Source: an archaeon (GTDB taxonomy: Archaea; Nanobdellota; Nanobdellia; SCGC-AAA011-G17; GW2011-AR17). From it: a stretch of 64,000 nucleotides of DNA. The stretch is taken from contig JABHLH010000002.1 in the NCBI GenBank assembly GCA_018692925.1, forward strand, positions 38,576-102,575, given 5' to 3'. The translations under genes and the position numbers were made by a program. The notes beneath the pieces were generated by a model. It was given only the letters and a program-made list of their open reading frames with translations. It was not told the DNA's origin and did no database searches. Below are positions 1 to 64,000 of the stretch, piece by piece. Numbering within the stretch: position 1 is the first letter of the stretch; every line of letters starts with the position of its first letter.

Positions 1-511
1 TTAATTTATAATAAATTAAATCATTTTCTTCACTATCAAAAACTTCAAAAGAATTAATATTTGTATCTTCAATTTCTTTATTATTAACTTTCAATGTAAT
101 ATCTACATAATGAATAACTTGGTCATCTAAGAGAGAAATTCCTCCTTGTTCAACAACCATTACCATTAGTTTTGCTTCATAGTTTCCATTTACTGTATTT
201 TTCGGTATTTTAATAACTACAGGAAAATTATATTCTTCTCCAGGTAATGCTTCAAAACTTTCTTCAACATAAATCCAATCTTCGATATCCCCAGTTACAT
301 ATATTTCTCCTTTAACTAAACCATCATCACTAAATTCCAAATTTAGATTTTCCATAATAATTGTTCCAGCGAGAGCATCATTTATGATTATTTCATTAAT
401 AGAACTTGCTTCTTTTATACTTGAGCCTGTAAAACTGGGGTTAACTGATAGAAATATAATTCCTATGAATGTAATAACTAAAAAAAATATATACCTCTTT
501 TCACCTTTCAT
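1..511 (-). CDS. Secreted protein, partial; the ORF runs off the window start
   Basis: Reverse-strand ORF starting with the ATG at 511..509. N-terminus MKGEKRYIFFLVITFIGIIFLSVNPS is a signal peptide or membrane anchor. No stop before position 1. Not listed in the supplied ORF track. Confidence 0.4.
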   Translation of the reverse strand, partial: MKGEKRYIFFLVITFIGIIFLSVNPSFTGSSIKEASSINEIIINDALAGTIIMENLNLEFSDDGLVKGEIYVTGDIEDWIYVEESFEALPGEEYNFPVVIKIPKNTVNGNYEAKLMVMVVEQGGISLLDDQVIHYVDITLKVNNKEIEDTNINSFEVFDSEENDLIYYKL

Positions 512-551
512 TATTTATTACTTAAGAAAATAATAATATAAAGCTTTCTAT

Positions 552-1739
552 TCATTCGTATCTCAAAGCTTCAACAGGACTTAAACCAGATGCCTTGTAG
601 GCTGGATACAAACCAGAAAGAATTCCTACAAGTAAAGCGAAACCTAAACTTAATCCAACAACATTCCATAATATTGATATTTTCAAATATGAAAAACCTA
701 ACAAAGCTGCAACACCTTGAACACTAAATGCAAAGACGTACCCTAATACAACACCCATTACTCCTCCAGTTACTCCAATTAAAGCTGCTTCCATAACAAA
801 AATTAATAATATCTTTTCTTTAGATGCACCAACTGCTTTCATCAATCCAATTTGTTTTGTTCTTTCTAAAACAGAAGTAAACATAGAATTCATAATTCCA
901 ATCCCCCCTACAACTAAAGAAATTCCTGCAATCCCTCCTAATATAAATTGAACAACTGATAGTATACTCCCTAACTGAGTTAACAAACTTTCTGGTGTAA
1001 TTAAAAGAAAATCATCATCATCTCTTGCATCTTCTAACTTAATTGCAACTCTTTCTGCAACTTCATTTATATCTTCTCCTTCTTCAACTGTTGCATAAAT
1101 AAAATTTATTCCATCATCTTTATCATATATATCTTTTGCATCTTCTAAGGGGATATATAATATTCCATCTGTAGCTTGATCTCCAGAAGTTTCTAGTATT
1201 CCTACAACTTTAAATTTTTCATCTTCTATGATAATGCTATTTTTCACTAAAATTTCTTTATTAAAATATTCTTTAGCAAAAGAATTTCCAATAATTACTA
1301 CTTTTCTTTCTCCTGAACTAAACCAATCTCCTTCTTCTAAATCTAAATTAACATCAATTTTTCCTTCTTCAACTAAATCATTATCAATTCCCTTTAGAAA
1401 GGCCATACCATCAACATTATTATATTCCACACTTGCCGTTTCAAAAATAACTCCCCCTGCATAATCAACTCCTCTTACATCCTCAACCACTTCGAGATCA
1501 TCTGTTGTTAAACCTTCAACTCCCGTTGGAGGTCCAGTTAAACCTGCAGGGGTGACTCTAATCTTATCTGCACCCAAAACATTAAATTGTTCAACAATTG
1601 CACTTTCAAATCCATCTCCTAAACTAATTAAAGAAACAATTGCTGCAATACCTATAATAACTCCAATAATTGTCAACCAACTTCTTAATTGTTTATGTTT
1701 CATATTATTCCAGCTAAACATAATAAATTCATCTATCAT
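552..1739 (-). CDS. ABC transporter permease, FtsX/MacB-like
   Basis: 395 aa with an N-terminal TM helix, a large extracytoplasmic domain and C-terminal FtsX-type TM helices (GGIGIMNSM motif). Paralogue of the adjacent gene. Confidence 0.8.
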   Translation of the reverse strand: MIDEFIMFSWNNMKHKQLRSWLTIIGVIIGIAAIVSLISLGDGFESAIVEQFNVLGADKIRVTPAGLTGPPTGVEGLTTDDLEVVEDVRGVDYAGGVIFETASVEYNNVDGMAFLKGIDNDLVEEGKIDVNLDLEEGDWFSSGERKVVIIGNSFAKEYFNKEILVKNSIIIEDEKFKVVGILETSGDQATDGILYIPLEDAKDIYDKDDGINFIYATVEEGEDINEVAERVAIKLEDARDDDDFLLITPESLLTQLGSILSVVQFILGGIAGISLVVGGIGIMNSMFTSVLERTKQIGLMKAVGASKEKILLIFVMEAALIGVTGGVMGVVLGYVFAFSVQGVAALLGFSYLKISILWNVVGLSLGFALLVGILSGLYPAYKASGLSPVEALRYE

Positions 1740-2929
1740 TCTCTTAATGCCTCCACTGGATATAATTTTGCAGCTTCTCTTGCTGGAAGATAACCTGCTA
1801 TCATTCCTACAATAAATGCAAATAAAATTCCACCAATAACTACAAAGTATTCAATTTGTATATCTAAATATAAGAAACCTGCAGCCATCGCTGCTTCACC
1901 AATAGCAAATGAAATTAATATTCCTACAATGGCTCCAATTACTCCACCTAATAAACCAATTATTCCTGCTTCAACTACAAACATATTTCTAATATCTTCT
2001 GGGGATGCACCTACTGCTTTAAAGATACCAATTTCTTTTTTTCTCTCTAAAACATTAGTATACATAGAATTCATAATTCCTACTCCACCAACTACTAAAG
2101 CAATTGCAGCAATTCCTCCTAGAACTACTTGTAAGATATCTAAAATAACACTTAACTGTTCCAAAACTTGTTCTAATTTTAAAACTGTAAAATCTTCATC
2201 TCCTCTTGCTCTTTCAAGTTGTCTTTCAACATCTAGAGCAATATTATTAATATCTATTCCCTCAATTGTAATCACTTCAATAAAGGTTAATCCATCTTCA
2301 TCATCATAAATTATTCTTGCATCTTCCATTGTAATATATGTACTAGTATCATCTTCTTCATTCCCTATTGGTTCTGCAATTCCAATAACTTCAAATTTTT
2401 TTCCATCAATTTCAACTTTATTATTTACAACAATTTCTTTTTCAAAATAATTATCAGGGTCATTCGCTAATTTATTACCTAAAATAATAGATCCTTTTTC
2501 ATTATTATTAAACCATCTTCCACTTTCTAAACTCACACCTAAACCTTCAAACATAGTTTCTGCATCAACTTCTGTTTCATACCCCATTACTCCAGCAAAA
2601 ACATCTTCATTGTTGAAAGTAATTGTTTTTTTATCATAAAGATATGACGTTACATAATCTACTCCCACAATATCATCAATTACATCAAGATCTGCAGTCG
2701 TTAATTCACCTGTTCCTCTTACTTGTGTAAATCCTCCTGCAGGCATAACATAAATTCTATTTGTACCTAGTTCTTCAAACTGAGAAGTAATAGCATTCTC
2801 TAAACCTTGTGAAGTTGAAACTAAAGCAACAATAGAAGCAATTCCAATTATTATTCCTAGGATAGTTAACCAACTTCTAACTTTCCTATGAGTAATACTT
2901 TGAATTGCGAATGTCAAGTAATCTTTCAT
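1736..2929 (-). CDS. ABC transporter permease, FtsX/MacB-like
   Basis: 397 aa with the same architecture and VGGVGIMNSMYTNVLERKKEIGIFKAVGA motif. Overlaps the neighbour by 4 nt, indicating an operon. Confidence 0.8.
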   Translation of the reverse strand: MKDYLTFAIQSITHRKVRSWLTILGIIIGIASIVALVSTSQGLENAITSQFEELGTNRIYVMPAGGFTQVRGTGELTTADLDVIDDIVGVDYVTSYLYDKKTITFNNEDVFAGVMGYETEVDAETMFEGLGVSLESGRWFNNNEKGSIILGNKLANDPDNYFEKEIVVNNKVEIDGKKFEVIGIAEPIGNEEDDTSTYITMEDARIIYDDEDGLTFIEVITIEGIDINNIALDVERQLERARGDEDFTVLKLEQVLEQLSVILDILQVVLGGIAAIALVVGGVGIMNSMYTNVLERKKEIGIFKAVGASPEDIRNMFVVEAGIIGLLGGVIGAIVGILISFAIGEAAMAAGFLYLDIQIEYFVVIGGILFAFIVGMIAGYLPAREAAKLYPVEALRE

Positions 2930-4326
2930 TATAAACTCTTAAAGAATTTCCCAATCTTATTTGGCCATAACTTAATTCTACTCGGTCTAAAAATTAGTAT
3001 AATTCTGAATGGTAATTTTATCAATTCAATTAAGCCTGATTTTACTGCAACATCAAATTTATTTTCTATTCTCCAAGATTTGAAACCAAAGTAGATGAAC
3101 AATACAATTAACAGATAACAAATATATTTTATTGTACTTTTAGTTCCATTTGAATCTAACTCATATTTAGAAACTTCTGCACTTGTATACACAGGTAAAT
3201 TAACACTAAATTCTTCTTCATATTCTTCATTATAAGAATCCTTGTAAGTAACTTTAAATTTTATTTCTGTATCATCTTCTGCATTAACAAAAATATCATA
3301 GCTTGAAGTTTCAAAATCATCACTATCTAAATTTCCTAAGTATTCTTTGTTTGCACCAATAACAACATAACTATCATCTTCTAATAATTCTATATTCATA
3401 AATTTTAATTCTGTAGGTCCTACATTACTAACAGAAACAACAATTTCTCCTTTTCCACCTTCTTGGAAAGTATCAAAATTTTCTAAATTAAATGACAAAT
3501 CTGCTTCAGCACCAATCATAATTCCAAATGTATCTTGTTTAATAAATTCTGTACCATTAGAATTTTGGTAACTAATATTCATAGGGATTTTATAAACACC
3601 TGCTTCTGCATCTTCTTCAACAATAATCTCAAAATTAAAAGTATAATCTTCTCCTGCTCCTAATAAACTTAAACTTTTTTCTTTACTTGATTTGTAAGGA
3701 ACTATTGGCACATCAATTGAATCAATTGCTAAAACAAGATCAATATTTTTAAATGCACTTGTAGCTCCATTAATTATTGTAATATCTAGATCTGCAATTT
3801 TACCCGGAACTAATGTCTCAGGTTCACTAACAATACTATCTACATTTAGTGTAGCTTCAATTTCTTGTACATTAATATCTAAATAAGGAGTATAAACTCC
3901 ATTAGGATCATCTTCACTTGTATAAGTAAATCTTAATTCATTATCTCCTGCTGGCGCATCATCTGCAACTCTAACAACAAACTTTTTTATTACTTGTTCA
4001 CCTGGACCTAAATCTCCAACATCCCAAACAGCATCTTCTCCTTCTTTTAATTCAAATGGATAAGCTTCTAAAAATTCTAGCTCTATATTATTAACATCAT
4101 CTTGACCGACAATAGAAGTTGAACTTGACTCTTCAGTTTCAACAGCCATCCACAAATCAAAATATTCTCCTGGTGCAACTGGTGCTGGTGTATATTTTAA
4201 TGTAATTAATTGAACATCAATTATATTTTGTTTACTTGTATCAATCGTAACCGAACTGGTACCTGCATTCACAATACTCATTGTTAACAATATGACCAAA
4301 AATATTAATATTATTCCTCTTTTCAT
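2929..4326 (-). CDS. Large secreted protein with C-terminal membrane anchor, cotranscribed with the ABC exporter
   Basis: 465 aa with an N-terminal signal peptide (ILIFLVILLTMSIVNAGTSS), an acidic beta-rich body and a C-terminal TM (YICYLLIVLFIYFGF). Shares start/stop overlaps with its neighbours. Confidence 0.55.
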   Translation of the reverse strand: MKRGIILIFLVILLTMSIVNAGTSSVTIDTSKQNIIDVQLITLKYTPAPVAPGEYFDLWMAVETEESSSTSIVGQDDVNNIELEFLEAYPFELKEGEDAVWDVGDLGPGEQVIKKFVVRVADDAPAGDNELRFTYTSEDDPNGVYTPYLDINVQEIEATLNVDSIVSEPETLVPGKIADLDITIINGATSAFKNIDLVLAIDSIDVPIVPYKSSKEKSLSLLGAGEDYTFNFEIIVEEDAEAGVYKIPMNISYQNSNGTEFIKQDTFGIMIGAEADLSFNLENFDTFQEGGKGEIVVSVSNVGPTELKFMNIELLEDDSYVVIGANKEYLGNLDSDDFETSSYDIFVNAEDDTEIKFKVTYKDSYNEEYEEEFSVNLPVYTSAEVSKYELDSNGTKSTIKYICYLLIVLFIYFGFKSWRIENKFDVAVKSGLIELIKLPFRIILIFRPSRIKLWPNKIGKFFKSL

Positions 4327-5003
4327 TTTACCACCAGTCCATCTTTTAATTCAATAATTCTTTCAGCTTTTTTAGCTATATAATCATCATGTGTTACGAT
4401 TATTAAAGTTTTCCCTTCTTTTTTGTGCAACTCTTGTAATAAAGCTAAAATCTGTTCTCCAGTTTTTGTATCTAAATTACCTGTTGGTTCATCAGCTAAA
4501 ATAACTTCTGGATCATTTGCTAAAGATCTTGCAATAGCAACTCTTTGTCTTTCTCCTCCACTTAACTCTGAAGGTTTATGATCTAATCTATGGTCTAAAC
4601 CAACTTTTCTTAAAAGTATTTCAGCTCTTTTTTTTCTCTCTTCAGGCTCATAACCTTGAAAGATCATTGGAACCATAACATTTTCAACAGTTGTTAAACT
4701 CGGAATCAAATTAAAAGTTTGAAAAATAAAACCAATTTTCTTTCCTCTTATTCTTGCAAGTTCACCTTCATCTAAATTTGCAATATTTTTCCCATCTAAA
4801 TAGATTTTACCTTTTGTTGGGACATCTAAACAACCAACCATATTCAAACATGTACTTTTACCACTTCCACTCTTACCAATAATAGAAACAAACTCTCTTT
4901 CTTTTATATCAATATTAATCCCTCTAATTGCTGGAACTTCAACTTCTCCTAACTTATATATTTTCCAAGCATCCTGAACTCTAATCACACTCTTCTTTGA
5001 CAT
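4323..5003 (-). CDS. ABC transporter ATP-binding protein, MacB/LolD-type
   Basis: Walker A GKSGSGKST, ABC signature LSGGERQRVAIAR and Walker B ILADEPTGNLD. Confidence 0.9.
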   Translation of the reverse strand: MSKKSVIRVQDAWKIYKLGEVEVPAIRGINIDIKEREFVSIIGKSGSGKSTCLNMVGCLDVPTKGKIYLDGKNIANLDEGELARIRGKKIGFIFQTFNLIPSLTTVENVMVPMIFQGYEPEERKKRAEILLRKVGLDHRLDHKPSELSGGERQRVAIARSLANDPEVILADEPTGNLDTKTGEQILALLQELHKKEGKTLIIVTHDDYIAKKAERIIELKDGLVVK

Positions 5004-5035
5004 AATTAATTAGAAATAAACTTAGATAATAAACT

Positions 5036-5644
5036 TTATGGTTTTTTCTTAATTTTCTTTCCATTTATTTTTTCTATTTTTTTAAATTTAGTAATATCAA
5101 AAGAAATACCTCTCATTAATACAGGTTTTTTATTTTTATAATAAGTCTTTCCTTCAACATGATGATATCTTATATTGTTCTTTCCTATTACTAATTTTAT
5201 ATCATGACTAAAACTACCTGTTTTTAATGATTTTTCAATGTCTTTTTTTACTCTATTTTTATCTTCAGGATGAACAATATCCAAATATGTTTCAAAATTT
5301 ATTTTCTTTCCTTTTTTCACCTTAAAAATTTTATACAATTCATCTGACCATTTAACTTTATTCTTTACTATATCCCACTCCCAAGCACCCATATTTGCTA
5401 TTCTAAATGCTTCAGATAAAGTCTCAGCAAGTTTTACAGCTTTTTTCTTTTCTTCTTCTAAATCTTCCAACATATTCAAAAGTGCTTCAGAGCTAATTTC
5501 TTTTTTTGAAGGAGTTTTCTTTTTCTTCTTGTTTATTTCTTTAGCAAGTTTTTCTCCTTTTGTTATTAATTTATTCTCTAAATAAGCTTCATCAATTATC
5601 TTTTGTGTTATTTTTTTTAAGATTTTTTTCATTCTTCTCACCAA
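5036..5644 (-). CDS. PAS-domain protein with a Lys/Glu-rich coiled-coil N-terminus
   Basis: C-terminal region WEWDIVKNKVKWSDELYKIF...DIVHPEDK...RYHHVEGK...MRGISFDIT matches a PAS fold. Confidence 0.55.
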   Translation of the reverse strand: MVRRMKKILKKITQKIIDEAYLENKLITKGEKLAKEINKKKKKTPSKKEISSEALLNMLEDLEEEKKKAVKLAETLSEAFRIANMGAWEWDIVKNKVKWSDELYKIFKVKKGKKINFETYLDIVHPEDKNRVKKDIEKSLKTGSFSHDIKLVIGKNNIRYHHVEGKTYYKNKKPVLMRGISFDITKFKKIEKINGKKIKKKP

Positions 5645-5646
5645 TA

Positions 5647-6849
5647 TTATTTTTTAATTTTTCTTTCAAGCACTTTTATTCTTTTCTTCAATTCAATCAT
5701 TTTTAATTCTCTATTTTCAGATAACTTTGAAAATCTCTCTAATTGTATTGTTCTTTTTTTACTTTTTTCTTTAGCCTTATTCATTTCGGATATAGCTTCT
5801 TCTGTACCAATCCCTAATTCGTGTTTAGAACTACCTGTTCTAAGTATTGCCAATTTCAAACTAGCTAATATTCTATCTAAAGAATCTATTAAATTATTAA
5901 TTTCAAAAATCTTACTTTCTTTTATTTGAATCTCAAAATTACCTTTACTAATCTCATCAACACTTTCTGTCAAATCTTTAATTGGTTTTGAAATATATCT
6001 TGAAACAAAAAAGCCCATAAAAGAAATTAAAAAGATAATAAGTAAAAGATTCTTAATGCTTGAATATATTACTCCTTTTTTAGTTTCTCCTAATGCTTCA
6101 GCTTCATCAATTTTAACAACTAGTCCTACATCTAATACTTCAATATACTTTGTAATTGCAATAACTTCTTCTCCTCTATAATCATTAATATCATATATAG
6201 TCTTTTCAACACCTGAAACTGCTTCCGCCATTGGGAGATGAGATGCTTCAATCATTTCATTAGCTTCAAATCTTCTTTGAGTAAAAAAAACTATATCTCC
6301 ATCACTATCTTGATAAGCTAATAAACTTTCTCCAGTTTCTCCAAGTCCTGTCTGGTCTAAAATAATACTATCAAAAACACCTAGTCTTGCTTCTGTAACA
6401 ACAAATCCTTCCTTAAATGGTGTAGCAAGTAATAGTGTCTCTTCTTCAAATATTTTAGAAGTATATGCTAGAATTATTGTTTCTTCTTCCTTTAAAAAAT
6501 CATTAATATTTATGATTTCATTAATAAATGTCTCATCAGATGAAGTAATGATCATACCTTCTGAATCAACTGTATATAAAATCTCAAAATCTTCTTGTAT
6601 CTTAATTATTTCTTTTAATTCATCATTACTAAGATTTTCGTGTGTTGCTGTTATTTGAATATTTTCAACATTCTGTTTTACAAAATCTTCTACAATATCT
6701 TCCATTAATTGCGATCTTGATTCTAAATGCATATTAATTTTCTGTTCAAGAAGGTTAGATGTGTCAAAATAATTATTTGACAACATTATAAAACCTGCTA
6801 ATATTCCAACTAGGATAAAACTAAAAATAATGATTTTAGATAATTTCAT
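5647..6849 (-). CDS. Membrane sensor protein: cache-like extracytoplasmic domain plus HAMP, no output domain
   Basis: TM1, a roughly 240-aa periplasmic domain, TM2, a HAMP-like segment (ISKPIKDLTESVDEISKGNFEIQI) and a coiled-coil tail. Confidence 0.6.
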   Translation of the reverse strand: MKLSKIIIFSFILVGILAGFIMLSNNYFDTSNLLEQKINMHLESRSQLMEDIVEDFVKQNVENIQITATHENLSNDELKEIIKIQEDFEILYTVDSEGMIITSSDETFINEIININDFLKEEETIILAYTSKIFEEETLLLATPFKEGFVVTEARLGVFDSIILDQTGLGETGESLLAYQDSDGDIVFFTQRRFEANEMIEASHLPMAEAVSGVEKTIYDINDYRGEEVIAITKYIEVLDVGLVVKIDEAEALGETKKGVIYSSIKNLLLIIFLISFMGFFVSRYISKPIKDLTESVDEISKGNFEIQIKESKIFEINNLIDSLDRILASLKLAILRTGSSKHELGIGTEEAISEMNKAKEKSKKRTIQLERFSKLSENRELKMIELKKRIKVLERKIKK

Positions 6850-6869
6850 TAGTTTTCCTCTTTTTTATT

Positions 6870-7271
6870 CTATTTAACATATTTCTCAAATAAAGGGAAT
6901 AATATTGTTTCTTCAGCACTAACTCTTTTTGATACAGCCTTAATTATTTCTTCTGTTTCATTAATAAATTTTTTATAATCAGTTAAAATTATATTCTTAT
7001 CCTGATATTTATCAAAGAATTTTAAAACCACTTTAGATACTTCATTCATTTCTTCTGAAAATTTATCCCCTGCTTCTTTTGCTTTATTATTTTCACAATC
7101 TTTTAAAGCCGGATATAACATTCGATCTTCTAACTTTAAATGTTCTATTAACAATTCTTTTAAACTAGATATTTCTTCAACTATTTTTTCATTAGATTTC
7201 AAAATTTTAATTTTTTCAAAATATCTCATAATTTCTACATGTTCTTCTTTTAATTCTTTAATTAAATCCAT
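6870..7271 (-). CDS. Hemerythrin-like (HHE cation-binding) protein
   Basis: 133 aa with repeated H/E-containing helices (EEHVEIMRYFE..., EHLKLEDRMLYPAL) typical of hemerythrin domains. Confidence 0.55.
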   Translation of the reverse strand: MDLIKELKEEHVEIMRYFEKIKILKSNEKIVEEISSLKELLIEHLKLEDRMLYPALKDCENNKAKEAGDKFSEEMNEVSKVVLKFFDKYQDKNIILTDYKKFINETEEIIKAVSKRVSAEETILFPLFEKYVK

Positions 7272-8058
7272 TTTTTTTCCTCTTAATTTTTTTCTTTGAT
7301 AAAAGCGAATAAGGGTTCATTAAACCTATTTGTATTATAGCCTTATAGATTAAATAAAATGATATAATCTTAAAAAAATGACCTACAAGATTTGATAATC
7401 CGAAAACGCTTACATAAAATGTAAATGCTAACTCTGCAAATATTGTAAAGATTATTGAGCTTATTATTAAATAAAAGATAATCTTATCAAATTTCTCTTT
7501 ATATTCCCATAAAAAAACAATAGATCCAATTAAAATAATAGAAATTATATATTCACTTATAATTTTAAATTGTGTTAATCCACTATCTACAATAAATGCA
7601 TCTGGAAATATTCTTAGATAAAATATGCTTACAAAAATAAAACTTGTAATAATAAAATAAATCAAAGAAGTCAACTTTGGTTTTAATTCCCTTATTATAA
7701 AAATAGGTGCTACTAAAAAAGAGAGAGCTTGTAGATAACGTGCAGCTATCCATAACTGGGTTGGTAAATTAGCATCAAATCCTGAAAATATATTTATCCC
7801 TTGATATGCTAATAAATGAACAAAATCTATACTTGCAATAAAAACTAAACTTATTCCTAAAAATAACAAATAATCATTATCAACAAAAAACCTTGAATTT
7901 CATGCAATCATAAATATTCCTACTGCAATAACAATACTAAATATTTCTGCTACACTATGGAATAATGCATAATTTTCATAAAAACTTGTTAACCAAATAC
8001 CTACTAAAGCTAAAATAAAAATAACTATTTCTAATTTGCTAAATATTTTTTCTTTCAT
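7258..8058 (-). pseudogene. Polytopic membrane sensor-domain protein interrupted by an in-frame TGA
   Basis: The ATG at 8058 opens a frame (MKEKIFSKLEIVIFILALVGIWLTSFYENYALFHSVAEIFSIVIAVGIFMIA) that hits TGA at 7902..7900. The same frame continues (NSRFFVDNDYLLFLGISLVF...) into the 203-aa ORF 7258..7869, which has no ATG start. Confidence 0.4.
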
Positions 8059-8070
8059 TATCAGACCTCT

Positions 8071-9978
8071 TTACTTTAATATTAACCTTAATTTATATTT
8101 AAATTCTTCGGATTTTTCTTTAGTTATTATTGATCTTGCAAATAGTAGATCTATTTGAGGGATCATAATTTTCAAATCCATATTACTTTTTACTTTATTA
8201 AAATAAAATTCTCCTTTTTTCTTTCCAATTATTTCAATATAAATATCTTTTATTTCTTTTTCAATTCCTTTTCTTATAACTCTTTTTTCAATTTTTTTAT
8301 GTGTTTCTCCACTTATTAAATATAAATTATCTACAAATTCTTCCGCTTGTTCTTGGTCTATAACTTTTTCTTTCTTAATTAAATTAATATAATTAATTAA
8401 CTCCTTTAAACCTAACTTATTTTGTGTATCTAATTCATTAAATTCTCTTTTTCCAATCGGACCTAAAAAAGATTTAAAAATATCTCTTATTTCCTCTTTT
8501 TTATCTGTTTTTTTAGAAAAAAGAAGTTTAATAGGTTCTATTTCTTTTACAGCTTTTAATGGGAAAGTAAAATTAAATGTAGTTCCAATATTTTCTTTAC
8601 TATTAAACCAAATTTTCCCTTTTTGAGATTTAACAATTCCTTTTGCAATTGCTAAACCTAATCCGGTTCCTAGGCTTTCTCTATACATAGTTTGTTTAGC
8701 TTGAAAGAAAGGTTCAAAAATTCTAGATTGTTGTTCTTTATTTATACCTCTTCCTTTATCTTGAACAGAAAACAATATTTCATTACTTTGTTTTTTTACT
8801 GATACATTTATACTTGTATTCTTTTTTGAAAACTTCACAGCGTTATTTAGTAGATTCCTTAAAACTTGCATTATTCTATCTGGATCAGATTCAATAATAG
8901 GTAGTTTTTCAATTTTTGTTTCTATTTTTATTTTCTTTTCTGGCATAAATAATGATGTCTCTTTTACTACTCTCTCAATATAGGGAGTAATATCTGTTTT
9001 TACAAATCTAAATTTTAACCTTGCAGCTTCAATTCTACTTATTTCTAAAAAATCTACAATAATATTATCTAACCTTTCTGTATTTCTAGCTACAATATCT
9101 AAAGATTCTTCTTGTTTTTTGTTTAACTTACCATAATATCCACCTATTAACATTTGTAATTGTGCTCTCATTGGAGTCATAGGGCTTCTTAATTCATGGC
9201 TTGTTATTGATATAAATTCTGTCTTGGATCTTTCTAATTGAGTGTGTTCTTTCTCTCTATATTCTAATATTTCTGCCGTTCTATTCAAAGAATTAGATAA
9301 TCTTTTTAATTCATCCTTTGTACTTATTTTTATTCTATATTTATAATTATTTTTTTCTAATTCATTAACCATCTCATTTAATCTTTTTATCGGTTTTGTA
9401 ATATTTTTTGAAAATAAATATCCTATAAACATTGTAAATATTAAGATTATTATTCCTATAATAAAGTAACTTAATTCTATATTTTTAACAGATTCAAGAG
9501 CTTGATCAGAATTGATTTCTCCAACAACAAGCCAATTTAAATTATTTATTAACTCTTTTGTATCTTCGTCTTTAATGTTAAGTGATCTTCCAAAAATTTC
9601 AATAACAGCAAAAGTTTTTTCTCCTTGATAATTTAAATGTTCTAATAATTGATCTTCTTTTGTTTCAAGTGCTAAATTTACACCTTCGGTATCTACTAAT
9701 AGATTTCCTGAAGAATTTTCAATAAATCTTGATTCTGTTAACATAATTCTATCTTCGTTTACAATATATATCTCTCCTGTTTCTCCTAGAATTCTTCTTT
9801 CACTTGTAATTTCATTTATTGCTCTAATATTTGTATCTCTAACTGCTATGGCTGTTATTGAAGATTTTGAAGAAGTTACAAGTGAAGAAGCTTTAACAGC
9901 AATCATAGATGCTGAATCTGAAATGAATGAAATGATTAATGATAATTTTTCAGTTAATGCTGTAAATGATACTATCAT
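8071..9978 (-). CDS. Sensor histidine kinase (cache-like sensor, TM, HAMP, HisKA, HATPase_c, about 150-aa C-terminal extension)
   Basis: H-box ITSHELRSPMTPM, N-box LLNNAVKFS, G-boxes DKGRGI and GTGLGLAIAKGIV, a TM (YFIIGIIILIFTMFIGYLF) and HAMP. N-terminal limit is uncertain (see findings). Confidence 0.85.
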   Translation of the reverse strand: MIVSFTALTEKLSLIISFISDSASMIAVKASSLVTSSKSSITAIAVRDTNIRAINEITSERRILGETGEIYIVNEDRIMLTESRFIENSSGNLLVDTEGVNLALETKEDQLLEHLNYQGEKTFAVIEIFGRSLNIKDEDTKELINNLNWLVVGEINSDQALESVKNIELSYFIIGIIILIFTMFIGYLFSKNITKPIKRLNEMVNELEKNNYKYRIKISTKDELKRLSNSLNRTAEILEYREKEHTQLERSKTEFISITSHELRSPMTPMRAQLQMLIGGYYGKLNKKQEESLDIVARNTERLDNIIVDFLEISRIEAARLKFRFVKTDITPYIERVVKETSLFMPEKKIKIETKIEKLPIIESDPDRIMQVLRNLLNNAVKFSKKNTSINVSVKKQSNEILFSVQDKGRGINKEQQSRIFEPFFQAKQTMYRESLGTGLGLAIAKGIVKSQKGKIWFNSKENIGTTFNFTFPLKAVKEIEPIKLLFSKKTDKKEEIRDIFKSFLGPIGKREFNELDTQNKLGLKELINYINLIKKEKVIDQEQAEEFVDNLYLISGETHKKIEKRVIRKGIEKEIKDIYIEIIGKKKGEFYFNKVKSNMDLKIMIPQIDLLFARSIITKEKSEEFKYKLRLILK

Positions 9979-10864
9979 TGCTGCTAAGAGTGCCTATGAT
10001 AGAGCTATGTTTGCCGAAATTTTAGCAAAAAATACTTCTGGAATTTTATTAGATGAAGCAAGTTCTTCTTTAGAAGGATTTAATTACGATGCATTTTCAT
10101 ATTCAGATGTTATTATCTATACAGATCAAGTAACAAAATTAAAAGCTGAAGCTTATGATGTTTTTGATCATCTAATTGCTTTAGAATTCAAAATTGAAGA
10201 ATATAAATTAGAATCAATTGAAATTGAAGAGGTTGAAATTTTACTTGAAGAAGCTTATTTAGAATTCTCATTTGAAAGATACATTTCAACAAAAGAAATT
10301 CTTTCTGAAGCAAATTTAATTTTAGAGGAAAATAGAGCTAGGTCTACTGCTTTAAGGGTTGTTTCTACTTCTGGGAAGAATTTCTTCAAAAAACATTGGG
10401 TCGTACTTTCAATAATATTTATCATACTAATATTCCTTTCATATTTTTCTTATTTTGCATTAAGAAGAATTCGTTTAGAGAGAAAGTTAAAAAAATTACA
10501 TTCTGAAAAAATTTCTATAAAACAATTATTAATAGATACTCAGAAAGAAAGATTTGAGAAATTAAAATTATCTTCTCATATTTATGGCATTCGAATGGAT
10601 TACTATTCAAGAAGGTTAAATGAAATTAGTTCTGAAATTCCTGTAATTCAAGAGATATTAAAAAAGATTGAAAAGAAAAAAATTAAGAAAATGACTAAAC
10701 CTAAAATAACAAAGGAGAAGTCAAAAATAATAAAACCTATAATCAGTTTCATAAAACCTTTACCAGAGAAAAAATCAAAGAAACAAAAAAAGCTAAAAAA
10801 GAAATCTCCTAAATTAAAAAAGCTAAAAAAGAAAACTTCTAATAAAAAAACTAAAAGGAAATAA
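9848..10864 (+). CDS. Hypothetical single-TM protein with an acidic N-domain and a poly-lysine C-terminal tail
   Basis: 338-aa ORF with a TM (HWVVLSIIFIILIFLSYFSYFAL) and a K-rich tail. The first roughly 130 nt overlap the kinase ORF on the opposite strand. Confidence 0.45.
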   Translation: MAVIEDFEEVTSEEALTAIIDAESEMNEMINDNFSVNAVNDTIIAAKSAYDRAMFAEILAKNTSGILLDEASSSLEGFNYDAFSYSDVIIYTDQVTKLKAEAYDVFDHLIALEFKIEEYKLESIEIEEVEILLEEAYLEFSFERYISTKEILSEANLILEENRARSTALRVVSTSGKNFFKKHWVVLSIIFIILIFLSYFSYFALRRIRLERKLKKLHSEKISIKQLLIDTQKERFEKLKLSSHIYGIRMDYYSRRLNEISSEIPVIQEILKKIEKKKIKKMTKPKITKEKSKIIKPIISFIKPLPEKKSKKQKKLKKKSPKLKKLKKKTSNKKTKRK

Positions 10865-10905
10865 GCAATTCTTATAAATACTAATTATTTCTCTTGGTCT
10901 ATTAT

Positions 10906-10989
10906 GCGCGAGTGCCGGAGTGGTCAAACGGGCTGGACTCAAAATCCAGTGGCTTAGTGCCTACGCAGGTTCGAAACCTGTCTCGTGCA
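10906..10989 (+). tRNA. tRNA-Leu (anticodon CAA), class II with long variable arm
   Basis: Acceptor GCGCGAG/CTCGTGC, anticodon stem CTGGA/TCCAG with loop CTCAAAA, long variable arm, T-arm GCAGG-TTCGAAA-CCTGT, discriminator A. CCA not encoded. Confidence 0.85.
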
Positions 10990-10998
10990 CTTTATTTT

Positions 10999-11766
10999 TT
11001 ATCTATACTCACTAAAACCTTGTTCACCATAGAATCTAGAAATAACTGTTTGTGGTATGAAATGAGGGTTACTTACACAACCTTCTAAAGAGCTTCCATC
11101 TTTATAATCTAGTTTTACATATCCATTACTATTTCCCAATATATTTTCTGGTCCTTCTTCAGGAATAATCTCTGCTTCAAATAATGTATCTGTAACCATT
11201 ACTTCTGCTTCTATTCTTCCTTCATAACTAAAATTCATAAATTCAAAAACTTTTTTTGTTTCTCCAACAATATAATCTATTCCACTTTCTTCTGAAGGTG
11301 TTAATACAGCTTCATGACCTTCTGCAATATTTGTATAACTTCCAATGTACCAACTTTCATCAAGATACATTTCTAATCCATAAATAATTCCCTCTTCTTC
11401 TCTAATAAATACTGGGCTTACATGATTAAGATAAATACTACAAGTTGAACAAAAATACATTTGTTTTGAGATATCTCCATCTGGCTGTAAGAATTTTAAT
11501 TCTTCTTCTACTTCACCTTCTTTAAATCTTCCTAAATGGTAAAGCATAGAATTTGTTTTTGGACCTGATTTTTCAAGGCCTTCTAATAAAACTTCTTCAC
11601 TATCAGCTTCTCTTCCATCTAATAATTCTTCACAACTTGTTTCTGGCCATAGTTCTTCACCCCAATCTTCACTATCCCAAAAATCTCCAGTATCATAAAT
11701 TGTATCAATTGGCTCTGTACAAGCATTTAAAATTCCAACTAAACTTAACATATTTACTAATTTCAT
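10999..11766 (-). CDS. Acidic secreted lipoprotein, hypothetical
   Basis: Signal peptide ending in the lipobox LNAC (MKLVNMLSLVGILNACTEP). 255 aa, very acidic. Confidence 0.55.
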   Translation of the reverse strand: MKLVNMLSLVGILNACTEPIDTIYDTGDFWDSEDWGEELWPETSCEELLDGREADSEEVLLEGLEKSGPKTNSMLYHLGRFKEGEVEEELKFLQPDGDISKQMYFCSTCSIYLNHVSPVFIREEEGIIYGLEMYLDESWYIGSYTNIAEGHEAVLTPSEESGIDYIVGETKKVFEFMNFSYEGRIEAEVMVTDTLFEAEIIPEEGPENILGNSNGYVKLDYKDGSSLEGCVSNPHFIPQTVISRFYGEQGFSEYR

Positions 11767-11846
11767 AAAAAAAAGAATATAACTTTTCTTTAAATAACTT
11801 CCTTTTTAACAAAAAATTTATAAATTCATTTAACTTAAAAAAATAA

Positions 11847-12428
11847 ATGGTCCATTTAAGTTTAGAAACTGCAATTTCAACAATAAAACCTTTATCTATT
11901 TTTGTAGCTGCTATGGTTGTTTATGCTATTTTCATTTTCAAATTTTATAGGTTTGTTGCAACAAGAGATATTTTTGAATTAAACTTACAACAATATTCTT
12001 CAAGATCTTCTTGGGCTTGGTTACAAAAATTACTTTCTGTCATTTTATACATTTTAGAATATTTAATATTCTTCCCTATTTTAGTAGCTATTTGGTCTGG
12101 AGTATTTTCTTTACTATTAATATTCCTTTCCAAACAAGATGTTTCTTTAGTTTTGCTAGTAGCAATTGCTATTGTAAGTTCTATTAGGGTTACTTCTTAT
12201 TACAATGAAGATTTAGCTAAAGATTTGGCAAAAATGTTGCCTTTTGCTCTATTAGGTGTTTTCCTAATTGACATCTCTTTTTTTACTTTTGAAACAATTC
12301 CAGCAACATTATTATCTATTCCTAGTTACTATAATGTCATTCTATACTACTTAATTTTTACAATTTTGGTAGAATTTGTTTTAAGAGTTGTCACCTTTAT
12401 TTTTGGACTACAAAACGATGTAGAATAA
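11847..12428 (+). CDS. Polytopic membrane protein, hypothetical
   Basis: 193 aa with about 5 predicted TM helices. Confidence 0.45.
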   Translation: MVHLSLETAISTIKPLSIFVAAMVVYAIFIFKFYRFVATRDIFELNLQQYSSRSSWAWLQKLLSVILYILEYLIFFPILVAIWSGVFSLLLIFLSKQDVSLVLLVAIAIVSSIRVTSYYNEDLAKDLAKMLPFALLGVFLIDISFFTFETIPATLLSIPSYYNVILYYLIFTILVEFVLRVVTFIFGLQNDVE

Positions 12429-12589
12429 TTCAACTTTTAGTTGAAAATTAGTCCTACAAAAGCTTTTTAAAGAGGAATTCTTCTTTTTATATTATATGGG
12501 AAACACCTTTTTTTCAGATACTATCAATGCTGTAAACGAAAAGAAACTTTGGGCATTAACTTATGCTAAAAGAAAGAAATAATTTATTT

Positions 12590-12934
12590 TCAATCTTTTC
12601 TTCTAATTAAGAAAGGCAGTAGTATAGAACTTTTTTCTACCACTTCATTTGTATAAGATAAACTTATTGCAACAACAACTACAATTGCAATTACAGAAAC
12701 AAATAGGATTCCTGCACTAAGAATTATTTTTTTATTTCCTAACAAATTTGCAAAACCTTTTTTTTCTTCAACAATAGCTTTTGTTTCTTTTACTTCTTGA
12801 GTAACTGTTCCTTGCTCTTGTATTGGAACTTGATGTGGTGCTCCTTGTGGTACTTGCACTCTTGGTGCCATTGGTCTAGAAATAATTTTCTTTCTACCAA
12901 ACAAAGGACCTCTTTTTGGGGTAAATACTTTCAT
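12590..12934 (-). CDS. Small membrane-anchored protein, hypothetical
   Basis: 114 aa with a Pro/Gln-rich N-terminus and one TM (ILSAGILFVSVIAIVVVVAISL). Confidence 0.35.
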   Translation of the reverse strand: MKVFTPKRGPLFGRKKIISRPMAPRVQVPQGAPHQVPIQEQGTVTQEVKETKAIVEEKKGFANLLGNKKIILSAGILFVSVIAIVVVVAISLSYTNEVVEKSSILLPFLIRRKD

Positions 12935-12957
12935 TAAAAAAAATAAGGGGAAAAGGA

Positions 12958-13578
12958 TTATTTAACCTTTTCTATTTCTTTTAGAATCTCTTCAACAATT
13001 TCTTGTATAGGTTTTTCTCCATTTACTTGTGTATAGATTCCCATCTCTTTGTAAAAGTCTACTAAAGGGGAAGTTTGTTCTTCGTAAACTTTTAACCTAT
13101 TTCTAATTGTTTCTAAATTATCATCTGGTCTTTGATACAATTCACTTGCACAACCATCACAAACATCATCTTCTTTTGGTGGCACATCTAATCCATAAAT
13201 TGCTCCACAACTTTTACACATTCTTCTTTTCACTGTTCTCTTTTCAATAATCTCATCAGAACAAAAAACATCAACAACAATATTCATAGTTTGAATTTCA
13301 TTTAATTTTTCTGCTTGCACAATAGTTCTTGGAAATCCATCTAAGATAAAATTATCTTCAGGTAATCCTTTTGCTAACAATCTAATAATTAGTTCATCCG
13401 GAACCAACAACCCCTTTTCCATGAACTCTTTTGCTTCTTTTCCTAAATCACTCTCATTCTTTACTTCATTTCTTAACAAATCTCCAGTAGAAATATGTTG
13501 ATAGTTTAATCTTTTTGTTAATAATTTAGCTTGCGTCCCTTTCCCTGACATTGGTTTTCCTAACAGTACGATTTTCAT
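12958..13578 (-). CDS. adk: Adenylate kinase, long bacterial type with Cys4 zinc lid
   Basis: P-loop GKPMSGKGTQA, GFPRT motif and lid CKSCG...CDGC. Confidence 0.9.
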   Translation of the reverse strand: MKIVLLGKPMSGKGTQAKLLTKRLNYQHISTGDLLRNEVKNESDLGKEAKEFMEKGLLVPDELIIRLLAKGLPEDNFILDGFPRTIVQAEKLNEIQTMNIVVDVFCSDEIIEKRTVKRRMCKSCGAIYGLDVPPKEDDVCDGCASELYQRPDDNLETIRNRLKVYEEQTSPLVDFYKEMGIYTQVNGEKPIQEIVEEILKEIEKVK

Positions 13579-13673
13579 AATCTTAAATTCTTTTCATATA
13601 TATAAAAAAGTTTCTATATTATTGTATATAAGAGCTTATAAATTCATTTGCTAGTAAATCTCTTGGTGAAACA

Positions 13674-14558
13674 GTGAGTATAATTGATAATTTCTCTTTT
13701 AATGCAAATTTAGGAGGGATGGCTGGAGGTAAAGGTTTAATTGGTCTTTATATTGCAGGAAAATTAAAATATGCTAGAATACCTTTCAAAGTTTTAAGGC
13801 CTGATAATTCAGTTAGAAATAATGAAAAACCTGGTCTAAGTTCAAGAATGTCTTCACATTTTTTTGAAGCTGAACTTTTTGATACAAAAAATGCTTCTTC
13901 AATTTTATCTTTATTAGAACCTCATATAGAATTATATCTTTTTGAAGAATTGCACATGGTTGAAGATACAGCTGGTTTATTTGGTGTTCTTGATGATATG
14001 ATTGATGCAAGATTAAGTTTGAATATTTTAGCTTTAACAAATGATACTGGTGCAAGAATTTTTCCAATTGCAGCTTATTGTTTATCTAGAGGAGCAAATA
14101 TAAAACAACATTATGGTGTTTGTCAACATTCAGATCTTTGTAGGGGGAAAGCTGTTTATTCTCAATTGATTGCAAAAGATGGAACTGTTGTAGAAGATTC
14201 TGGTCCAATTATTGCTTCAGGTGATGTTTTAGGTTCTGAAGAAAAAAAAATTGAAGGTGAAGTTGATTATCAACCAAGATGTAGAGGTCATTTTAATTTT
14301 GAAATGCCTAGGTCCTCAACTTATCAAGGTGGAATATTTATTCCTGATCCTAAAAGAATTCCTAGAGAACAATTACCTTCATGGTTACTAAACAGACAAA
14401 AATTAGTCAGAGAGAGATTAGATGAAAGAATTAAAAATTCTCATCATCATAAAGATTCATTTTTTGCTGAATATCCAAGTTCACATTTAATTGCAGAATT
14501 AAGACAAAGAGGAAGACATAAGGTCAAAACATATATTCAAGGTATAAGGAGGAGATAA
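13674..14558 (+). CDS. Hypothetical protein of unknown family, first gene of a two-gene module
   Basis: 294 aa. Contains a Gly-rich N-terminus (GGMAGGKGLIGLYIAGKL), a CQHSDLCRGK motif and an HHHKD run. No domain recognised. Its stop lies 1 nt before the next start. Confidence 0.5.
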   Translation: MSIIDNFSFNANLGGMAGGKGLIGLYIAGKLKYARIPFKVLRPDNSVRNNEKPGLSSRMSSHFFEAELFDTKNASSILSLLEPHIELYLFEELHMVEDTAGLFGVLDDMIDARLSLNILALTNDTGARIFPIAAYCLSRGANIKQHYGVCQHSDLCRGKAVYSQLIAKDGTVVEDSGPIIASGDVLGSEEKKIEGEVDYQPRCRGHFNFEMPRSSTYQGGIFIPDPKRIPREQLPSWLLNRQKLVRERLDERIKNSHHHKDSFFAEYPSSHLIAELRQRGRHKVKTYIQGIRRR

Positions 14559-14559
14559 A

Positions 14560-15153
14560 ATGAAAATAGCACTAATAGGAGCACACGGAACATTCAAAAC
14601 AACTTTAATTTATTTTTTAGCTGGGGTACTAAAAGCAAAAGGAAAAAGTGTTGGAATAATTAGAGAGGTTGTAAGATCTTGCCCCTACTTTAGAAGGGGT
14701 CATGGAAACATTCTTGCACAAAATTGGATTTTATTAACTCAATCTCAATTAGAAAGAGAATATCAAGACAAATTTGATTTTGTAATTTGTGACAGAAGTC
14801 TTATTGACAATTTTATTTATGCAAGAGAAGCTTACCAAAATGAAGATCAAGAATTACCTCAATGGATTGAACCTTTTGTAATGCATCATGCACAAACTTA
14901 TAATTTTTTATTCAAGACTCCTGTTTCTGAGCATGGTTTAATTGAAGATCAAATTAGGTCAACTGACAAAGAATGGCAACTAAATATTGATCAACAAATA
15001 AAAACTTATTTGAAAGAGAAAGAAATTAAATATGTAGAGTTACCTAAATCTCAAGCTGACAGTTTTGATGAAATTTTAGATTATGCAACTAGGCAAGCAA
15101 AATTCATGGCAAATAAAATAATTGATATGGATGTGCAAACAAAGATAATTTAA
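14560..15153 (+). CDS. P-loop nucleoside/nucleotide kinase, dNK/NadR-NRK-like
   Basis: Walker A GAHGTFKTT followed by a VICDRSLIDNFIY motif, comparable to ERS/IDTD motifs of deoxynucleoside or ribosylnicotinamide kinases. Confidence 0.55.
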   Translation: MKIALIGAHGTFKTTLIYFLAGVLKAKGKSVGIIREVVRSCPYFRRGHGNILAQNWILLTQSQLEREYQDKFDFVICDRSLIDNFIYAREAYQNEDQELPQWIEPFVMHHAQTYNFLFKTPVSEHGLIEDQIRSTDKEWQLNIDQQIKTYLKEKEIKYVELPKSQADSFDEILDYATRQAKFMANKIIDMDVQTKII

Positions 15154-15155
15154 TT

Positions 15156-15347
15156 TTATTTTATTGTTATTTTATAATATCCTTTTGATTTATAATTTCC
15201 TTCTTGTCTCTCATATGTACTTTCAACTGTCTTTGTTTCACCTGGTTTTAATGGCTCTTCTTGTATTCTTCGTGCTGCTTCATCTAATAATTTTTTACCT
15301 AAACCTTGATTTTTTCTCATTTGTTTTAATATTTCTCGATTTGACAT
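15156..15347 (-). CDS. Small basic hypothetical protein
   Basis: 63-aa ORF with normal composition. The antisense ORF 15164..15349 is hydrophobic low-complexity. Confidence 0.3.
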   Translation of the reverse strand: MSNREILKQMRKNQGLGKKLLDEAARRIQEEPLKPGETKTVESTYERQEGNYKSKGYYKITIK

Positions 15348-15418
15348 AATAATAGAATCTTCTTAGAATTTATAATCCTTTAGAAACTCTTATATAAACA
15401 TTTTTTATTCTTTATTTC

Positions 15419-16027
15419 ATGCAAAAAGCAATAGCTCTATTATCTGGTGGAATTGATTCTCCAGTAGCAATTTACAGAATGCAAGAACACTTTGACATAG
15501 TCGCTGTTCACTTTCACCAACTTCCTTTAACTGGTGAACATGAAATTGAAAAGGTAAAAGAATTAGCAAAAAAACTTAATGTGAAAAAATTATATTTAAT
15601 TCCTTTTGTTGATGTTTTCAAAGAACTTGTAGAAAAATGTAATCCTAGAGACTATTTTATTCTTTCAAAAATTGCAATGTTTAAAGCAGCTGAATTTATT
15701 GCAGAGAAAGAAAAAACTAACTTTCTAATCACAGGTGAAAATCTTGCACAAGTTTCTTCACAAACCTTATCTAATTTAAAATCTATAGAATCTCAATTAA
15801 AATTAAAAATATTAAGACCTTTACTAACTTTTGACAAACAAGAAATAATTAACATAGCAAGAGAAATTGAAACTTACGAAATTTCAAAAGGTCCAGAGAT
15901 TTGTTCTTTATTGGGTCCAAAAAATCCTTCAACAAAATCTTCAGTTTTCAAAATAAATCTTGAACTTCAAAAAATAGATTTGAATAAAATAATTCAAGAA
16001 AAAATAAAAGAAGCTAGTATCCTCTAA
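15419..16027 (+). CDS. thiI: Stand-alone PP-loop ATP pyrophosphatase domain of tRNA sulfurtransferase ThiI
   Basis: Exact PP-loop LLSGGIDSPVA. About 200 aa, matching the ThiI C-terminal domain. No THUMP domain in this ORF. Confidence 0.7.
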   Translation: MQKAIALLSGGIDSPVAIYRMQEHFDIVAVHFHQLPLTGEHEIEKVKELAKKLNVKKLYLIPFVDVFKELVEKCNPRDYFILSKIAMFKAAEFIAEKEKTNFLITGENLAQVSSQTLSNLKSIESQLKLKILRPLLTFDKQEIINIAREIETYEISKGPEICSLLGPKNPSTKSSVFKINLELQKIDLNKIIQEKIKEASIL

Positions 16028-16709
16028 TGTCAACTTCTTCAAAGGCTTCAGAACATATTATTTTAAAATTTTCCATTTCTTCTTTTGTATAAATTACTTC
16101 ACTTTTCAAATCTTCGTTAATAATTAAATTTCTTTTATCAAACTGTTGTAAAACGTATCTTTTACTTCCTTTCAACCAAGAACAAATCTTTTTGATATCT
16201 TCTTCTGTGGTTAAACTTCTAACTAATGTTGTTCTGAACTCATAATCCTTACCAGAATTTTTTATTAATTCTACACTTCTTTTTATTTTTTCTAAATCTA
16301 CTTTTACACCACAATTTCTCTCATAACTTTCTAAAGAACTTTTTATATCCATTGCAATAAAATCAACATATGGGATTAACTCTTCTAAAACTTCTGGTCT
16401 TGTTCCATTACTATCTAACTTTACTAAAAAACCTTTATCTTTTACTTTTTTTACAAACTCTAAAAGTCCTTCACTTAATGTTGGTTCTCCACCTGTAATT
16501 GTAATTGCATCTAATTTACCTTTTCTATCGTCTAAAAAACTTAAAATTAATTCTTCACTAATATCTTCTCCTTTTTCAGAAAATAGGCTTAACTCTGGAT
16601 TATGACAAAAGGGACATCTAAAATTACATTTAGGAAGAAAAAGAACGGCCGTAATCTGGCCAGGGTAGTCAATTAAAGAACTCCTAAGAATTCCTTTAAA
16701 ATTCAACAT
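16014..16709 (-). CDS. nrdG: Anaerobic ribonucleotide reductase activating protein (radical SAM)
   Basis: CNFRCPFCHN radical-SAM cluster motif. Lies immediately downstream of nrdD. Confidence 0.85.
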   Translation of the reverse strand: MLNFKGILRSSLIDYPGQITAVLFLPKCNFRCPFCHNPELSLFSEKGEDISEELILSFLDDRKGKLDAITITGGEPTLSEGLLEFVKKVKDKGFLVKLDSNGTRPEVLEELIPYVDFIAMDIKSSLESYERNCGVKVDLEKIKRSVELIKNSGKDYEFRTTLVRSLTTEEDIKKICSWLKGSKRYVLQQFDKRNLIINEDLKSEVIYTKEEMENFKIICSEAFEEVDIRGY

Positions 16710-16920
16710 TTTTTACAACTTCCAAAATCTCTTCTTCAGAGACTTTCTCTTTATTGAAAGCCTCTAAAGTTCTTCCGTATTTACTTTCTAAACTAGACTT
16801 CATACAAAAAGTTTTTCTATCAAAAAACTCAGCCTTTTTTCCTTTATTCCATTGTGTCACAGGTCTATGATATCCTACAACTCTACTATATACTTCACAT
16901 TGTTTTCCACATTTACTCAT
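16696..16920 (-). CDS. NrdD C-terminal glycyl-radical domain as a separate small ORF
   Basis: MSKCGKQCEVYSRVVGYHRPVTQWNKGKK carries the RVxGY glycyl-radical motif. The ATG at 16920 is preceded by the Shine-Dalgarno sequence AAAGGAGGTGA. Overlaps the nrdD stop by 8 nt. Confidence 0.65.
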   Translation of the reverse strand: MSKCGKQCEVYSRVVGYHRPVTQWNKGKKAEFFDRKTFCMKSSLESKYGRTLEAFNKEKVSEEEILEVVKNVEF

Positions 16921-18892
16921 TCTGCTCACCTCCTTTTGTGCTGACTACAGCTTCATATGGGCACTCATGATGTTCTCCTGCAATGTATCCATGCTCTGGA
17001 CAAATACTAAATGTTGGAGTTATTGTATAGTATGGTATTCTATATGTGTGTGCAATTCTTTTTACTAATTTTTTACACGCTTCAATACTATCTATTTTTT
17101 CTCCAATAAAACAGTGGAACACAGTTCCTCCTGTATACTTACATTGCAATTCTTCTTGGCTATCTAAAGCTTCAAAAATATCATCTGTTGCATTCACTGG
17201 TAACTGTGAACTATTTGTATAATATGGTTCTTCTGTTCCAGCTGTAATTATATTTGGATATTTCATCTTATCAATTCTTGCCAATCTATAACTAGTTCCT
17301 TCTCCAGGTGTAGCTTCTAAATTATAGATGTGTCCTGAATCTTCTTGGTATTGTTTTAATCTTGATCTCATAAAATCTAAAATCTCAATTGCAAAATCTC
17401 TTCCTTCATCATCAAGCATATCTTTCTTCAAGAAATTCAAACAACATTCATTCATTCCAATTAATCCAATTGTTGAAAAATGATGGTCTAAATTTTCTAG
17501 ATATCTTTTTGTGTAAGGCAACAATCCATATTCCATATATCTTGTAACAACCTTTCTTTTAATTTCTAAAGAATTTTGAGCCATATCCATTAAGATTTTT
17601 AATCTTCTAAAGAATTCGTCTCTATCTTTACTAACAAATCCTAATCTTGGTAGATTAATTGTAGCAACTCCAATAGAACCTGTATTTTCTCCAGAACCAA
17701 ACAATCCTCCAGTTTTACTTCTAAGTTCTCTTACATCAAGTTGTAATCTACAACACATACTTCTAACATCTGTTGGTTTCAACTCACTGTTAACAAAATT
17801 TTGGAAATAAGGGATACCATATTTTGAAGTCATTTCAAATAATATATTTGCATTATCACTATCCCAATCAAAATCTTTTGTAATGTTATAAGTTGGTATA
17901 GGGAAAGTAAATATTCTTCCATCAGCGTCTCCTTCCATCATACATTCCATGAAAGCTTTATTGATCATATCCATTTCCTTTTGATAATCTTTATACTTGT
18001 TTTCTTGTCTCTTTCCACCAATGATTACTTTTTCTTCTGCCAAATCTTCAGGTACTGTCCAATCAAATGTAAAATTTATGAAAGGTGTTTGTGTTCCCCA
18101 TCTGCTTGGTGTAGCAATATTAAATAGTAATCTTTGCATTTGTTGTTTAACTTCTTTGTAAGTCATATTATCTACTCTTACATATGGAGCTAGATAAGTA
18201 TCTACAGAGGACAAAGCTTGAGCTCCTGCCCATTCATTTTGCATTGTTCCTAAGAAATTAACCATTTGTCCAATTACAGTATCAAAATGCTTTGGTTGTT
18301 TTGTTTGTAACTTTCCATAAACTCCACCAAAACCTTCTTCTAACAATTGTCTAAGTGACCAACCTGCACAGTAACCTGAGAACATACTCAAATCATGTAA
18401 GTGGAAATCCCCATTTGAATGTGCATTTTTAATTTCTGCAGGATAAATATTATTCAACCAATAATTAGCAGTAATTTTTCCAGAGATGTACAAAATCAAA
18501 CCTCCAAGAGAAAATCCTACATTACTATTTTCATTTACTCTCCAATCAATTTGATCAAGGTATTCTTTCATTGTACCTTCAACATCTAATAATACTTTTT
18601 TACTCTCTCTTTCTCTCCTTCTATTCTCTCTATAAATGATAAAAGATTTTGCTGCTGCATGATCATTGTCTTTTATTAGAACTTCTTCTATTGAATCTTG
18701 AATTTCTTCTACTGAAGGAATTTGATAAGGATTTTTTTCTTCAACCATTCTAGCAACTTTTTGTGCTAGTTCTTGTGCTTTATCTTTACTACCAATTCCA
18801 GTTGCTTTCATTGCACTGAATATTGCTTCTGCTATTCTCTCTTTATTGAAAAGAATAATACTTCCATCTCTTTTTTTTACATGTGTTACCAT
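16913..18892 (-). CDS. nrdD: Anaerobic ribonucleoside-triphosphate reductase (class III) catalytic polypeptide, lacking the glycyl-radical motif
   Basis: 659 aa with an N-terminal ATP-cone and the class III core. Ends ...CPEHGYIAGEHHECPYEAVVSTKGGEQNE before the RVxGY motif. Confidence 0.9.
   Translation of the reverse strand: MVTHVKKRDGSIILFNKERIAEAIFSAMKATGIGSKDKAQELAQKVARMVEEKNPYQIPSVEEIQDSIEEVLIKDNDHAAAKSFIIYRENRRRERESKKVLLDVEGTMKEYLDQIDWRVNENSNVGFSLGGLILYISGKITANYWLNNIYPAEIKNAHSNGDFHLHDLSMFSGYCAGWSLRQLLEEGFGGVYGKLQTKQPKHFDTVIGQMVNFLGTMQNEWAGAQALSSVDTYLAPYVRVDNMTYKEVKQQMQRLLFNIATPSRWGTQTPFINFTFDWTVPEDLAEEKVIIGGKRQENKYKDYQKEMDMINKAFMECMMEGDADGRIFTFPIPTYNITKDFDWDSDNANILFEMTSKYGIPYFQNFVNSELKPTDVRSMCCRLQLDVRELRSKTGGLFGSGENTGSIGVATINLPRLGFVSKDRDEFFRRLKILMDMAQNSLEIKRKVVTRYMEYGLLPYTKRYLENLDHHFSTIGLIGMNECCLNFLKKDMLDDEGRDFAIEILDFMRSRLKQYQEDSGHIYNLEATPGEGTSYRLARIDKMKYPNIITAGTEEPYYTNSSQLPVNATDDIFEALDSQEELQCKYTGGTVFHCFIGEKIDSIEACKKLVKRIAHTYRIPYYTITPTFSICPEHGYIAGEHHECPYEAVVSTKGGEQNE
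16926..16933 (-). promoter_or_regulatory. Shine-Dalgarno sequence (GGAGGTGA) for the glycyl-radical small ORF
   Basis: Minus strand reads aaaaGGAGGTGAgcagaATG. A comparable AGAGGTGA precedes the GTG start of the class II RNR gene. Confidence 0.5.
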
Positions 18893-18902
18893 TTTTACTC
18901 CC

Positions 18903-19349
18903 CTAAATTATTTTTTGTATTTCGGCCTCAAGTTCTTGTATATCTCCAATATCTTTGTGTATTGAAGCATACCTGATATAGGCAATTTTATCAGTTTTTT
19001 TCAACAAACTCAAAACCCATTTCCCCAAAACTTTACTTTCAACTTCATTTGCTTTATAATTTCTAACTTTTCTCTGTAATCCATCAACCATATTATCAAT
19101 TGCTTCCATTGTCACTGGTCTTTTTTCAAAAGATCTTACGAATCCTTCTTTAATTTTTACTCTGCAAAAAGGTTCTTTTCTGCCATCTCTTTTTAAAACA
19201 TAAACTGGAAATTCTTCAATTCTTTCATATGTTGTAAACCTTTTATTACAGTCCAAACACTCTCTTCTCCTTCTTATTGATTTGTTTTCTTCAGTATTCC
19301 TTTTATCTAATACTTTCAGATCTGGACTTGCACAATATGGACATTTCAT
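18903..19349 (-). CDS. nrdR: Transcriptional repressor NrdR (zinc ribbon plus ATP-cone)
   Basis: MKCPYCASPDLKVLDKR...RRRECLDCNKRFTTYE. 148 aa. Confidence 0.85.
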   Translation of the reverse strand: MKCPYCASPDLKVLDKRNTEENKSIRRRRECLDCNKRFTTYERIEEFPVYVLKRDGRKEPFCRVKIKEGFVRSFEKRPVTMEAIDNMVDGLQRKVRNYKANEVESKVLGKWVLSLLKKTDKIAYIRYASIHKDIGDIQELEAEIQKII

Positions 19350-19503
19350 TTTTCAGTAACAACAAGATATAGTATATCTCCTCTCTTTGCTCTACTATAT
19401 CTCGTGTTAGACCATTTATAAAGATTTTTATATTTTAGAATATAATTCACATGTAATTCCAAAGAAGTAACTAAAAAAATTAAAAGTTTTAATAAGATAT
19501 GTT

Positions 19504-20142
19504 TTAATAAATAATTCCAGAACAATCACTAGTCGTATGTTCGTCTTCTCTACATTCCACTATAGCATAAAGTTGTTCACCATCATGATTTTCTTTAATA
19601 TATTCTTCTTTTTCAGAATTAATATTTGCTCCAGATTCTTCCATTACATCTTCTTCTTCTTTAGATAAAATCCAAATATCAAAATCAACATATGCATTTG
19701 CAACACTTTCTTCTTCACCATTTTCACGATTTTCACCATGAAAACAAAATTCAATATAACCTTTTTGATCATTACAAGTTCTCGGTATTGTAGCATAGCC
19801 AAATCCATCAAAAATTTCACTTTCATTCTTAAAAGCCTTAATAGTACCTAGTTCTTCAAAACATTCACTATAATTAATTAAAACACATAATTGAGAATCA
19901 TCATATCCTTCTTCTAAATGACTTTGTATAGCATAACAACTTGGTCTTTCTTCTCCATCAGGATTTCTACTCCATACTTCATCATATGGATCACATGGAT
20001 CATATTCTTCAAAATTATCTTCTCCTTGAAAACCTGTATCTAAAACATCTTCTAATCCATTTGCATCGTCATCAATTCTATTCAAACTATAGTCTGAACA
20101 GCCTGAGCTTAAAAGTCCTAATAATAATAGTTGATTCCTCAT
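19504..20142 (-). CDS. Acidic Cys-containing secreted lipoprotein, hypothetical
   Basis: Signal peptide with a lipobox-like LLSSGC. 212 aa, highly acidic. Confidence 0.5.
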   Translation of the reverse strand: MRNQLLLLGLLSSGCSDYSLNRIDDDANGLEDVLDTGFQGEDNFEEYDPCDPYDEVWSRNPDGEERPSCYAIQSHLEEGYDDSQLCVLINYSECFEELGTIKAFKNESEIFDGFGYATIPRTCNDQKGYIEFCFHGENRENGEEESVANAYVDFDIWILSKEEEDVMEESGANINSEKEEYIKENHDGEQLYAIVECREDEHTTSDCSGIIY

Positions 20143-20218
20143 TTTTCTTATTATTAGAGCTCATTTCATCATATATAAAACTATCTATTTTGTAACTACT
20201 GCTAAGAAATAACAAATA

Positions 20219-20292
20219 AGCCTCAGCCGTGATTTGAACACGGGACCTCTTGCTTACCAAGCAAGTGCTATACCGAGCTAAGCCACTGAGGC
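20219..20292 (-). tRNA. tRNA-Thr (anticodon GGU)
   Basis: Reverse complement folds as acceptor GCCTCAG/CTGAGGC, anticodon stem CTTGC/GCAAG with loop TTGGTAA, T-arm CCGTG-TTCAAAT-CACGG, discriminator U. Confidence 0.85.
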
Positions 20293-20506
20293 ATAGAACT
20301 TTATTTTCTTCTTTTGTTTATAAAATTTACCTAAATCTTTTTATACCATAAAAACTCAAAATCAGATATGGAACCAATAGATAACATAAAAGAAGACATA
20401 GCACAATTACAAAGTTCATGTGATGAGTTAATACAAGCAATTAATTCTTCCAATCAAGCATTAGCAACAAACAAGCTAAAAACATTAAAACAGAACTTGA
20501 AAAAAA

Positions 20507-20953
20507 TCAGTCTTTCTTTGGACAAAGAGTTTTCTTGGTTGATTCCTCAAGAACCTCAACAATAATTTCTTCTTTCAAATTTTCTTCTTTTACTTCATAA
20601 TCTAAAAGAACAACATCTAAGCCAATAGCTTTTTCTTTTGTATGTTTAAAATCTCCTTTGTAAACACCTTGTTTAACAAAAGCCATTGAAACCTCATCAC
20701 CTACTTTAATTTCCATTTGATCAATTGCTACTGCACCTTCACCTGGTTCTTCACCATTTACAAAAACAAGTATTCCCGAAAAATTAGAACTATCAACCTC
20801 TTTTATATCATTCAATATCAGTCCCTTTTCTAATTCATTTGTGTCAGTATTAAGAAATTCTTCTAAAACATATATTGGCTCTAAACCTTTTCGTTTTAGG
20901 ATTCCATCAATAACTGCCATTACTGTATTTCCTTTTATTTTCATTGTTTTCAT
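20507..20953 (-). CDS. Hypothetical protein
   Basis: 148-aa ORF with ordinary composition. Overlaps a 65-aa plus-strand ORF (20368..20565) that may also be real. Confidence 0.4.
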   Translation of the reverse strand: MKTMKIKGNTVMAVIDGILKRKGLEPIYVLEEFLNTDTNELEKGLILNDIKEVDSSNFSGILVFVNGEEPGEGAVAIDQMEIKVGDEVSMAFVKQGVYKGDFKHTKEKAIGLDVVLLDYEVKEENLKEEIIVEVLEESTKKTLCPKKD

Positions 20954-21005
20954 GAGTGTTAAAAAGAAAATTAACTCTTTTTAAGAGTTTTGAAAAAATA
21001 AAATA

Positions 21006-21174
21006 TGCGAGGGAAGGGATTTGAACCCTCGAACTCACTAAGAGACAGGATATCTTACGATTTGATTACATCCATATGTAATCTATCTCAAAGAGACTTT
21101 GGTCTTAAGTTTCGCAAACCTACAGTAACTTTCTGTAAGTTCCCTGCGCATTTGACCACTTTGCTACCCCCGCA
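21006..21174 (-). tRNA. Intron-containing tRNA with a roughly 95-100-nt intron; isotype unresolved, class II-like long variable arm
   Basis: 5' half GCGGGGG-TA-GCA-AAGTGGTCAAA-TGC-G-CAGGG. 3' half ...TCCTG-TCTCTTAGTGAGTTC-GAGGG-TTCAAAT-CCCTT-CCCTCGC-A. A 7-bp acceptor and a canonical T-arm are present. The intron contains a 7-bp hairpin (CTTACAG/CTGTAGG). Confidence 0.6.
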
Positions 21175-21199
21175 TTGTATTAGAATTTATTTGTTTTAT

Positions 21200-21931
21200 T
21201 TAAAAAACTTTTGTTTCATTTATAATTTGATATCTTTCTTTTAATTTTGTATTTGGTGGACAATAACCTTTTATTTTATAGATTTGCCATTTGGTAAGAT
21301 GTTTAGAACTTTTAAAACCAATTTCTTTTATGAATCTTTCAATATCTTTTTTTCTTTGAATCATTATTGAATGCACTGCATTTTTATCTTTTTTTCCTTT
21401 GTAAGAAGGTTTTTGATAAATATTATATCCTAATTCTTCAAGCATAAATCTCACTCCTTTTATTATTTTTTTGGAAGTCATTCCTAATTTTATTCTAGGA
21501 CGATTATGTTTTCTATTTTCTATTTTCACAGAATAATTTTTATTGAAATATATTGAACCATCAGTATCAAAAATACCTCTTAAAAAAAACTTCCATAATC
21601 TTTTATTTTTTAGGATACAATCAGGAATTTCATGATCTAATTTAACTCCTGATTTTATACCTAATTGCTCAAAAAAAGAAACAATTTTTTCATTAAAAAC
21701 ATATATCCCATATGTTCCATTTTTTTCATAATTTTTTGCAATAATTTCTTTTCCTAAAATGGGTTTAAAGATATTTGAATTATATATAGGTAAGACATGG
21801 TTATCATAATATTCTCTCTCTTCAGTTATATCTCCATTTATTGCATATTCCTGATATTTTGTAGTTTTACTAATACAACCATCACCTAAATGAATTCCAA
21901 TTATTTCGGCTAATTCTTCAGATATTTCCAT
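21200..21931 (-). CDS. LAGLIDADG homing endonuclease, double-motif single-chain type
   Basis: Motif 1 LAEIIGIHLGDGCIS and motif 2 WKFFLRGIFDTDGSIYF. 243 aa, free-standing, directly upstream of the intron-containing tRNA. Confidence 0.8.
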   Translation of the reverse strand: MEISEELAEIIGIHLGDGCISKTTKYQEYAINGDITEEREYYDNHVLPIYNSNIFKPILGKEIIAKNYEKNGTYGIYVFNEKIVSFFEQLGIKSGVKLDHEIPDCILKNKRLWKFFLRGIFDTDGSIYFNKNYSVKIENRKHNRPRIKLGMTSKKIIKGVRFMLEELGYNIYQKPSYKGKKDKNAVHSIMIQRKKDIERFIKEIGFKSSKHLTKWQIYKIKGYCPPNTKLKERYQIINETKVF

Positions 21932-22021
21932 ATCTAATAACTCATTTCAAACTTAATAACTGCTTGTTAAGAATTTCTGAAAATCTTTCAATTTTTCTGA
22001 AAACTTTCCATAAAATCCTCT

Positions 22022-22489
22022 CTAATAAAGAGTATTAAACAAAGAATCAATACTTGTAGGATATCTTGTAGAATTTAAAGAATTTTGATAAGAACCATAA
22101 CTTTGAACATCTTCAAAAAGTGAACCAACCATCTCTAAGTATAAAGGTCTTACTTCTGCTGGGAATGCTGAAGAAGATTTTAATAATCTTGTTATAATTT
22201 CTAAAGATTTGTGTGCTGCTATTCCTGCACTTATATCTTCTGGCTTATCTAATAAGTGCGAACTATAAACTTCGTATTGTTGTAATAAAGTCTCAATGTC
22301 TTCTACCAATTCTGTACCAAGGGCTTCATCAATTTTTATACACATGGGTTTTGTACTAGTTTCAAACCTTTCCCATCTTCTTCTTTTATATTCCAGAACT
22401 ATATCTTCCTCAGATGTATTTGCAGCTAAACCTAATTTTTCAGCATATATTTTTGTAACTTCATTAACTACCATAAAATAGATTTTCAA
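22022..22489 (-). CDS. Hypothetical protein
   Basis: 155-aa ORF with no recognisable motifs. Confidence 0.35.
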   Translation of the reverse strand: MKIYFMVVNEVTKIYAEKLGLAANTSEEDIVLEYKRRRWERFETSTKPMCIKIDEALGTELVEDIETLLQQYEVYSSHLLDKPEDISAGIAAHKSLEIITRLLKSSSAFPAEVRPLYLEMVGSLFEDVQSYGSYQNSLNSTRYPTSIDSLFNTLY

Positions 22490-22704
22490 CTCATCATATA
22501 TAAATTTAACTCAAAAAGAAAAATCAGTCCAAGCCAAGGGGAGATCGACTTGAACCTTCTTAAGCATAAAGGTAGGGAGGTGTTGCATCCTCTTTTTTCA
22601 CCTTAGAGAATATTAGCCCATTTTCATTTATAAAAGAACAGAACACTATATACATACAGTCTTTCCATAAAGCTTATAAATAATTAGTTTTAGTCGTCAT
22701 AGTA

Positions 22705-23376
22705 ATGAGTATCTTAGTTTTGAATGGGCCATCATGGTTCTGGGGGATTGATGTTATATTTGCACTTGTATTTTCTCTAGTGACAATTCTAATAACTTTA
22801 ATGAGTCATAAGGCTTACAAGATTACTGAAGAACCTAAATATAAATTTTTCAGTTTATCCTTTTTATTGATTTCATTATCTTCTTTAGTTTTTGCAATCT
22901 TTAATTCAATCTTAATATTCCATCTTTCAGATAAGGTTAACTTAATATTATCAGCATTTGATTTTGCATTTTTGATTCAAGTATTCCTATCTCTATTAGC
23001 TTACATGATTTTAATTATTATCGTATTTAAAATAAAGGACACTAAGGTTGTAACTTTATTATTATCTCTTTTACTTTTATTCATTGTATTTTCACATCAG
23101 TATACTTTAAAATATCATTTAACATCTTTAGTTTTGTTAGCTTTCTTAGCTTACCAGTTTTACTTAAACTTCCAAGAGAAGAAAAACAAAAATACAAGAT
23201 TAGTTTTCACATCCTTTTACTTATTAGCTTGTGCAGAAATATTTTACATAATTAACATTTTTACAACAGAGTATCTTTATGTTGTTGGACAACTAGTTCA
23301 GTTACTAGGTTTCCTAGTTTTATTTTACATGTTTATGAGGGTTTTACACTATGGTGGCGAGAAGAGAAAAGCTTGA
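22705..23376 (+). CDS. Polytopic membrane protein, hypothetical
   Basis: 223 aa with about 6-7 TM helices. Confidence 0.45.
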   Translation: MSILVLNGPSWFWGIDVIFALVFSLVTILITLMSHKAYKITEEPKYKFFSLSFLLISLSSLVFAIFNSILIFHLSDKVNLILSAFDFAFLIQVFLSLLAYMILIIIVFKIKDTKVVTLLLSLLLLFIVFSHQYTLKYHLTSLVLLAFLAYQFYLNFQEKKNKNTRLVFTSFYLLACAEIFYIINIFTTEYLYVVGQLVQLLGFLVLFYMFMRVLHYGGEKRKA

Positions 23377-23623
23377 TATTATTAAGGACATTTTGGAATC
23401 TATTCGTGATAAAGGTGGAACCATAAAGCCAACTCATTTATTATACAAATCTAATCTTTCTCATGATTCTATGAAGAGATATGTTGGAGATTTAATTGTA
23501 AAAGAGTTAGTTGAAGAGCTTGAAGAAAAAAGAGGAAAGAAATATACTATTACTGACAAAGGTTTAAAGTTCTTATCTGATTATCAACAAGTTAAGGAAT
23601 TTACAAATTCTTTTGGTTTCTAA
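23351..23623 (+). CDS. Winged-helix DNA-binding protein, archaeal HTH_45/DUF4364-like
   Basis: KPTHLLYKSNLSHDSMKRYVGDLIVKELV...KYTITDKGLKFL pattern. 90 aa. Confidence 0.55.
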   Translation: MVARREKLDIIKDILESIRDKGGTIKPTHLLYKSNLSHDSMKRYVGDLIVKELVEELEEKRGKKYTITDKGLKFLSDYQQVKEFTNSFGF

Positions 23624-23662
23624 TTAAAAAAATACTTAAATGAATATATCTACTAATTTACT

Positions 23663-24031
23663 ATGAAAGTACCAAAATCTCTAAAAACTTGGTTTTTAAT
23701 TCATTTCATTATAGATTATATTATTGCAATTCCTTTATTCTTTTTTCCAATTTACACTTTATCTTTACTAGGCTTAGAAACAATAGATCCAGTTACAGCA
23801 AGATTAGTAGCTGCTGCTTTATTTGCAGTTGGTGGTATTTCTATATTGGCTAAAGAAAAATCAAAAGAAACTTTCAACACTCTACTAACTTTAAAATTAA
23901 TTTGGTCAGGAACTGCAGTCTTAGGATTATTATTTTCAATTTACCAGGGTTATCCAAAAATTTTATGGGTCTTTGTAATAATATTTGGTCTTTTCTTTGA
24001 ATTATGGCACTATTATAAAAAGAAATTATAG
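23663..24031 (+). CDS. Small membrane protein, hypothetical
   Basis: 122 aa with 4 predicted TM helices. Confidence 0.4.
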   Translation: MKVPKSLKTWFLIHFIIDYIIAIPLFFFPIYTLSLLGLETIDPVTARLVAAALFAVGGISILAKEKSKETFNTLLTLKLIWSGTAVLGLLFSIYQGYPKILWVFVIIFGLFFELWHYYKKKL

Positions 24032-24241
24032 TTTCTCCTATGAATTTTAAAAAGGTCTATGAGGTAGACTATGGATAAGTTGGTTTTAGGAAATAAACTT
24101 TTTTAAGTTTTTTGACCCTATACGTATAAGTCATGCCTTTTCACACCTAATTAGGATTTATTTGTAAATTTTATTTTTATAAACTTTTCGGAAAGCTCTC
24201 GAAAGGATTAATTTTTTAAAGGTTAAAGAAATTATAGATTT

Positions 24242-24790
24242 ATGAAAAAAATATTAATATTATTCTTACTTATTTTCTTAGTTGGATGTACTACAGAAGT
24301 ACTAGAAGAAAATGAAGAAATAGGATCAGGCACAGGTTTTGGTGCTGCGGAGAACGAAAAAATGGATTATACTTACAAGGTAAAAGTTGAAACCAATAAA
24401 GGAGATTTTGTTATTGGTTTATATGAAGACACACCTTTATCTACAAATAATTTTCTTAAACTTGTAGAAGAAGGATTTTATAATAGCTTAACATTCCACA
24501 GATACGAACCTAATTTTGTAATTCAAGGTGGAGATCCTAGTGGAGATGGGACTGGTGGAAGCTCTGATACTGTAAATTTAGAAGTCATTGGTAAATCTCA
24601 TTCAAGAGGGACTGTAGGTATGGCAAGATCCAATGATCCAAATAGTGCAAGTTCTCAATTCTTTGTAAACTTAGCTGATAATACTTTCTTAGATGATGGT
24701 TACACTGTTTTTGGAGATGTACTTGAAGGTATGGATGTTGTTGATGAATTAAGAGCTGGGGACACAATGAATAAAGTGTCAATGCTTTAA
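24242..24790 (+). CDS. Cyclophilin-type peptidyl-prolyl cis-trans isomerase, lipoprotein
   Basis: Lipobox FLVGCTTE. Cyclophilin motifs FHRYEPNFVIQGGDP and GTVGMAR...SQFFVN. Confidence 0.9.
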   Translation: MKKILILFLLIFLVGCTTEVLEENEEIGSGTGFGAAENEKMDYTYKVKVETNKGDFVIGLYEDTPLSTNNFLKLVEEGFYNSLTFHRYEPNFVIQGGDPSGDGTGGSSDTVNLEVIGKSHSRGTVGMARSNDPNSASSQFFVNLADNTFLDDGYTVFGDVLEGMDVVDELRAGDTMNKVSML

Positions 24791-24795
24791 TTTTT

Positions 24796-24933
24796 TTATT
24801 CTACTAGTGCATCTACGCCTTTACCATGTTTTTTTTGACATGCACTACATACTGCTTTTTTCTTAACAAAAGTACCCATTATTTTTCCTAGAAAACTATT
24901 TTCTATTTTTCCTTTACATATTACGCATTTCAT
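24796..24933 (-). CDS. Small zinc-ribbon protein (45 aa)
   Basis: Manual translation gives MKCVICKGKIENSFLGKIMGTFVKKKAVCSACQKKHGKGVDALVE with CxxC...CxxC. Below the ORF-track length cutoff. Confidence 0.3.
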   Translation of the reverse strand: MKCVICKGKIENSFLGKIMGTFVKKKAVCSACQKKHGKGVDALVE

Positions 24934-25012
24934 ATTATTCTCATTCTTATTTTCCTTTAAATATTTTCCTCATATCACAACTCTTAAAAATCTTGATAAC
25001 TCTTTTTTAATA

Positions 25013-25468
25013 ATGGTATTTGATTTTTTTAATAAAACAAAACTCCCTAATAATATTCCTAATGAATTAAAAGAAATTATAAAACAAGTAAATCAATCTA
25101 AGAATCAAGAAGAGGCATTAAAAAAAGCTTATAATATTCTAACCAAAAGATTTTATGGGAAAAAATTTGTAACTTATTTATTATTTCATCGTTTATTTTA
25201 CAAGGATCCTCAGAGATTATGGGATAATAAAGGATTTTTACATTGTACTAATTTTAATTATTTAATAAGAATTATTTTAGTTAATTCTAAATTTTTTAAA
25301 GAGAAAGATATCCAATTAAAATGGACTTTTATTTTTATTTCTCCACACCAATATTTACTTGTTAATCTAAATAATAAAAAAATAACTCTTGATGCTTGGG
25401 CTGCTAATTATGATATTAAGTTTGGAGATATTATGTCTACTTCTAATTCTACTAAGAAAAAGACTTAA
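25013..25468 (+). CDS. Hypothetical protein
   Basis: 151-aa ORF. Confidence 0.35.
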   Translation: MVFDFFNKTKLPNNIPNELKEIIKQVNQSKNQEEALKKAYNILTKRFYGKKFVTYLLFHRLFYKDPQRLWDNKGFLHCTNFNYLIRIILVNSKFFKEKDIQLKWTFIFISPHQYLLVNLNNKKITLDAWAANYDIKFGDIMSTSNSTKKKT

Positions 25469-25493
25469 AAAGCTTTAATTTATCTTTCTAAGC

Positions 25494-27269
25494 ATGGTTA
25501 AAAGAATAGCTGTAGTTGAAAAAGAAAAATGTAATCCTCTGTCCTGTGGAGACTATCTCTGTATGAGGATGTGTCCTCTAAACAGAGAAGGGCAGGAAGC
25601 TATAACCAAAGGTCCAGATGGTAAAGCTCAGATTAATGAAGAGCTTTGTACTGGTGTTTGTAGCATTTGTGTAAACATATGTCCTTTTGGAGCTATTCAC
25701 ATGGTTAAGCTTCCAGATAATTTAACTCAAAAACCTATTCACAGATATGGAAAAGATTCTTTCATATTATACAACATACCTTTACCAACTTCAGGAAAAG
25801 TTTTAGGTATTTTAGGAAGAAATGGTATTGGGAAAAGTACAGCATTAAAAATATTATCAAATTCATTAACCCCCAATCTTGGAGATCCAGAAAATAAAGA
25901 TCCAAAAATTGATGAACTTATTAAGATGTACAGAGGATCTGAAATTCAAATTTTCTTAAAAAAATTAAAAGAAAAGAAAGTAAAAATTGCTTACAAACCT
26001 CAGTCTGTACATTTAATTCCTACACAAATTGAAGGAACTGTTAAGGAACTTTTAGATAAATCAAATGAAAATAACAAACTTGATGAAGTCTCAGAACAAT
26101 TAAATTTAAAAGAATTATATGATCGAGAAGTTTCCGCTCTTTCTGGTGGAGAGTTACAGAGGCTAGCAATTGCTGCAACTTTGCTAAGGGATGCAAACTT
26201 TTACTTCTTTGATGAGCCAGCATCTTTCTTAGATATTACTTACAGAATAAAGGTTGCAAAAATAATTAGATCTTTAGCAAAGGAAGGTGTCGCAGTTATG
26301 GTTGTTGAACATGACTTGGCAACTTTAGATTATATTTCTGATCAATTACAAATTTTATATGGTAATGCTGCAGTTTATGGTATTGTTTCTCAAATTAAAT
26401 CTGTTAGAAGGGGAATTAATGAATATTTAGATGGTTATCTTCCTGACGACAATGTTCGGTTTAGAGACTACAAAATTAAATTTAACAAAGGTATTGAAAG
26501 ATATGTAAATAGGCCTGTATTATACTCTTGGGGAGACTTAGAAAAAGAGTTTGAAACTTTCAAATTAAAAATCAGTGCTGGTGAGTTAAGAAAAGGTGAA
26601 ATTTTAACTATTACTGGTGGGAACGGTTTAGGAAAAACAACTTTCTTAAAAATGCTTGCTGGATTAATCAAACCTACAAAGGGAAAAATCGATTCTAGTA
26701 TAAAGATTGCTTACAAACCTCAAGATATTAAACCTGAAGCAGGGACTGTAAATGAATGGTTACATAAATTTGCAAAAAACAAAGAGAGTGGTTGGTTTGA
26801 AAAAAATATCTTAGATAAATTAAACTTAAGAAAAATAATTAATTCAAACATTGCAGATTTATCTGGTGGTGAATTACAAAAAGTTTTTGTTGCTATTACT
26901 TTATCTTTAGATGCTGATGTTTATGCTTTTGACGAGCCTTCAGCTTTTATTGATGTTGAGGATAGAATAAATGTAGCAGAAGTAATTAGAGATTTTATGA
27001 ACAAACAAGACACTTGTGCAATTGTTGTAGATCACGATATTCAATTTGTAGATTACATTGGTGATTCTATGTTAGTTTTCGAGGGTGAACCTGGTAAAGA
27101 AGGTCATGTTAAAGGTCCTTTAACTAAAGAAGAAGGTATGAATGAAGTATTAAAAATGCTTGACATAACTTTCAGAATTGATGCTGAATTTGGTAGACCA
27201 AGAATAAATCAGTTAGGTTCTCAGTTAGATAAAAAACAAAAAAAAGAAGGAAAATATTATTACACTTAA
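25494..27269 (+). CDS. ABCE1 (RNase L inhibitor homologue), the archaeal ribosome-recycling factor
   Basis: N-terminal Fe-S domain (CNPLSCGDYLCMRMCP...CTGVCSICVNICP) plus two ABC cassettes (GRNGIGKST, LSGGELQR; GGNGLGKTT). Confidence 0.95.
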   Translation: MVKRIAVVEKEKCNPLSCGDYLCMRMCPLNREGQEAITKGPDGKAQINEELCTGVCSICVNICPFGAIHMVKLPDNLTQKPIHRYGKDSFILYNIPLPTSGKVLGILGRNGIGKSTALKILSNSLTPNLGDPENKDPKIDELIKMYRGSEIQIFLKKLKEKKVKIAYKPQSVHLIPTQIEGTVKELLDKSNENNKLDEVSEQLNLKELYDREVSALSGGELQRLAIAATLLRDANFYFFDEPASFLDITYRIKVAKIIRSLAKEGVAVMVVEHDLATLDYISDQLQILYGNAAVYGIVSQIKSVRRGINEYLDGYLPDDNVRFRDYKIKFNKGIERYVNRPVLYSWGDLEKEFETFKLKISAGELRKGEILTITGGNGLGKTTFLKMLAGLIKPTKGKIDSSIKIAYKPQDIKPEAGTVNEWLHKFAKNKESGWFEKNILDKLNLRKIINSNIADLSGGELQKVFVAITLSLDADVYAFDEPSAFIDVEDRINVAEVIRDFMNKQDTCAIVVDHDIQFVDYIGDSMLVFEGEPGKEGHVKGPLTKEEGMNEVLKMLDITFRIDAEFGRPRINQLGSQLDKKQKKEGKYYYT

Positions 27270-27670
27270 CCAAGATTCCATTTCTCAATTTCATCAAGAT
27301 CTTTTTGTGCTTCTTTTCTCATATCTTCAAGAACATTTTCTTTGATATATTTTTCAACATCTTCAACAGTCTCAAATCTAAGAACATGGGTATCTCCTTC
27401 ACCATTATAAACACAAGTATCTAATGCATGTCCTCTACAAATATCAGGTCTTTTATCATAAACAGTACACTTACCAGTATCGTCTAGCTTTGCACATGGA
27501 GTTTTAAATTCTACTACCCAATCATCTTCATTATCTTTGTAAACTGAAACATTTTTATGGGAAACCATCCATCTGATTTCATCCCAATCTTCTACTGTAT
27601 CAGGTTCGTCTATTTCTACTGTTACATCTTTACAACATGATGAGTCTGGACATTGTTCACAATCTATCAT
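27266..27670 (-). CDS. YkgJ/UPF0153-like Cys-rich metal-binding protein
   Basis: CEQCPDSSCC N-terminal cluster plus further Cys residues. 134 aa. Confidence 0.5.
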   Translation of the reverse strand: MIDCEQCPDSSCCKDVTVEIDEPDTVEDWDEIRWMVSHKNVSVYKDNEDDWVVEFKTPCAKLDDTGKCTVYDKRPDICRGHALDTCVYNGEGDTHVLRFETVEDVEKYIKENVLEDMRKEAQKDLDEIEKWNLG

Positions 27671-27691
27671 AACTCACATTTTCAAATTTCA

Positions 27692-28453
27692 TCATTTAAA
27701 TAATTTTCTCATACTTATCTTATAATTTCTTACAAGAACAAACAAAGAAACAAGAATCATTACTAAAGACATCCATTGTCCTACACTCAAACCCCAATAT
27801 AAAATATCTTCTCTATAGAAATCCAAAACCAATCTACCTATTCCCATTAACAAAACTCCACACCAAAATATGAATCCTTCTTTAAACTTTATAGACGATA
27901 AACTCCACAATATTCCTCCAATTGCAAATCTTTTCAAAGCACTATAAATCACATAAGGATGTCTACATAAATTATCTCCAAAGTCTACACACCAAGAAAC
28001 ATCTGTAACTCTTCCAACTAATTCTCCATTTGTAAAATTTGCTAACCTTCCTAAACCTAAAGCAAGTATTCCTGGAACTGTTAAAATGTCTGCAACTTTC
28101 AAAAAACTTATTTTCTTATTTTTACAAAACCACCATGCTCCGACGATAATTCCTACTAAACCTCCATGGTAAGCCATACCTCCTTCCCAAAGATAAAATA
28201 TTTTCCAAGGTTCTAATAAGTAATAATCAAACTCCCAGAAAACTACATGGAACAATCTGGAGCCAATAATTACACCTAACATTAAATAAAAAACAAGGTC
28301 ATAAACATCATCTTTTTTCAAAGCTATTTCTCGACGATAATGCATCAACCAAACTATACTCAAAATAAATCCAATTACATAAACTAAACCATAATATCTT
28401 ATTTCTAATCCACCCAAGTTTAACAACACAGGATTCAAATTATGTACCCACAT
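27692..28453 (-). CDS. lgt: Prolipoprotein diacylglyceryl transferase (Lgt), bacterial type
   Basis: Three signature blocks align with E. coli Lgt: NPVLLNLGGLEIRYYGLVYVIGF, LWEGGMAYHGGLVGII and LGLGRLANFTNGELVGR. Confidence 0.85.
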   Translation of the reverse strand: MWVHNLNPVLLNLGGLEIRYYGLVYVIGFILSIVWLMHYRREIALKKDDVYDLVFYLMLGVIIGSRLFHVVFWEFDYYLLEPWKIFYLWEGGMAYHGGLVGIIVGAWWFCKNKKISFLKVADILTVPGILALGLGRLANFTNGELVGRVTDVSWCVDFGDNLCRHPYVIYSALKRFAIGGILWSLSSIKFKEGFIFWCGVLLMGIGRLVLDFYREDILYWGLSVGQWMSLVMILVSLFVLVRNYKISMRKLFK

Positions 28454-28575
28454 ATAGATTCAAATCTTTTTAAAATTTATAAGGTTTCCCTCGAGAAAAC
28501 ATAAAGTTTATATACTAATATAGACTATATAACATTACTAGTATTTATAACTAGATTATATGAGGTGAAAAAAAA

Positions 28576-29031
28576 ATGGGAAAAGTTCTTGTAAAGTGTG
28601 GGATTAAAAGAGAATCTGGCTTTTTATACTTCTTAAATAAGAAGGGTGATGTGGCTAGAGTAAAGATGAAAAGACCTGGAATGAAGGGATCATTCAAACA
28701 GCAAGTGGTAGTTAAGTGTGGAGTTTCTAGAGAACCTGGTATGCTATATTACATCGACAAAGCAGGAAATGTTGCATGTACAAAAATGGCTAGAGGCGGA
28801 AAGAAGAAAAAGAAAAAAGCTAAAAAGAAAAAAGTGAAGAAAAAAGCTGTTAAGAAAAAGGTTAAGAAAAAAGCTAAGAAAAAAAAGGTGAAGAAAAAAG
28901 CTAAAAAGAAAGCAGTAAAGAAAAAAGTGAAAAAGAAAGCTGCAAAGAAGAAAGTTAAGAAAAAAGCTGCAAAGAAAAAAGCTAAGAAAAAAGCACCTAA
29001 AAAGAAAGCTAAAAAGAAAAAGAGAAGATAA
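28576..29031 (+). CDS. Tandem-repeat small-domain protein with a poly-lysine (histone-H1-like) tail
   Basis: Two roughly 50-aa repeats (VLVKCGIKRESGFLYFLNKKGDVARVKM and VVVKCGVSREPGMLYYIDKAGNVACTKM) are followed by about 80 aa of KKKVKKKA-type repeats. Confidence 0.5.
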   Translation: MGKVLVKCGIKRESGFLYFLNKKGDVARVKMKRPGMKGSFKQQVVVKCGVSREPGMLYYIDKAGNVACTKMARGGKKKKKKAKKKKVKKKAVKKKVKKKAKKKKVKKKAKKKAVKKKVKKKAAKKKVKKKAAKKKAKKKAPKKKAKKKKRR

Positions 29032-29053
29032 ATTTCTTTTTTATTTTTTTATT

Positions 29054-30829
29054 TTAACATTTTTTACAATTATTATTACCAAGATATAAAACTTGTTTTT
29101 CTCTACTACCATATCTATATACAGTAATTCCTTTACATTTATTCTTCCATGCTAACATGTAAGCTCTTTTCACATCGCCTATACTTGCTTTCTTAGGAAG
29201 GTTTATTGTTTTTGACACTGCATTGTCAACATTCTTTTGAAAGGCTGCTTGCATCTCTATATGCCTCTCTAATGGGATCTCTAAAGAAGTCATAAATAAT
29301 TCCTTTATTTGTTTAGGTACACTTCTAACTCCTTTTAGGCTCCCTTTATTTGCAATACTTCTCATCATTCCTTTCTTATAGAATCCTGTATACCTTGCAA
29401 GTTCTTCAAATCTTTTATTTACTTCAAACAATTTCATTCCGTTTAATATTTCTCTCATATAAGCTACTGCAAAGATTGGTTCAATACCTGATGAACATCC
29501 TGCTATGATACTAATACTTCCTGTTGGTGCAATTGCTAACAAACTTGCATTCCTTCTTCTTTTCTTTAAGCTACTTCTTTTAAAATTTGGAAATGCTCCT
29601 TTTTCTCTAGCCAACTTTTCAGATTCTTCTCTAGCTTTTTTATTAATAAATTTCATAACACTGTCTGCAAGTTTAACAGCTTCTTTAGAATCATAAGGTA
29701 TTCCTAACTCAATTAACATGTCTGCCCAACCCATAACACCTAATCCTATTTTTCTATTACTCAAACACATTAATTCAATTTCTTTGCTTGGATATTTATT
29801 TACTGTTACAACATTATCTAAGAATCTAACTCCTATTTTCACAGCTTTTGCTAATTTAACCCAATTAACATCTCCTTTCCTTGTAAACTTTGATAAATTT
29901 ACAGAACCTAAACAACAAGATTCTCTTTCAAATAGTGGAACTTCTCCACAAGGATTACTTGCATAAATATGATTTAATTTTTTCAAATTATTTTTTCTAT
30001 TTATTTCATCAATGAATAAAATTCCTGGCTCCCCATTCTCCCAAGCATTTTTACAAATATAATCATAAACTTCTCTAGAATTAAACTTCTTAACATTTCT
30101 ACCTTTATCATCTTTCAACCAATAATTTTGTCCATGCAGAACTTTTCTCATAAAATCATCTGTTATAGCGACTGAGATATTAAAATTTTTCAAATCTCCA
30201 TTTTCTTTTGCTCCAATAAATTCAAAAATATCTAAATGTGTAATATCTAAAACACCCATCATTGCTGCTCTTCGAATTCCACCTTTCTTCATAATTTCTG
30301 CAGCTTTATCAAAAACATACATAAACGAAACAGGTCCTGAAGCTTCTCTATTACTTGTTTTTATCAAACTTCCTTCTGCTCTAATTTTTGAAAAAGAATA
30401 ACCTACTCCTGCTCCACTTTGGAATATCAAGGCAGATTCTTTTAAAGTTTCAAATATATCTTTTATTGAGTCTGGTAAATCTAAAACATAACATGCACTC
30501 AATTGTTTTCTTGTTGTTCCTGCATTTGTAAGGCAAGGTGTATTTGGCAAAAATTCTAAATTTTTCATAACTTCAAAGAATTCATTTTCCCATTTCTTTT
30601 TTTCTTTCTTTTCTACTTTTGCAACATACTTAGCAACTCTTCTAAACATCTGTTCTGGATTTTCTACAACATTTCCTTTACTATTTCTTATAAGATATCT
30701 TTCATTAAGAACTGTCATAGCATGTAAACTTAAATTTAATTTATTCTCTAATTTTAGAATTGTTTTCAAATCTTTAGAATTCTTTTTAATTCTATTAACT
30801 TTCACTTCCTCAATTTTCTTAGAAGTCAC
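29054..30829 (-). CDS. nrdJ: Class II (adenosylcobalamin-dependent) ribonucleotide reductase
   Basis: NTPCLTNAG, SNPCGEVPL and SCCLGS active-site motifs. GTG start preceded by the Shine-Dalgarno AGAGGTGA. Confidence 0.85.
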   Translation of the reverse strand: MTSKKIEEVKVNRIKKNSKDLKTILKLENKLNLSLHAMTVLNERYLIRNSKGNVVENPEQMFRRVAKYVAKVEKKEKKKWENEFFEVMKNLEFLPNTPCLTNAGTTRKQLSACYVLDLPDSIKDIFETLKESALIFQSGAGVGYSFSKIRAEGSLIKTSNREASGPVSFMYVFDKAAEIMKKGGIRRAAMMGVLDITHLDIFEFIGAKENGDLKNFNISVAITDDFMRKVLHGQNYWLKDDKGRNVKKFNSREVYDYICKNAWENGEPGILFIDEINRKNNLKKLNHIYASNPCGEVPLFERESCCLGSVNLSKFTRKGDVNWVKLAKAVKIGVRFLDNVVTVNKYPSKEIELMCLSNRKIGLGVMGWADMLIELGIPYDSKEAVKLADSVMKFINKKAREESEKLAREKGAFPNFKRSSLKKRRRNASLLAIAPTGSISIIAGCSSGIEPIFAVAYMREILNGMKLFEVNKRFEELARYTGFYKKGMMRSIANKGSLKGVRSVPKQIKELFMTSLEIPLERHIEMQAAFQKNVDNAVSKTINLPKKASIGDVKRAYMLAWKNKCKGITVYRYGSREKQVLYLGNNNCKKC

Positions 30830-30903
30830 TTCTTCACCTCTCTCTATATTATTTTATATAACTAACTTTAACATTTATAAAGTCTTTCACCTATCTAATA
30901 ATT

Positions 30904-31776
30904 ATGCACTGGGTAATACTTACATTAATTTCAGCAATATTAGTTTCCTTTGTAATATTGATTGAAAAATATGTTATTATTCATGATTTAAAAGATCCAG
31001 TAATTATGGCTGGGGTTCTAGGGCCTGGTTTCTTTTTAGTTTACACAATATATACTCTTATTTTTGGGACATTTATAATCTCTTTATCAGCAATGATTTT
31101 TGCATTTTTTGTTGGTGTCTTCCATGTGTTAGCTCTTTTCTTTTATTATAAATCAATAAAGAAAGAAGAAGTCTCAAGAATAATTCCTTTATTTTCAATT
31201 ACTGGGATTTTTATTTTAATTTTTGCTTTTTTCTTTTTTGGTGAAACTTTTTCATTAATTCAATATTTAGGAATTTTTGCAATAATTATAGGATCTTTTT
31301 TACTTTCTATAAAAAATTTTTCAGATTTAAGATTAAGCATAGCTTTTCTCTTTGCAATAATTTCTTCATTCCTTTTAGCAATGAGAGCCATTTTTGTAAA
31401 ATTTGCTTCAAATCTGATTCCTATTACTGGAATTTTCTTTTGGGTAGGTCTTGGGGTTTTAACTACTTCTTTAATTTTATTTATTACTCACTATCATAAA
31501 TTTTCTAAAAAAGAATTTGAAGGAATAGAAATCTTATTTTTTACAAGTTTACTTGCTGCACTAGGGATTCTATCCTTTTTTTCAGCAATTTCTCTAGCTC
31601 CTGTTACCTTAGTTTCAACATTATTTCAAACATATGTATTTTTTACTTTTATTGGAGCAACTATTTTAACTTTAGTTTATCCTAAATTTATTAGAGAAAA
31701 ATTGTCTAAAAAGATTTTTATTCAAAAATTAATTGCAATTATATTAATCTTTATAGGATCATATTTTATTTTATAG
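30904..31776 (+). CDS. EamA/DMT-superfamily transporter
   Basis: 290 aa with about 10 TM helices in two 5-TM halves. Confidence 0.65.
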   Translation: MHWVILTLISAILVSFVILIEKYVIIHDLKDPVIMAGVLGPGFFLVYTIYTLIFGTFIISLSAMIFAFFVGVFHVLALFFYYKSIKKEEVSRIIPLFSITGIFILIFAFFFFGETFSLIQYLGIFAIIIGSFLLSIKNFSDLRLSIAFLFAIISSFLLAMRAIFVKFASNLIPITGIFFWVGLGVLTTSLILFITHYHKFSKKEFEGIEILFFTSLLAALGILSFFSAISLAPVTLVSTLFQTYVFFTFIGATILTLVYPKFIREKLSKKIFIQKLIAIILIFIGSYFIL

Positions 31777-32794
31777 TTTCAACTTCAATCTTTTCTAAAT
31801 CACAAAATTCAGTAGAAAAATTATAAGCTCCTGCATTTAAGAAAACAATCTCATCTCCTTCTTTAAGATCTTTCAAATAAACTCTATACCTAAAAAGATC
31901 CATAGAACAAGGTGTAACTCCTTTTATTACATAAGCTTCTCCTTCTCCTTTTTTCAATTCTCCTTCTACTAATAATTTCACCGGAACAATCAAAGCATCC
32001 ATATCTGAGTTATATACAGAAGCATCAACAATAATATTATTATCATATATTCTCAAAACTTTTGTTACAAGTTTAACTGCTGGAGCTGCAATAAATCTTC
32101 CTGGCTCAACAATCATTTTTATTTCATAATTATTTAACCATTCTCTAAAATCTTTCAATTTCTTTTTAATCCCATCAACAACTTTCACATTTGTATTTGC
32201 ATATACAGAAGGTAATCCTCCACCAATATTCATATAATCTAAACTTTTCAAACATTCTTCATCTAAAACTAAAGAAATTTCTTCTTTAAGGTTCCATTCA
32301 CTCATATTTTGTGTTTTTCTATGGAAGTGTACGCCTAATTTATCAATCTTAGAATTTTCTTTTAATTCTATAACTCTGGAATTAATTATTTTTGAACTCA
32401 TTCCAAATACAAAGAATTTTTCTGTCCTCAAACTATGTTCTTTTAATTTTAATCTAAGCAACAAATTAACTTTGCCTTCATAATTTTCTAAAAACTTTAA
32501 TAAAATATCTAAATCTCTCTCATTATCGACTGCAAAATTGTCAATTTTTTTAGAAATTAAATCCTTTATTTCTTCTTCATTCCAACCTTGTGCTAAAAAT
32601 ATAACTCTTGACAAATCTTTAATATTTTTTAATTCATTTACTAAATGTACACTAAACATACAATTTTCATTTTCTTCTAAAATCTCAGTAACTAAAGAAT
32701 TTGTTTTAGAACTATAAGAAACCAAATCACAAATCTCTTCAATCTCTTTATATTTCTCTAAAACAATTTTCTTATCTAAAATAAATTTAGGCAT
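31766..32794 (-). CDS. Fold-III PLP-dependent decarboxylase (ornithine/arginine/DAP or carboxy(nor)spermidine decarboxylase family)
   Basis: NIGGGLP, EPGRFIAAPA and a C-terminal CSMDLF motif. Overlaps the deoxyhypusine synthase gene by 8 nt, indicating an operon. Confidence 0.6.
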   Translation of the reverse strand: MPKFILDKKIVLEKYKEIEEICDLVSYSSKTNSLVTEILEENENCMFSVHLVNELKNIKDLSRVIFLAQGWNEEEIKDLISKKIDNFAVDNERDLDILLKFLENYEGKVNLLLRLKLKEHSLRTEKFFVFGMSSKIINSRVIELKENSKIDKLGVHFHRKTQNMSEWNLKEEISLVLDEECLKSLDYMNIGGGLPSVYANTNVKVVDGIKKKLKDFREWLNNYEIKMIVEPGRFIAAPAVKLVTKVLRIYDNNIIVDASVYNSDMDALIVPVKLLVEGELKKGEGEAYVIKGVTPCSMDLFRYRVYLKDLKEGDEIVFLNAGAYNFSTEFCDLEKIEVETIK

Positions 32795-33743
32795 TCAATA
32801 AATCCTCCTCATCTAAAACTTCTAAAGCCCTAATCATTGCCATTGGGAAAGTAAATGTAACATCTCCAATCACTGTAGCAATATCTGAATCATCTTTCAC
32901 TTTACCCCATGATTTTGCTTCATTAGTTGTAGCACCTGACATTGATCCTGAAGTCTTATGTGCTGTGGTCATATAAACTGCATACTCAGCTCCTCCATTC
33001 AATAATGTACAAAGTATAGCGTGATGTTTAGAAATGCTTCCACCAAGAGCTATAACACCTTTCTTCTCATCATGAGATGTACTCAATAAAATATTACCAA
33101 AATCTTTCACAACATCTACAACAAAATCTTCATGGTTCTGTTGAAACAAATACAAATGAAATCCAAAAGCACCATCAGTTATAGCAGGACAGAAAATTGG
33201 AACATTATTTTTTGCAGCTTGATACAAGATAGAATTTTCATCATTTAATGTTAAACCAATCTCTTTCAATAAATCAGACACAGCCCATCTTTTCTTCTTT
33301 TCATACAATTGTTGTAAAATTCTAGACATCTTGTCTTCAAAATTCATATAACTCTCATTATTGATTGTCAAGTTTCCAACTCTATTAATTCCTTGCTCAT
33401 GTAACTCAACATCATCACTGTTAAAAGTTCCAATATTAAATTCTTCACCAGTAGCTTTCATAAAATCTTCTTCTAAACCACCAACAGTTGTTACAATAAT
33501 ATCAGCCATTCCTAACTTTATTAATTGTGCAAAGAATCCTCTCAATCCTGAAGTTACCATATTTGAAGTAAATGTTAAAAAAATCTTAGCATTATTTTTC
33601 TTCATCTTCACAAAAACTTCTGAAGCTTTATTCAATTCTATACTTTGAAACCCAACATGACCTAGCTCATTCACTAAATCTTTAACCGTAATATTCTTTT
33701 TCCATTTAAAATCTCGAACTTTTTTCATAATATAAACCTCCAA
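32787..33743 (-). CDS. Deoxyhypusine synthase
   Basis: TSNMVTSGLR, CPAITDGAFG and GGSISKHH blocks. 318 aa. Confidence 0.85.
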   Translation of the reverse strand: MEVYIMKKVRDFKWKKNITVKDLVNELGHVGFQSIELNKASEVFVKMKKNNAKIFLTFTSNMVTSGLRGFFAQLIKLGMADIIVTTVGGLEEDFMKATGEEFNIGTFNSDDVELHEQGINRVGNLTINNESYMNFEDKMSRILQQLYEKKKRWAVSDLLKEIGLTLNDENSILYQAAKNNVPIFCPAITDGAFGFHLYLFQQNHEDFVVDVVKDFGNILLSTSHDEKKGVIALGGSISKHHAILCTLLNGGAEYAVYMTTAHKTSGSMSGATTNEAKSWGKVKDDSDIATVIGDVTFTFPMAMIRALEVLDEEDLLNA

Positions 33744-33883
33744 AAATAAATTATTAATAGAATTCTAACTACCTGATCTTCTTACTGAGTCTGTAGTTAA
33801 GTATTTCATAAGTTTAGGGAAATTTTAACCTTTTATAAATCTTACCATCAAACTTAAATACCACTAAATTTCTCTTCAAGCCT

Positions 33884-34621
33884 ATGATCATAGTAAAATA
33901 TGCCGAAATTGCAATCAAAGGTAAGAATAGAGTAGATTTTGAGAGAAAGTTGAGAGAAAATATTAAAGATTGTATAAAAATAAATCGAATTCCTTTTGAA
34001 AAAGTTCGAAGAATGAGGGGAAGAATTTTAATTTACACTGATCAAGAATGTCCTCAGTTAAAAAATGTTTTCGGAATAGCTTCATTTTCATATGCTAAAA
34101 GATACTCACAAGATTTACAAACAATCAAAGAAGAAGCATTAAAACTTTACAAGAAAGGAACTTTCAAGGTGTTTGTAAAAAGATCAGATAAGGTTCTAAA
34201 AAATTCTATGGAACTAGCTGCAGAGATTGGCGCATATATTGTAGAGAAAACAAATGCTCCTGTTGATGTAAAAAATCCAGAAACAAAAATTAATGTTGAA
34301 TTATTTAATCACTTTGCTTATTTATACACTGAAACTAATCAAGGTCCTGGTGGTTTACCAATTGGTTCAGATTCGAATGTTATCTTATTACTTCAAAACA
34401 AAGATTCTATTGAAGCTGGATTAAGAATTTTAAAGAGAGGTTGTTCTTTAGATGTTTACAAAGAAAAAGATATTGACTATTCTAAATTAAAAGAATACGA
34501 ATATGGTTTTAGAATTAAAGAATTGGAAGAGATGCCTGAAGAACCAGAAGCTGTAATTGTATCAGATAAAGTAGATTCAATAAAAGATTATCCTTACTTT
34601 GTTTTAAGACCTTTAATATAA
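33884..34621 (+). CDS. ThiI-like THUMP-domain protein with a degenerate, truncated PP-loop
   Basis: N-terminus MIIVKYAEIAIKGKNRVDFERKL matches the ThiI ferredoxin-like and THUMP region. GGLPIGSDSNVILLLQNKDSIEAG sits where SGGIDS would be. Confidence 0.65.
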   Translation: MIIVKYAEIAIKGKNRVDFERKLRENIKDCIKINRIPFEKVRRMRGRILIYTDQECPQLKNVFGIASFSYAKRYSQDLQTIKEEALKLYKKGTFKVFVKRSDKVLKNSMELAAEIGAYIVEKTNAPVDVKNPETKINVELFNHFAYLYTETNQGPGGLPIGSDSNVILLLQNKDSIEAGLRILKRGCSLDVYKEKDIDYSKLKEYEYGFRIKELEEMPEEPEAVIVSDKVDSIKDYPYFVLRPLI

Positions 34622-34657
34622 GAAAACTTTATTAACACTCTAAACTCATATCAACTT

Positions 34658-35272
34658 ATGCAATATAAAATTCTTGGGAATGGAAACTTTGATAATATCT
34701 GTGATTCTCAAGCTTACAAAGATGTAAAAGAATATTTGAATTATTTAATCTCTCACCAAGGTCTTGATATTTTAGACATTAAAGTAACTCTTTATGGAAC
34801 TGTTAGAAATCCAGAATTTAATTTTTTTAGAAAAAAAGGATTATTTGGTTTCCTTGGAAAATCCAAAGTAAATTCAAAAGCACCTAATGGATATGAACAA
34901 GCACCTTATGTTACTATACCCCTAGGATCAACAAGAATAGATTCCTTAGATTACACAACTCACCTTAATGCTGCAAAATCTGCAAACTCTTCTTTTGGAG
35001 ATTGTCATGAAGTTTATTTTGCAATTACATTCAAAGAAACTAATAGGACAAATGAAGAAATTAGATCTTATTTTAAAAGGTACAGAAGAAAGAACAGTAT
35101 TAGGATTTACATTACTTCCTCAATTGCTGGTCAAGATATATCTAATTTATCTAATTACAAAGATTTAGAAGGGAATAAAATAACAAATAAAGATATTGCA
35201 GTTTACATCAGTATTGACGATCCAACTTCCAACTTATTATCATTTCCTTTAATAGAAGAGCAGGCTGCTTAA
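34658..35272 (+). CDS. Hypothetical protein, member of a tandem paralogue pair with an FG[DE]CH motif
   Basis: 204 aa containing SSFGDCHEVYFAI. Alignable to the next ORF. Confidence 0.45.
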   Translation: MQYKILGNGNFDNICDSQAYKDVKEYLNYLISHQGLDILDIKVTLYGTVRNPEFNFFRKKGLFGFLGKSKVNSKAPNGYEQAPYVTIPLGSTRIDSLDYTTHLNAAKSANSSFGDCHEVYFAITFKETNRTNEEIRSYFKRYRRKNSIRIYITSSIAGQDISNLSNYKDLEGNKITNKDIAVYISIDDPTSNLLSFPLIEEQAA

Positions 35273-35309
35273 CAGAAACTTTTTAAACTAATTCTTCCTA
35301 TAAACAATT

Positions 35310-35882
35310 ATGCCAAGGCTAAAGCAAGTAGATACTATTGTATACAAGAATGTTAACTTTGATACAATTGCTGAAAGAGTTTATTTATTTATCTTACAAC
35401 TAAAGGAAGAAAAACAATTAAAATCTTTAAGATTTGTTTTCTCCGGTACAATTATTCATAATCTTCCAAAAAAGAAAGCTTTTTTTTCTAGATTATTTTC
35501 AAGAAAAGAAGAGATTATTGAAGATTATACTCCTTATGAAACTGTAAATTTATATTTTGAAAATTTAGATAATATTCCTTATTTATATTCAGATTTACTT
35601 GGAGCAATTCGTCAACAAAATCCTCATTTTGGAGAATGTCATTCTTTTATGATTAACTTATATCCTTCAAAAAAAGCTCATAAATCAAATCTTTTAAATG
35701 ATATTCATATTTATACAGATCTTGTTGGAGAGAATGCTATGGAACTTGAAAAGTTAAAGGCTTTAAGATATCTAAAGGGAACAAATTTAGAAACTACTGT
35801 TAATGTTACTTTCCCTGCAGGCTATGAAAAAGAGTTCTTTAGACTTGAACAAAACCTTTTTAAACCATCTATAAAACCTTGA
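35310..35882 (+). CDS. Hypothetical protein, paralogue of the preceding ORF
   Basis: 190 aa containing NPHFGECHSFMINLY, with shared upstream blocks (F.GT....P......F). Confidence 0.45.
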   Translation: MPRLKQVDTIVYKNVNFDTIAERVYLFILQLKEEKQLKSLRFVFSGTIIHNLPKKKAFFSRLFSRKEEIIEDYTPYETVNLYFENLDNIPYLYSDLLGAIRQQNPHFGECHSFMINLYPSKKAHKSNLLNDIHIYTDLVGENAMELEKLKALRYLKGTNLETTVNVTFPAGYEKEFFRLEQNLFKPSIKP

Positions 35883-36928
35883 TTTCTATGAAAATATTTG
35901 TAAAAACCTTTGGCTGCACTTTTAACAAAAGAGACTCTGAAATTATTAAAGGGGTTTTATCTACTAATCAATTTGAAATTGTAGATTCCGAGGAGAAAGC
36001 AGACATTATTGTAGTTAATTCTTGTGGTGTTAAAGATCAAACTCAAAGCAAAATTATCTTTTACATTGAATCCTTAAACAAACCTGTTTATCTTGGTGGT
36101 TGCTTACCTAAAATTTTAGATCTAAAAAATATAAAAAATGTTAAAGGTGTTTTTGATACAAATACAATTAATAATTTACCTAATCAAATTAATGGAGAAA
36201 TTAAAGAACTTTTTTCTTCAAAGAAACTTAACAAATTAGAACTTCCTGTTCAGCAAGATAGTGAAGATACTTTAATCATTCAAATCTCAGAAGGCTGTTT
36301 AGGGGATTGTAATTATTGTGCTACTAAATTTGCTAGAGGGAAATTAAAATCTTATTCTATATCTGATATTGTAAACGCAATAAAAGGTTTCAAGGGTACA
36401 AGGGTAAATTTAACTTCTCAAGATACTGGTTGTTATGGTTATGATATTGATACAAATCTTGCAAATTTATTAAAAGAGATGGTAAAACTTGAAGGAGATT
36501 TTATAGTTAGAGTTGGAATGATGAATCCTGAACACATTTTAAAATTTTTACCTGACTTTGTTGAAATTTTCAAAGATAAAAGGTTCATGAGGTTCTTACA
36601 CATACCTATTCAATCCGGATCTAATAAAATTTTAAAAGAAATGAACAGAAAATATACTCTTGAACAATTCAAAGAATTAGTAAATGCTTTAAGAAAAGAT
36701 ATTCCTGACATTCACATAGCTACAGATATTATTATTGGTTATCCTACAGAAACTGAAGAAGATTTTTTAGAGACTAAAAAGTTTTTAGAAGAAATGAATT
36801 TTGAAGTATTAAACTTGTCTAAGTACACTGCAAGACCTGGAACTTATTCTAAAAAGAATTTAAAACCTTTAAAATCAGAAATTGTTAAAGAAAGAAGTAT
36901 TATTTTTGATAAATTTATAAAAAAATAA
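35879..36928 (+). CDS. Radical-SAM methylthiotransferase (MiaB/MtaB-like) lacking a TRAM domain
   Basis: MTTase N-terminal domain VKTFGCTFNKRDSE and radical-SAM CLGDCNYCATKFARG. Confidence 0.8.
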   Translation: MISMKIFVKTFGCTFNKRDSEIIKGVLSTNQFEIVDSEEKADIIVVNSCGVKDQTQSKIIFYIESLNKPVYLGGCLPKILDLKNIKNVKGVFDTNTINNLPNQINGEIKELFSSKKLNKLELPVQQDSEDTLIIQISEGCLGDCNYCATKFARGKLKSYSISDIVNAIKGFKGTRVNLTSQDTGCYGYDIDTNLANLLKEMVKLEGDFIVRVGMMNPEHILKFLPDFVEIFKDKRFMRFLHIPIQSGSNKILKEMNRKYTLEQFKELVNALRKDIPDIHIATDIIIGYPTETEEDFLETKKFLEEMNFEVLNLSKYTARPGTYSKKNLKPLKSEIVKERSIIFDKFIKK

Positions 36929-36932
36929 AAAA

Positions 36933-37760
36933 TTATTTTAGTGCCTTTAATGCAGCACTTCCATCTTTCATGTTCTTCCATGCCATATTATACATGCCAC
37001 TTAATGCAGAAGCGAAGTATGGTGTATTAGCCCAGATACCTACATCATAACTTGGATGTACTTCTTTATCGTCCATAACCATAAACATTACTTCTTTATC
37101 ATCAACAACACAGAATCTAGCATTAATTTTATCTACTGCTCTAACTTTAGCAAAACTCATAAGGTCTTTTGCAACAGCTGCACTTTCTTTTGTCATAGGT
37201 GCTGCTACTCTTACATCTACTCCTCTCTTTGCTAAACTTTGTAAAGTACTTTTTAGAGCTTCAGATTTTCTTGCCAGTCCTTCAGCAGAAGTCATTAAGA
37301 TTACACTTTTTTTTGCACTCTTAATCATTGTATCCATATGTGTATAAACATTATGTCTACCTCTTAGTGCTCCAGAAAGATCAGAAGGTTCAATAAATTC
37401 TACACCTTGTTTAAACAATGTATCTAATTCTCTAAGTAACTCTCCACCTTTCAAGTTATCTAACTTTTTCACATGGTATTTAGCTTCTTTTTGAACAATT
37501 TTTTTTGACCTGTCAACAACTTCTTGTGGTTCAACAGCAATATAGTTCAAAGGTTTTCCTAACTTCATTACAATAAAACCTTTTTTTTCCAAGCTTTCTA
37601 AAACATCATATGTTCTACTTCTTGGTACGTCTGCAATTTCAGAAAGCTCTCCTGCAGTTGATACACCTCTTGATAATAGTGCGGTCCAAATTCTTACTTC
37701 ATATAAATTTAGGCTAAAAAGTTGTCTCAACTTATTTAAAAAATCTTCTTTAACGATCAT
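36933..37760 (-). CDS. trmB: TrmB-family transcriptional regulator
   Basis: N-terminal wHTH LYEVRIWTALLSRGVSTAGELSEIADVPRSRTYDVLESLEKKGFI plus a C-terminal effector domain. Confidence 0.8.
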   Translation of the reverse strand: MIVKEDFLNKLRQLFSLNLYEVRIWTALLSRGVSTAGELSEIADVPRSRTYDVLESLEKKGFIVMKLGKPLNYIAVEPQEVVDRSKKIVQKEAKYHVKKLDNLKGGELLRELDTLFKQGVEFIEPSDLSGALRGRHNVYTHMDTMIKSAKKSVILMTSAEGLARKSEALKSTLQSLAKRGVDVRVAAPMTKESAAVAKDLMSFAKVRAVDKINARFCVVDDKEVMFMVMDDKEVHPSYDVGIWANTPYFASALSGMYNMAWKNMKDGSAALKALK

Positions 37761-37917
37761 GTTTTTTTCCCTCCAAGGGTAATCCCCTTTTTACAATTCC
37801 CCAATGATGTTACGTATTGTTACTGTAACAGACAACAATAATGGACACTGATATATAAACTTATCTGTCACAAGTAGTAAAAACAGAAAGTTTTCACCAA
37901 AGTCTTGAATGAAAATT

Positions 37918-39648
37918 TCATTTTTTTTGATCTTTATAGAACTTTTTCACTTCTTCTAAACTCGAAATTTCGTCGACACCTTTGTCTTCTCTTAACATAT
38001 GTACTCTTGGGAATCTTAAAGCAAAACCTGAAGAATAACTTGGTGATGCTTGTATTTCTTCATAAAGAATTTCTAAAACTACTTCCTTTTTTACCTTTAC
38101 AGCTCTTCCTTTTTCTGATATGATTAATTTTTTTAACTGATTAGTTAATTCTTCATAACTAACTCCTTCTTCACTTTTTTCTTTTATTCCTGTACCAACT
38201 TTTCCTATTTCTAAAAATTTATTTCCATCTCTACATGCAACTGTAAAACTACTCAACCACTTTGCTCTTTTACCTTCACCCCATTCTGCTTCAACAATTA
38301 CTAAATCTAAGGGTTCCATTACAGGTTTTATTTTTACACCTTGTCCAACTCTCTTTCCAGGCTTATACATTCCTTCAACACTTTTCATCATCACTCCTTC
38401 AAACCCTTTATCTAAACAATCTAAATAATACTTCTCAGCTTTTTTCAAATCATCACAAAGAATATGTTCTAAAATTTCAATTTCATTTTCTTTATTTCTT
38501 ACAACTGCTTTCAATCTTTTCTTTCTTTCTTCTAATGGAAATTTAATTAAATTTTCTCCATTCAGTTCAATAACATCAAATACATTAATCATTACTGGTA
38601 ATTCTTTTGCAACTTTTTCAATATCATATTTCCTTCTAATTCTTTGAGAAATTTTTTGAAATGGGACTGGCCTTTTTGTATCTTTATCAATTCCCACAAC
38701 TTCTGTATCTAAAATTACATTCTTTGATCTTACATTTTCCTTTACAGCTTTTATTACATCTGGAAATTGTTTACTTACATTTTCTAATCTTCTTGTAAAT
38801 AATTTTACTTCATCTTTATTTCTATGAATTTGAACTCTGAATCCATCAATTTTTGCTTCAATCATTGCAGGTTTTCCAACCATTTCAAAACCTTCTTCAA
38901 TATCTTTTGCCTTAGGATATAGCATAACTTTTATTGGCTTTCCTACTTTCAATGTTAATTCTTCTAAACCTTTTCTTCCTTTTTCATTCAAGAAAATTGC
39001 AATTTCTCCAAAATCACTTGTAACATCAAATGATTCTTGTACTTCTTTTGCATAAATTTTATATTCTTCTCTATCCTTATCTTCTAAAATTATTTCTTTT
39101 GCACCTTCGTAATAAGTCCATACTAATGCATCTCTTACTAAACTATCTCCTATTCCACTTCTCAAAGTTTCAGCAACAGTTCTCACAATATACTTTGCTT
39201 CTAATGCACTTGCAGAACTTAACAACTCAGCTACCAAACCAACTTTTCTATTAACTGTACCTTCACCTTCCATTTCAGTTAACTTAGAAATATTATCTAC
39301 AACCTTCTTTAAACTTAAACTTTTACTAAACAATGTATTTTGTTTTTTATTCACCATTAACTTTTCAGCAACTAAACCTAAATCACCTTCTGTGTTCCAT
39401 AAATTTTCAATTTTATTTGTACTCTCACCACTTGCTTTTTCAATAACTTTCAATAATGATCTTGAACTCATTCCAATTTTTTTTTCATCCCATTGAGGAA
39501 AAACTCTTCCTTGCAACAAATAGATTACACTTTTCAAATCTTCTTTTTTAATATTTTTTAAAAATCCAGACAAAATTTTAGTCTTTTCTATTCTCTTAGA
39601 ATTATTTTCAATTTCTTCATATAGCTTTGCTAATATTAAATATTTCAT
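37918..39648 (-). CDS. lig: ATP-dependent DNA ligase
   Basis: Adenylation motif I KIDGFRVQIH and the downstream motifs. 576 aa. Confidence 0.9.
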   Translation of the reverse strand: MKYLILAKLYEEIENNSKRIEKTKILSGFLKNIKKEDLKSVIYLLQGRVFPQWDEKKIGMSSRSLLKVIEKASGESTNKIENLWNTEGDLGLVAEKLMVNKKQNTLFSKSLSLKKVVDNISKLTEMEGEGTVNRKVGLVAELLSSASALEAKYIVRTVAETLRSGIGDSLVRDALVWTYYEGAKEIILEDKDREEYKIYAKEVQESFDVTSDFGEIAIFLNEKGRKGLEELTLKVGKPIKVMLYPKAKDIEEGFEMVGKPAMIEAKIDGFRVQIHRNKDEVKLFTRRLENVSKQFPDVIKAVKENVRSKNVILDTEVVGIDKDTKRPVPFQKISQRIRRKYDIEKVAKELPVMINVFDVIELNGENLIKFPLEERKKRLKAVVRNKENEIEILEHILCDDLKKAEKYYLDCLDKGFEGVMMKSVEGMYKPGKRVGQGVKIKPVMEPLDLVIVEAEWGEGKRAKWLSSFTVACRDGNKFLEIGKVGTGIKEKSEEGVSYEELTNQLKKLIISEKGRAVKVKKEVVLEILYEEIQASPSYSSGFALRFPRVHMLREDKGVDEISSLEEVKKFYKDQKK

Positions 39649-39684
39649 TAGAAACTATTATAAATTCATAAATATATAAGAGTT

Positions 39685-40743
39685 TTGATGGCTTTATACG
39701 ATCTTATTCCTACTACTCTTATTATGCCTATAATGGTTGGGGTAATTATTGCAATTATAGTAATTTCTTACAAACTTGGTATCATTCAAATTTTATTCAA
39801 AATTATTTTTTTCCCTATTACATTAATCTGGGAATTATTAGGTTTATCTAAAGATGCATCTTCTGTTTCAAGCTATAGTGAAAAGTCTTCTAAAAGTTTA
39901 TTGAGTTCATTAGTAGAAGCTTTTGAAAGAGATAAAGTAGAAGAGGATTTAGAAAACTTAGAAGGTCCTCAAGATCAAAAAATTGGAAAAGAAACTGGTG
40001 AAGCTGAACAACTCTCTTCTGATTTAGAACAAGAACTTGCTAAAGATACTGCAGCTGATCCCGATAAAATAAACAATTTTAAAGAAAGCTTAAGAACAAC
40101 TCTTGATAGTTTAACTTCTGAAATCAAACAAGAAGATCAGAATTTCACTTTATTAAAAAAACAATATCTTTATGATTTAAAACTTTCTAGAAAATCCATT
40201 AAAGTTACAAGGAAACAATTAAGTGGTGAAAAAATTGAAGAAAAATTTATTGGTGAATCTCTAGAAACTTTAAAGGGTTCAGAATATGAAAATACTAATA
40301 TGTTAGGTGATTTAAATCAAATTATAGGAAAAATAAAAAAATCAGAGGAAGAGATTTCTGCACAGAGTAATAAAATTAGTGCAATTTCAAAAGTTTTAAT
40401 ACAAAATTCTTCACAAAGACAAACTTTAAGTCATGATATTTTAAAACTTTCTGAAAAAGCAAATAAATTAATTAATGATGAAATCACTGAAGAAAATGTT
40501 GGTACTGTTCGTTCTATACTTGAAGAAATTAGAAATAAAAGAAAAGCTTTATCATCATTTAGAAAAAATATTCAAAAATTTGATGTTGAAAAAGAATTAG
40601 TTTTGAAAAATTTAATAACTATTAGTTCAAATGCTGTAGGATTTATACAAAATCAAAAAGATATAGTTGGAAAATTATCTTCTTTAGTTCAAAGTGTAAA
40701 AGCTGCAAAAGAAAAAATGGAAAAAGCAAAATCAGCAGCGTAA
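39685..40743 (+). CDS. Membrane-anchored coiled-coil protein, hypothetical
   Basis: N-terminal TMs followed by about 280 aa of heptad-like acidic/lysine sequence. Confidence 0.4.
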   Translation: MMALYDLIPTTLIMPIMVGVIIAIIVISYKLGIIQILFKIIFFPITLIWELLGLSKDASSVSSYSEKSSKSLLSSLVEAFERDKVEEDLENLEGPQDQKIGKETGEAEQLSSDLEQELAKDTAADPDKINNFKESLRTTLDSLTSEIKQEDQNFTLLKKQYLYDLKLSRKSIKVTRKQLSGEKIEEKFIGESLETLKGSEYENTNMLGDLNQIIGKIKKSEEEISAQSNKISAISKVLIQNSSQRQTLSHDILKLSEKANKLINDEITEENVGTVRSILEEIRNKRKALSSFRKNIQKFDVEKELVLKNLITISSNAVGFIQNQKDIVGKLSSLVQSVKAAKEKMEKAKSAA

Positions 40744-40775
40744 CTTTTATATATCCCCTTTTCCATTAAAATCAT

Positions 40776-41384
40776 ATGCAATTCAAAAAAGTCTTTTTAG
40801 GTAGAAGATCTATTCGAAAATATAAGGATAAAAAAATACCTTTATCTGTTATTGGTGAAATCTTAGACTTAGCAAGATTTTCTCCTTCTGCAGGAAACTT
40901 ACAAAATTGGAAATTTTTAGTTGTTACTGATGTTAACAAAAAAAACTCAATAGCTGAATCTTGTTTTCAACAATATTGGATGACTTCAGCTCCTGTAATA
41001 ATAATAATTTGTAATGATTACAGTGATGTAAAAAAACATTATGGGAAACTAGGTCAAATGTTTAGTATTCAAAATTGTGCAAATATTGCTTTTGCAATTG
41101 AATTAATTGCTTATGATTTAGGTCTATCTTCTTCTTGGGTTGGTGCTTTTGATAATGAAGCTTTACATAGAGACTTTGATATTCCTGAGAACATGGATCC
41201 AGAAATAATCTTAACTCTAGGTTATGCAGACGAAGTAAAAAAACCTTCAAATAGAAATGATTTAAAATATATTACTTTCTTTGAAAAATGGGGGGAAAAA
41301 TTTGCACAAGTTCCTTCACATTTAGATCAATTTAAAGAATTTACAAACATTAAGAAACATATTAAAAAATTAAAGAAAAAATAA
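40776..41384 (+). CDS. Nitroreductase-family protein
   Basis: RRSIRKYKDKKIPLSVIGEILDLARFSPSAGNLQNWKFLVV. Confidence 0.8.
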   Translation: MQFKKVFLGRRSIRKYKDKKIPLSVIGEILDLARFSPSAGNLQNWKFLVVTDVNKKNSIAESCFQQYWMTSAPVIIIICNDYSDVKKHYGKLGQMFSIQNCANIAFAIELIAYDLGLSSSWVGAFDNEALHRDFDIPENMDPEIILTLGYADEVKKPSNRNDLKYITFFEKWGEKFAQVPSHLDQFKEFTNIKKHIKKLKKK

Positions 41385-41389
41385 AAAAA

Positions 41390-41599
41390 TTATTTTGCTT
41401 TTGGTGCGTGTTTTTTGATACTCAAAGGAATCACACCTTTTTCAAGCTCTCTTTTTGCAATAATAATTGGATTATATTTTATATTTTCCAATTCCTTTTT
41501 TGATAACTTTACCAAAACAGGTGCACCCATTGCAAGTTGCAAAGCTCTAGCTCCAATAATTCGTGCTCTTTCATATTTAGTCATACTATCTATGTTCAT
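41390..41599 (-). CDS. rpoK: DNA-directed RNA polymerase subunit K (Rpo6)
   Basis: TKYERARIIGARALQLAMGAPVLV. Confidence 0.8.
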   Translation of the reverse strand: MNIDSMTKYERARIIGARALQLAMGAPVLVKLSKKELENIKYNPIIIAKRELEKGVIPLSIKKHAPKAK

Positions 41600-42369
41600 T
41601 TTTTGAAATGCCCTCTTATATCCTTGGTTGTTTTAAATGCAAGTTCAACAGCTTTTTCAATTTCATCAGCCAGCAAAGGTTCATCTTTTCCTTTTTGCAT
41701 TGCACAGATTTTATCATCTTCTGTGAATACTACTGTGATTCTTGAATTAGAAGCAGACTCTTCTTCAACACTTGGATCAACTAATAGTTCATTACCAACT
41801 TTCCAAACAGTACAACTGATTGGTAATTTTTGTAAAGGTAATGGTGTTTTAGTTTTTGTTGAATAATCTACTTTACCATTTTCTATACTTGGGAAAACTG
41901 CATCTCTTATTGCTGCCATAGCTGCAATAGTACAAGCATCAAATAAATTTCCTGCTGAATTTATTGGATATATATCAATAAAGACTAACCAAACTTTTCC
42001 ACTTGCTTTATCATACAATCTTTTGAAGTCAATAGCGCCACATTCTCTAATTCCTCTATCTGTAACTCTTGACAATTCGATTGCATTTATATTTGGTGGA
42101 CCAGATTCATATTTTGCAGATGATAAAGGTGTTAATTCTACATTTACCATAATACTTCCTTGATCTGGTTTATCTGGATAAGGTTCACCTAAGTCTAATT
42201 TAACTCCAGCAATTACTTCTGTCTCTCCAATTTTTACTCTTGCAGAACCTTCAGCTGATTTTTTAGAAATTCCATATTCAATTGATAAATTTCTATACTC
42301 ATCGAACTTTCTTCCATCCATTCTTTTTCCAAGTTTACTTAAAGATTGTACATATTCTTCTGTTATCAT
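41596..42369 (-). CDS. rrp42: Exosome complex component Rrp42
   Basis: RNase PH-like inactive subunit. 4-nt overlaps with both neighbours. Confidence 0.85.
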   Translation of the reverse strand: MITEEYVQSLSKLGKRMDGRKFDEYRNLSIEYGISKKSAEGSARVKIGETEVIAGVKLDLGEPYPDKPDQGSIMVNVELTPLSSAKYESGPPNINAIELSRVTDRGIRECGAIDFKRLYDKASGKVWLVFIDIYPINSAGNLFDACTIAAMAAIRDAVFPSIENGKVDYSTKTKTPLPLQKLPISCTVWKVGNELLVDPSVEEESASNSRITVVFTEDDKICAMQKGKDEPLLADEIEKAVELAFKTTKDIRGHFKK

Positions 42370-43073
42370 TTTTTTGCCTCCGTATATTTAGCTTTCAAGG
42401 CATTTTTTTGTACCTCAAGAATTTGGTCACATCCTTTGATAGCAAAGTCAACACATTTTTTCAAATCTTCTTTACTAATTTCTCCATCAAGTTGTAACAA
42501 AGTAACTTCTCCAGTTCTAGGAATAATAGCCATTGGAATGTCTACTGCTCCACCTTCAAAGTCTTCTTCTTGCTTATCTAAATCTAAAACAACTTTATCT
42601 CCAATTAGTCCAGCTGAAATTGCACAAACTAAGTCTTTCATTTCAAAACCTGCATCTGCTAATGCTAATGAAGCTGCACAAATTGCTGCACATCTTGTTC
42701 CTGCATCAGTTTGAATTAATTCCACATGAACATCTACTACGCTCTTTGGGAAATCTTGCAAATCTAAAACAGGTAATAAAGATTTTTCCATAACCATACT
42801 AATTTCTTTACTTCTTCTACTTGTTCCTGGTCTTACTCTATCTCCAGCTCCTGAAAAAGCCATCATATTATAATGACATCTTAATACTCCAGATTTTGGA
42901 TTTTGTAAAAACTTTGGAAACAAATCTTTAGGTCCATAAACTGCTGCAATAGCGATTGTTTTTCCAATTGTAAAACTTGCAGATCCTACAGCATTTTTAA
43001 CAACACCTACTTCAGCACTCATTGGTCTCATTTCTTCAAACTTTCTACCGTCATATCTTTTTTCGTATTTCAT
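42366..43073 (-). CDS. rrp41: Exosome complex exonuclease Rrp41
   Basis: RNase PH domain (RYDGRKFEEMRP...GSASF). Confidence 0.9.
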   Translation of the reverse strand: MKYEKRYDGRKFEEMRPMSAEVGVVKNAVGSASFTIGKTIAIAAVYGPKDLFPKFLQNPKSGVLRCHYNMMAFSGAGDRVRPGTSRRSKEISMVMEKSLLPVLDLQDFPKSVVDVHVELIQTDAGTRCAAICAASLALADAGFEMKDLVCAISAGLIGDKVVLDLDKQEEDFEGGAVDIPMAIIPRTGEVTLLQLDGEISKEDLKKCVDFAIKGCDQILEVQKNALKAKYTEAKK

Positions 43074-43807
43074 TTTTTAGTCTCCTCATTGTTACTCACT
43101 TTCTTTTCGACCTTCAAATCTTTACATTTACCTTCTAAGAATTTTTTCATATAATCTGTTAATCCTCTTATATGAGCTTTTTCTTCTACTAAGTTAACTG
43201 CTTCTGTTGCAATTCTTTCTGCTTCAGATGTTTTTCCTTTGATCCAGATTCTTCCATTTTGTCCTGCAAAAACTGAACATCCTGTCATATCTTTAATCAT
43301 AGAAATCATACTTCCTTGCTTTCCAACTAATCTTGGAACTTTCGCAGGTGTAATCTCAACAATCTTACCGCCTCTTAACTTTCTTAAACCTGGACCTACC
43401 ATTGTCAAATCGATATTATTATCTTTTGTAACATTTGTAATCCTTGTTAAGATAGCATCTGAAACTGCATAAAAATCGCTTAAGCTTGCTCCTCTTTCAA
43501 TGTAACTTGAACTCGCATCTTTTAATGAAAGACTTGCATCGTATGCATATCCAATATTAATGAACCAACTACTGTATGTCATATCTCTAACATAACCAAT
43601 AACTGTGTCATCTTTTTTCGGAATATATCTTCCACTTAACGGAACTATGTTAATAATACTTCCATTTACATACACGAGACCAACTCGTGATGCTATAACT
43701 TTCTCACCTTCTCTAAAGGCACCTTTTCCAGGTAAATGATCCATTCCCTCAGCTAAAATTTCACCTGGGATAACCACTGCCTTTGCTTCTACTAATAATT
43801 TACTCAT
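43070..43807 (-). CDS. rrp4: Exosome RNA-binding subunit Rrp4 (S1 plus KH)
   Basis: N-terminal domain, S1 and a KH-like C-terminus (MIKDMTGCSVFAGQNGRIWIKG). Confidence 0.85.
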   Translation of the reverse strand: MSKLLVEAKAVVIPGEILAEGMDHLPGKGAFREGEKVIASRVGLVYVNGSIINIVPLSGRYIPKKDDTVIGYVRDMTYSSWFINIGYAYDASLSLKDASSSYIERGASLSDFYAVSDAILTRITNVTKDNNIDLTMVGPGLRKLRGGKIVEITPAKVPRLVGKQGSMISMIKDMTGCSVFAGQNGRIWIKGKTSEAERIATEAVNLVEEKAHIRGLTDYMKKFLEGKCKDLKVEKKVSNNEETKK

Positions 43808-43820
43808 TTTTTATTTTCTC

Positions 43821-44522
43821 CTATATTTTTTTCAATATCTTTAAATCAAAATCACCTTTTGTCAATTTGCTAACTTCATTTTCTAATTCTTCTTGTATTC
43901 CTGCTGGAATTCCAAGTACAACTTTCAAACTTCCATCATCTAACCAATCATCTTTTAACATTTTGCCTAGTCTTTTTAAGATTCCATATGAGGAACCTGC
44001 ATATTGTCCAGGTATAACTATTTCAATTTCTCTTGTTTCAACCTTTAATGGAATTAAAGATCTTATTTGATCCATCACTTCTTGCATTTGATCTTCAGCA
44101 GATTTGAACTCATCAATTCTAACTTTTGCTTCTTGTATTGCATTCTCTATTCTATCTCTAGGATGAGGTGCTCCACTTTGCGGATTAATTGCATTTCTAT
44201 GAATCATTTCAACAATTTTTTTCTTTTTATTTTCTCTTAACTTATTTTTATGTTCAGTTGTTAATTGTACTTCACCTTTCTTAATTATCTGTGCAGCAAT
44301 TTCGTCAACATTGTCTGTATGAAAAGCTTTTTTGATATCAATATCTGTAGCTCTTTCACTTTGTTTAACATCACTAAAGATTTCTTTAGTTGCAAGAACA
44401 TCTTCTAAGCTTTCAATTTTACCTTCTCTAAATTCAATTGCTTTATCACAATCTACCATAACTTCGAAAGTCTTTCCTTCTTTTTTTATTCTTGCAATTA
44501 CTGCTTCATCGACTCTTACCAT
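43821..44522 (-). CDS. Ribosome maturation protein SBDS/Sdo1
   Basis: MVRVDEAVIARIKKEGKTFEVMVD N-terminus. 233 aa. Confidence 0.85.
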   Translation of the reverse strand: MVRVDEAVIARIKKEGKTFEVMVDCDKAIEFREGKIESLEDVLATKEIFSDVKQSERATDIDIKKAFHTDNVDEIAAQIIKKGEVQLTTEHKNKLRENKKKKIVEMIHRNAINPQSGAPHPRDRIENAIQEAKVRIDEFKSAEDQMQEVMDQIRSLIPLKVETREIEIVIPGQYAGSSYGILKRLGKMLKDDWLDDGSLKVVLGIPAGIQEELENEVSKLTKGDFDLKILKKI

Positions 44523-44523
44523 T

Positions 44524-45228
44524 TTATCCCTTCAATTTTCTCCTATCCATTTTTTTATACTTCTTATCACTTAGTCCAATGTATGCTCCATCTAATCTTT
44601 TCAAATCAAATTCTTTTCCAAGAACTTTTTTCAATGCTTTAACAGACAATTTAATTGCTTCATCCATTGTAATATCTTCTCTATAATCTTTTCTTAAAAC
44701 ATTTTTTACACTATCTGCTCCTTCTCCAACTGCTGTTGCTCTATACTCAAAGAAAATTCCTGTTGGTTCTGTTACAAACAATCTTGGTTTTTCATCAACA
44801 CCAGCAAATAAGATAGAAACTCCAAAAGGTCTTGCTCCACCATATTGTGTAAATGATTGTTTTATGTCTGATAGTTCTTTAACTAACATTGATGTTTCAA
44901 TTTGTGTATTGTATGTTACTTGATTTTGTTGTGCAATTACTTGCGCTCTTCTAATTAAAATTCTTCCATCCATTACATATCCTGTTGCTGTAGCAGCTAT
45001 GTGTCCATCTACTTGAAATATTTTTTCGATAGATTCTGCAACAACTAAATTATCTGCAACTCTTTTGTCTGTAATTAAGATTACTCCATCGCAACATACA
45101 ACCCCTATTGCGGTTGAACCTTGTCTTACTGCTTCTTTAGCATATTCTACTTGTAATAATCTCCCATCAGGACTAAACATTGTGCTTGCCCTGTCATATC
45201 CCATCATTTGATGTGTTCCTTCTTGCAT
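44524..45228 (-). CDS. psmA: Proteasome subunit alpha
   Basis: YDRASTMFSPDGRLLQVEYA alpha-type signature. Confidence 0.9.
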   Translation of the reverse strand: MQEGTHQMMGYDRASTMFSPDGRLLQVEYAKEAVRQGSTAIGVVCCDGVILITDKRVADNLVVAESIEKIFQVDGHIAATATGYVMDGRILIRRAQVIAQQNQVTYNTQIETSMLVKELSDIKQSFTQYGGARPFGVSILFAGVDEKPRLFVTEPTGIFFEYRATAVGEGADSVKNVLRKDYREDITMDEAIKLSVKALKKVLGKEFDLKRLDGAYIGLSDKKYKKMDRRKLKG

Positions 45229-45232
45229 TTTT

Positions 45233-45577
45233 TTATCCCTCCATATAACATAATTTTCTTACTTTATCAACGACTCCTGAAACTCCCAGGCTTTTGATTA
45301 TGATTTTTTTACCATTGATCTCTTTGATTAAAGCTAGACTTGCTTTTAGATGATCAACATTTTTAGTACTAACACGTACTATTCCTTTATTATCTTTCCA
45401 GTCTTTTAGAAATAATAAACCTGCATTTGCCATACCTAAACTACCTACTAATTCTTTCATACTTGTTTCTATTGACTCCTTTACTTGTTTTAGATCTAAA
45501 CTTTCTTTAGATTCCACAACAAAGCCTACATATCTTTTCTTTTCCCTTAAACTGGGTAAAAGTGCTTTTAATTTCAT
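45233..45577 (-). CDS. RNase P protein component Pop5 (Rpp14)
   Basis: LPSLREKKRYVGFVVES block. The ORF extends to 45709, but Met45 (45577) matches the usual Pop5 start. Confidence 0.6.
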   Translation of the reverse strand: MKLKALLPSLREKKRYVGFVVESKESLDLKQVKESIETSMKELVGSLGMANAGLLFLKDWKDNKGIVRVSTKNVDHLKASLALIKEINGKKIIIKSLGVSGVVDKVRKLCYMEG

Positions 45578-45732
45578 CTTATTGAGAATTGTTTTCAACT
45601 CCTTATCTTCTCTCGTACTCCCTCTATAAAATAACTCTACTATAAAAAGCTTTTGATTGTCCAATAAACTAGTATAATACTCATATTCTACAACAGTAAG
45701 CTTTTTCAAACTAAACCTTCTCTAAACATCAA

Positions 45733-46497
45733 ATGAAGGAAAAGGGTGATAACATTTATGTAGTATTTTCTGGCCATATGTGTACTGGTAAGGATACAAT
45801 TATTGAAATTTTAGAAAAGCGAGGAAACCTTCCCAAAATTGCTGGTCCAAATGCTAAAGTTCACATTCTTTCAGAGGCTGTAAATCATGACCAAGATGTT
45901 TTGGCTTCTTTCTATAAAAATATGGAAGATACAACAGAATTCTTTGAACTAGGAACTTTATGTTTTCGTTCTGTATTAAGTAGTATCATTTCAAAAGTTA
46001 GAGGGATTGTAGTTGGTAATCGACATGTTATTGAAGCAAGACAAACTTTTGTTGAACATTCAAGATCTTTAAAAAATGAAGATAAAAGATTTTTTGATGA
46101 AACTGCAACTGGTGTTTATGACATGCTTCTCAGAAGAGCAATTGAGAAAGGAATTATTCCAATTCCTGAGATTGTATTCTTTTTATTTGTTGACGATGAT
46201 AACATTTTAATTGAAAGAAATAAGAAAAGAAATGATCCTGGTGAAAAATCTATTGATCCTGAATACATCAAAAATCTTTCAGTATATTTTGAAAATTATA
46301 GGAAAAATTTTGCTGACATTTACAATTTCTTTGGAGTTCCTGTACCTAAACTTGTAGAAATAAATACTTCTGTAGACTTATTCCAAGATGAACAAGCTTT
46401 ACAACAAATTGCGGAGCGTTGTGAAGATGAGATTAGAAAGGCTTATGCTAAGAAAAGAAGAAGTTTATTTGATTTTGACGAACAAAAACTTATATAA
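45733..46497 (+). CDS. P-loop kinase-like protein with an atypical Walker A, function unknown
   Basis: VVFSGHMCTGKDTI P-loop variant. 254 aa. Confidence 0.45.
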   Translation: MKEKGDNIYVVFSGHMCTGKDTIIEILEKRGNLPKIAGPNAKVHILSEAVNHDQDVLASFYKNMEDTTEFFELGTLCFRSVLSSIISKVRGIVVGNRHVIEARQTFVEHSRSLKNEDKRFFDETATGVYDMLLRRAIEKGIIPIPEIVFFLFVDDDNILIERNKKRNDPGEKSIDPEYIKNLSVYFENYRKNFADIYNFFGVPVPKLVEINTSVDLFQDEQALQQIAERCEDEIRKAYAKKRRSLFDFDEQKLI

Positions 46498-46520
46498 ATG
46501 ACTTATTTCCTCAAAACTCT

Positions 46521-47228
46521 ATGTTAAATATAATTGGTATAGGTCTAAATGATGAAAAAGATGTTTCAGTAAAAGGATTAGAATTAATTCAATCTTCAGA
46601 CTTCATTTACTTAGAAAATTATACTTCCAGATTACAATGTTCTTTAGAAGATTTAGAAAAATTTTATGGTAAGAAAGTTATTCTTGTCGAGAGAGAATTT
46701 GTTGAAAATGGTAAAGAAATGATTGAAAAATCAAAAACTCAAAATGTTTCTTTGTTAATCATTGGAGATGTATTCTCGGCTACAACTCACATTTCTTTAT
46801 ACCAAGATGGAATTAATGCAAAACTTGAAATAAACATTATCAACAATGCTTCAGTTTTGAATGCTGTAGGGATCACTGGTTTATCTTTATACAAATTTGG
46901 AAAAACAACTTCCATTTCTTTTCATGATTCAGAAGTACCAACAAAAGTTATCAAAGATAATTTTCCTTTACACACTCTTTGTTTACTAGATTTAACCCCA
47001 AAAGAAAATAAATTCATGGAATCTTCTACAGCAATTGAAAGATTAATTTCTCAAGGTTTAGATCCTGAGAAAAAAGTTATTGTTTGTGTTCAATTAGGTT
47101 CAAAAAATACTCAAATAATTTATTCTTCAGCTAAAGATGTAAAACCTTTAAACAAATATCCTCAATGTTTAATTATTCCTGGAGAGCTACATTTCATGGA
47201 AGAAGAATTCTTGGAAAACTTTAAATAA
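46521..47228 (+). CDS. dph5: Diphthine synthase
   Basis: Tetrapyrrole-methylase fold N-terminus MLNIIGIGLND...FIYLENYTS. Confidence 0.85.
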   Translation: MLNIIGIGLNDEKDVSVKGLELIQSSDFIYLENYTSRLQCSLEDLEKFYGKKVILVEREFVENGKEMIEKSKTQNVSLLIIGDVFSATTHISLYQDGINAKLEINIINNASVLNAVGITGLSLYKFGKTTSISFHDSEVPTKVIKDNFPLHTLCLLDLTPKENKFMESSTAIERLISQGLDPEKKVIVCVQLGSKNTQIIYSSAKDVKPLNKYPQCLIIPGELHFMEEEFLENFK

Positions 47229-47249
47229 ACTATTTACTCTAATTATTTT

Positions 47250-47675
47250 ATGAGGTGGCAAACTTGGACCAGATTTACTGCAATAATTCTTTTTGTAATA
47301 ACAGTTTTAACTTTTGCATTTACTTATTCAGATAACTTTGTTGAAGGTTCTTCAAATATAGAATTTCAAAACTTTCCTACAGCTACTGACTTAGATTCTT
47401 TAGACTTAAATGAAGATATTGAGTTTTCATTTTTCTTATACAACAATGGTGGAGAAGCTGCCTTTGTAAAAAAAATATTATTAAGCTCTGATTTAGATTA
47501 TTTTATAACTCCTGAAGAAGATTTTAGTGTTCTTGCTGGAGAAGCTCAAGAAATTATAGTTATTTTAGAATCTCCTGGAATAGAATTAGAATCAGAATTA
47601 TATTTCCAAGTTTTCTATGACGACTTTTCAATAGAATCTGAAGAACTTCCTGTTGTTTGGGGAACTATACTTTAA
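47250..47675 (+). CDS. Secreted or membrane-anchored hypothetical protein
   Basis: 141 aa with an N-terminal TM/signal. Confidence 0.35.
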   Translation: MRWQTWTRFTAIILFVITVLTFAFTYSDNFVEGSSNIEFQNFPTATDLDSLDLNEDIEFSFFLYNNGGEAAFVKKILLSSDLDYFITPEEDFSVLAGEAQEIIVILESPGIELESELYFQVFYDDFSIESEELPVVWGTIL

Positions 47676-48274
47676 AGTAAAGATTCTAATAAATCGCTAG
47701 CATCTCTTTCAGAATGTTCTTGAATTGACCATTTATTCACATCTTCAAATTTATCTGAAAAGTACCATTCTAAATTTTTTAATTGGTTAAGTGTAATATC
47801 TGGTACATATCTTCTAAAGACTGAAAATCCAGCATATCTTTTATCATCTAATTTTCTTCTTTTAATTTCTCTATTTTGTTCTCTTGTAAATTCTCTAGAC
47901 TGAATAAATCTAAACCAATTAGGGATAGTATCCCATTTGACTTCAATTAATTCATCTGTACTTAAGTTATTAAATTCATAATCTTGATCAATTTCTGCAC
48001 TAAATGCATAAACTCTATACATATTTGAAAATAATTTTAACTTTTTGATTTCACTTGTATAATTTGTTTCTTCTTTAAATTCTCTAATTGCTGTTTCTTT
48101 TGGACTTTCTCTAGCTTCTCTATATCCACCAATCAGCATCCACTCACCTGGAAATCTCATAGGAGTATTATATTCTGGATTCCAAAAAGATCTTTTTCCT
48201 AATAGGACTTCTTTCTCTTTTGTTCCTGCTTTTATCCTAAATGGGCATAAAACTCCAGCTCCTCTATATACCAT
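47672..48274 (-). CDS. NUDIX hydrolase
   Basis: Nudix box GGYREARESPKETAIREFKEETNY. Confidence 0.7.
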   Translation of the reverse strand: MVYRGAGVLCPFRIKAGTKEKEVLLGKRSFWNPEYNTPMRFPGEWMLIGGYREARESPKETAIREFKEETNYTSEIKKLKLFSNMYRVYAFSAEIDQDYEFNNLSTDELIEVKWDTIPNWFRFIQSREFTREQNREIKRRKLDDKRYAGFSVFRRYVPDITLNQLKNLEWYFSDKFEDVNKWSIQEHSERDASDLLESLL

Positions 48275-48360
48275 AAATTTCGGAGTAAATTCTCTCTTTA
48301 TAACTCTATCTTTTTCTATATTTTAACTGCATAACTTTTATAAATCGAATTTCATGAATA

Positions 48361-49023
48361 TTATCTAGAGACTTCAACACCTCTCCTTTTACATTTTTTC
48401 TTTATTAGACATTTAGAACAGTATGGTGAAATAGGTCTACAAATATGTTGTCCATATGCAACTAGAAGAAAACTTAATTCTCTCCAATATTTTTTATCAA
48501 CTCTTTTTCTCACTTCATATTCTGTCTCTTCAGGATTCTTTGTTTTCAAAAAACCAAACCTATTCAAAATTCTATGATTATGTACATCAATACAAACTCC
48601 ATCTCCATCAAAACCTACACTAATTACTAAGTTTGCAGTTTTTCTTCCAACATTTGGCAACTCTAACAATTTCTCCATTGAGTTTGGAACTTTACCTTTA
48701 TACTTCTCAATTAAAATTTCACAAATCTTTCTAATATTCTTTCCTTTGGTTTTATAGAATCCTGCAGGATAAATTAACTCTGCAATTTCTTCTTCTTTCA
48801 ATTTCAACATTTCTTTAGGGCTTTTAGCTTTACTAAACAATTTATTAAAAGATTTCAAAGTAACTTCATCTTTTGTTCTCAAACTTATCACTGTAGAAAT
48901 CAAAATACTAAACGGATCTTTATGAGCTTTAGAAACCAAACTAACAACTGGCACATCCCATTTCTTAATTTCCTTTCTCAGTATTTTAATTATATCAATT
49001 AAATCTTTTTCATTCATCTTCAT
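48361..49023 (-). CDS. nth: Endonuclease III (HhH-GPD with 4Fe-4S loop)
   Basis: LPNVGRKTANLV helix-hairpin-helix and CRPISPYCSKCLIKKKC cluster loop. Confidence 0.85.
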   Translation of the reverse strand: MKMNEKDLIDIIKILRKEIKKWDVPVVSLVSKAHKDPFSILISTVISLRTKDEVTLKSFNKLFSKAKSPKEMLKLKEEEIAELIYPAGFYKTKGKNIRKICEILIEKYKGKVPNSMEKLLELPNVGRKTANLVISVGFDGDGVCIDVHNHRILNRFGFLKTKNPEETEYEVRKRVDKKYWRELSFLLVAYGQHICRPISPYCSKCLIKKKCKRRGVEVSR

Positions 49024-49092
49024 TACAATAATTTCAAAATATTAAAAACTATCTCCATTATCTTTATAATCTCTAAATTTATTTAGCCTTCT

Positions 49093-49923
49093 ATGGATAA
49101 AAATCAAAGAAAGAAATTACTTCTTATTATTGCAATCCTTGGAATTGTAGCTTTAATGACTTCTGTTTACTTATTAAAAAATCATTATTATCCTGATCTA
49201 GGTTCTTTTTGCGATTTCGACGAATCTATTTCTTGTTCTTATGTAAACTCTAGTTCCTTTTCAGAAATATTAAATGTTCCAGCTGCTTTACTTGGAATAT
49301 TTTGGTCTTGCTTTTTAACTTTTTTTGCAATTAAATCAATAAAAAAAAGAACTTACTTAGTTCCATTATTTTTGTGGTCTTTATTCGGAGTACTATCTTC
49401 AATCTTTTTTATAATCGCTGAGTTTATTTTGAAAGCAATTTGTCCTCTGTGTACTGTGGTTCACATAATCTCTTTCATTGTAATTATTTTATCTATTTTA
49501 TTACTAAACTCTCAAAAAACTAATATTAGAATTTTAGATTTAAAACAATTAAAAACTATTTTGACAATTATAATCATAATCAATCTTTTACCTTTCTTAT
49601 TTTTCAACACTGTTCAAGCTGAACAAAATTATGATGATTTTGCTCAATGTTTGACAGATTCTGGTTTAGTAATTTATTCTTCTTCTCAATGTGGTGCTTG
49701 TGCTTACCAAGAAGAATTATTTGGAGAATCTTTTGGATTAATTAATCTTGTAGAATGTAATCCTTCAGCTGAAGATTATAATCAAGAGCTTTGTGATGCA
49801 AGATTTATTTCTGCTACGCCTACTTGGATATTAGAAATTGAAGGTGAAGAGTTTGAAAGAGAGATTGGTTACCAAAATTTTGAACAATTATCTTCTTGGA
49901 CTTCTTGTGTGCTAAATAGTTAA
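49093..49923 (+). CDS. VKOR-family membrane protein fused to a thioredoxin-like domain
   Basis: Loop cysteines (CDFDESISC), membrane CPLC and a C-terminal soluble domain with CGAC. Confidence 0.65.
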   Translation: MDKNQRKKLLLIIAILGIVALMTSVYLLKNHYYPDLGSFCDFDESISCSYVNSSSFSEILNVPAALLGIFWSCFLTFFAIKSIKKRTYLVPLFLWSLFGVLSSIFFIIAEFILKAICPLCTVVHIISFIVIILSILLLNSQKTNIRILDLKQLKTILTIIIIINLLPFLFFNTVQAEQNYDDFAQCLTDSGLVIYSSSQCGACAYQEELFGESFGLINLVECNPSAEDYNQELCDARFISATPTWILEIEGEEFEREIGYQNFEQLSSWTSCVLNS

Positions 49924-49958
49924 TCTTAAATATAATTTATTTTTAGGAAAATATTAAG

Positions 49959-50426
49959 ATGACATTAATATCTAAAAAATCACTTCCTATTGCTGCAATA
50001 ATAATAGGGTCTGCCTTTGCTGTTAGTGCTGGTATAATTGGTCAAACTAATAAAGAAAATAAAAAAGATATTTTGGCAGAATGTGCTCAAGAACCTAATT
50101 TAAGATTTGGTTATATTACTTGTTACAATCCTTCTATTGATAGATTAGAATTAAAATCTGCTAAAGACAATGCTTTAGATTTAATTGTTTATACTCATGG
50201 TAATGAACAAATTTCTTATTTGCTTACAAGGGGACCAAATAAAAATGATTTGCTTCATAATCCTGATTATACTCATACTAATTTTGATACTATTACTCAT
50301 GATCATCCTCTTCCTCACAAAATTTCTGCAATGGTTACTGGAGATATTAATGGTGATGGTTTAACTGATTTAATTATTGGTACTTATTCTGGTGATGTTA
50401 TTGCTTATCAAGGTATTTCTGAATAG
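49959..50426 (+). CDS. Secreted protein with an FG-GAP-like repeat
   Basis: Signal or TM at the N-terminus. GDINGDGLTDLIIG. Confidence 0.4.
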   Translation: MTLISKKSLPIAAIIIGSAFAVSAGIIGQTNKENKKDILAECAQEPNLRFGYITCYNPSIDRLELKSAKDNALDLIVYTHGNEQISYLLTRGPNKNDLLHNPDYTHTNFDTITHDHPLPHKISAMVTGDINGDGLTDLIIGTYSGDVIAYQGISE

Positions 50427-50513
50427 TTTTCACCTCAAAAACACAAGCTTTATATAGAAGTTCTTCTTATTCGAACACAACCTTGTTGAGCTTAAGTCAA
50501 CAGGAAAGACAAA

Positions 50514-50978
50514 ATGAAAAAAGAAGAAAATCCAAAAGAAGCTCAAAATGAAGAGGAAACTCAAAAAGAAGAGCAAAGTCTTTTAGAACAACTACAGAGA
50601 TTACAAGCAGAGTTCATAAATTACAGAACTAGAGTTGAGAAAGAAAAAGTTCAGATAAAAGAACAAACAAAAGAAATCACTATCTTAAGATTTTTAGACA
50701 TAAAAGACAACTTCGATAGAGCACCAAAACTTGACGAAGGTATGGAATTAATTTACAAACAATTTCAAAAAATATTCAAAGATGAATCTGTTCAAGAGAT
50801 TGAAAATCTAGTTTTTGATCCTCAATTTCATGAGGCGATTGCAACAGATCCAAATACAAAGAAAGACAAAATAGTTGAAGTAATCCAAAAAGGTTACAAA
50901 CGAAATGAAATTCTAATGAGACCTTCAAAGGTTGTAGTTGGAAGTAATGATAATATAGGAGAAAAGAAAAATGAGTAA
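50514..50978 (+). CDS. grpE: Nucleotide exchange factor GrpE
   Basis: Coiled-coil N-terminus and GrpE C-terminal block. Stop overlaps the dnaK start. Confidence 0.85.
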
Positions 50979-52812
50979 AATTATAGGTATAGATTTAGGT
51001 ACAACAAATTCAGCAGTCGCAGTTTTAGAAGGAGGAAAACCATCCATTATTTCCTCAGCAGAAGGTGGAAGAACAATTCCAAGTGTAATTTCTGTTAAAG
51101 GAGATGAAATCATCGTCGGTGAAATTGCTAAAAGACAAGCAGTTGCAAATCCTTTACATACAATCAGAAGTATCAAAAGATTAATTGGTACAAATGAAAA
51201 TGTAAAAATTGACGATAAAGAATACACACCTCAAGAAGTTTCTGCAATGATTTTAAGAAAAATCAAAAAAGATGCTGAGTCATATTTAGGACAAAAAGTT
51301 ACAAAAGCTGTTATCACAGTTCCTGCTTACTTTAATGATGCACAAAGACAAGCAACAAAAGATGCAGGTAAAATTGCAGGTTTCGAAGTTGAAAGAATTA
51401 TTAACGAACCAACTGCTGCAGCTTTAGCTTATGGTTTAGATAAAGGTGAAGCACACACTGTTTTAGTTTTCGACTTAGGTGGTGGAACTTTTGATGTTTC
51501 TATCTTAGAATTAGGAGATGGAGTTTTAGAAGTAAAATCAACATCTGGAGATAACAAATTAGGTGGAGATGATTTCGACGACAAAATTATAGATTATTTA
51601 GCTGAAACTTTCAAAAATAAAAATGGTATTAATTTGAAAGATGATTTAACAGCTTTACAAAGACTAAAAGAATCTGCAGAAAAAGCAAAGATTGAATTAT
51701 CAACTTCAATGCAAACTACTATTAGCCTACCATACGTCACCGCAAATGCTTCAGGGCCGTTGCATTTAGAGGAAGAGTTAACAAGAACTAAGTTCAATGA
51801 ACTTACAAGAGACTTGGTAGAAAGAACAATTAATCCTGTAAAACAAGCATTGAAAGATGCAGAATTAAATCCTACAGAGATCCATAATGTTCTTTTAGTT
51901 GGTGGTTCAACAAGAATGCCTGCAGTTCAAGAACAAGTGAAAATTTTATTGAACAAAGAAGGAGAAAAAACTTTGAATCCTGATGAGGCTGTTGCTTTAG
52001 GTGCTTCTTTACAAGGAGGAATTCTAGGTGGGGAAGTAAAAGACATTTTACTTCTGGATGTGACTCCTCTAAGTTTAGGAATTGAAACTTTAGGTTCTGT
52101 TTCAACAAAATTAATTGAGAGAAATACAACTATTCCTGTAAAAAAGTCTCAAATATTTAGTACAGCTTCAGACAACCAACCTGCTGTAACAATTAATGTT
52201 CTGCAAGGTGAAAGAGCTATGGCATCTGACAATAAATCTTTAGGTAGATTTGATCTTGTTGGTATTCCACCTGCTCCAAGAGGAGTTCCTCAGGTTGAAG
52301 TTAGTTTTGATATTGATGCAAATGGAATTGTACATGTTTCTGCAAAAGATTTAGGTACTGGTAAAGAACAAAAAATTACTGTTACTGGTGGATCTGGAAT
52401 GAACGATGCTGATATTGAAAAAGCTGTAAAAGAAGCTGAGAAATTTGCTGAAGCTGATTCTAAAAAGAAAGAATCTATTGAAGTAAAAAATCAAGCTGAT
52501 ACAACTATTTACTCTTCAGAGAAAATGTTAAATGAACATAAAGACAAAATAGACAAAGCAACAACAGAAAAAATTGAGAAAGAAATTAGTGAATTAAAAG
52601 AAGCTGCAAAAACTGATGATGTTGAAAAGATTAAAGCTCAAATCGAATCTATCAACAAAGCTTTACAAGAAATTGGTACAAAAATTTACCAAGATGCAGC
52701 TCAAGCACAAGAACAAACTCAAGAAAAACCTGAAGAAAAAAAGGAAGAGAATGTTGTAGACGCTGAGTTTGAAAAAGAAGAGAAAACAGAAAAAGAAGAA
52801 AAGAGTGAATAA
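50971..52812 (+). CDS. dnaK: Chaperone DnaK (Hsp70)
   Basis: [18 protein letters not shown] and the full Hsp70 architecture. 613 aa. Confidence 0.97.
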
Positions 52813-52957
52813 CTCTTTTTTTATTTTATTATTAAAATGGGATTAGAAGATTTAACAGGATATGGGACAATTGATTCCTTTGTATATTCTCCTAGGTCGA
52901 ATAATCTTTATCGTCAATCTAATGAACCTTATCAAAGAATAAATTCAGATATGCTTT

Positions 52958-53293
52958 ATGATTTTTCTAGCTCTGGATATGGTGGAGGTTCAGTTTATGG
53001 ATAAATCTTACAAAAATATTGGAGATTTACTTAGAGAAGATTCAATAAAAGAAACTCCAAGAAGAATGATGGATTATCAACATGCTGCTACAAAAGTATT
53101 AGATTCCTATTTTCAAGAAAGAGATTTTGAAAAAATTCAAGTAAAACAAGAATATAAAAGACATGAAGACTTAAGTCAATATGCTCATGGATTGAATGAG
53201 AGAATGAAAGAGTTTCAAGATTTTCACACTAGAAGGTATTTCGAATATTTTGCTAAGCAAGCATTAGAGGGATTACTAAATGTACCAAAATAA
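52958..53293 (+). CDS. Hypothetical protein inserted between dnaK and dnaJ
   Basis: 111-aa ORF with no recognisable motifs. Confidence 0.35.
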   Translation: MIFLALDMVEVQFMDKSYKNIGDLLREDSIKETPRRMMDYQHAATKVLDSYFQERDFEKIQVKQEYKRHEDLSQYAHGLNERMKEFQDFHTRRYFEYFAKQALEGLLNVPK

Positions 53294-53377
53294 AACAACA
53301 TCTTATAAAACAGAAACAACCTTTTGTTGTGGTAGAGAGTGTCCTACTTGTAAAAAAAGAAAGGGAAGAACATATCA

Positions 53378-54481
53378 ATGACTGACTATTATGAAACTTT
53401 AGGTATTAAAAAAACTGCAACTAAAGAAGAGATTAAAAAAGCTTACAAAAAACTTGCAAAAAAGCATCACCCTGATCTAAATAAAAATAATCCTAAATCT
53501 GCAGAAAAATTTAAAGAAATTAATGAAGCTTATTCTGCTTTAAGTGACGAGTCAAAAAGATCTAATTATGATCGTTTTGGTTCTGCTGGTGCACAACAAC
53601 ATTCTCATGGTTATGAAGGTTTCCAGTCGAGAGACTTTGGAGATATCTCAGATATTTTCGATTCTTTTTTTGGCTTTGGTGGTCAAAGGTCAGGAAATGT
53701 TAGAAGGAAAGGTCAAAGTCTAAAAGTTGAATTAGAATTATCTTTCAAAGAAGCAGTTTTTGGTACTGAGAAAAAAATTAAAGTTACTAGATATGAAACC
53801 TGTGATACTTGTGAAGGTTTAGGTGGAAAAGGCGAAGTAAAATGTGCAACTTGTAAAGGTGCTGGTCATGTAAGAAAAAATTTCAGAACTCCTTTTGGTG
53901 TATTTGCACAAACTGCTGCATGTAATACTTGTGGTGGGACTGGTAATGTTTTAAAACATACTTGTAAAGATTGTAAAGGTAATGGTAAGGTAAAAAATAC
54001 TTCTTCAATAACTGTAAAAGTTCCTCCTGGTATTAGTGATGGTCAAACTTTAAGATTAACTGGTGAAGGTGAAGCTGGAAATCATGGTGGTCCTGCTGGA
54101 GATTTATTTGTTGAGGTTTATGTAACTCCTGACGAAATGTTTGAGAGGAAAGGTGATAATATTCATTTAGACTATCCTATTTCTTTTTCACAAGCAGCTT
54201 TAGGCGATACTGTTCAAGTTCCTACAATCAGGGGAAAAGTAAAAATGAAAATTCCTTCTGGAACTCAATCTGGAACTTTAATGAAATTAAAAGAAGAAGG
54301 TGTTGACAATGTTAATGGTTATGGTGTTGGTGATCAATATGTAAGAATTTGTGTTAAGACTCCAACTAAATTAAATTCTAAAATGAAAAAACTTTTGAAA
54401 GATTTTGCAAAAGAAAATAAAGAAAAATTAAAAATTGAAAAAGGTTTTTTTGAAAAATTAAAAGATGGTTTTGAGCTTTAA
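53378..54481 (+). CDS. dnaJ: Chaperone DnaJ
   Basis: J-domain with HPD, a Gly/Phe region and four CxxCxGxG zinc-finger repeats. Confidence 0.95.
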   Translation: MTDYYETLGIKKTATKEEIKKAYKKLAKKHHPDLNKNNPKSAEKFKEINEAYSALSDESKRSNYDRFGSAGAQQHSHGYEGFQSRDFGDISDIFDSFFGFGGQRSGNVRRKGQSLKVELELSFKEAVFGTEKKIKVTRYETCDTCEGLGGKGEVKCATCKGAGHVRKNFRTPFGVFAQTAACNTCGGTGNVLKHTCKDCKGNGKVKNTSSITVKVPPGISDGQTLRLTGEGEAGNHGGPAGDLFVEVYVTPDEMFERKGDNIHLDYPISFSQAALGDTVQVPTIRGKVKMKIPSGTQSGTLMKLKEEGVDNVNGYGVGDQYVRICVKTPTKLNSKMKKLLKDFAKENKEKLKIEKGFFEKLKDGFEL

Positions 54482-54744
54482 ACTTTTTCTTCTAATCTTG
54501 TTGAAGCACCCCAAATGCTTCCACCAATACCAACAAGTGTTGCTGCTGTTGCCACTAAAAATGATTCTGCACTAGCATTTTCATAAAATTGCATATATCC
54601 TAGTCCTGCTATTGCTGTAGGGACACTTAATGCTAAAACTGTTTTTGAAATATAATATTCTGTTTTTCCTACCAAACCTTTAGAATTATATCTCTCTTTT
54701 CTTTTTTCACGTCTTTTTAAAATTACTCTATATTCTTCTCTCAT
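54478..54744 (-). CDS. Small membrane protein, hypothetical
   Basis: 88 aa with 2 TM helices. Confidence 0.3.
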   Translation of the reverse strand: MREEYRVILKRREKRKERYNSKGLVGKTEYYISKTVLALSVPTAIAGLGYMQFYENASAESFLVATAATLVGIGGSIWGASTRLEEKV

Positions 54745-54834
54745 CTTTCGTTCACCAAATAAAGAATTAAAAATTTACTATAAAAATGCTCTGAAGGATT
54801 AATCTTTATTAGAAATAAAAAAAATAAAAAAAAT

Positions 54835-55182
54835 TTAGTCTTTTGCTAATGCAAACACAGACTTAAGTGCTACTACAATTGTTGCTGGAACAAACAGTGC
54901 TAACAAATTGTTAAATATAGTGCTCAAGTACATAACTGAACCTAAACTTTGTCCACCTAAGTAACCCATTAAAGCTAAAACAGTTCCTGCCATTAAAAAA
55001 GCACTAACTTCTTTTTCTTCAATATTAAGTAGCCCTATAACTAAACCTAGCACAACTAAAACCCAAGCAACCCAAGCGTATGCAGTAATGAAACCAAAGA
55101 TTAAAGCTAACAGTACACCTGCTAAAAATGCCCACCTTCCAAGTTTTGCTTTACCACTTTTCTTTTTTGCCATAAGTATCAA
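54835..55182 (-). CDS. Small membrane protein, hypothetical
   Basis: 115 aa with 3 TM helices. Confidence 0.35.
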   Translation of the reverse strand: MILMAKKKSGKAKLGRWAFLAGVLLALIFGFITAYAWVAWVLVVLGLVIGLLNIEEKEVSAFLMAGTVLALMGYLGGQSLGSVMYLSTIFNNLLALFVPATIVVALKSVFALAKD

Positions 55183-55291
55183 CCTCCTTTTTATTAAGCT
55201 TCTATAAGCTATGATCCTTTATATGTTTTTTCAAAATAGATATTCTAACAATAAGATACTTTTATATAATACTTTTTTATTTTATTACATA

Positions 55292-57004
55292 ATGATACGT
55301 CAACCTTTAGTAGTTGTAATGGGGAATGTAGATTCTGGAAAAACCCAAACTTTAGATACTATTAGAAGGACTGCTGTTATAAAATCTGAAGCTGGTGCTA
55401 TCACTCAAATGATTTCTTCTTCTTCCATTTCTCTAAATACTATACAAAAGATTTGTGGAGATTTATTAAAAGGAAAAAATATCAATCTTCCTGGTTTAGT
55501 TTTTATTGACACTCCGGGGCATGCAGCTTTTTCAAACATGAGAAAGCGAGGCGGAAATCTTGCTGACATTGCAATTTTAGTTGTAGATATTAATGAGGGT
55601 ATAAAACCTCAAACTATTGAATGTATTCAAATTTTAAAAAAATACAAAACTCCATTTTTAATTGCTTTAAACAAATTAGATTTAACTCCTGGTTGGCAAA
55701 AAACAAATGAAAAAATGGTTCTTAATATGATTGCAAAACAATCTCCAAAGGTTCAACAACATATTGAAACTAAACTTTACGAAATTGTTGGTAAATTACA
55801 TGAAGAAGGTTTTCAAACTGAAAGGTTTGACAGAGTTGACGATTACACAAATACTATTGCAATGGTTCCTTGTTCTGCAAAAGTTGGTTTAGGTGTTCCA
55901 GAACTTTTAATGGTCTTAATGGGTCTTGCACAAAAATTCTTAGAAAAAAATCTAGTTACAGATTTATCTGGTCCTGCAAAGGGAACAGTTTTAGAAGTTA
56001 AAGAGGAGAAAGGTTTAGGAACAACAATTAATGCAATTATTTATGAGGGTACAATCAAAGTTAACGATCCTATTATTATTGGTGGGGTTATTGAACCAAT
56101 TGTTACAAAAGTAAAAGGTTTATTCGAACCCGACGAAAAAAATAAATTCAAACCTGTAAAAGAAATTGTTGCTGCTGCTGGTGTAAAACTTTCTGCAGTT
56201 GGAATTAAAGATGTTGTATCTGGTATGCCTTTATTTGTTATTAATGATAATGAAGAAGAATTAACACAAAAGATTCAAGAAGAGGTTGATGAAGTTTTAA
56301 TTGAAACAGAAAAATCAGGTATTGTAATCAAAGCAGATTCTCTTGGTTCTTTAGAAGCTGTTATTGGTATGTTACAAGATAAAGAAATTCCAATCAAAAA
56401 AGCTTCTGTAGGTTTTGTTACCAAAAAAGATATTACATCTGCAGTTTCTGATGAAGAACCAACTAACAGAGTAATTCTTTGTTTCAATGTAAAAACTGAT
56501 ACTGACGAAGTAAAAGTAATTTCTCATAATATTATTTATCAACTTATTGACGACTTAGAAGCTTGGAGAGAAGAATTAAGGAAGAAAGAGGAAGAAAAAG
56601 AACTTGATGTTTTAATCAAACCTGCAAAGATGAAATATTTACAAGGTTGTACTTTCCGACAAAATAATCCTTGTGTTGTTGGTGTAGAAATTTTAGCTGG
56701 AAAATTAAGACCTGGTGTTGATTTAATTAAAGACAATGGTGATCATGTTGGAAATGTAAAAACTATACAACTTGAAAAAGATACTCTTAAAGAAGTTGAG
56801 AAAGGAAAACAAGTTGCAGTTTCAATTATTGGTCCTACTGCTGGTCGACAAATTCAAGAAGGCGAAACTTTTTTTGTTGATATGAATGAAAATAATTTTA
56901 GAAGTTTGAAAAGATTAAAAAGATTCTTAAAACCTGATGATATTTTAGTTCTAAAAGAATTAGCTGAACTTAAAAGAAAAGAAAATCATTTATGGGGAGT
57001 TTAG
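55292..57004 (+). CDS. infB: Translation initiation factor aIF5B (IF2 homologue) with a variant G1 motif
   Basis: PLVVVMGNVDSGKTQTLD, DTPGHAAF and NKLD. The ORF opens at 55211, but Met28 (55292) matches the canonical start. Confidence 0.85.
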   Translation: MIRQPLVVVMGNVDSGKTQTLDTIRRTAVIKSEAGAITQMISSSSISLNTIQKICGDLLKGKNINLPGLVFIDTPGHAAFSNMRKRGGNLADIAILVVDINEGIKPQTIECIQILKKYKTPFLIALNKLDLTPGWQKTNEKMVLNMIAKQSPKVQQHIETKLYEIVGKLHEEGFQTERFDRVDDYTNTIAMVPCSAKVGLGVPELLMVLMGLAQKFLEKNLVTDLSGPAKGTVLEVKEEKGLGTTINAIIYEGTIKVNDPIIIGGVIEPIVTKVKGLFEPDEKNKFKPVKEIVAAAGVKLSAVGIKDVVSGMPLFVINDNEEELTQKIQEEVDEVLIETEKSGIVIKADSLGSLEAVIGMLQDKEIPIKKASVGFVTKKDITSAVSDEEPTNRVILCFNVKTDTDEVKVISHNIIYQLIDDLEAWREELRKKEEEKELDVLIKPAKMKYLQGCTFRQNNPCVVGVEILAGKLRPGVDLIKDNGDHVGNVKTIQLEKDTLKEVEKGKQVAVSIIGPTAGRQIQEGETFFVDMNENNFRSLKRLKRFLKPDDILVLKELAELKRKENHLWGV

Positions 57005-57046
57005 TCTTCCAAAAACCTTATTAATAACTTCTTTAAAAAAATTATT

Positions 57047-57652
57047 ATGTCAACACTAAAAGATGTATTAAAATCAATTAATCACAATAAATATTCCAGT
57101 GCTTCAGTTTTAGCATTAACTTCATTACTAGTCTTTCGTTCAACTCTAGCTTACTTAGATTACAAGGGTTATGGGATAGAAAGTTCTACATTTAATGAAG
57201 CTTTTGAAAATTTAGCTATTCTTGGTTCATTTCTTGTAGCATCTGTTTCAACAGCGAGCACATTTTATGCTACAAAATATTCTAAAGAAAGATTTCATGA
57301 AAATATGGGAATTCCTTTTGATTTGTTATATAATTACCATAATGGGATGGGTCATTGTCCAAGAGCAGGTTTTGAAATAGCAGCAAAAGATCTAGGTTTT
57401 GAAATTCCTAAAAATGATCCAGAATCAATGTTAAGATTATTATACTCTAATGTAAAAACACCTGGAGATATTACAGGATATATTAGAGAGACAACTCCTT
57501 TATTAATACAAGAATTAGGTGTGGAAAAATCTCTAGAAGTTTTTGTTGAAACTACTGGTTTAGACTTTGATTTAGCCTATGGTTCCCTTGGTCAAATAGT
57601 AGGATTTACACCTAAAACTCTCTCGCCTTACAATGAACTTGAAGTTAATTAA
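57047..57652 (+). CDS. Hypothetical protein
   Basis: 201-aa ORF. Confidence 0.35.
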   Translation: MSTLKDVLKSINHNKYSSASVLALTSLLVFRSTLAYLDYKGYGIESSTFNEAFENLAILGSFLVASVSTASTFYATKYSKERFHENMGIPFDLLYNYHNGMGHCPRAGFEIAAKDLGFEIPKNDPESMLRLLYSNVKTPGDITGYIRETTPLLIQELGVEKSLEVFVETTGLDFDLAYGSLGQIVGFTPKTLSPYNELEVN

Positions 57653-57734
57653 CCTTCTAGTTGTATAACTACTCTCGAGTATTACCTACAAGCATTCCAA
57701 AAACTTTATAAACCATTGAAAAACAAATTACAAT

Positions 57735-58130
57735 ATGGCAGAATTCAAATTTGTAATAAATGATGTAAAAACTGGAAAGACTTTTCAAAAGGCTTTAGAA
57801 GATGAATCAGTTATTGGTAAAAAGATTGGGGAAAAGCTTAATGGTGGCTTCTTAGGTCTAGAAGGATATGAATTAGAGATCAAAGGTGGATCAGATTCTG
57901 CTGGATTTCCAATGAAAAGTAATATTAATAGTTCTCAGAGAAGAAAGCTTTTATTGTCTCGTGGTACAGCTATGAGAAAAAATAGAGCAGGTTTGAAGAT
58001 AAGAAAAACAGTTTGTGGAAACACTATATCTTCAAATATTACTCAAATCAATCTTAAAGTTATCAAGTATGGTGCTAAATCTTTAGAAGACATTTTTGCT
58101 CCTAAAGAAGAAGCTCCAAAAGCTGAGTAA
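57735..58130 (+). CDS. rps6e: 30S ribosomal protein S6e
   Basis: MAEFKFVINDVKTGKTFQK...GGSDSAGFPM. Confidence 0.85.
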   Translation: MAEFKFVINDVKTGKTFQKALEDESVIGKKIGEKLNGGFLGLEGYELEIKGGSDSAGFPMKSNINSSQRRKLLLSRGTAMRKNRAGLKIRKTVCGNTISSNITQINLKVIKYGAKSLEDIFAPKEEAPKAE

Positions 58131-58149
58131 TTCGAGTTAGAGGTTTAAG

Positions 58150-58437
58150 ATGAAACATAAAACTAAGAGTGTATTGATTGCAAGAAAGAAAAGGTTAGAT
58201 CCTGAAGACTACAATCATAGACCTTGCTTTATTAGTTTTTTTGAAACAAATGACCCTCATTTGAGTGTAGAAGGTCCAACAAAAGTTATTGAATTTGATA
58301 GGAAACACAAAGTTAAGATCGAAGGTCTTAATGTTAATTATTTACTTCCTGGAAATGATATTATTATCAATGACTTAGAAGAGATCGAAATACTTGAAAA
58401 AGATGACATTATTACAGTGACTGGGAAACATTGTTAA
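58150..58437 (+). CDS. Hypothetical small protein
   Basis: 95-aa ORF between rps6e and the aIF2-gamma gene. Confidence 0.35.
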   Translation: MKHKTKSVLIARKKRLDPEDYNHRPCFISFFETNDPHLSVEGPTKVIEFDRKHKVKIEGLNVNYLLPGNDIIINDLEEIEILEKDDIITVTGKHC

Positions 58438-58527
58438 AGCAAGCTAAAAAAGATTCTTCATTTTATTAGATAGTATGCATTAATTCTCCTTTAGGTTAAT
58501 TTTATAAACAACCAAAATTTTGTTAAT

Positions 58528-59763
58528 ATGATGGTAAATAAGAAAGTAGTACAACCTGAAATCAGTATTGGCTTAGTCGGTCATGTTGATCATGGTAAAA
58601 CTACTATTACTCAAAGACTTTCTGGTCAATGGACAGATACTCATTCTGAAGAAGTTAAGAAAGGGATTACTATCCGTTTGGGTTATGCAAACACTTCAAT
58701 TTATCATTTTCCAAAAGCAAAAACATATTCTACTACTGAAACTTTAGAAGATTCCAAAGAGAAAGGTAAATTTCTAAGAGCAATTTCTTTTGTTGATGCT
58801 CCTGGTCACGAAACTTTAATGGCAACAATGCTTTCAGGTAGTGCAATTATGGATGCAGCTCTCCTATTGGTTGCTGCAGATGAAAAATGTCCTCAACCTC
58901 AAACTAAAGAGCACTTAATGGCTTTAGAGATTGCTGGAATTAAAGATATTATTATTGTTCAAAACAAAGTTGATTTAGTTTCTGAAGAAGGAGCTACTAA
59001 AAATTACAATGAGATCAAAGCATTTGTAAAGGGAACTATTGCAGAAAATGCACCTGTTGTTCCAATCTCAGCAAAATTAAATGTAAATATTGATTTATTA
59101 TTAGAAAATATTCAAGAAAAGTTCAAAACTCCAAAAAGAGATTCTAAGAAAGACCCTATTATGTTTACTGCTAGAACTTTTGACATTAACAAACCTGGTG
59201 CTTCTGCTAACAAAATTCTTGGTGGAGTTTTAGGTGGTTCAATTAAACAAGGTGTATTAAAAGTTGGAGATAAGGTAGAAATTAGACCTGGTAGAAAAGT
59301 TGAGAAAGAGGGTAGAGTTAAATGGATTCCAGTTACTACAAAAATCACAAGTATCAAAAGTGGTTCTGACGATTTAACTGAAGCTCATCCTGGTGGTTCT
59401 ATTGCTTTACTAACTTCCTTAGATCCTTCCTTAGTAAAATCAGATTCACTTTCTGGAAATGTAATTGGTTATCCAAACAAATTACCTCCCGTTTATTACG
59501 AACTTAAATTAAAACCAAATCTTTTGAAAAGAGTTGTTGGTTCTGAGAAAGAATTAAAAGTTAATCCTATTAAGAAGGGTGAAATGTTAATGCTTAATGT
59601 AAATTCTTCAGCTACTGTTGGTATGGTTACTGAAATTAAAAAAAGTTTTTTCAAAGCAAAATTAAAATTACCTGTTTGCGCTTCTAAAGATGACAAGATT
59701 ACAATTTCTAGATTACTAGGTCACAGATTTAGATTAATTGGTTATGGTAGTTTATTAGAATAA
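58528..59763 (+). CDS. Translation initiation factor aIF2 gamma subunit
   Basis: GHVDHGKTT, DAPGHE, NKVD and a zinc knuckle. 411 aa. Confidence 0.95.
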   Translation: MMVNKKVVQPEISIGLVGHVDHGKTTITQRLSGQWTDTHSEEVKKGITIRLGYANTSIYHFPKAKTYSTTETLEDSKEKGKFLRAISFVDAPGHETLMATMLSGSAIMDAALLLVAADEKCPQPQTKEHLMALEIAGIKDIIIVQNKVDLVSEEGATKNYNEIKAFVKGTIAENAPVVPISAKLNVNIDLLLENIQEKFKTPKRDSKKDPIMFTARTFDINKPGASANKILGGVLGGSIKQGVLKVGDKVEIRPGRKVEKEGRVKWIPVTTKITSIKSGSDDLTEAHPGGSIALLTSLDPSLVKSDSLSGNVIGYPNKLPPVYYELKLKPNLLKRVVGSEKELKVNPIKKGEMLMLNVNSSATVGMVTEIKKSFFKAKLKLPVCASKDDKITISRLLGHRFRLIGYGSLLE

Positions 59764-61410
59764 TTATTCTAAAATACTTTCTTCATCTGGTTTTCTTATC
59801 CAAATAATTGTCTTCTTTTTTGAATTTCCATTTTTATCAAAAATTTCAGAATACCATTCTTGTTTTCCTTCTAGAGTATGATCTGGCAATTTCATAATCT
59901 CATCACTACCATCTTTTAATATAGATAATAATCTCAGGTTTTTAGGTATATAATTTACTGCTGTATTATAATGGTGATTTCCCATTACTAAACCTTCAAA
60001 TCCATTTTCAATTCCTAATTGGTCTACATATCCTAAACAATGTCTTGTTAATTTTTCCAAAGATTTATTTGATAATGGATTCATTGCACTTGATAATTCT
60101 AATGAATTAACTGCTTGAACAGCTTTATTTTCTAAATCAATTCCAGCATGAACTAATAACATTCCCACTCTTCTTTTTTTTCTATTCAATTCTTTTTTAC
60201 TTTTTGATAAAACAGCTTTTTGATAAATTCCTACAACTATTGTTCCTTCATCTAATTGATAAAATGGGATATAATCTTCATTTTCTATTTGGTCTTGATT
60301 ATTTGGATTTAAAATACTTGCAGCAATACAACATCCTCCATCATTTCCAAAACTAACATCTCTTGGCAACAAAGCTTCAACTTGACAACTATATTCTACT
60401 TCTGCAACATTCTTAACTCTTGAAGATATTAAATCTGGGTCTTCAATATTATCAATATGCTCTTGTAAATTACTAACTTTTGAATCCTCAAAATCAAAAA
60501 CTTTAACATAAGAATAATCTTTCAAAACAATCTCATTTTCTCCATTTATAAAAAATCTTAAAAAAGAATTTTTAAACCCTTTAGTATTTGTATAAGGATT
60601 ATCTGTAACAAAATCTCTTAAAGATTTTAATGTCTCTTTTAATTCTACTTCATTTTCAATTACTCTAGTTCTTTGCCAAGTTTCATAACAGGATGATAAT
60701 TTGGAATCTTCTAATCTTTTATTTAATCTCAATTCAAATTCATTTTCAAATATTTCTTTATCACTTTCTACTAGTTTAGGAAGTATTTGATCAATTATTC
60801 CTTGTCTTTCATTCTTATTCATATGAAAATAATCATCATCAAGATCAATTGTCCCTTCTAATTCTTCTAAAATTTCTATATATCTTTCCTCAGATTCCTC
60901 TGTAAGAGTATAACCAAATAAATTATTTAAAAGTTCAGGATAGTTTCCTTCCTTAAAATTATCAACTAATAATTCATAATCTACATGCGAAAATTCTTCT
61001 GGAAAATATTCAAATGACATAGAACTTTTTTCTCTATATTCTTCAACAATACTAAATGCTTCTCCAAGATATGAATAAATCTTATCTCCTTCTAATATTG
61101 CTTGTTTTTCTAATTTTAATCTTAAATGATTTGAATCTTCAATTCCTTCATGCCATTTATCTAAATCAATCCCGTATTCTTGAGCATCTTTTCTTAATAT
61201 TACATTATGTTCTAATCTCTTTTTTATACTTGGATCTAAAATTGATGCAGCATAAACTTGTCCATATGAAGAATATCTTACCAAAGTTTCCATTCTTAGA
61301 GCATTTGTTTCATTTATTTCGCCTACACTTTGCATTCTAAGAATTTCTTCTAGAGATCTCTCTAATAACTCTCCTTCTGAAAATTTTTGCTCTAAATCTC
61401 CTTCATACAT
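59764..61410 (-). CDS. Large acidic cytoplasmic protein of unknown function
   Basis: 548 aa with no TM and no recognisable catalytic motif. Contains DGGCCIAASIL. Confidence 0.45.
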   Translation of the reverse strand: MYEGDLEQKFSEGELLERSLEEILRMQSVGEINETNALRMETLVRYSSYGQVYAASILDPSIKKRLEHNVILRKDAQEYGIDLDKWHEGIEDSNHLRLKLEKQAILEGDKIYSYLGEAFSIVEEYREKSSMSFEYFPEEFSHVDYELLVDNFKEGNYPELLNNLFGYTLTEESEERYIEILEELEGTIDLDDDYFHMNKNERQGIIDQILPKLVESDKEIFENEFELRLNKRLEDSKLSSCYETWQRTRVIENEVELKETLKSLRDFVTDNPYTNTKGFKNSFLRFFINGENEIVLKDYSYVKVFDFEDSKVSNLQEHIDNIEDPDLISSRVKNVAEVEYSCQVEALLPRDVSFGNDGGCCIAASILNPNNQDQIENEDYIPFYQLDEGTIVVGIYQKAVLSKSKKELNRKKRRVGMLLVHAGIDLENKAVQAVNSLELSSAMNPLSNKSLEKLTRHCLGYVDQLGIENGFEGLVMGNHHYNTAVNYIPKNLRLLSILKDGSDEIMKLPDHTLEGKQEWYSEIFDKNGNSKKKTIIWIRKPDEESILE

Positions 61411-61526
61411 AATATTTTTTTTAAAGAAATCCTTTATAAAATTAACTAAAAAAATAAAAAAAGATCTAGGACACTCAAACCCTGAATATCCTAGATTTTA
61501 CCTTATATTCTTTTTTGGGGAAAGAT

Positions 61527-62120
61527 CTAAGGGAACATGAATCTAAATTTTTGTTTGATCTTTGGAAATAGCCAGTGATTTTCTTCTCTCCATTCTGACA
61601 TTGCTTCTTTAACTTCATCCTTACCTGCCTCTTCTTCTAATCCAAGTAATTCTGTCACTTTTTCATGTCTAGCTTCTTTAGCAATTTCAAGAACTTCTTT
61701 ATCACTTAGATCTTCATCTAAACCTAAAACATCTCTTAACTTCTCAATTTTTTGAGTTTTCAAAGCTTCTTCAAGTTCTTCTTCAGAGTCCACACCTAAT
61801 AGTTCCATAAGCTCATCTTTTCTTTCATCTATTTCATTTTCAATAGCATCTATCAGATCTCCAATACTATCATCTACACTAAGGTCATACTTGTCCATTA
61901 CTTGTTCAATAGCCCATTTTACTGGTTGTAGTGGAAAATTATGTTCTCTTGTTTCTTCTACTACTGCTATTTCTATTTCATCTGTTGTAGTTTCTTCTGC
62001 AGCCATTACACTTGTTGTGCTCAGCACCACAAGAGCCAGCAACAATATTGCCCATATTTTTTTCATTTTTTCATACCTCCTCAGATCCACAAACCTTAAA
62101 AGCTGCGGATCTAAACTCAA
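61527..62120 (-). CDS. Secreted acidic protein, hypothetical
   Basis: Signal peptide (ILLLALVVLSTTSVMAAEE) followed by an E/D-rich body. Confidence 0.4.
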   Translation of the reverse strand: MSLDPQLLRFVDLRRYEKMKKIWAILLLALVVLSTTSVMAAEETTTDEIEIAVVEETREHNFPLQPVKWAIEQVMDKYDLSVDDSIGDLIDAIENEIDERKDELMELLGVDSEEELEEALKTQKIEKLRDVLGLDEDLSDKEVLEIAKEARHEKVTELLGLEEEAGKDEVKEAMSEWREENHWLFPKIKQKFRFMFP

Positions 62121-62179
62121 TTAAATCAGAAACACCATTTAAATTGTCCTTGTAAAATGGCGTAATAAGGCGTAAAACG

Positions 62180-62722
62180 ATGAAACAACTTGAAACCACA
62201 TTCAAAAACATTGTAATGATACTTTGTTTTATTTACTTTGGAATTTCTGTTTTACTCTTTGTATTTTTCTTAATTACTTTCCTAAATGGTGGCCAAATTT
62301 TCATATTGAAAAGAGTAATGCCTCAAGATGGAGCTATTGCAATCTTCAAATGGTTCTCAGGTTTCATGTCAATCATAACTATATTTGGAAGCATCACAAG
62401 TCTTTTATCTGGTATTGCTTTGATGAGATCTAACCAGAAAGTTATAGTAACTGAAGCTGTAAAAGAGACTGAAAAAAAGGTTGAAGAGAAGCACGAAAAC
62501 AAAGTTGATTCTGATGTTTTACTTCCAGATGAAAAGAAGATTATTGGGATCTTAGAAAACCACAATGGCTATATGACTCAAAGGGATTTGGTTATTGAAT
62601 CTAAATTATCTAAGGTTAAAATCCACAGATTGTTAAAAACTTTGGAAGCAAAAAAGGTAATCTCCAAATATGCTTTTGGAATGACTAATCGGATTCGGCT
62701 TGAAAAGAAGATAAAAGAATAA
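62180..62722 (+). CDS. Membrane-anchored winged-helix regulator
   Basis: Two N-terminal TMs and a C-terminal wHTH (GYMTQRDLVIESKLSKVKIHRLLKTLEAKKVI). Confidence 0.45.
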   Translation: MKQLETTFKNIVMILCFIYFGISVLLFVFFLITFLNGGQIFILKRVMPQDGAIAIFKWFSGFMSIITIFGSITSLLSGIALMRSNQKVIVTEAVKETEKKVEEKHENKVDSDVLLPDEKKIIGILENHNGYMTQRDLVIESKLSKVKIHRLLKTLEAKKVISKYAFGMTNRIRLEKKIKE

Positions 62723-62754
62723 TCCTTTTATATTATTATTAATTAATTATACTT

Positions 62755-63306
62755 ATGAAAATAACATTATGTGGTAGAATTGGTTCAGGAAAATCTGTTA
62801 TTGCAAAGGCTTTAGCTAAAGACTTAAATTTAAAGCATTATTCTACTGGGGACTTAATGCGTGAGATTGCTAAAGAAAAAGGTTACACAATTGAAGATTT
62901 CATGAAAATCAGATCTGATGACATTGACCATCAAGTTGATTCAAGAACAAAAAAGATTGGTGAAGAGGAAGACAATTTTATATTTGATAGTAAACTAGCA
63001 TTCAATTTTATTGAAGATGCAATTAAGATATTTTTAGATGTTACTTATGAAGAAGCTGCAAAAAGAATATTTGAAAATCAAAGAAACTCTGAAGCTCCAG
63101 CATCTTCACCAGAAGAATTAGCTATTAGAAACAAAGAAAGGTGGGAAGTAGACAGAAAAAAGTACCAAAAATTATACAGTGTTGACATTGATGATAAGAA
63201 AAACTATGATGTTTACATTAAAACCACAGGAAAACCTTTAGATGAAGTCATCCAAGAAGTTAAACGAGCTATACTCTCATTTTCAGAAAAACAAGAAGAT
63301 AATTGA
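62755..63306 (+). CDS. cmk: Cytidylate kinase, archaeal type
   Basis: MKITLCGRIGSGKSVIAKALAKDL. 183 aa. Uses a TGA stop. Confidence 0.7.
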   Translation: MKITLCGRIGSGKSVIAKALAKDLNLKHYSTGDLMREIAKEKGYTIEDFMKIRSDDIDHQVDSRTKKIGEEEDNFIFDSKLAFNFIEDAIKIFLDVTYEEAAKRIFENQRNSEAPASSPEELAIRNKERWEVDRKKYQKLYSVDIDDKKNYDVYIKTTGKPLDEVIQEVKRAILSFSEKQEDN

Positions 63307-63832
63307 TGAGAGGCTTTCTGAATTTAAAACAAAGAAAGATGATAGAGAGATCTTTTTTGAACTTTGCTTTTGTATTTTAGCTGCAAACACTTCTTCAAAA
63401 ATGGCTTCAAGAGTTGTTGAAGGATCTAAAGATATTCTAATTGATTCTACTTATGAAGAATTAAACAAGAAATTAAAAGAATTAAGTTGTCGTTTTTATA
63501 ATCGAAGAACTGAATACATATTTTATGCTAGAACTATTCCCATAAAATTTGACAGAGAATATTTGGTAAAAAATATCAAAGGTCTTGGTTACAAAGAATC
63601 TTCTCACTTTCTAAGAAATATAGGTTATTCTGATTATGCTATTTTGGACAAACATATTTTAAGATCTTTAGAAGAATTTGGAGTCATTAAAGAGATTCCT
63701 AAATCTTTGAATAAAAAGAAATATTTAGAGATTGAAGAAAAGATGAAACTTTGGTCCAAAGAGATTAAAATTCCTATGGACGAACTTGATTTAGTCCTTT
63801 GGTCTAGGAAAACTGGTGAAGTTTTGAAGTGA
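63242..63832 (+). CDS. N-glycosylase/DNA lyase, archaeal Ogg2-type HhH-GPD
   Basis: FELCFCILAANTSS...KGLGYKESSHFLRNIGY. Overlaps the cmk 3' end by 65 nt in another frame. Confidence 0.65.
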   Translation: MKSSKKLNELYSHFQKNKKIIDERLSEFKTKKDDREIFFELCFCILAANTSSKMASRVVEGSKDILIDSTYEELNKKLKELSCRFYNRRTEYIFYARTIPIKFDREYLVKNIKGLGYKESSHFLRNIGYSDYAILDKHILRSLEEFGVIKEIPKSLNKKKYLEIEEKMKLWSKEIKIPMDELDLVLWSRKTGEVLK

Positions 63833-64000
63833 TTTCTGAAAATTTTTCAAAAAATCTTAACTAACTTTTTTTAATTTGAATTTCTAAAAATCTTTATGGT
63901 AATAATAATTAGTGAAGAGGTGGTAAATATAGAAGAAATAGAATAGGAATAAAACAAAAGATTTATATATAAGTTTATACAACTATTTATATAATTTTAT

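Follow-up and report, generated by a model that had tools for sequence, protein, structure and literature searches.

A free-standing LAGLIDADG endonuclease gene next to an intron-containing tRNA-Leu(UAA) gene in a DPANN archaeon belongs to a tRNA-associated family and is a candidate mobile cassette

The window, i.e., the whole stretch of 64,000 nucleotides that was analyzed here, originates from a contig of a DPANN archaeon and encodes an intact, free-standing LAGLIDADG homing endonuclease immediately upstream of a tRNA-Leu(UAA) gene that contains two introns. The gene is a member of a family that extends across DPANN archaea, with each endonuclease lineage staying beside one tRNA species. No description of a tRNA-adjacent cellular LAGLIDADG family with one lineage per tRNA species was found in the searchable literature, and this large family of tRNA neighbours is apparently undescribed so far. 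The favoured explanation, to which we assign a probability of roughly 0.6, is that the gene constitutes a functional and mobile endonuclease cassette anchored to tRNA-Leu(UAA), which would home by cutting the cognate tRNA gene or its boundary.

The endonuclease ORF of 243 aa is located on the minus strand at positions 21200-21931 and is predicted to encode a single-chain enzyme, as judged from the ORF list, Pfam, AlphaFold2, Foldseek and the homologues. A sequence-only reading of this DNA had proposed a two-motif LAGLIDADG protein, and the profile search and the structure prediction both agree with this. Pfam LAGLIDADG_3 matches the ORF with E = 4.9e-13 and 49.6 bits (cutoff 22.5). Alignment and model place motif 1, IIGIHLGDGCIS, at residues 10-21 (21869-21904, minus strand) with the catalytic residue Asp17, and motif 2, LRGIFDTDGSIYF, at residues 117-129 (21545-21583, minus strand) with the catalytic residue Asp124. 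In an alignment of 33 relatives, which share 34-66% identity and are full length in every case, the GDG and DTDG motifs are invariant, i.e., G16, D17 and G18 in motif 1 and R118, G119, F121, D122, T123, D124 and G125 in motif 2. The two catalytic acidic residues D17 and D124, the lack of which had been named as an argument against an endonuclease, are therefore present and conserved throughout. The AlphaFold2 model (mean pLDDT 95.8, pTM 0.92) has the LAGLIDADG fold with the expected tandem order alpha-beta-beta-alpha-beta-beta-alpha, and motif 1 is placed at the C-terminal end of the helix 5-17 and motif 2 at the end of the helix 110-123. Foldseek reported I-Tsp061I, the bI3 maturase (second-best) and I-DmoI as best matches (E = 7.5e-9 to 6.4e-8), a probability of 1.00 for I-Tsp061I, I-DmoI, I-SceI and PI-SceI, and WhiA also among the matches. 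These structural relatives surfaced only in the fold search, while a sequence search of the PDB with the ORF gave nothing relevant; the sequence identity to I-DmoI and I-Tsp061I is about 16% in the Foldseek comparison. The ORF furthermore contains an extra conserved C-terminal two-helix segment (residues ~205-241 in alignment and model), and 182 homologues of ~240 aa were found in DPANN archaea. Based on sequence and model, it can be classified with high confidence as a single-chain LAGLIDADG enzyme with two motifs that probably possesses nuclease activity. The earlier notion of a degenerating intron-homing element is not supported, as the reading frame shows no disruption and is under strong conservation, and relatives carry a dedicated promoter motif 5' of the ORF.

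The tRNA-Leu(UAA) gene is encoded on the same minus strand (168 nt, 21006-21173, discriminator A at 21006) and is assigned from the spliced 85-mer and from the alignment to relatives. Exon 1 (positions 1-30, ending with GCGCAGG, 21143-21173) is followed by intron 1 of 32 nt at position 30/31 (21111-21142), the 7-nt micro-exon 2 ACTTAAG (positions 31-37, with the anticodon UAA, 21104-21110), intron 2 of 52 nt at the canonical position 37/38 (21052-21103) and exon 3 with the long variable arm and the T arm (positions 38-73, 21006-21051). The two halves of the anticodon stem are thus 91 nt apart, and this stretch corresponds to two introns of ordinary size flanking a 7-nt exon, and not to one unusually long intron of about 100 nt as had been suggested. 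At the predicted splice sites both introns show the geometry of a bulge-helix-bulge motif, with two 3-nt bulges separated by a 4-bp helix. In intron 1 the central helix is CGCA (25-28)/TGCG with the bulges GG|G and AA|A and an inner hairpin AACTTACAG/CTGTAGGTT, and in intron 2 it is CTTA (32-35)/TAAG with the bulges AG|A and AT|A. The geometry of intron 1 recurs in 15 loci and that of intron 2 in 14 loci; in the central helix of intron 1, pairing is preserved by a compensatory change in L011 and L013 (GGCA/TGCC), and L001 and L112 contain G-U pairs there (L numbers denote the individual loci). In-silico removal of both introns results in an 85-nt sequence, which ARAGORN calls tRNA-Leu(taa). 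L002, L010 and L088 contain an intron-free tRNA-Leu(UAA) to which the exons can be aligned, with the spliced anticodon arm being identical to the intron-free genes of L002 and L088 and the other exons aligning closely. Position 37/38 is occupied by an intron in most of 80 metagenomic tRNA-Leu(UAA) genes, and both introns are common in tRNA-Leu(UAA) with or without the cassette. They appear to be ordinary archaeal bulge-helix-bulge introns, predicted to be removed by the host splicing endonuclease, and neither the 32-nt nor the 52-nt intron contains an ORF.

The gene is missed by ARAGORN in default mode, and Rfam did not recover it at the gathering threshold or at the E-value threshold, with the tRNA model matching only the 3' part (19.6 bits). 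ARAGORN in intron mode called a tRNA-Gly(tcc) with an intron of 88 nt; this call was discarded, as the comparison with relatives pointed to two introns instead. Single-intron models were also rejected, as none of them yields a loop with U33. A brute-force enumeration of bulge-helix-bulge splice sites combined with ARAGORN resulted in many spurious anticodons and was abandoned, and a gap-tolerant alignment to intron-free reference tRNAs was used in its place.

Exactly 26 nt (21174-21199) separate the endonuclease stop codon from G1 of the tRNA, so that the endonuclease is encoded outside of any intron; both the spacing and the location are as the sequence-only reading had described them. A TATA-like element, TTTTTTAAATAAAA, at -34 to -21 of the tRNA (21194-21207, minus strand), which may act as the tRNA promoter, contains the endonuclease stop codon (21200-21202). 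A comparable element, AAAnnTTTATAA, is found ~30-45 nt upstream of the tRNA +1 in L001, L002 and L006-L011, and the stop codon is located within the TATA-like element in L001, L002 and L007 as well. The TATA-like AAAGATATTTTAAAG, ~30-45 nt upstream of the tRNA +1, doubles as the coding sequence of the conserved C-terminal peptide RKDILK in several subfamilies, and within the family the ORF frequently extends into the tRNA promoter or even into the 5' end of the tRNA. On its other side, the intergenic region upstream of the ORF (21932-22021, minus strand) presumably holds a dedicated endonuclease promoter, with TTATTAAG ~25-30 nt before the ATG. The conserved motif that relatives show 5' of the ORF, GACAnGGCA..GCGCGCAG..TATA, is absent upstream of the window ORF. 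The neighbouring tRNA-Thr noted earlier is an intron-free tRNA-Thr(GGT) at 20219-20292 on the minus strand, identified by tRNA search, which has no endonuclease gene beside it, and tblastn within the window revealed no endonuclease remnant there. No tRNA-derived repeat was found flanking the window's own cassette. A hairpin-RNA-like element at ~22525-22650 was dismissed, as it folds no better than shuffled sequence (z = -0.57).

The association with tRNA genes extends over the whole family. Automated detection found a same-strand tRNA starting ~-60 to +250 nt from the endonuclease end in 56 of 80 genome loci, and manual reading, which adds upstream and opposite-strand tRNAs, raises this to ~72 of 78 assessable loci; relatives at loci unrelated to tRNA genes, the outcome named beforehand as contradicting the association, are thus a small minority. 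The identity of the intron-rich tRNA genes was mostly assigned manually or by alignment. The nearest-neighbour endonuclease is linked to the same tRNA identity in 49 of 51 cases, compared to 0.15 expected by chance, and the partner tRNAs of the different lineages include Leu-UAA, Leu-CAA, Arg-UCG, His-GUG, Ile-GAU, Gln and Ser. Members of one subclade (L012, L014, L015, L018, L098; 56-58% identity) are always found beside tRNA-Leu(UAA), either upstream, downstream or divergently oriented; since the tRNA is kept while the position varies, the anchor is the tRNA gene and not a single insertion point. Viral contigs were considered as a vehicle and rejected, as these contain only distant LAGLIDADG proteins (≤33% identity), and a tRNA within 3 kb was found for 0 of 45 of these viral relatives.

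Presence and absence of the cassette at otherwise equivalent loci support the earlier suggestion of a small mobile unit of endonuclease and tRNA. L144 and L146 represent syntenic empty sites, which share the tRNA and the HTH_45 and DUF7521-like neighbours with the filled locus and lack the endonuclease gene, and the carrier L001 is colinear with L144 except for ~915 nt extra in L001. Only 3 of 60 assessable metagenomic tRNA-Leu(UAA) loci are carriers. The comparison of filled and empty sites places the insertion between an upstream terminator and the TATA box of the tRNA, ~35-60 nt from the tRNA. Flanking duplications were detected in several relatives: in L007, L011, L034 and L060 the duplicated stretch comprises 14-16 nt of the promoter, whereas in L015 and L028 it is 20-27 nt long and derives from the tRNA 3' end. 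At the same site, L095 and L152 contain very divergent and partly degenerate LAGLIDADG ORFs. A large element of the integrase type was rejected because the insert of only ~0.9 kb encodes the LAGLIDADG protein alone, is located on the 5' side of the tRNA and has both flanks syntenic with the empty sites.

Under the favoured explanation, the mobile unit would comprise ~0.9 kb with its own promoter and the ORF, as judged from relatives. It would have inserted just 5' of tRNA-Leu(UAA), with the stop codon placed within the TATA-like element of the tRNA and the mature tRNA sequence left untouched. Genomes without the cassette would be cut by the enzyme within the cognate tRNA gene or directly at its edge, and repair of the double-strand break from the carrier copy would result in copying of the adjacent endonuclease gene, similar to the 'intronless homing' of phages. 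The tRNA gene is a plausible cleavage target, as it is conserved and essential and would hence serve as a durable target and landing mark. An argument against this explanation is that a classical site split by the insertion would fall into poorly conserved promoter DNA and not into the tRNA. Moreover, because intron-free carriers exist (L002, L010), it gives no account of how the tRNA gene of a carrier escapes cutting.

Protection of the carrier is provided for in collaborative homing or intron-based immunity, where the endonuclease would cut intron-free tRNA-Leu(UAA) at the 30/31 or 37/38 intron site, the introns would protect the carrier's tRNA, and endonuclease gene and introns would spread jointly. 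In accordance with this, the close relatives of the window enzyme (L001, L081, L083, L098; 55-66% identity) all have the 30/31 and 37/38 introns, and carrier alleles reach four to five introns (L081, L083, L095, L152). The tRNA-Thr(GGT) of L081, which has a second LAGLIDADG ORF beside it, contains two introns, whereas the window copy without endonuclease contains none, and in L014-L016, in which the endonuclease gene is downstream of the tRNA, T-arm introns lie next to the duplication boundary. However, the mean intron number of 2.25 in carriers (n = 16) is not significantly different from 1.49 in non-carriers (n = 57; Mann-Whitney p = 0.075, with phylogenetically non-independent samples), and 51 of the 57 non-carrier alleles contain introns anyway. 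Besides L002 and L010, intron-free carrier alleles occur at His, Arg, Gln and Leu-CAA loci, and the same 30/31 and 37/38 introns are present in the non-carriers L144 and L103, the latter having a third intron. The link between endonuclease and intron that had been assumed is therefore not supported, and joint spread is unlikely, if still worth considering. In tRNA-Leu(UAA) up to five bulge-helix-bulge introns occur, at at least seven positions. A wider and speculative reading, which we consider doubtful, is that DPANN archaea harbor a diversified guild of homing endonucleases with specificities for tRNA genes, each lineage being devoted to one tRNA species, and that the extraordinary intron load of their tRNA genes has arisen through an arms race, with every additional intron destroying an endonuclease recognition site in the tRNA gene. 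If true, archaeal tRNA introns and, by extension, split tRNA genes would represent immunity against genome parasites.

Two further alternatives dispense with current homing. The cassette may be a vertically inherited relic, inserted beside each tRNA in ancient times and no longer mobile, with its patchiness reflecting repeated loss only. Gene order at the locus is conserved between the window, L081 and the P0004 contig (64-66% protein identity), which also fits long vertical inheritance and repeated loss, and the concordance of lineage and tRNA is equally expected from pure vertical descent. A selfish endonuclease that does not home should decay, yet relatives with 34-66% identity have retained invariant catalytic motifs and full-length ORFs. 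The variable position around the same tRNA within one subclade, the exact flanking duplications of 14-27 nt, which suggest recent events, and the unrelated LAGLIDADG lineages at the same site (L152 versus L081) also argue against a relic, which we therefore regard as improbable. Still less credit is given to domestication, by which the protein would have acquired a host role at tRNA genes, e.g., as transcription factor for the neighbouring tRNA or, in the case of intron-rich pre-tRNAs, as RNA chaperone/maturase. Recruitment of LAGLIDADG folds to such roles has precedents among maturases and transcription factors, and bI3 and WhiA are both matched by the model; the physical coupling to the tRNA promoter is tight, with the RKDILK codons forming a TATA-like element in several subfamilies. 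On the other hand, the protein is missing at 57 of 60 tRNA-Leu(UAA) loci, including syntenic ones with an identical intron layout, and many partner tRNAs have no introns. In domesticated LAGLIDADG relatives the catalytic acidic residues are not known to be invariant, in contrast to the ORF family, in which both are.

Phages and organelles are well-documented sources of free-standing homing endonucleases, and in archaea LAGLIDADG enzymes have been described in rRNA introns and inteins. If the enzymes described here cut tRNA genes, they would represent a new natural collection of meganucleases with tRNA-gene specificities. The old idea that introns and gene splitting shield archaeal tRNA genes from mobile elements would become directly testable, and the frequent failure of tRNA annotation in DPANN genomes would be explained in part.

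Several known systems share some of these features. I-DmoI and I-Tsp061I are encoded within rRNA introns and cut intron-free rDNA at the insertion site; the window enzyme resembles these in fold, size class, archaeal host and the two motifs with acidic residues at helix ends, and it differs in being encoded outside of any intron beside a tRNA gene, in the low identity and in the additional C-terminal helices. The free-standing GIY-YIG endonuclease SegB of phage T4 is encoded in a tRNA gene cluster and acts by 'intronless homing'. The stand-alone gene beside tRNA genes and the presumed cutting of the cassette-free region with co-conversion are in analogy to SegB, while the DPANN enzymes are LAGLIDADG proteins of cellular archaeal genomes, with one lineage per tRNA species and an ORF often overlapping the tRNA promoter or 5' end. 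The cyanophage enzyme F-CphI, encoded free-standing next to the psbA group I intron, performs collaborative homing. Here, too, a free-standing endonuclease gene adjoins an intron-containing gene; however, a coupling between presence of endonuclease and intron is not supported, and the introns are predicted to be protein-spliced bulge-helix-bulge introns and not ribozymes. In fungal mitochondria, a free-standing endonuclease gene was inserted at the 3' end of Allomyces atp6 together with a replacement copy of that end. Similarly, in L015 and L028 the endonuclease gene is located between an intact tRNA and a downstream copy of the 3' end of that tRNA (20-27 nt), the differences being that the host gene is a tRNA and not a protein gene and that the window copy has the upstream arrangement without such a duplication. 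In bacteria, tRNA group I introns contain endonuclease genes, e.g., LAGLIDADG in cyanobacterial tRNA-Arg(CCU) and PD-(D/E)XK in tRNA-fMet (PMC13011429). Unlike these systems, with ORFs in self-splicing introns of bacteria, the window ORF is located outside of the tRNA in an archaeal host; in both, the endonuclease family tracks the anticodon, and tRNA genes, which serve as homing targets in bacteria, probably do so for the DPANN enzymes as well.

The locus of the free-standing LAGLIDADG endonuclease gene and the tRNA-Leu(UAA) gene bears the signatures of a selfish, tRNA-anchored cassette, namely synteny, sporadic presence, empty sites (the same tRNA without the endonuclease gene), variable placement, flanking repeats and a second case in the relative locus L081. 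The 243-aa ORF with both LAGLIDADG motifs quoted in the sequence-only reading is present at 21200-21931 (minus strand), and the profile search and structure prediction proposed there gave a match to Pfam LAGLIDADG_3 (E = 4.9e-13) and, by AlphaFold2 and Foldseek, a LAGLIDADG endonuclease fold. The model (33-sequence alignment as input) has a mean pLDDT of 95.8 and a pTM of 0.92, and in the PDB it matches I-Tsp061I, bI3 maturase, E-DreI, I-DmoI and I-SceI, each with probability 1.00. G16-D17-G18 and R118-G119-x-F121-D122-T123-D124-G125 are invariant across 33 relatives (34-66% identity), and both catalytic acidic residues, on which the earlier proposal had been made to depend, are found in the model at the ends of the motif helices and are likewise invariant. 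The closest homologues are from Nanoarchaeota, Woesearchaeota and Pacearchaeota assemblies, which makes the host a DPANN archaeon; 182 database matches were obtained at E ≤ 1e-3, most of the 120 listed being ~240 aa long, and 504 representative clusters (50% clustering) match at E ≤ 1e-10. From fold, invariant motifs and full-size relatives it follows that the enzyme is intact and under constraint and no decaying remnant. Of the earlier suggestion of a mobile cassette or a degenerating intron-homing element, the first part is favored by empty syntenic sites, and the second is not supported, the ORF being intact and its motifs invariant. The G+C content of the window is 28.9%.

Eighty endonuclease loci were drawn from archaeal assemblies (one genome per species), and in 56 of them an automated search placed the start of a same-strand tRNA at ~-60 to +250 nt relative to where the endonuclease match ends. 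When intron-free reference tRNAs were aligned and the leftover flanks were read, L007, L065 and L079 joined as same-strand cases with a downstream tRNA, L014, L015, L016 and L028 as loci with the tRNA directly upstream, and nine others (L003, L012, L017, L035, L040, L045, L054, L056, L075) as loci with an adjacent tRNA on the opposite strand. By automated and manual assignment together, the endonuclease gene touches a tRNA gene in ~72 of 78 assessable loci; a scatter over unrelated loci, which would have counted against the association, was not observed. tRNA genes occur at a density of ~45 per Mb, at which less than one such case is expected by chance per 80 loci, and in a control no tRNA was found within 3 kb of viral LAGLIDADG relatives (0/45). 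The partner varies by endonuclease lineage (Leu-UAA, Leu-CAA, Leu-GAG, Arg-UCG, His-GUG, Ile-GAU, Gln, Ser), and tRNA identity is common to an endonuclease and its nearest neighbour in 49/51 cases, compared to 0.15 expected by chance.

The window, L081 and a further syntenic relative, the P0004 contig, have in common a divergent HTH_45 gene and a gene for a ~220-aa membrane protein upstream of the endonuclease gene; the L081 endonuclease, encoded on an 841-kb contig, is 66% identical to the window enzyme. Searching metagenomes with the 3'-exon sequence of the window tRNA gave 80 loci, all tRNA-Leu(UAA). Of the 60 that could be assessed, only three have an endonuclease gene just upstream: L098 (55% identity), and L095 and L152, where the LAGLIDADG ORFs are very divergent. 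The empty sites L144 and L146 keep both upstream neighbours and the tRNA, with the window's two-intron layout in L144, and lack the endonuclease gene. L144 is colinear with L001, which carries the gene (left flank 74% identity, tRNA 90%), and the two differ by ~915 nt that hold the endonuclease gene and lie after a T-run terminator and before the TATA box of the tRNA. Within one subclade (56-58% identity) the gene is placed upstream, downstream or divergently relative to the same tRNA-Leu(UAA). In L007, L011, L034 and L060, a promoter segment of 14-16 nt occurs twice, once ahead of the start codon and once where the ORF ends, and in L015 and L028 20-27 nt of the tRNA 3' end are copied after the ORF. 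The order in L015 (~3670-3900 and 4756-4782) and L028 is intact tRNA-Leu, endonuclease gene, tRNA 3'-end copy and T-run, reminiscent of organellar endonuclease genes that bring a substitute 3' end for their host gene. In L081 a second LAGLIDADG ORF abuts tRNA-Thr(GGT). It lies at 6915-7865 and overlaps the 5' end of this tRNA gene (7851-7968), which has two introns; the 316-aa product of the ORF is extended at the N terminus and shares 29% identity with the window enzyme. The flanking tRNA-Thr seen earlier in the window was confirmed as tRNA-Thr(GGT) at 20219-20292 and has no endonuclease gene, endonuclease remnant or introns.

The tRNA-Leu(UAA) gene (21006-21173, minus strand; G1 at 21173, discriminator A at 21006; ARAGORN on the spliced sequence) starts 26 nt 3' of the endonuclease stop codon on the same strand, as first described, and its D arm and long variable arm are similar to those of the window's tRNA-Leu(CAA) (10906-10990). 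Instead of the single ~100-nt intron originally assigned, it contains a 32-nt and a 52-nt intron around the small exon ACTTAAG. This reading is preferred because comparison with intron-free relatives (...GCGCAGGA CTTAAGA TCCTG...) settles the exon order: exon 1 ending in GCGCAGG, intron 1, exon 2 (ACTTAAG), intron 2 and exon 3 starting with ATCCTG. In-silico excision of both leaves an 85-mer recognized by ARAGORN as tRNA-Leu(taa). Intron 1 (21111-21142, position 30/31) has a 4-bp central helix CGCA/TGCG, bulges GG|G and AA|A and a 9-bp inner hairpin; its geometry was found again in 15 loci, of which L011 and L013 have the helix changed in a compensatory way to GGCA/TGCC, and the inner hairpins, of variable sequence, keep pairing in most. 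Intron 2 (21052-21103, canonical position 37/38) has a 4-bp central helix CTTA/TAAG and bulges AG|A and AT|A. A one-intron model for the 91 nt that separate the two halves of the anticodon stem was rejected, as no single excision yields a loop with U33, and the ARAGORN intron-mode call Gly(tcc) was discarded as wrong in favor of the two-intron tRNA-Leu(taa). An Rfam search of the window did not properly recover this gene.

Raised tRNA gene disruption in DPANN lineages was reported earlier (PMC5829648). Four short introns are present in the tRNA-Leu(UAA) of L081 (~5770-5990) and L083 (~1292-1511) and five in L152 (5995-6244) and L095 (818-1070), located after the acceptor stem, in the D loop/stem, at 30/31, at 37/38 and in the T stem, and no fewer than seven insertion positions are in use among the 80 metagenomic alleles, with T-loop inserts of 75-123 nt among them. 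In L085, L099, L124, L125, L127, L129, L136, L142, L159, L160 and L163, the anticodon arm contains caggATTCAATGAATGCGAAACTCAGAATGCGAGacttaag, which resembles a pair of short introns at 30/31, in tandem or nested, both with a TGCGA(A/G) end; its sequence suggests intron duplication or insertion of an intron within an intron.

tRNA-Leu(UAA) alleles have 0-5 introns at at least seven positions, whether the endonuclease gene is present or not. Intron and endonuclease as a single homing unit are not supported by the mean counts of 2.25 in carriers (n=16) versus 1.49 in non-carriers (n=57; p = 0.075, phylogenetically non-independent samples). A minority hypothesis is that the introns would protect the tRNA against the endonuclease: every locus of the enzymes closest to the window's has both anticodon-arm introns, the alleles richest in introns (4-5) are carriers, and T-arm introns lie beside the duplication boundary where the endonuclease gene is downstream of the tRNA. 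However, L002 and L010 are carriers without introns, and the same 30/31 and 37/38 introns are found in the non-carriers L144 and, with a third intron, L103.

At the junction, the endonuclease ORF of several lineages has no stop before the tRNA and ends inside the tRNA 5' region; there the conserved C-terminal peptide RKDILK is encoded by the TATA-like AAAGATATTTTAAAG, ~30-45 nt upstream of the tRNA +1. In the window, the endonuclease stop codon is within TTTTTTAAATAAAA, at -34 to -21 of the tRNA. Just 5' of the endonuclease TATA box, a motif (CCACTG)GACAnGGCAnAnGTGCGCGCAG or CACTGGACAnnTGCGCGC is conserved across several different subfamilies (L081 ~4960-4990 and 6870-6900; L152 ~5250-5280; 5' of the endonuclease start in L014, L017 and L054); the window's endonuclease gene has no copy of it upstream. 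The motif is similar to the tRNA-Leu segment CTGGTCAAATGCGCAGG (D loop to position 30) and could be an operator or a tRNA-exon remnant.

A short conserved element, made up of a strong TATA box, TTTATAAATG, and then a hairpin with a T-run end, lies between the DUF7521-like gene and the pair of endonuclease and tRNA genes (window ~22525-22650, minus strand; L144 ~855-900; L146; L081 ~4840-4950). In L144 and L146 a nearby (C)ACCTCCC motif lies within the hairpin loop; in the window it precedes the predicted terminal hairpin. The element is possibly a small RNA gene; in the window it folds no better than shuffled sequence (z = -0.57). The 155-aa ORF between the endonuclease and DUF7521-like genes (22022-22489, minus strand; no Pfam match) is probably a separate insertion because none of the syntenic loci examined (L081, L144, L146, L152) has it. 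Further away, 16913-19349 (minus strand) encodes an NrdD-like anaerobic ribonucleotide reductase (659 aa) preceded by an NrdR-like ORF (148 aa), both assigned by eye from translations alone. NrdR is mainly a bacterial regulator, and the NrdR-like ORF is found here in a DPANN archaeal context.

The best supported explanation is a free-standing homing-endonuclease gene persisting via cutting in the tRNA gene region and co-conversion. We infer that the enzyme would cut the cognate tRNA gene region of cassette-free genomes and that repair would co-convert the endonuclease gene into them. Its placement would be harmless because the cassette lies outside the mature tRNA and would preserve or supply the tRNA promoter. 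The analysis shows the fold and motifs, the anatomy of the locus, the tRNA linkage, its concordance with endonuclease lineage and the presence or absence of the gene; catalysis, target, transfer and promoters are inferred. No description of the family was found in the literature searched on LAGLIDADG or homing endonucleases in DPANN, Woesearchaeota, Pacearchaeota or Nanoarchaeota or at tRNAs, with subscription journals thinly covered. In structure, the window enzyme belongs to the single-chain LAGLIDADG endonucleases (I-DmoI, I-Tsp061I class). Intron-encoded endonucleases have their ORF within the intron, whereas the window ORF is outside. T4 SegB is a free-standing phage endonuclease in a tRNA cluster, and such phage enzymes are the closest likeness of the window enzyme in its proposed function. 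Endonucleases are also found within group I introns of bacterial tRNA genes (PMC13011429), which the window enzyme resembles in its putative type of target.

What the first reader, a model, noticed from the sequence alone, without database searches (positions are those of the whole stretch)
21006..21174. tRNA with about 100-nt intron whose anticodon cannot be placed canonically (possible non-canonical intron position)
The acceptor stem (GCGGGGG/CCCTCGC), D-arm (GCA-AAGTGGTCAAA-TGC), T-arm (GAGGG-TTCAAAT-CCCTT) and a class II-like variable arm (TCTC-TTAGT-GAG-TTC) are clear. With anticodon stem CAGGG/TCCTG, however, no combination of exon ends yields a loop with U33 if the intron sits at the canonical 37/38 position. 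This implies a non-canonical bulge-helix-bulge intron position, or more than one intron, as described in some archaeal lineages. The intron itself forms a 7-bp hairpin.
Basis: seen in the sequence. Interest (0 to 1): 0.55.

Follow-up and report, generated by a model that had tools for sequence, protein, structure and literature searches.

The report
Two-intron archaeal leucine tRNA gene
The odd tRNA is a leucine tRNA gene of a tiny marine DPANN archaeon, interrupted by two short protein-spliced introns that leave the anticodon on a 7-base mini-exon; this gene type is known but standard tRNA finders miss it.

Summary
A tRNA gene lies on the minus strand at 21173..21006. Default ARAGORN and Rfam do not call it, and no single-intron model gives a normal anticodon loop.

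It resolves as tRNA-Leu(UAA) with two bulge-helix-bulge introns:
- A 32-nt intron at the non-canonical position 30/31.
- Between them, a 7-nt micro-exon, ACTTAAG (positions 31-37).

Evidence:
- Splicing gives an 84-nt cloverleaf with stem CAGGA/TCCTG, loop CUUAAGA, a long variable arm and A73.
- Its first 45 nt are identical to intronless tRNA-Leu(UAA) genes of five other DPANN species.
- An equally good solution arises in 1 of 20,000 shuffles.
- The intron helix next to the 30/31 splice site covaries across seven species.

Position 30/31 and multi-intron tRNA genes are already described in Archaea, so this is a new member of a known kind.

By-products:
- Close relatives carry three or four introns in the same gene; the papers read give three as the maximum.
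- A conserved LAGLIDADG endonuclease gene sits directly upstream of this tRNA in eight of nine lineages checked.

No RNA evidence is available, and the splicing endonuclease type was not determined.

The parts
21006..21173 (-). Whole tRNA-Leu(UAA) gene, 168 nt, from G1 at 21173 to discriminator A73 at 21006. No CCA is encoded.
   Evidence: Sequence read. The spliced product is called tRNA-Leu(taa) by default ARAGORN, and its minimum-energy fold is the cloverleaf.
21143..21173 (-). Exon 1, 31 nt, tRNA positions 1-30: acceptor 5' strand, D arm, G26 and C27-G30 of the anticodon stem.
   Evidence: Identical to the first 31 nt of intronless orthologs L063, L050, L026, L070 and L036.
21111..21142 (-). 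Intron 1, 32 nt, at non-canonical position 30/31: G + 9-bp hairpin AACTTACAG/CTGTAGGTT (loop AAAGTTA) + TGCG + AA. TGCG pairs with exon C25-A28 (CGCA) to form the 4-bp central helix. The 3-nt bulges are GG|G and AA|A.
   Evidence: Motif scan and dissection. Enforcing this fold costs only 0.7 kcal/mol relative to the minimum-energy fold of the precursor. The helix covaries in 7 species: 90.5% of cells paired, 0 of 500 shuffles as good.
21104..21110 (-). Micro-exon ACTTAAG, 7 nt, tRNA positions 31-37: A31, C32, U33, anticodon UAA, G37.
   Evidence: The same 7-mer lies contiguous with both flanking exons in intronless orthologs. The same micro-exon between two introns is seen in L046, L072, L074, L076 and L077.
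21052..21103 (-). Intron 2, 52 nt, at canonical position 37/38. It begins with A, contains two internal hairpins (GTCTC/GAGAT and GATTACAT/ATGTAATC), and ends TAAG + AT. TAAG pairs with C32-A35 (CTTA). The bulges are AG|A and AT|A.
   Evidence: After removal of intron 1, ARAGORN calls Leu(taa) with a 52-nt intron. The canonical fold lies within 2 kcal/mol of the minimum only once intron 1 is gone. The two-hairpin layout is conserved with compensatory changes in L076 and L077.
21006..21051 (-). Exon 3, 46 nt, positions 38-73: A38, anticodon stem 3' strand TCCTG, variable arm, T arm, acceptor 3' strand and A73.
21197..21204 (-). TATA-box-like element TTTAAATA, 24-31 nt upstream of G1, preceded by AAAAG (BRE-like). 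It overlaps the stop codon of the upstream LAGLIDADG ORF.
   Evidence: Read from the sequence. A similar AAAAGnTTTATAA element lies upstream of the orthologous tRNA in L072, L074, L076, L077 and L078. Weak evidence on its own in a genome of 29% G+C.
20992..21005 (-). T-rich tract TATTTTATTTTTTC immediately after A73, a likely archaeal transcription stop.
   Evidence: Read from the sequence; inference only.
21200..21931 (-). Free-standing LAGLIDADG endonuclease-like gene, 243 aa with two motifs. It ends 26 nt upstream of the tRNA on the same strand. It is a neighbour and has not been shown to be part of the tRNA system.
   Evidence: Pfam LAGLIDADG_3, E = 4.9e-13. Homologs lie directly upstream of tRNA-Leu(UAA) in L062, L072, L074, L075, L076, L077 and L078, but not in L079. 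Both motif aspartates (D17 in GDG, D124 in DTDG) are invariant in 17 homologs.

Best explanation
This is a functional gene for tRNA-Leu(UAA) of a marine DPANN archaeon, interrupted by two protein-spliced (bulge-helix-bulge) introns.

Proposed mechanism:
1. The gene is transcribed from a BRE/TATA promoter that overlaps the stop codon of the upstream gene.
2. In the primary transcript, the 3' end of intron 1 (UGCG) pairs with exon bases C25-A28. A 9-bp intron hairpin stacks on this helix. This presents the 5' splice site (G30|G) in a 3-nt bulge and the 3' splice site (AA|A31) just after the 4-bp helix, an HBh'-type motif.
3. The archaeal splicing endonuclease cuts both sites and an RtcB-type ligase joins G30 to A31.
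4. Only then can the anticodon stem CAGGA/UCCUG form. It completes a canonical substrate for the 37/38 intron: C32-A35 pair with UAAG of the intron, with bulges AG|A and AU|A.
5. This intron is then removed.

Because the exon between the introns is only 7 nt, splicing has to be stepwise (cut and ligate one intron, then the other). Otherwise the micro-exon would be released. The product is an 84-nt class II tRNA that reads UUA/UUG.

What is shown: the exon/intron structure, the motif geometry, and their conservation and covariation across species. What is inferred: the enzymes, the order of the two splicing events, and expression.
For: - The spliced 84-mer is called tRNA-Leu(taa) by default ARAGORN, and its minimum-energy fold is the cloverleaf. 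Removing either intron alone lets ARAGORN find the other.
- The first 45 nt of the spliced product, which span both junctions, are identical to intronless tRNA-Leu(UAA) genes of five other DPANN species. Overall identity to these is 88-91%.
- The anticodon assigned this way agrees with independent Leu identity marks: a long variable arm and A73.
- The solution is unique in the real sequence and occurs in 1 of 20,000 shuffles.
- The same layout (30/31 plus 37/38, micro-exon ACTTAAG) occurs in L046, L072, L074, L076 and L077. Their intron sequences differ.
- In 7 species, the 5 helix pairs next to the 30/31 splice site all show compensatory changes. 90.5% of cells are paired against 21-48% when the register is slid, and 0 of 500 shuffles do as well.
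- The intron-1 motif costs 0.7 kcal/mol relative to the minimum-energy fold of the precursor. The canonical motif for intron 2 lies within 2 kcal/mol only after intron 1 is removed, against 7.7 kcal/mol before.
- The gene is identical in six independent assemblies of the population.
- The host is archaeal: ABCE1/RLI, exosome, Pop5, proteasome alpha.
- Literature: 30/31 is a listed non-canonical position, and canonical plus non-canonical introns co-occur in one gene (PMC4090602). Closely spaced introns can require sequential removal (PMC8450103). Non-canonical introns are removed before the 37/38 intron in C. merolae (PMC3728597). DPANN lineages have alpha4 endonucleases with an extra L3 loop, many disrupted tRNA genes, and incomplete predicted tRNA sets (PMC5829648).
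Against: - There are no RNA data, so neither expression nor the junctions are demonstrated.
- Both motifs are relaxed. Intron 1 lacks a convincing outer helix (HBh' only). Intron 2 has only a 1-bp inner helix (hBH/bulge-helix-loop type).
- The central helix of intron 1 uses C25, which is also needed for the D stem, and C27/A28, which are needed for the anticodon stem. An alternative precursor fold is therefore required.
- The endonuclease was not found among the 43 window ORFs scanned, so its type and substrate range are unknown for this genome.
- In vitro work on M. kandleri suggests the canonical intron goes first (PMC5829648). That is the opposite of the order proposed here.
Confidence: 0.9

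Rival explanations
1. The exon structure is the same, but the canonical 37/38 intron is removed first and the 30/31 intron second.
For: In vitro time courses with M. kandleri pre-tRNA-Glu indicate that the canonical intron is removed before the non-canonical one (PMC5829648, read). The CTTA/TAAG helix and its two bulges can form in the full precursor ('H2 only', -47.7 kcal/mol).
Against: That fold lies 7.7 kcal/mol above the minimum, whereas the intron-1 motif lies 0.7 kcal/mol above it. Without A31 joined to G30, the outer helix of the canonical motif is interrupted. In C. merolae the non-canonical introns go first (PMC3728597). tRNAscan-SE authors describe cases where one intron must go before the second motif forms (PMC8450103).
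Confidence: 0.3
2. A decaying or disrupted tRNA pseudogene: a former tRNA-Leu broken by insertions and no longer made into functional tRNA.
For: Standard tRNA finders do not call it. There are no RNA data. Whether the genome has another tRNA-Leu(UAA) could not be checked.
Against: All exon bases are intact. The first 45 nt of the spliced product are identical to intronless orthologs. Both inserts end exactly at motif-compatible sites. The layout is conserved in at least five other species, with compensatory changes in intron helices. Promoter-like and terminator-like elements are present. No other tRNA-Leu(UAA) lies in the 64-kb window.
Confidence: 0.04
3. A single-intron gene as ARAGORN models it: tRNA-Gly(UCC) with an 88-nt intron at the start of the anticodon loop.
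For: ARAGORN -i output.
Against: The model needs A33 in place of the normally invariant U33, two bases between the D and anticodon stems, and a long variable arm that no tRNA-Gly has. It also ignores A73 and the class II architecture. It has no support from orthologs, all of which are Leu.
Confidence: 0.01
4. A self-splicing group I intron, as found in tRNA-Leu(UAA) of cyanobacteria and plastids.
For: It is the same tRNA species that hosts the classic bacterial group I intron. Group I introns have been reported in DPANN rRNA genes (PMC6125680, abstract seen).
Against: The inserts are 32 and 52 nt, far too short for a group I core. No Rfam intron family hit appears even at E <= 10. The insertion sites are 30/31 and 37/38, not inside the anticodon. 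The junctions fit the endonuclease motif instead.
Confidence: 0.005

Closest known systems
Multiple-intron tRNA genes of Crenarchaeota (Thermoproteales), e.g. Pyrobaculum tRNA-Pro(UGG) with introns at 25/26, 37/38 and 56/57 (Sugahara et al. 2007, 2008, as reviewed in PMC4090602)
   Same: One canonical 37/38 intron plus a non-canonical intron in the same gene. The splice sites lie in relaxed BHB motifs (HBh'/hBH). Position 30/31 is on the published list of non-canonical positions. Standard tRNA finders miss such genes.
   Different: The host is a mesophilic marine DPANN archaeon, not a thermophilic crenarchaeon. The two introns lie only 7 nt apart, so the whole anticodon loop 5' side is a micro-exon. 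The intron sequences are unrelated to the crenarchaeal ones used to train detection models.
Disrupted tRNA genes of DPANN archaea and their alpha4 (L3-loop), (alpha-beta)2 or epsilon2 splicing endonucleases (Fujishima et al. 2011, PMC3239211; Kaneta et al. 2018, PMC5829648)
   Same: The same superphylum. That work reports raised numbers of non-canonical and multiple introns in Pace-, Woese- and Nanohaloarchaeota. It also predicts that tRNAs missing from these genomes are hidden disrupted genes.
   Different: This particular gene, its 30/31 plus 37/38 layout in tRNA-Leu(UAA), and its lineage-wide conservation are not described in the papers I could read. The endonuclease of this genome was not identified here.
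Split tRNA-Lys(CUU) at position 30/31 in Nanoarchaeum equitans and Staphylothermus (cited in PMC4090602)
   Same: The same breakpoint (30/31) in the 5' strand of the anticodon stem, processed through a BHB-like motif.
   Different: In those cases the halves are separate genes joined in trans. Here everything is colinear on one transcript.
Multi-intron nuclear tRNA genes of the red alga Cyanidioschyzon merolae (PMC3728597)
   Same: Up to three BHB-dependent introns per gene. Ordered removal was shown experimentally, with non-canonical introns going before the 37/38 intron.
   Different: Those are eukaryotic nuclear genes, and the intron positions differ.

Membership tests
Archaeal endonuclease-spliced (BHB) tRNA introns / multi-intron tRNA genes | Removing the proposed introns yields a canonical cloverleaf tRNA with a 7-nt anticodon loop, U33 and purine 37. 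| tested here: met
   default ARAGORN calls tRNA-Leu(taa). The stem is CAGGA/TCCTG, the loop is CTTAAGA, and the minimum-energy fold is the cloverleaf.
Archaeal endonuclease-spliced (BHB) tRNA introns / multi-intron tRNA genes | Each splice site lies after the second base of a 3-nt bulge that flanks a 4-bp helix (strict hBHBh' or relaxed HBh'/hBH). | tested here: met
   Intron 1: CGCA/TGCG, bulges GG|G and AA|A, 9-bp h', weak outer helix (HBh'). Intron 2: CTTA/TAAG, bulges AG|A and AT|A, outer helix is the anticodon stem once intron 1 is removed, 1-bp inner helix (hBH). Both motifs are relaxed rather than strict.
Archaeal endonuclease-spliced (BHB) tRNA introns / multi-intron tRNA genes | The motif is maintained in orthologs despite sequence change (covariation). 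| tested here: met
   across 7 species, 5 of 5 h' pairs show double changes, 90.5% of cells are paired, and 0 of 500 shuffles do as well; the hairpins of intron 2 are conserved with compensatory changes in L076 and L077.
Archaeal endonuclease-spliced (BHB) tRNA introns / multi-intron tRNA genes | The host is an archaeon that encodes a splicing endonuclease (EndA) able to cut relaxed motifs, and an RtcB ligase. | tested here: inconclusive
   The window is archaeal (ABCE1, exosome, Pop5, proteasome). No EndA or RtcB was found among the 43 window ORFs scanned, and the rest of the genome could not be reached. The literature assigns alpha4 plus L3 loop to related lineages (PMC5829648).
Archaeal endonuclease-spliced (BHB) tRNA introns / multi-intron tRNA genes | Spliced mature tRNA and excised (often circular) introns are detectable in RNA. 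| not testable with these tools
   No transcriptome data were available.
tRNA-Leu (class II) | A long variable arm, discriminator A73, and a Leu anticodon with C32/U33/G37. | tested here: met
   The product is 88-91% identical to intronless DPANN tRNA-Leu(UAA) genes. Which identity elements the archaeal LeuRS uses is taken from general knowledge and was not tested.
Group I intron in tRNA-Leu(UAA) | A ribozyme core of about 200 nt or more inserted within the anticodon, with an Rfam group I intron match. | tested here: not met
   The inserts are 32 and 52 nt, at positions 30/31 and 37/38. No group I hit appears at E <= 10.
Split or permuted tRNA genes | The tRNA pieces are encoded at separate loci or in permuted order. 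| tested here: not met
   All three exons are colinear within 168 nt.

The most novel reading that the evidence does not exclude
The catalytically intact LAGLIDADG endonuclease gene that sits 20-50 nt upstream of tRNA-Leu(UAA) may be functionally tied to that tRNA gene. It is found there in eight of nine lineages examined. For example, it could cut intron-free or foreign alleles and so drive DNA-level gain or spread of BHB introns. That would explain why the adjacent gene carries 0, 1, 1, 2, 2, 3, 4 and 4 introns across these lineages, which includes counts above the published maximum of three. How archaeal tRNA introns are gained is an open question.
Probability: 0.06. Interest if true: 0.8.

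Novelty: new member of a known kind. Interest (0 to 1): 0.33.

Why it matters
- **Annotation.** This is probably the genome's gene for reading UUA/UUG. ARAGORN and Rfam do not see it, so the MAG would look as if it lacked an essential tRNA. Kaneta et al. 2018 suspected exactly this kind of hidden disrupted gene in DPANN genomes.
- **Biology.** A marine DPANN clade has a conserved 30/31 plus 37/38 intron pair that leaves the anticodon on a 7-nt exon. This constrains the order of splicing. It also implies an endonuclease that accepts relaxed motifs outside the Crenarchaeota.
- **Relatives.** The three- and four-intron versions give a graded natural series (0 to 4 introns in one orthologous gene) for studying intron gain.

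Tried and rejected
- Default ARAGORN and Rfam, at gathering threshold and at E <= 1 over the whole window, make no call at this locus. Rfam at E <= 10 on 400 nt finds only a partial T-arm match.
- ARAGORN -i gives tRNA-Gly(TCC) with A33. I rejected it.
- I enumerated single-intron placements by hand. None gives U33.
- A metagenome scan for more 30/31-intron genes returned only 2 loci. One (L072) was informative; the other (L073) is a near-duplicate of L008.
- I looked for the splicing endonuclease in the window. In all, 43 ORFs were scanned against Pfam or NCBIfam and none matched. About 30 ORFs were not scanned.
- The idea that the introns protect the gene from the neighbouring homing endonuclease is weakened. 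L078 has the LAGLIDADG gene next to an intronless tRNA-Leu. L046 and L008 have multi-intron genes with no LAGLIDADG homolog in the flanks held.
- A sequence search of the LAGLIDADG protein against solved structures gave nothing useful. NCBIfam shows only weak similarity to intein endonuclease domains.
- The six other assemblies of the same population (L001-L006) carry an identical tRNA, so they give no comparative information.

Full report
**What is at the coordinates**

The feature lies on the minus strand. Read from 21173 down to 21006, it has these tRNA parts:
- A 7-bp acceptor stem, GCGGGGG/CCCTCGC, with one G-U pair.
- U8 and A9.
- A 3-bp D stem with the loop AGTGGTCAA, the same D-loop as the intronless tRNA-Leu(CAA) at 10906-10990.
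- A variable arm, CTC-TTAGT-GAG.
- A T arm, GAGGG-TTCAAAT-CCCTT.
- Discriminator A73.

About 90 extra bases lie between the D arm and the variable arm.

Standard tools do not resolve the gene:
- Default ARAGORN and Rfam at gathering threshold find only the window's two other tRNAs.
- Rfam at a relaxed threshold matches only the T-arm half (19.6 bits against a cut-off of 29).
- ARAGORN in intron mode returns tRNA-Gly(TCC). That model has an 88-nt intron, A33, and a long variable arm that no tRNA-Gly has.

The true end coordinate is 21173, not 21174.

**Resolving the gene**

I scanned all pairs of positions for the archaeal splicing motif. The motif is a 4-bp helix followed on each strand by a 3-nt bulge, which is cut after its second base. 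One combination restores a tRNA:
- Exon 1: 21173-21143, positions 1-30.
- Intron 1: 21142-21111, 32 nt.
- Micro-exon ACTTAAG: 21110-21104, positions 31-37.
- Intron 2: 21103-21052, 52 nt.
- Exon 3: 21051-21006, positions 38-73.

The spliced 84-mer has anticodon stem CAGGA/TCCTG (five Watson-Crick pairs) and loop C-U-UAA-G-A. Default ARAGORN calls it tRNA-Leu(taa), and its minimum-energy fold is the cloverleaf. Removing either intron alone lets ARAGORN detect the other. The anticodon agrees with the class II architecture and A73, which point to leucine independently.

In a dinucleotide-preserving shuffle test of the 91-nt insert, an equally good two-intron solution arose in 1 of 20,000 shuffles. 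It arose in none when a Leu anticodon was also required.

**Motif anatomy**

Intron 1 reads G + AACTTACAG-AAAGTTA-CTGTAGGTT + TGCG + AA.
- TGCG pairs with exon bases C25-G26-C27-A28.
- The 9-bp hairpin abuts this helix.
- The bulges are GG|G and AA|A.
- The outer helix is weak, so the motif is HBh'.

Intron 2 is at the canonical 37/38 position.
- C32-A35 (CTTA) pair with TAAG near the intron's 3' end.
- The bulges are AG|A and AT|A.
- The outer helix is the anticodon stem.
- The inner helix is a single C-G pair, followed by two internal hairpins, so the motif is of the hBH type.

Energetics:
- Enforcing the intron-1 motif in the full precursor costs 0.7 kcal/mol (-54.7 against -55.4).
- Enforcing the intron-2 helix in the full precursor costs 7.7 kcal/mol.
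- After intron 1 is removed, the full cloverleaf with the canonical motif lies within 2 kcal/mol of the minimum.

Intron 1's helix uses C27 and A28 of the anticodon stem, and A31 comes from the micro-exon. The canonical substrate for intron 2 is therefore complete only after the first ligation. I infer the order intron 1, then intron 2.

I also infer stepwise cut-and-ligate splicing. Cutting all four sites at once would free a 7-nt exon held by almost nothing.

The literature points both ways on order:
- tRNAscan-SE 2.0 describes close introns where one must go before the second motif forms (PMC8450103).
- C. merolae removes non-canonical introns before the 37/38 intron (PMC3728597).
- M. kandleri in vitro data suggest the canonical intron goes first (PMC5829648).

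**Source and relatives**

The window is archaeal. It encodes ABCE1/RLI, the exosome subunits Rrp41, Rrp42 and Rrp4, SBDS, proteasome alpha and RNase P Pop5. Its G+C content is about 29%.

The neighbouring protein is encoded identically in GCA_018673755.1 and in several marine metagenome assemblies, including Saanich Inlet at 200 m. The tRNA is identical in all six of these.

A scan of one genome per species with a degenerate 5'-exon pattern gave 65 loci. All but one are titled as DPANN or unclassified archaea: Woese-, Pace-, Nanohalo-, Aenigmat- and Nanoarchaeota. L048 is titled Candidatus Paceibacteria bacterium. The breakdown is as follows:
- 34 have intronless class II Leu genes.
- 17 have a single insert at 37/38.
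- 10 carry T-loop introns. These are 8 Aenigmatarchaeota loci plus L027 and L052, which also have a 37/38 intron.
- 2 have a 30/31 intron (L046 and L008).
- 2 are cut off by contig ends.

Five intronless tRNA-Leu(UAA) genes (L063, L050, L026, L070, L036) are identical to my spliced product over its first 45 nt, across both junctions. Overall identity to these is 88-91%. This is the strongest single piece of evidence for the exon boundaries.

**Conservation of the two-intron layout**

The same arrangement, ...GCGCAGG | intron | ACTTAAG | intron | ATCCTG..., occurs in:
- L046 (cut off by the contig end).
- L072, from the metagenome scan.
- L074, L076 and L077, reached through the neighbouring protein.

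L008 and L073 have a 30/31 intron in tRNA-Leu(CAA).

The 30/31 introns all end in (T/G)G(C/T)GAA, but their hairpins have different sequences. I built a junction-anchored alignment of the seven genes. The results were:
- 90.5% of cells are paired, against 21-48% when the register is slid.
- All five hairpin pairs next to the bulge show changes on both sides.
- 0 of 500 shuffles reach the observed values.
- The central helix is 4 bp in five species. In L046 and L008 it is 3 bp plus an A-G mismatch.

Intron 2 keeps its two-hairpin design in L076 and L077, with compensatory changes.

**Comparison with what is known**

- Position 30/31 is on the published list of non-canonical archaeal intron positions. 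Genes that combine canonical and non-canonical introns are well described, mainly in Thermoproteales (PMC4090602).
- Kaneta et al. 2018 report that Pace-, Woese- and Nanohaloarchaeota have alpha4 endonucleases with an extra L3 loop, together with more disrupted tRNA genes. They note that incomplete tRNA sets in DPANN point to undetected disrupted genes (PMC5829648).

The finding is therefore a new member of a known kind. I could not determine this genome's endonuclease. None was found among the 43 window ORFs scanned.

**By-products**

1. In close relatives the orthologous gene has more introns.
   - L077 has three: 8/9, 30/31 and 37/38.
   - L074 and L076 have four: D loop, 30/31, 37/38 and T stem 51/52.
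   - For L076 and L077, every intron has a 4-bp helix and 3-nt bulges, and the spliced products are called tRNA-Leu(taa).
   - For L074, the D-region and T-stem intron boundaries were located by the same motif scan, but the spliced product was not assembled or tested.
   - The papers I read give three as the maximum per archaeal tRNA gene (PMC8450103, PMC4390854). A text search found no report of four.

2. The ORF directly upstream (21200-21931) is a 243-aa two-motif LAGLIDADG protein.
   - It belongs to a family of about 176 DPANN proteins.
   - In eight of the nine lineages whose DNA I could read, it lies 20-50 nt upstream of tRNA-Leu(UAA) on the same strand. These are the window, L062, L072, L074, L075, L076, L077 and L078. 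L079 is the exception.
   - The tRNA's TATA-like element overlaps the ORF's last codons.
   - Both motif aspartates are invariant in 17 homologs.
   - The adjacent tRNA has 0 to 4 introns, including an intronless case (L078). Multi-intron genes also occur with no LAGLIDADG homolog in the flanks (L046, L008). A simple 'intron protects against the neighbour' model is therefore not supported.
   - A functional link remains possible but unproven.

**Verdict**

The gene is an ordinary multi-intron archaeal tRNA gene, though a neat and easily missed one. The side observations have moderate extra interest.

Noticed in passing
L074 (Ga0117909_1000001) about 3770-3990; L076 (JAUYMK010000082.1) 1291-1512; L077 (CAYHUV010000014.1) about 2227-2425: The orthologous tRNA-Leu(UAA) genes of close relatives carry more introns. 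L077 has three (8/9, 30/31, 37/38). L074 and L076 have four (D loop, 30/31, 37/38, T stem 51/52). For L076 and L077 every intron fits the helix-plus-bulge motif and the spliced products are called tRNA-Leu by ARAGORN; the L074 product was not assembled. The papers read state a maximum of three introns per archaeal tRNA gene.
   Followed up: partly
window 21200-21931 (-), and L062, L072, L074-L078: A free-standing two-motif LAGLIDADG endonuclease-like gene lies 20-50 nt upstream of tRNA-Leu(UAA), on the same strand, in 8 of 9 lineages checked. Its identity to the window protein falls to 48% among these lineages. Both motif aspartates are invariant in 17 homologs. The tRNA's TATA-like box overlaps its stop codon. 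Its function and any link to the tRNA or its introns are unknown.
   Followed up: partly
L008 (CAYPCO010000105.1) and L073 (Ga0164318_10017773): A tRNA-Leu(CAA) gene with a 30/31 intron also appears to have further introns in the variable arm and in the T loop. These splice sites were not worked out.
   Followed up: no
L015, L031, L038, L039, L053, L059, L064, L065 (Aenigmatarchaeota); L027, L052: In these class II Leu tRNA genes the T loop is interrupted right after TTCGAA by inserts of about 60-130 nt. This looks like a lineage-wide non-canonical T-loop intron. L027 and L052 also have a 37/38 intron.
   Followed up: no
window 16696-16929 (-) and 16913-18892 (-): The anaerobic ribonucleotide reductase NrdD is encoded as a 659-aa ORF followed by an overlapping ORF of about 74-77 aa that also matches the NRDD family. 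The same split appears in independent assemblies (L001-L003). It may be a split gene or a frameshift.
   Followed up: no
window 15419-16027 (+) and 33884-34621 (+): The tRNA 4-thiouridine enzyme ThiI appears to be split into two genes 18 kb apart. One has only the PP-loop domain; the other has the ferredoxin-like and THUMP domains.
   Followed up: no
window 20958-20996 (+): There is a sub-threshold Rfam match to CRISPR-DR63 (21.7 bits against a cut-off of 37). It is just a 7-bp inverted repeat (AACTCTT/AAGAGTT) in the A/T-rich spacer downstream of the tRNA. No repeat array is present. It may be part of a terminator.
   Followed up: partly
window 10906-10990 (+) and 20219-20292 (-): The window's other two tRNA genes, Leu(CAA) and Thr(GGT), are intronless. 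Intron load is therefore gene-specific in this genome region.
   Followed up: yes

Follow-up and report, generated by a model that had tools for sequence, protein, structure and literature searches.

The closest described systems are the prolipoprotein diacylglyceryl transferase (Lgt) of E. coli and, within the archaea, the enzymes AliA and AliB. In E. coli Lgt, residues Y26, H103, R143, N146, G154 and R239 are absolutely required, while G99, G142, G145, Y235 and R246 are further residues essential for viability, of which G99 and R246 alone have been singled out as highly conserved (PMC13251419). The mutants Y235F, Y235L and Y235S do not complement, and Y235 together with E202 lines the pocket for the glycerol backbone of the lipid (PMC4728403). 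Archaea have been stated, in papers up to 2026, to have no Lgt (PMC6098224; PMC12462473; PMC13251419), AliA and AliB being the only archaeal lipoprotein lipidation enzymes so far characterised. Two arginines of AliA have been likened to R143 and R239 of Lgt, and a comparison of AliA with Lgt/PF01790 yielded an HHpred probability of only 29% (PMC12462473).

The analyses presented here concern a 64-kb stretch of DNA (hereafter the window) and an ORF within it which, we consider probable, specifies a functional transferase of the Lgt family, native to and long resident in a Woesearchaeota (DPANN) archaeon (Table 1). By sequence, predicted fold and required residues, the ORF is an intact, full-length member of the Lgt family. 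It matches the Pfam model PF01790 (LGT) with 207.8 bits (E 2.1e-61; cut-off 24.9 bits), residues 8–241 covering positions 1–239 of the 240 in the model, and the NCBIfam lgt equivalog TIGR00544 with 170.4 bits (cut-off 118.9). Sequence alignment with E. coli Lgt (PDB 5azb; E 3e-30) reproduces all three pairs of motifs from which the original prediction had recognized an Lgt, and the HMMs and the fold concur. With an AlphaFold2 model built on an alignment of 60 sequences (pLDDT 94, pTM 0.88), Foldseek returned 5azb as the sole significant match in the PDB (E 9e-15, TM 0.78/0.70), the structural alignment giving 29% identity between the window protein and E. coli Lgt. Among the longer Lgt homologues no fusion with other pathway enzymes was found; one of them is an Lgt–laccase (Cu-oxidase_4) fusion.

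Table 1. Features of the 64-kb window that are discussed in the text
Feature	Coordinates	Strand	Remarks
lgt, prolipoprotein diacylglyceryl transferase homologue	27692-28453	-	253 aa, ATG start, seven predicted TM helices, short head domain
CxxCxxCC protein (PF03692, putative Zn/Fe-binding)	27266-27670	-	PF03692 E 1.5e-7; 21 bp downstream of lgt
Divergent intergenic region	28454-28575	.	Upstream of lgt
ABCE1/RLI	25494-27269	+	ABC_tran twice and Fer4_RLI; convergent with the lgt operon
Cyclophilin-type peptidyl-prolyl isomerase	24242-24790	+	Predicted signal peptide and lipobox LVG-C16; PF00160 E 1.6e-43, residues 47-177
Acidic Cys-rich secreted protein, 212 aa	19504-20142	-	Candidate substrate; lipobox LSSG-C15; N-terminal MRNQLLLLGLLSSGC
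Acidic protein, 255 aa	10999-11766	-	Weak candidate substrate; lipobox-like N-terminus MKLVNMLSLVGILNAC
Exosome Rrp41/42-type RNase PH	41596-43073		Pfam scan
Proteasome alpha	44524-45228		Pfam scan
aIF5B	55211-57004		Pfam scan
aIF2-gamma	58528-59763		Pfam scan

The lgt gene belongs to an archaeal chromosome. Its surroundings had been described beforehand as archaeal, and the genes for exosome RNase PH, proteasome alpha, aIF5B and aIF2-gamma were all located in the window, together with the gene for ABCE1, a protein that we know only from archaea and eukaryotes. Considering that Lgt is elsewhere a hallmark bacterial gene, and that one homologous record (L006) is labelled 'bacterium', bacterial contamination or a chimeric or mis-binned contig might be invoked, but we regard such an artefact as extremely improbable. 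An index of the assembly collection has the exact Lgt protein in 63 of its blocks; the 24 carrying contigs examined stem from independent NCBI, ENA, JGI and Logan assemblies (including the MAGs GCA_018673755.1 and GCA_018659445.1), with the same neighbours in the four identical-Lgt loci displayed. Moreover, an ABCE1 homologue (43–72% identity) lies inside the fetched lgt locus in 12 of the 21 related loci, the 'bacterium'-labelled L006 among them, and one to two genes from lgt both on the 841-kb contig L026 and in L032; this brings to 14 the related loci, from different species, that have lgt and ABCE1 side by side or close together. Other archaeal Lgt clades adjoin genes for archaeal ribosomal proteins, aIF2-gamma, Sec61-beta and NAC. 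The GC content of the window is uniform (about 29%), and lgt is an outlier neither in GC (30.7%; mean of the window, 29.1 ± 2.9%) nor in GC3 (22%; mean of the window, 15.9 ± 4.6%). On gene order, independent assemblies and composition we reject the bacterial or chimeric contig that the original prediction had named among the things that would refute it. A recent horizontal insertion of lgt was likewise rejected, because there is no compositional anomaly and the gene order is conserved across species whose Lgt proteins are 48–87% identical.

At its 3' side lgt is followed by the CxxCxxCC gene, with which it is probably co-transcribed and which also comes after lgt in L005–L007, L026 and L032. 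On the upstream side, a TATA-like element (TTATAAAT, 28482–28475, minus strand) read from the sequence has its centre about 25 nt from the lgt ATG; at a genomic GC content of 29% this is a weak indication, which might fit an archaeal promoter whose transcript would have little or no leader.

Across Woesearchaeota/Nanoarchaeota MAGs Lgt is widespread, and at least two deep clades can be told apart in Woesearchaeota, here termed A (the clade of the window protein; 41 sampled sequences) and B (L017 and L019–L023; six sampled sequences). A scan of species-representative genomes gave 21 loci with Lgt proteins 37–63% identical, 20 of them from Woesearchaeota/Nanoarchaeota (DPANN)-type MAGs; a few labels among the 21 ('bacterium', 'uncultured Methanosarcinales') we judge to be wrong. 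Of the best 120 matches to the window protein (49–87% identity), those that bear an organism name are Woesearchaeota, Nanoarchaeota or 'archaeon', with the exception of a single 'bacterium', which we judge to be a mislabel; of the best 120 matches to L019, a 38–40%-identical Woesearchaeota Lgt, those bearing a name are all Woesearchaeota or Nanoarchaeota, and some of these 120 lie on contigs of 784 kb and 909 kb. HMMER, run exhaustively against 1.84 billion cluster representatives, gave 14,428 relatives at a threshold of E<=1e-3, of which 321 also reached E<=1e-30. Context look-ups of further representatives covered P0132, P0135, P0172, P0189 and P0161, and returned an archaeal context for two mid-distance representatives, namely P0132 (beside L21e, L15e, L31e, S19e and Rpb4) and P0135 (beside aIF2-gamma and S6e). 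A neighbour-joining tree of 190 Lgt sequences was poorly resolved. The wide distribution, the two deep clades and the purifying selection described below indicate that lgt is an old, lineage-wide DPANN gene and no recent insertion. The horizontal acquisition originally proposed thus needs refining: if the gene is bacterial in origin, the transfer would have been old and lineage-wide.

The window protein has every residue that the E. coli enzyme absolutely requires, its Y21, H96, R136, N139, G147 and R207 corresponding to Y26, H103, R143, N146, G154 and R239. Across 44 archaeal-clade sequences Y26, R73, H103, D129, R143, N146, E151 and G154 (E. coli numbering) are invariant, and R239 and R246 occur in 43, the remaining sequence having a gap there. 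The HGGL motif (H103-GGL) is kept in the window protein, and the signature motif G142-RLGNFINGELWG-154 appears as GLGRLANFTNGELVG, with one change inside it (G145 to Ala). The viability-essential set is kept only in part: G99, G142 and R246 are present, while G145 is Ala138 and Y235 is Met203. Of the catalytic His and Tyr residues whose loss, according to the original prediction, would refute it, His103 and Tyr26 are retained and Tyr235 is replaced by Met, which amounts to half of such a loss. Since only G99 and R246 are named as highly conserved (PMC13251419), there seems to be greater variability at G145 and Y235 in bacterial Lgts, and we therefore continue to class the window protein as a member of the family.

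The substitutions have a clear phylogenetic pattern. In clade A, Tyr235 has become Met, Leu or Glu in most sampled sequences (Met in the window protein), E202 has become Ser or Ala in most sampled members (Ser in the window protein), G145 is Ala in 40/41, and E243 is Asp, as in the window protein; the head domain is smaller by 23 residues, with a Cys155/Cys163 pair in 41/41 that likely forms a disulfide. Clade B, 37–43% identical to the window protein and sharing with it an N-terminal MWVHNLNP motif, is canonical at E202, Y235 and E243, keeps G145 except for an Ala in one of the six sequences, and has no Cys pair. Comparison with the 87%-identical L032 orthologue establishes that lgt is under purifying selection (dN/dS 0.13 at dS 0.56), about equal to that on its neighbours (RNR, 0.13; CxxCxxCC gene, 0.12). 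Because the replacement of Tyr235 is clade-wide and the clade is under purifying selection, it looks like a variant and not like decay. A related clade in archaeal context has Phe at His103, and its gene seems to share an operon with those for a PAP2 phosphatase and a Wzx-like flippase; His103 is also variable among bacterial Lgts (PMC13251419).

A rival reading would give the window protein, despite its Lgt fold, a different role, for example one using a non-protein acceptor, or would make it a decaying relic. The loss of Tyr235, the Phe-bearing clade with its PAP2–flippase operon, and the failure to find LspA in the window or in loci L001–L025 would accord with this, but we consider it unlikely: the dN/dS of 0.13 and the conservation of catalytic residues across 37–87% identity argue against a relic, conserved lipobox substrates point to the classical acceptor, and the variability of His103 extends to bacteria as well.

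Among these putative substrates the best candidate is the cyclophilin encoded at 24242. Its N-terminus carries MKKILILFLLIFLVGC, with a predicted lipobox (MKKILILFLLIFLVG-C) that passes both the PROSITE PS51257-type and the G+LPP rules. The L032 orthologue keeps MKKIIILFLLIFLVAC (MKKIIILFLLIFLVA-C), then has an acidic linker after the Cys that is wholly different from that of the window protein, after which the catalytic domain is back in register; the L015 orthologue (37% identity) has a lipobox ending in LIAAC. Because signal peptide and lipobox are conserved, the linker divergent and the domain conserved, the cyclophilin has the layout of a classical lipoprotein. Gram-positive bacteria offer parallels in membrane-tethered lipoprotein foldases such as the streptococcal cyclophilin SlrA, and PrsA. 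The 212-aa Cys-rich protein also passes the PROSITE-type rule, and its L032 orthologue (53% identity) keeps SGC-SDY, with an extra AVAGC upstream; it matches no Pfam family significantly (Kringle alone came up, weakly and below threshold) and no NCBIfam family, and no homology was found between it and the window's other acidic lipobox protein, that of 255 aa. In the latter, LNAC places Asn at −2 and fails both rules. Hence all three lipobox strings noted near lgt at the outset are present, those at 24242 and 20142 conforming to the PROSITE-type rule and that at 11766 being left as a weak candidate.

Across 23 loci, 13 unique ORFs out of 467 (two of them in the window) pass the PROSITE-type lipobox rule, where 4.3 were expected (Poisson P ~6e-4, or 0.075 on the strictest baseline, for which the hydrophobic residue with the highest enrichment was taken). 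At +1, Cys exceeds its background frequency 9.5-fold, and no other residue goes beyond 5.6-fold. We regard this enrichment as moderate, and find the conservation of the cyclophilin lipobox across species more persuasive.

Concerning partner enzymes, a phmmer search of the stop-to-stop ORFs of the window and of loci L001–L025 gave no LspA hit at E<10, the queries being E. coli and B. subtilis LspA. No PF01252 match was obtained among about 36 of the 72 window ORFs, the window being 64 kb of a genome assumed to be about 1 Mb, and neither PF01252 nor K03101 occurs in the 54 supplementary files that accompany a pangenome study of Woesearchaeota; searches of literature and supplements found no LspA reported in DPANN. 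The DNA scanned for LspA represents a small part of any single genome. The same Pfam/NCBIfam scan of about 36 window ORFs placed none in a lipoprotein-processing or lipid-synthesis family. As to N-terminal re-acylation, there is no Lit homologue in the window and no Lnt family among its scanned ORFs, and the window's uncharacterised membrane proteins gave no NCBIfam match. For the lipoprotein-acylation step put forward originally, the presence of Lgt and of lipobox proteins is thus borne out, whereas no LspA turned up in the window or L001–L025 to make up a complete bacterial pathway.

A full-length Lit (PF07314, E 8e-26) is encoded in one other Woesearchaeota genome (L021, the same as L027), which has a clade-B Lgt. 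Its gene is separated from lgt by 2.4 kb and immediately follows that of a thioredoxin-like lipobox protein, and the lgt gene there is beside Sec61-beta, NAC and SPP; the closest homologues of this Lit (about 30% identity) are from Clostridiales. Lit as a general Woesearchaeota feature was rejected, since it is a singleton and no other fetched locus has it.

Considering these features together, we suggest a mechanism that is modelled mostly on E. coli Lgt and in which catalytic activity, lipid donor and removal of the signal peptide are inferred. Secreted precursors with a signal peptide and a lipobox, for which the cyclophilin and the Cys-rich protein of 212 aa are candidates, would cross the membrane. 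A glycerophospholipid with a glycerol head group would be held in the central cavity of Lgt by Arg136 and Arg207 (R143 and R239 in E. coli), and the HGGL motif (His96) would position the lipobox, whose Cys may then attack the phosphate-bearing carbon of the glycerol backbone, leaving a thioether lipid anchor and releasing glycerol phosphate. As a consequence folding catalysts and other exoproteins might be anchored on the outside of the cell's single membrane, an arrangement known from Gram-positive bacteria. One point against this scheme is that, to our knowledge, archaeal membranes are normally without sn-1,2-diacyl phosphatidylglycerol, the donor used by Lgt.

Two readings of the donor may be considered. 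In the first, which we hold to be quite possible though short of probable, the bacterial chemistry is unchanged, and ester-linked phosphatidylglycerol is present in DPANN cells, either scavenged from bacterial hosts or made via acquired fatty-acid genes. Lit transfers an acyl chain, ester-bound within the diacylglyceryl moiety, to the free amino group of the cysteine, so that its presence 2.4 kb from a clade-B lgt speaks for an ester donor, although this Lit is a singleton whose nearest relatives (Clostridiales) are distant. In agreement, Y26 and R143, which contact the ester oxygens of the lipid in E. coli Lgt (PMC4728403), are invariant here, and Woesearchaeota have been reported to possess fatty-acid synthesis genes and a G3P dehydrogenase of bacterial type, and possibly to have bacterial hosts (Castelle et al., 2021, PMC8204110). 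On the other hand, there is no lipid-synthesis gene among the approximately 36 of 72 window ORFs annotated, most Woesearchaeota have been inferred to be unable to make membrane lipids (Huang et al., 2021), and the known DPANN hosts are archaea. For Woesearchaeota in general, the window's own clade excepted, we lean slightly towards bacterial-type ester-linked phosphatidylglycerol as the donor.

For clade A we tentatively raise the second reading, that of an enzyme retuned to transfer an sn-2,3-dialkylglyceryl (archaeol-type) group from archaetidylglycerol, which would amount to an AliA-independent archaeal route of lipidation. The correlated, clade-wide signature (E202S/A, Y235M/L/E, G145A, the short head and Cys155/Cys163) could be accounted for in this way, given that E202 and Y235 line the glycerol-backbone pocket (PMC4728403). 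Further, there are archaeal genomes with many predicted lipoproteins yet neither AliA nor AliB (2024 AliA/AliB preprint), and Haloferax lipoproteins bear diphytanylglyceryl on Cys+1, according to work cited in PMC13251419. However, clade B is canonical at E202, Y235 and, save for one Ala in six, G145, and the clade-A substitutions therefore do not simply track an archaeal host. G145 and Y235 are taken to vary in bacteria too (only G99 and R246 being called highly conserved, PMC13251419), and the nearest bacterial relatives carry no labels, so that the signature may not be specific to archaea. That the lineage-wide Woesearchaeota Lgt constitutes an AliA-independent route, of the kind whose existence the authors of the AliA/AliB work suspected, with the clade-A pocket remodelled for sn-glycerol-1-phosphate ether lipids, is accordingly a proposal that we hold to be less likely than not. 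Were it true, the Lgt family would be at work on either side of the 'lipid divide' between bacteria and archaea.

Whichever donor applies, the statement that archaea have no Lgt is too broad, because the window and hundreds of homologues, the organism-labelled ones being DPANN (with one label judged wrong), reveal a large archaeal lineage with a conserved, selected, canonical Lgt and lipobox proteins. The 2026 survey of Lgt considered RefSeq genomes only (PMC13251419), and our explanation is that the archaeal Lgt was missed because RefSeq holds few DPANN MAGs. NCBI and JGI already name these DPANN proteins Lgt, and the supplement of the Woesearchaeota pangenome study lists an lgt orthogroup without comment; we found no paper in the literature that links Lgt or LspA to DPANN. 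The premise that archaea are not generally known to carry Lgt is hence correct for the literature and overtaken by NCBI/JGI annotation; the gap is one of literature, not of annotation. The results support the interpretation from which we started as essentially right, the protein adding to an established enzyme family a new member that is archaeal and has variant features.

These findings make Lgt a candidate for the alternative lipidation pathway in archaeal genomes that have lipoproteins and lack both AliA and AliB. With a single cloned gene, the question of ester or ether donor becomes testable, namely whether a bacterial enzyme acts on archaeal lipids or bacterial-type phospholipids exist in DPANN, and either answer would be informative about DPANN membranes and host range. 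They also weaken the assumption that antibiotics targeting Lgt are strictly specific to bacteria.

Finally, compared with E. coli Lgt (5AZB/5AZC), the window protein shares the PF01790/TIGR00544 family, the seven-helix fold (TM 0.78), the HGGL and GRLxNFxNGELxG motifs and the residues Y26, H103, R143, N146, E151, G154, R239 and R246, and differs in its head (23 residues shorter), its Cys pair, the changes G145A, E202S, Y235M and E243D, and its archaeal host. In the short head, which lies close to the membrane, it resembles the small-head Lgt proteins of monoderm bacteria and Helicobacter (PMC13251419), and the likeness extends to its likely substrates, exoproteins that would be anchored to the one membrane of the cell. 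At position 103, where the window protein keeps His, Firmicutes and Actinobacteria carry Tyr or Trp (PMC13251419). With AliA and AliB of Haloferax volcanii (arCOG02177 and arCOG02178) it has in common the proposed job, the lipidation of a lipobox Cys in an archaeon; the window Lgt is nevertheless not detectably related to them.

The Woesearchaeota contig L027 (one genome with L021), whose Lgt belongs to clade B, encodes a full-length lipoprotein intramolecular transacylase, Lit, 2.4 kb from lgt, together with Sec61-beta, NAC and SPP. Directly upstream of Lit lies the gene for a lipobox-bearing (MKNVVVLFIMVSLLFIIGC) thioredoxin-like protein. This Lit is a singleton, its closest homologues being Clostridiales proteins of about 30% identity.

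Concerning candidate Lgt substrates in the window's own genome, NCBI MAG annotations give the cyclophilin as 142 aa, with an internal Met as start, so that the signal peptide and lipobox are lost, and the ENA gene call (182 aa) retains both. Lipoprotein censuses built on NCBI MAG annotations would overlook this substrate. A VKOR domain protein with a thioredoxin-like C-terminal region, also encoded in the window, suggests a disulfide-forming system outside the cytoplasm, which agrees both with the Cys-rich secreted protein and with the Lgt head domain's invariant Cys155/Cys163 pair.

The gene divergent from lgt specifies a 151-aa protein that carries two mutually similar repeats at its N-terminal end (…VVKCG(I/V)…E(S/P)G(F/M)LY(F/Y)…KGDVA/AGNVA…) and after them a poly-Lys/Ala tail of about 70 residues. 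It has no Pfam match and shows 73–77% identity in five related loci (L005–L007, L018, L024). The records of several related loci (L006, L009–L013, L015) are titled 'bacterium' or 'uncultured Methanosarcinales archaeon'; these labels are probably wrong, given that the loci group with Woesearchaeota/Nanoarchaeota MAGs by Lgt–ABCE1 gene order, GC content (33–42%) and Lgt tree position.

Among variant homologues, Lgt of the clade of representative P0135 carries Phe at the position of E. coli His103, and its context is archaeal, with aIF2-gamma and S6e nearby. In locus L029 the genes for a PAP2 phosphatase and then a Wzx-like polysaccharide flippase precede, on a single strand, an lgt that overlaps the end of the flippase gene, and these genes may form an operon that serves some other lipid-linked function. 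Separately, in the metagenomic P0232 (528 aa) a complete Lgt domain is naturally fused to a laccase-type Cu-oxidase_4 domain (PF02578).

The NrdD of the sister locus L032 (1086 aa) contains an intein with a LAGLIDADG domain, and the L032 gene table lists no free-standing LAGLIDADG ORF; the window NrdD (659 aa) is without an intein, and a free-standing LAGLIDADG ORF of 243 aa is present close by in the window, annotated in the identical loci L001–L003, and found also in L026.

Features of the window and of related loci
Feature	Location	Strand	Remarks
Lit	L027:6448-7158	+	PF07314, E 8e-26; identical to L021:13112-13852
Thioredoxin-like lipobox protein	L027:5934-6440
Cyclophilin	24242-24790	+	NCBI, L001/L002:13664-14092; ENA, L003/L004:13664-14212
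Cys-rich secreted protein	19504-20142	-
151-aa protein	28576-29031	+
VKOR protein	49093-49923	+	PF07884, E 5e-20
PAP2–flippase–lgt	L029:3843-6789
NrdD, window	16913-18892
NrdD, L032	L032:19421-20762
LAGLIDADG ORF	21200-21931
Histidine kinase (HAMP-HisKA-HATPase), HAMP-domain membrane protein, MASE3 sensor domain	5647-9978 and 7258-7869	-
MacB/FtsX-type exporter	552-5003
GrpE, DnaK, DnaJ	50514-54481	+	Read from N-terminal sequences only

Finally, the window holds bacterial-style signalling proteins, adjoined by a MacB/FtsX-type ABC exporter and a secreted CARDB/NPCBM_assoc-domain protein, and a putative GrpE, DnaK, DnaJ cluster of bacterial type. The cluster is consistent with a genome holding many old bacterial acquisitions, systems of this type in DPANN having been described as imports from bacteria (PMC8204110).

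Follow-up and report, generated by a model that had tools for sequence, protein, structure and literature searches.

A predicted ThiI-like pseudoenzyme of the PH1313 type in a DPANN-like archaeon, and its possible place in a two-subunit ThiI

The locus and the protein it encodes

The gene that concerns us lies on a stretch of archaeal DNA of 64,000 nucleotides (hereafter the window), and its product of 245 residues opens with MIIVKYAEIAIKGKNR, as given by the ORF list and the sequence. On the opposite strand there is no overlapping ORF of 50 aa or more, and the Rfam scan and the promoter and terminator scans return nothing relevant at this locus. The coordinates of the gene, of its parts and of two other genes that enter the discussion are collected in Table 1.

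Table 1. Positions in the window of the ThiI-like gene, its parts, and two further genes
Feature	Position	Strand	Basis or remark
PH1313-type ThiI-like predicted pseudoenzyme, whole gene	33884..34621	+	245 aa, ATG start, stop codon included
Ferredoxin-like domain at the N-terminus (NFLD), aa 1-69	33884..34090	+	PF22025 (ThiI_fer), E 1.7e-18
THUMP domain, aa 87-149	34142..34330	+	PF02926, E 8.7e-14
GGLP linker, aa 156-159	34349..34360	+	G157 and P159 invariant across the family
Miniaturised pseudo-PPase domain, aa 160-245	34361..34618	+	Profile alignment, DSSP of the model
Degenerate PP-loop LLLQNKDSIEAG, aa 168-179, replacing LLSGGIDSPVAG	34385..34420	+	Alignments to 2c5s and 4kr6
Stand-alone ThiI PP-loop ATP-pyrophosphatase (PPase), 202 aa	15419..16027	+	PF02568, E 6e-54
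MiaB-like methylthiotransferase gene	35879..36928		1.26 kb downstream of the ThiI-like gene, after two ORFs

A sequence-only reading had described the gene as a remnant of ThiI, with that enzyme's NFLD and THUMP domains in front of a decayed ATPase half. The two N-terminal domains are borne out by Pfam and stand in the order expected of ThiI/TtuI, the NFLD first and THUMP after it; the same scan of the 245-aa protein detects no third domain, PF02568 included. Alignment to a ThiI profile, which that reading had proposed as a check, gives a similar picture. The NCBIfam model TIGR00342 (ThiI) pairs aa 2-191 with its positions 1-201, out of 373, and stops there, with a score of 136.4 bits that is about half of the curated cutoff (264.5) and does not reach it. 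The solved structures that match the protein are those of B. anthracis (Ba) ThiI (2c5s), T. maritima (Tm) ThiI (4kr6) and Pyrococcus PH1313.

The alignment to 4kr6 allows the RNA contacts of Tm ThiI (PMC4041423) to be carried over to the window protein. In the NFLD, residues K12, G13, N15, R16, R43 and R47 are kept and align to the RNA-contacting loops, and in the groove of the THUMP domain that receives the 3'-CCA the Tm residues K104, V105, G126, A127, V138 and R141 correspond to K95, V96, G116, A117, V127 and K130 (contacts again from PMC4041423). All these positions fall in conserved or invariant columns of the family alignment. Judged by these alignments, the protein retains both the NFLD and the THUMP domain together with their RNA-contacting residues.

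The sequence GGLPIG (aa 156-161) leads into the second half of the protein, of which the linker G157-L158-P159 is the most conserved element. The AlphaFold (AF2) model, built from 79 sequences, is a compact fold with a pLDDT of 96.5. As to the tRNA side, U8 is present in almost all tRNAs, and both of the two tRNA genes in the window have it.

The shortened PP-loop domain and the PH1313 family

In the alignments to 2c5s and 4kr6 the window protein has LLLQNKDS where ThiI has LLSGGIDS; according to the 4kr6 alignment, Tm S182 is replaced by Q, G183 is replaced by N and G184 is deleted, and the SGGxDS motif is absent. The chain then continues for only 66 residues and stops at VLRPLI, which is the "RPL" strand of ThiI (Tm R313-L315), and the end of the protein is thus at about Tm position 315. 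What remains is a strand-helix-strand unit, KRG, the family motif LKEYEYG, VSD and the terminal VLRPLI, altogether a domain that fits five short strands into about 85 residues (DSSP of the AF2 model). The middle of the PPase domain is missing, as is everything after RPL, including the catalytic Cys344 and the C-terminal subdomain, and the protein has no complete PPase domain with a DI-loop (TGExxGQVxSQT) and a catalytic Cys. The earlier description of the ATPase half as inactivated and truncated is in this respect accurate. Within the PPase region the family profile covers just Tm 176-204 and 292-329, and the latter segment, which the pseudo-domain retains, lies beside the dimer-interface loop.

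That reading also named the finding that would overturn it, a C-terminal region unrelated to PP-loop domains. When the C-terminal domain is compared with the PP-loop family by hhalign in global mode, the probability is 24%, and the homology to the ThiI PP-loop domain is based instead on the structure-sequence alignments, Foldseek and the family-profile alignment, all of which speak for relatedness. The C-terminal part and the PP-loop domain of ThiI are homologous, the former having lost the ATP-binding loop and being cut short before the catalytic Cys. From the sequence we predict that the 245-aa protein is a paralogue of ThiI/TtuI, the tRNA 4-thiouridine synthetase, that is catalytically dead and belongs to the "ThiI-like" type represented by PH1313.

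Catalysis of another kind could persist at tRNA position 8 or nearby without a PP-loop, and we regard this as improbable. The small domain does have conserved residues (R185, G186, C187 in the close clade, Y205, G208, D228, T229 and R242), and pseudoenzymes sometimes have relocated catalytic residues (PMC10211241). However, no family or structure beyond ThiI and PH1313 matches the protein, the domain is very small, and the residues conserved at 90% or more across the wider family are only A178, R185, G186, P243 and L244, which are too few and too structural in character to make up an active site.

The resemblance to PH1313 (1VBK) can be followed both in the fold and in the sequence. When the AF2 model is searched against the PDB with Foldseek, the best match is 1vbk_A (E 8e-25, TM 0.85, 294 columns), while the canonical ThiI structures cover just about 205 columns, made up of the N-terminal domains plus the first strand-helix-strand. 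With the family profile, PH1313 reaches 225 bits (E 1.4e-65), versus 164 for Tm ThiI and 163 for Ba ThiI; a single-sequence phmmer search with the 245-aa query does not separate PH1313 from the catalytic ThiI proteins. By profile and fold, then, the window protein is nearer to PH1313 than to catalytic ThiI. Both proteins consist of an NFLD, a THUMP domain and a shortened PP-loop-like domain, with a total length within 240-315 aa, and in both the loop is degenerate at the homologous place (ILHDELS in PH1313, LLQNKDS in the window protein, LLEDKxS in its relatives). They have MMKRG in common, and they share the derived motif LK(K/R)YxYG: the LKKYEYG of the family aligns to LKRYSYG of PH1313, and the window protein has LKEYEYG.

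A 2023 review (PMC9957541) calls PH1313 a "ThiI-like protein" in which several conserved ThiI residues are missing and whose PP-loop domain is smaller owing to a C-terminal deletion; its structure was determined as a dimer, and its activity is not confirmed. The two proteins also differ. PH1313 has 307 aa whereas the window protein has 245 and ends exactly at RPLI, which makes its pseudo-domain smaller still; the identity over the structural alignment is 27%; and PH1313 comes from the Thermococcales whereas the host here is a DPANN-like archaeon of 29% G+C. The window protein is a DPANN, extra-short member of the known PH1313-type ThiI-like family.

Is such a protein then the remnant that it was first taken for? 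Compared with a 96%-identical orthologue (P0001, at locus L001), the differences are mostly synonymous, with dS 0.57 and dN 0.028, and dN/dS comes to 0.048 for the gene as a whole, to 0.036 in aa 1-159 and to 0.07 in aa 160-245. Purifying selection acts strongly on the gene, the degenerate domain included. A pseudogene in progress could be read from the lost SGGxDS motif and the shortened C-terminus, and we reject it as next to impossible given a dN/dS of 0.05 with a dS of 0.57, a confident compact fold and the fact that hundreds of lineages have an intact ORF of this length. The word "remnant" is therefore not appropriate for a member of a large family of uniform length.

The relatives of the protein, which the first reading had suggested surveying, make the size of this family clear. 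A word-indexed search finds 328 homologues of the 245-aa protein, and the best 120 of them are nearly all 243-285 aa long, with sources that, where named, are Woesearchaeota, Nanoarchaeota or simply "archaeon". None of 110 aligned homologues has SGGxDS; their degenerate consensus runs LL(E/Q)(D/N)xxS..A, MMKRG(C), LKxYxYG and VLRPLI. The clade of the window ends at RPLI, and most other members of the family carry about 15 further residues (GYsxxEI...) that correspond to the RPLxGxDKxEI helix of ThiI. In an exhaustive HMMER profile search over 1.84 billion representatives, from which the best 150 representatives of 50%-identity clusters were taken, E is still 1e-70 at rank 150; S[GSA]GxDS is missing from 149 of the 150, and 141 of them are 240-315 aa in size.

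A metagenome scan gives at least five loci of the truncated type among the matches listed, the rest being mostly bacterial full-length ThiI. The truncated type is found in one Archaeoglobus MAG (L040), and at least one Woesearchaeota MAG (L048) has a full-length ordinary ThiI. In a neighbour-joining (NJ) tree of the N-terminal domains, most truncated forms group with PH1313, L040 and three full-length forms, namely L043 (Thermoplasmata), L051 (DHVE2 group) and L041 (labelled as a Thermotogaceae MAG), and there is no clean clade split between truncated and full-length proteins. The family is widespread in DPANN archaea and occurs also in Pyrococcus (PH1313) and in the Archaeoglobus MAG.

The first reading offered gene fission with complementary degeneration as one origin of the gene. 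As a description of the state of the family this is fair; as a local event it is not, since the family, large and uniform in length and with PH1313/1VBK among its members, shows the architecture to be old and family-wide. A simple fission is disfavoured as well because the THUMP half would then have no pseudo-PP-loop domain.

The stand-alone pyrophosphatase and the MiaB-like neighbour

The intact PP-loop domain that had been pointed out at position 15419 is what it appeared to be. The 202-aa ORF spans TIGR00342 positions 173-368, and alignments to 2c5s and 4kr6 show that it keeps SGGIDS, the DI-loop (dimer-interface loop) TGENLAQVSSQT, RPLLTFDK (the RPLxxxDK of ThiI) and Cys162, which is equivalent to the catalytic Tm Cys344. 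It has no NFLD and no THUMP domain. Its homologues are about 204 aa long and 64-73% identical, far better conserved than those of the THUMP protein (35-68%). The window contains no full-length ThiI and no second THUMP gene, and the two genes are 18 kb apart.

The co-occurrence of the two genes on other contigs can be followed in two ways. In a direct ORF and HMM scan, both genes are on L010 and on L018, 3-4 kb apart. By an exact match of the length of the longest contig between the two match lists, carried out among the best 120 listed matches of each family, both are on contigs of 147,824, 396,457 and 77,692 bp and on one of 405,185 bp (L016 with P0248). With the window itself, the same-contig pairing thus amounts to seven contigs. 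On the other side, among the matches listed no PPase partner is visible for THUMP-bearing contigs of 841,562, 408,148 and 357,065 bp, and no THUMP partner for PPase-bearing contigs of 613,700, 617,121 and 596,151 bp; at two PPase loci on such long contigs there is no THUMP gene within 10 kb. A PPase gene lies within 10 kb at 2 of about 26 truncated-type loci, and none of the loci seen has the THUMP-type gene and the PPase in an operon.

The stand-alone PPases form two sequence classes, one with a CxxC plus Cys pattern (L010, L018) and one without it (the type of the window). The pattern is that of the Fe-S-dependent archaeal enzymes (class definition in PMC9825150 and PMC5372739). On the directly scanned contigs the truncated THUMP protein co-occurs with both classes, which fits a modular partner and equally fits no specific relationship.

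We turn to the MiaB-like methylthiotransferase gene, which the sequence-only reading had invoked when it placed the protein among tRNA-modification genes. There is only one such gene, and the two ORFs between it and the THUMP gene have no Pfam, NCBIfam or PDB matches. Tan1/THUMPD1 is a non-catalytic NFLD-THUMP protein that gives tRNA recognition, as a molecular ruler, to the acetyltransferase Kre33/NAT10, and by analogy the window protein might be a THUMP adaptor that serves a different enzyme, the MiaB-like protein being the candidate. The latter has no TRAM domain of its own for RNA binding (Pfam, NCBIfam), and the two genes share one orientation in the window, at L001 and on the P0004 contig and overlap by 4 bp in L005. 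The adjacency, however, is confined to the clade of the window, where it is found together with DS, ODC, TrmB and DNA ligase, and neither L004 and L006 nor any of the family's more distant loci has it; the MiaB-like neighbour reflects synteny inherited within that clade only.

Two further points speak against such an adaptor. The ruler formed by THUMP and the CCA end would direct an enzyme to targets near positions 6-10, not to A37 (PMC4041423), and the pseudo-domain is homologous to the dimerisation domain of ThiI and to nothing in MiaB. We consider the adaptor role very improbable, somewhat more so than a residual catalytic activity.

A two-subunit ThiI as a possible function

The mode of action proposed here is modelled on the trans-acting dimer of canonical ThiI. 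According to the T. maritima ThiI-RNA structures (PMC4041423), ThiI is functional only as a dimer, the interface of which comes for the most part from the PPase domains; U8 goes into the other subunit's active site, and the linker Gly168 makes a hydrogen bond to Asp319 (in RPLSGFDK) of the PPase domain of that subunit. The GGLP linker of the window protein is the equivalent of the Gly168 region, and the partner PPase keeps the aspartate in RPLLTFDK. Compared with canonical ThiI/TtuI (B. anthracis 2C5S, T. maritima 4KR6, M. maripaludis), the window protein has homologous NFLD, THUMP domain, linker and first PPase strand-helix-strand, with the RNA contacts conserved. In contrast, it lacks SGGxDS, Arg264, the DI-loop ATP contacts, Cys344 and the C-terminal subdomain; where canonical ThiI catalyses the reaction itself, the window protein would need a second polypeptide.

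Combining the trans-acting dimer of ThiI with the kept RNA contacts, the invariant GLP linker, the retained segment equivalent to Tm 292-329 and the RPLLTFDK aspartate of the partner, we propose an asymmetric heterodimer that makes s4U8, to which we give an even chance. The 245-aa protein would pair with the 202-aa PPase in a dimer like the ThiI homodimer, where it would dock the tRNA and offer its pseudo-PPase domain as a dimerisation platform. The 202-aa subunit would bind ATP, adenylate U8 and transfer sulfur by way of Cys162. An assembly of NFLD-THUMP-dead PPase with a live PPase only would retain exactly one complete half-site, and s4U8 would be the product of this asymmetric two-gene enzyme. 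Tan1/THUMPD1 with Kre33/NAT10 is a functional precedent for a THUMP protein at the service of a separate enzyme; Tan1 differs in having no pseudo-enzyme domain and in serving an acetyltransferase, not a paralogous PPase, and by sequence the window protein is not a member of the Tan1/THUMPD1 group, its only match there being the THUMP domain of human THUMPD1 (2dir) at E 0.11. Both the physical interaction and the product are what we infer from these features.

The presence of a stand-alone PPase in the window, the same-contig pairing and the lack of another ThiI or THUMP gene in the window count for the heterodimer. Several observations count against it: the 18 kb of separation, the lack of an operon and the low frequency of PPase genes within 10 kb; the crystallisation of PH1313 as a homodimer (PMC9957541); the loss, in the clade of the window, of the post-RPL helix that most family members keep; and the co-occurrence with two classes of PPase. 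Given the long contigs on which no partner is visible among the matches listed, an obligate pairing is no more than a possibility.

Some of the same observations would suit another assignment, a stand-alone, non-catalytic tRNA-binding homodimer that would chaperone tRNA, shield its acceptor stem, or compete with or regulate the formation of s4U8, with no dedicated link to the product of the gene at 15419. PH1313 was solved as a dimer with no demonstrated activity (PMC9957541), no operon joins the gene to that of the PPase, and for many long contigs with a member of either family no partner is visible among the matches listed. Yet something has to position U8 for a PPase that has no RNA-binding module, the two genes do occur together on the seven contigs including the window, the linker that acts across subunits is invariant, and THUMP alone has a low affinity for tRNA according to the literature. 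We hold this homodimer to be unlikely, though clearly less so than the adaptor or the residual catalysis.

The asymmetric heterodimer may be extended from the window to the family. PH1313-type proteins would be the docking subunits of an archaea-wide two-gene s4U8 synthetase, derived from a duplicated ThiI homodimer by complementary loss and now an obligate heterodimer. One copy of ThiI would have kept NFLD-THUMP and a dead PPase platform and the other only the live PPase, and the docking subunit, as a modular component, would pair with CxxC (Fe-S-type) as well as non-CxxC catalytic subunits. We put the chance of this wider proposal a little below even. There are precedents for a dead paralogue kept beside an active one for assembly or substrate binding, for example the trypanosome AdoMetDC-prozyme and the tRNA deaminase Tad2/Tad3. 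Their folds and chemistry are unrelated to those of ThiI, and here the active partner also lacks the RNA-binding half, which makes the losses complementary. Our literature search found no published report of a split or heterodimeric ThiI. As far as these searches show, a two-subunit ThiI as the explanation of the PH1313 family is a testable and apparently unpublished proposal.

For annotation, proteins of 245-285 aa of this type should not be named "tRNA uracil 4-sulfurtransferase", as several sources do, and s4U capacity should be predicted for a DPANN genome only when it has both genes. The many stand-alone ThiI PP-loop proteins of archaea, for their part, often carry a mistaken annotation as QueC or ThiI. 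A real pairing of the two genes would explain how these stand-alone proteins find U8. It would also give a function to the PH1313 family, whose structure has been solved since 2005 and unexplained for about 20 years, and which the 2023 review still gives as "ThiI-like, activity not confirmed", and it would be a clean example of a pseudoenzyme subunit that evolved from a dimer working in trans.

The neighbourhood of the THUMP gene

We begin with the genes that flank the THUMP gene. On one side are the genes for a deoxyhypusine synthase and a PLP-dependent Orn/Arg-decarboxylase-like protein, which overlap by 8 bp in the window. This pair still adjoins the THUMP gene at four loci with THUMP-gene relatives in other genomes (L001, L004, L005 and L009), and the two appear to be conserved together as hypusine/polyamine genes.

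On the other side is the gene for a MiaB-like methylthiotransferase, whose match to TIGR01578 spans just model positions 1-351 of 421, and the protein has no TRAM RNA-binding domain. The gene that follows is on the opposite strand, so the TRAM domain has not been split off downstream. The orthologues from L001, L005 and the P0004 contig are just as short (343-349 aa). Between the THUMP and MiaB-like genes there are two ORFs, the products of which match nothing in Pfam, NCBIfam or PDB and are distant paralogues of one another (24% identity, E 1e-6). The ORF pair is present at this position in the window, L001 and the P0004 contig, and is missing from it in L005.

Features of the window and of loci in other genomes
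Feature	Location	Strand	Remark
ABC/FtsX (MacB-like) exporter	window 552-5003		adjoins sensor cluster
Sensor cluster: PAS, HAMP, MASE3 membrane sensor, HisKA/HATPase histidine kinase	window 5036-9978	-	
Stand-alone PP-loop gene	window 15419-16027	+	
Deoxyhypusine synthase and PLP-dependent Orn/Arg-decarboxylase-like genes	window 31766-33743	-	
ORF, 204 aa	window 34658-35272	+	no family match
ORF, 190 aa	window 35310-35882	+	no family match
MiaB-like-B/e-MtaB radical-SAM methylthiotransferase	window 35879-36928	+	TIGR01578, 329 bits
Stand-alone PP-loop gene	L010 6160-6783	-	
Stand-alone PP-loop gene	L018 5297-5947	-	
PP-loop gene, cysteinyl-tRNA synthetase	L167/L168 10001-11990		gap 2 bp
PP-loop gene, cysteinyl-tRNA synthetase	L172 2001-4081		gap 270 bp
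PP-loop gene, cysteinyl-tRNA synthetase	L169 10001-16332		distance 4 kb

Elsewhere in the window, the sensor cluster represents more signalling than would be expected for a DPANN-like genome of 29% G+C.

Stand-alone PP-loop proteins

The stand-alone PP-loop proteins fall into two classes. One shares with the Fe-S-dependent ThiI of archaea the pattern of a CxxC plus Cys, whereas the window type lacks the CxxC and has a conserved C-x-H ... EIC[C/S/N]LL pattern instead. The protein of L010, where a truncated THUMP gene accompanies the PP-loop gene, reads SQGIDS in place of SGGIDS.

In the source annotations (P0004, P0028, P0036, P0171, P0212 and others), these proteins are named "7-cyano-7-deazaguanine synthase", and the catalytically dead proteins of 245-260 aa "tRNA uracil 4-sulfurtransferase" or "tRNA 4-thiouridine(8) synthase ThiI". 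Both labels are likely mis-annotations.

In other lineages (L167, L168, L169 and L172), a cysteinyl-tRNA synthetase gene lies directly downstream of the stand-alone ThiI PP-loop gene. In L172, there is in addition a gene for an Aminotran_5 protein (cysteine-desulfurase-like) at a distance of 1.7 kb. These surroundings could be a link to sulfur supply.
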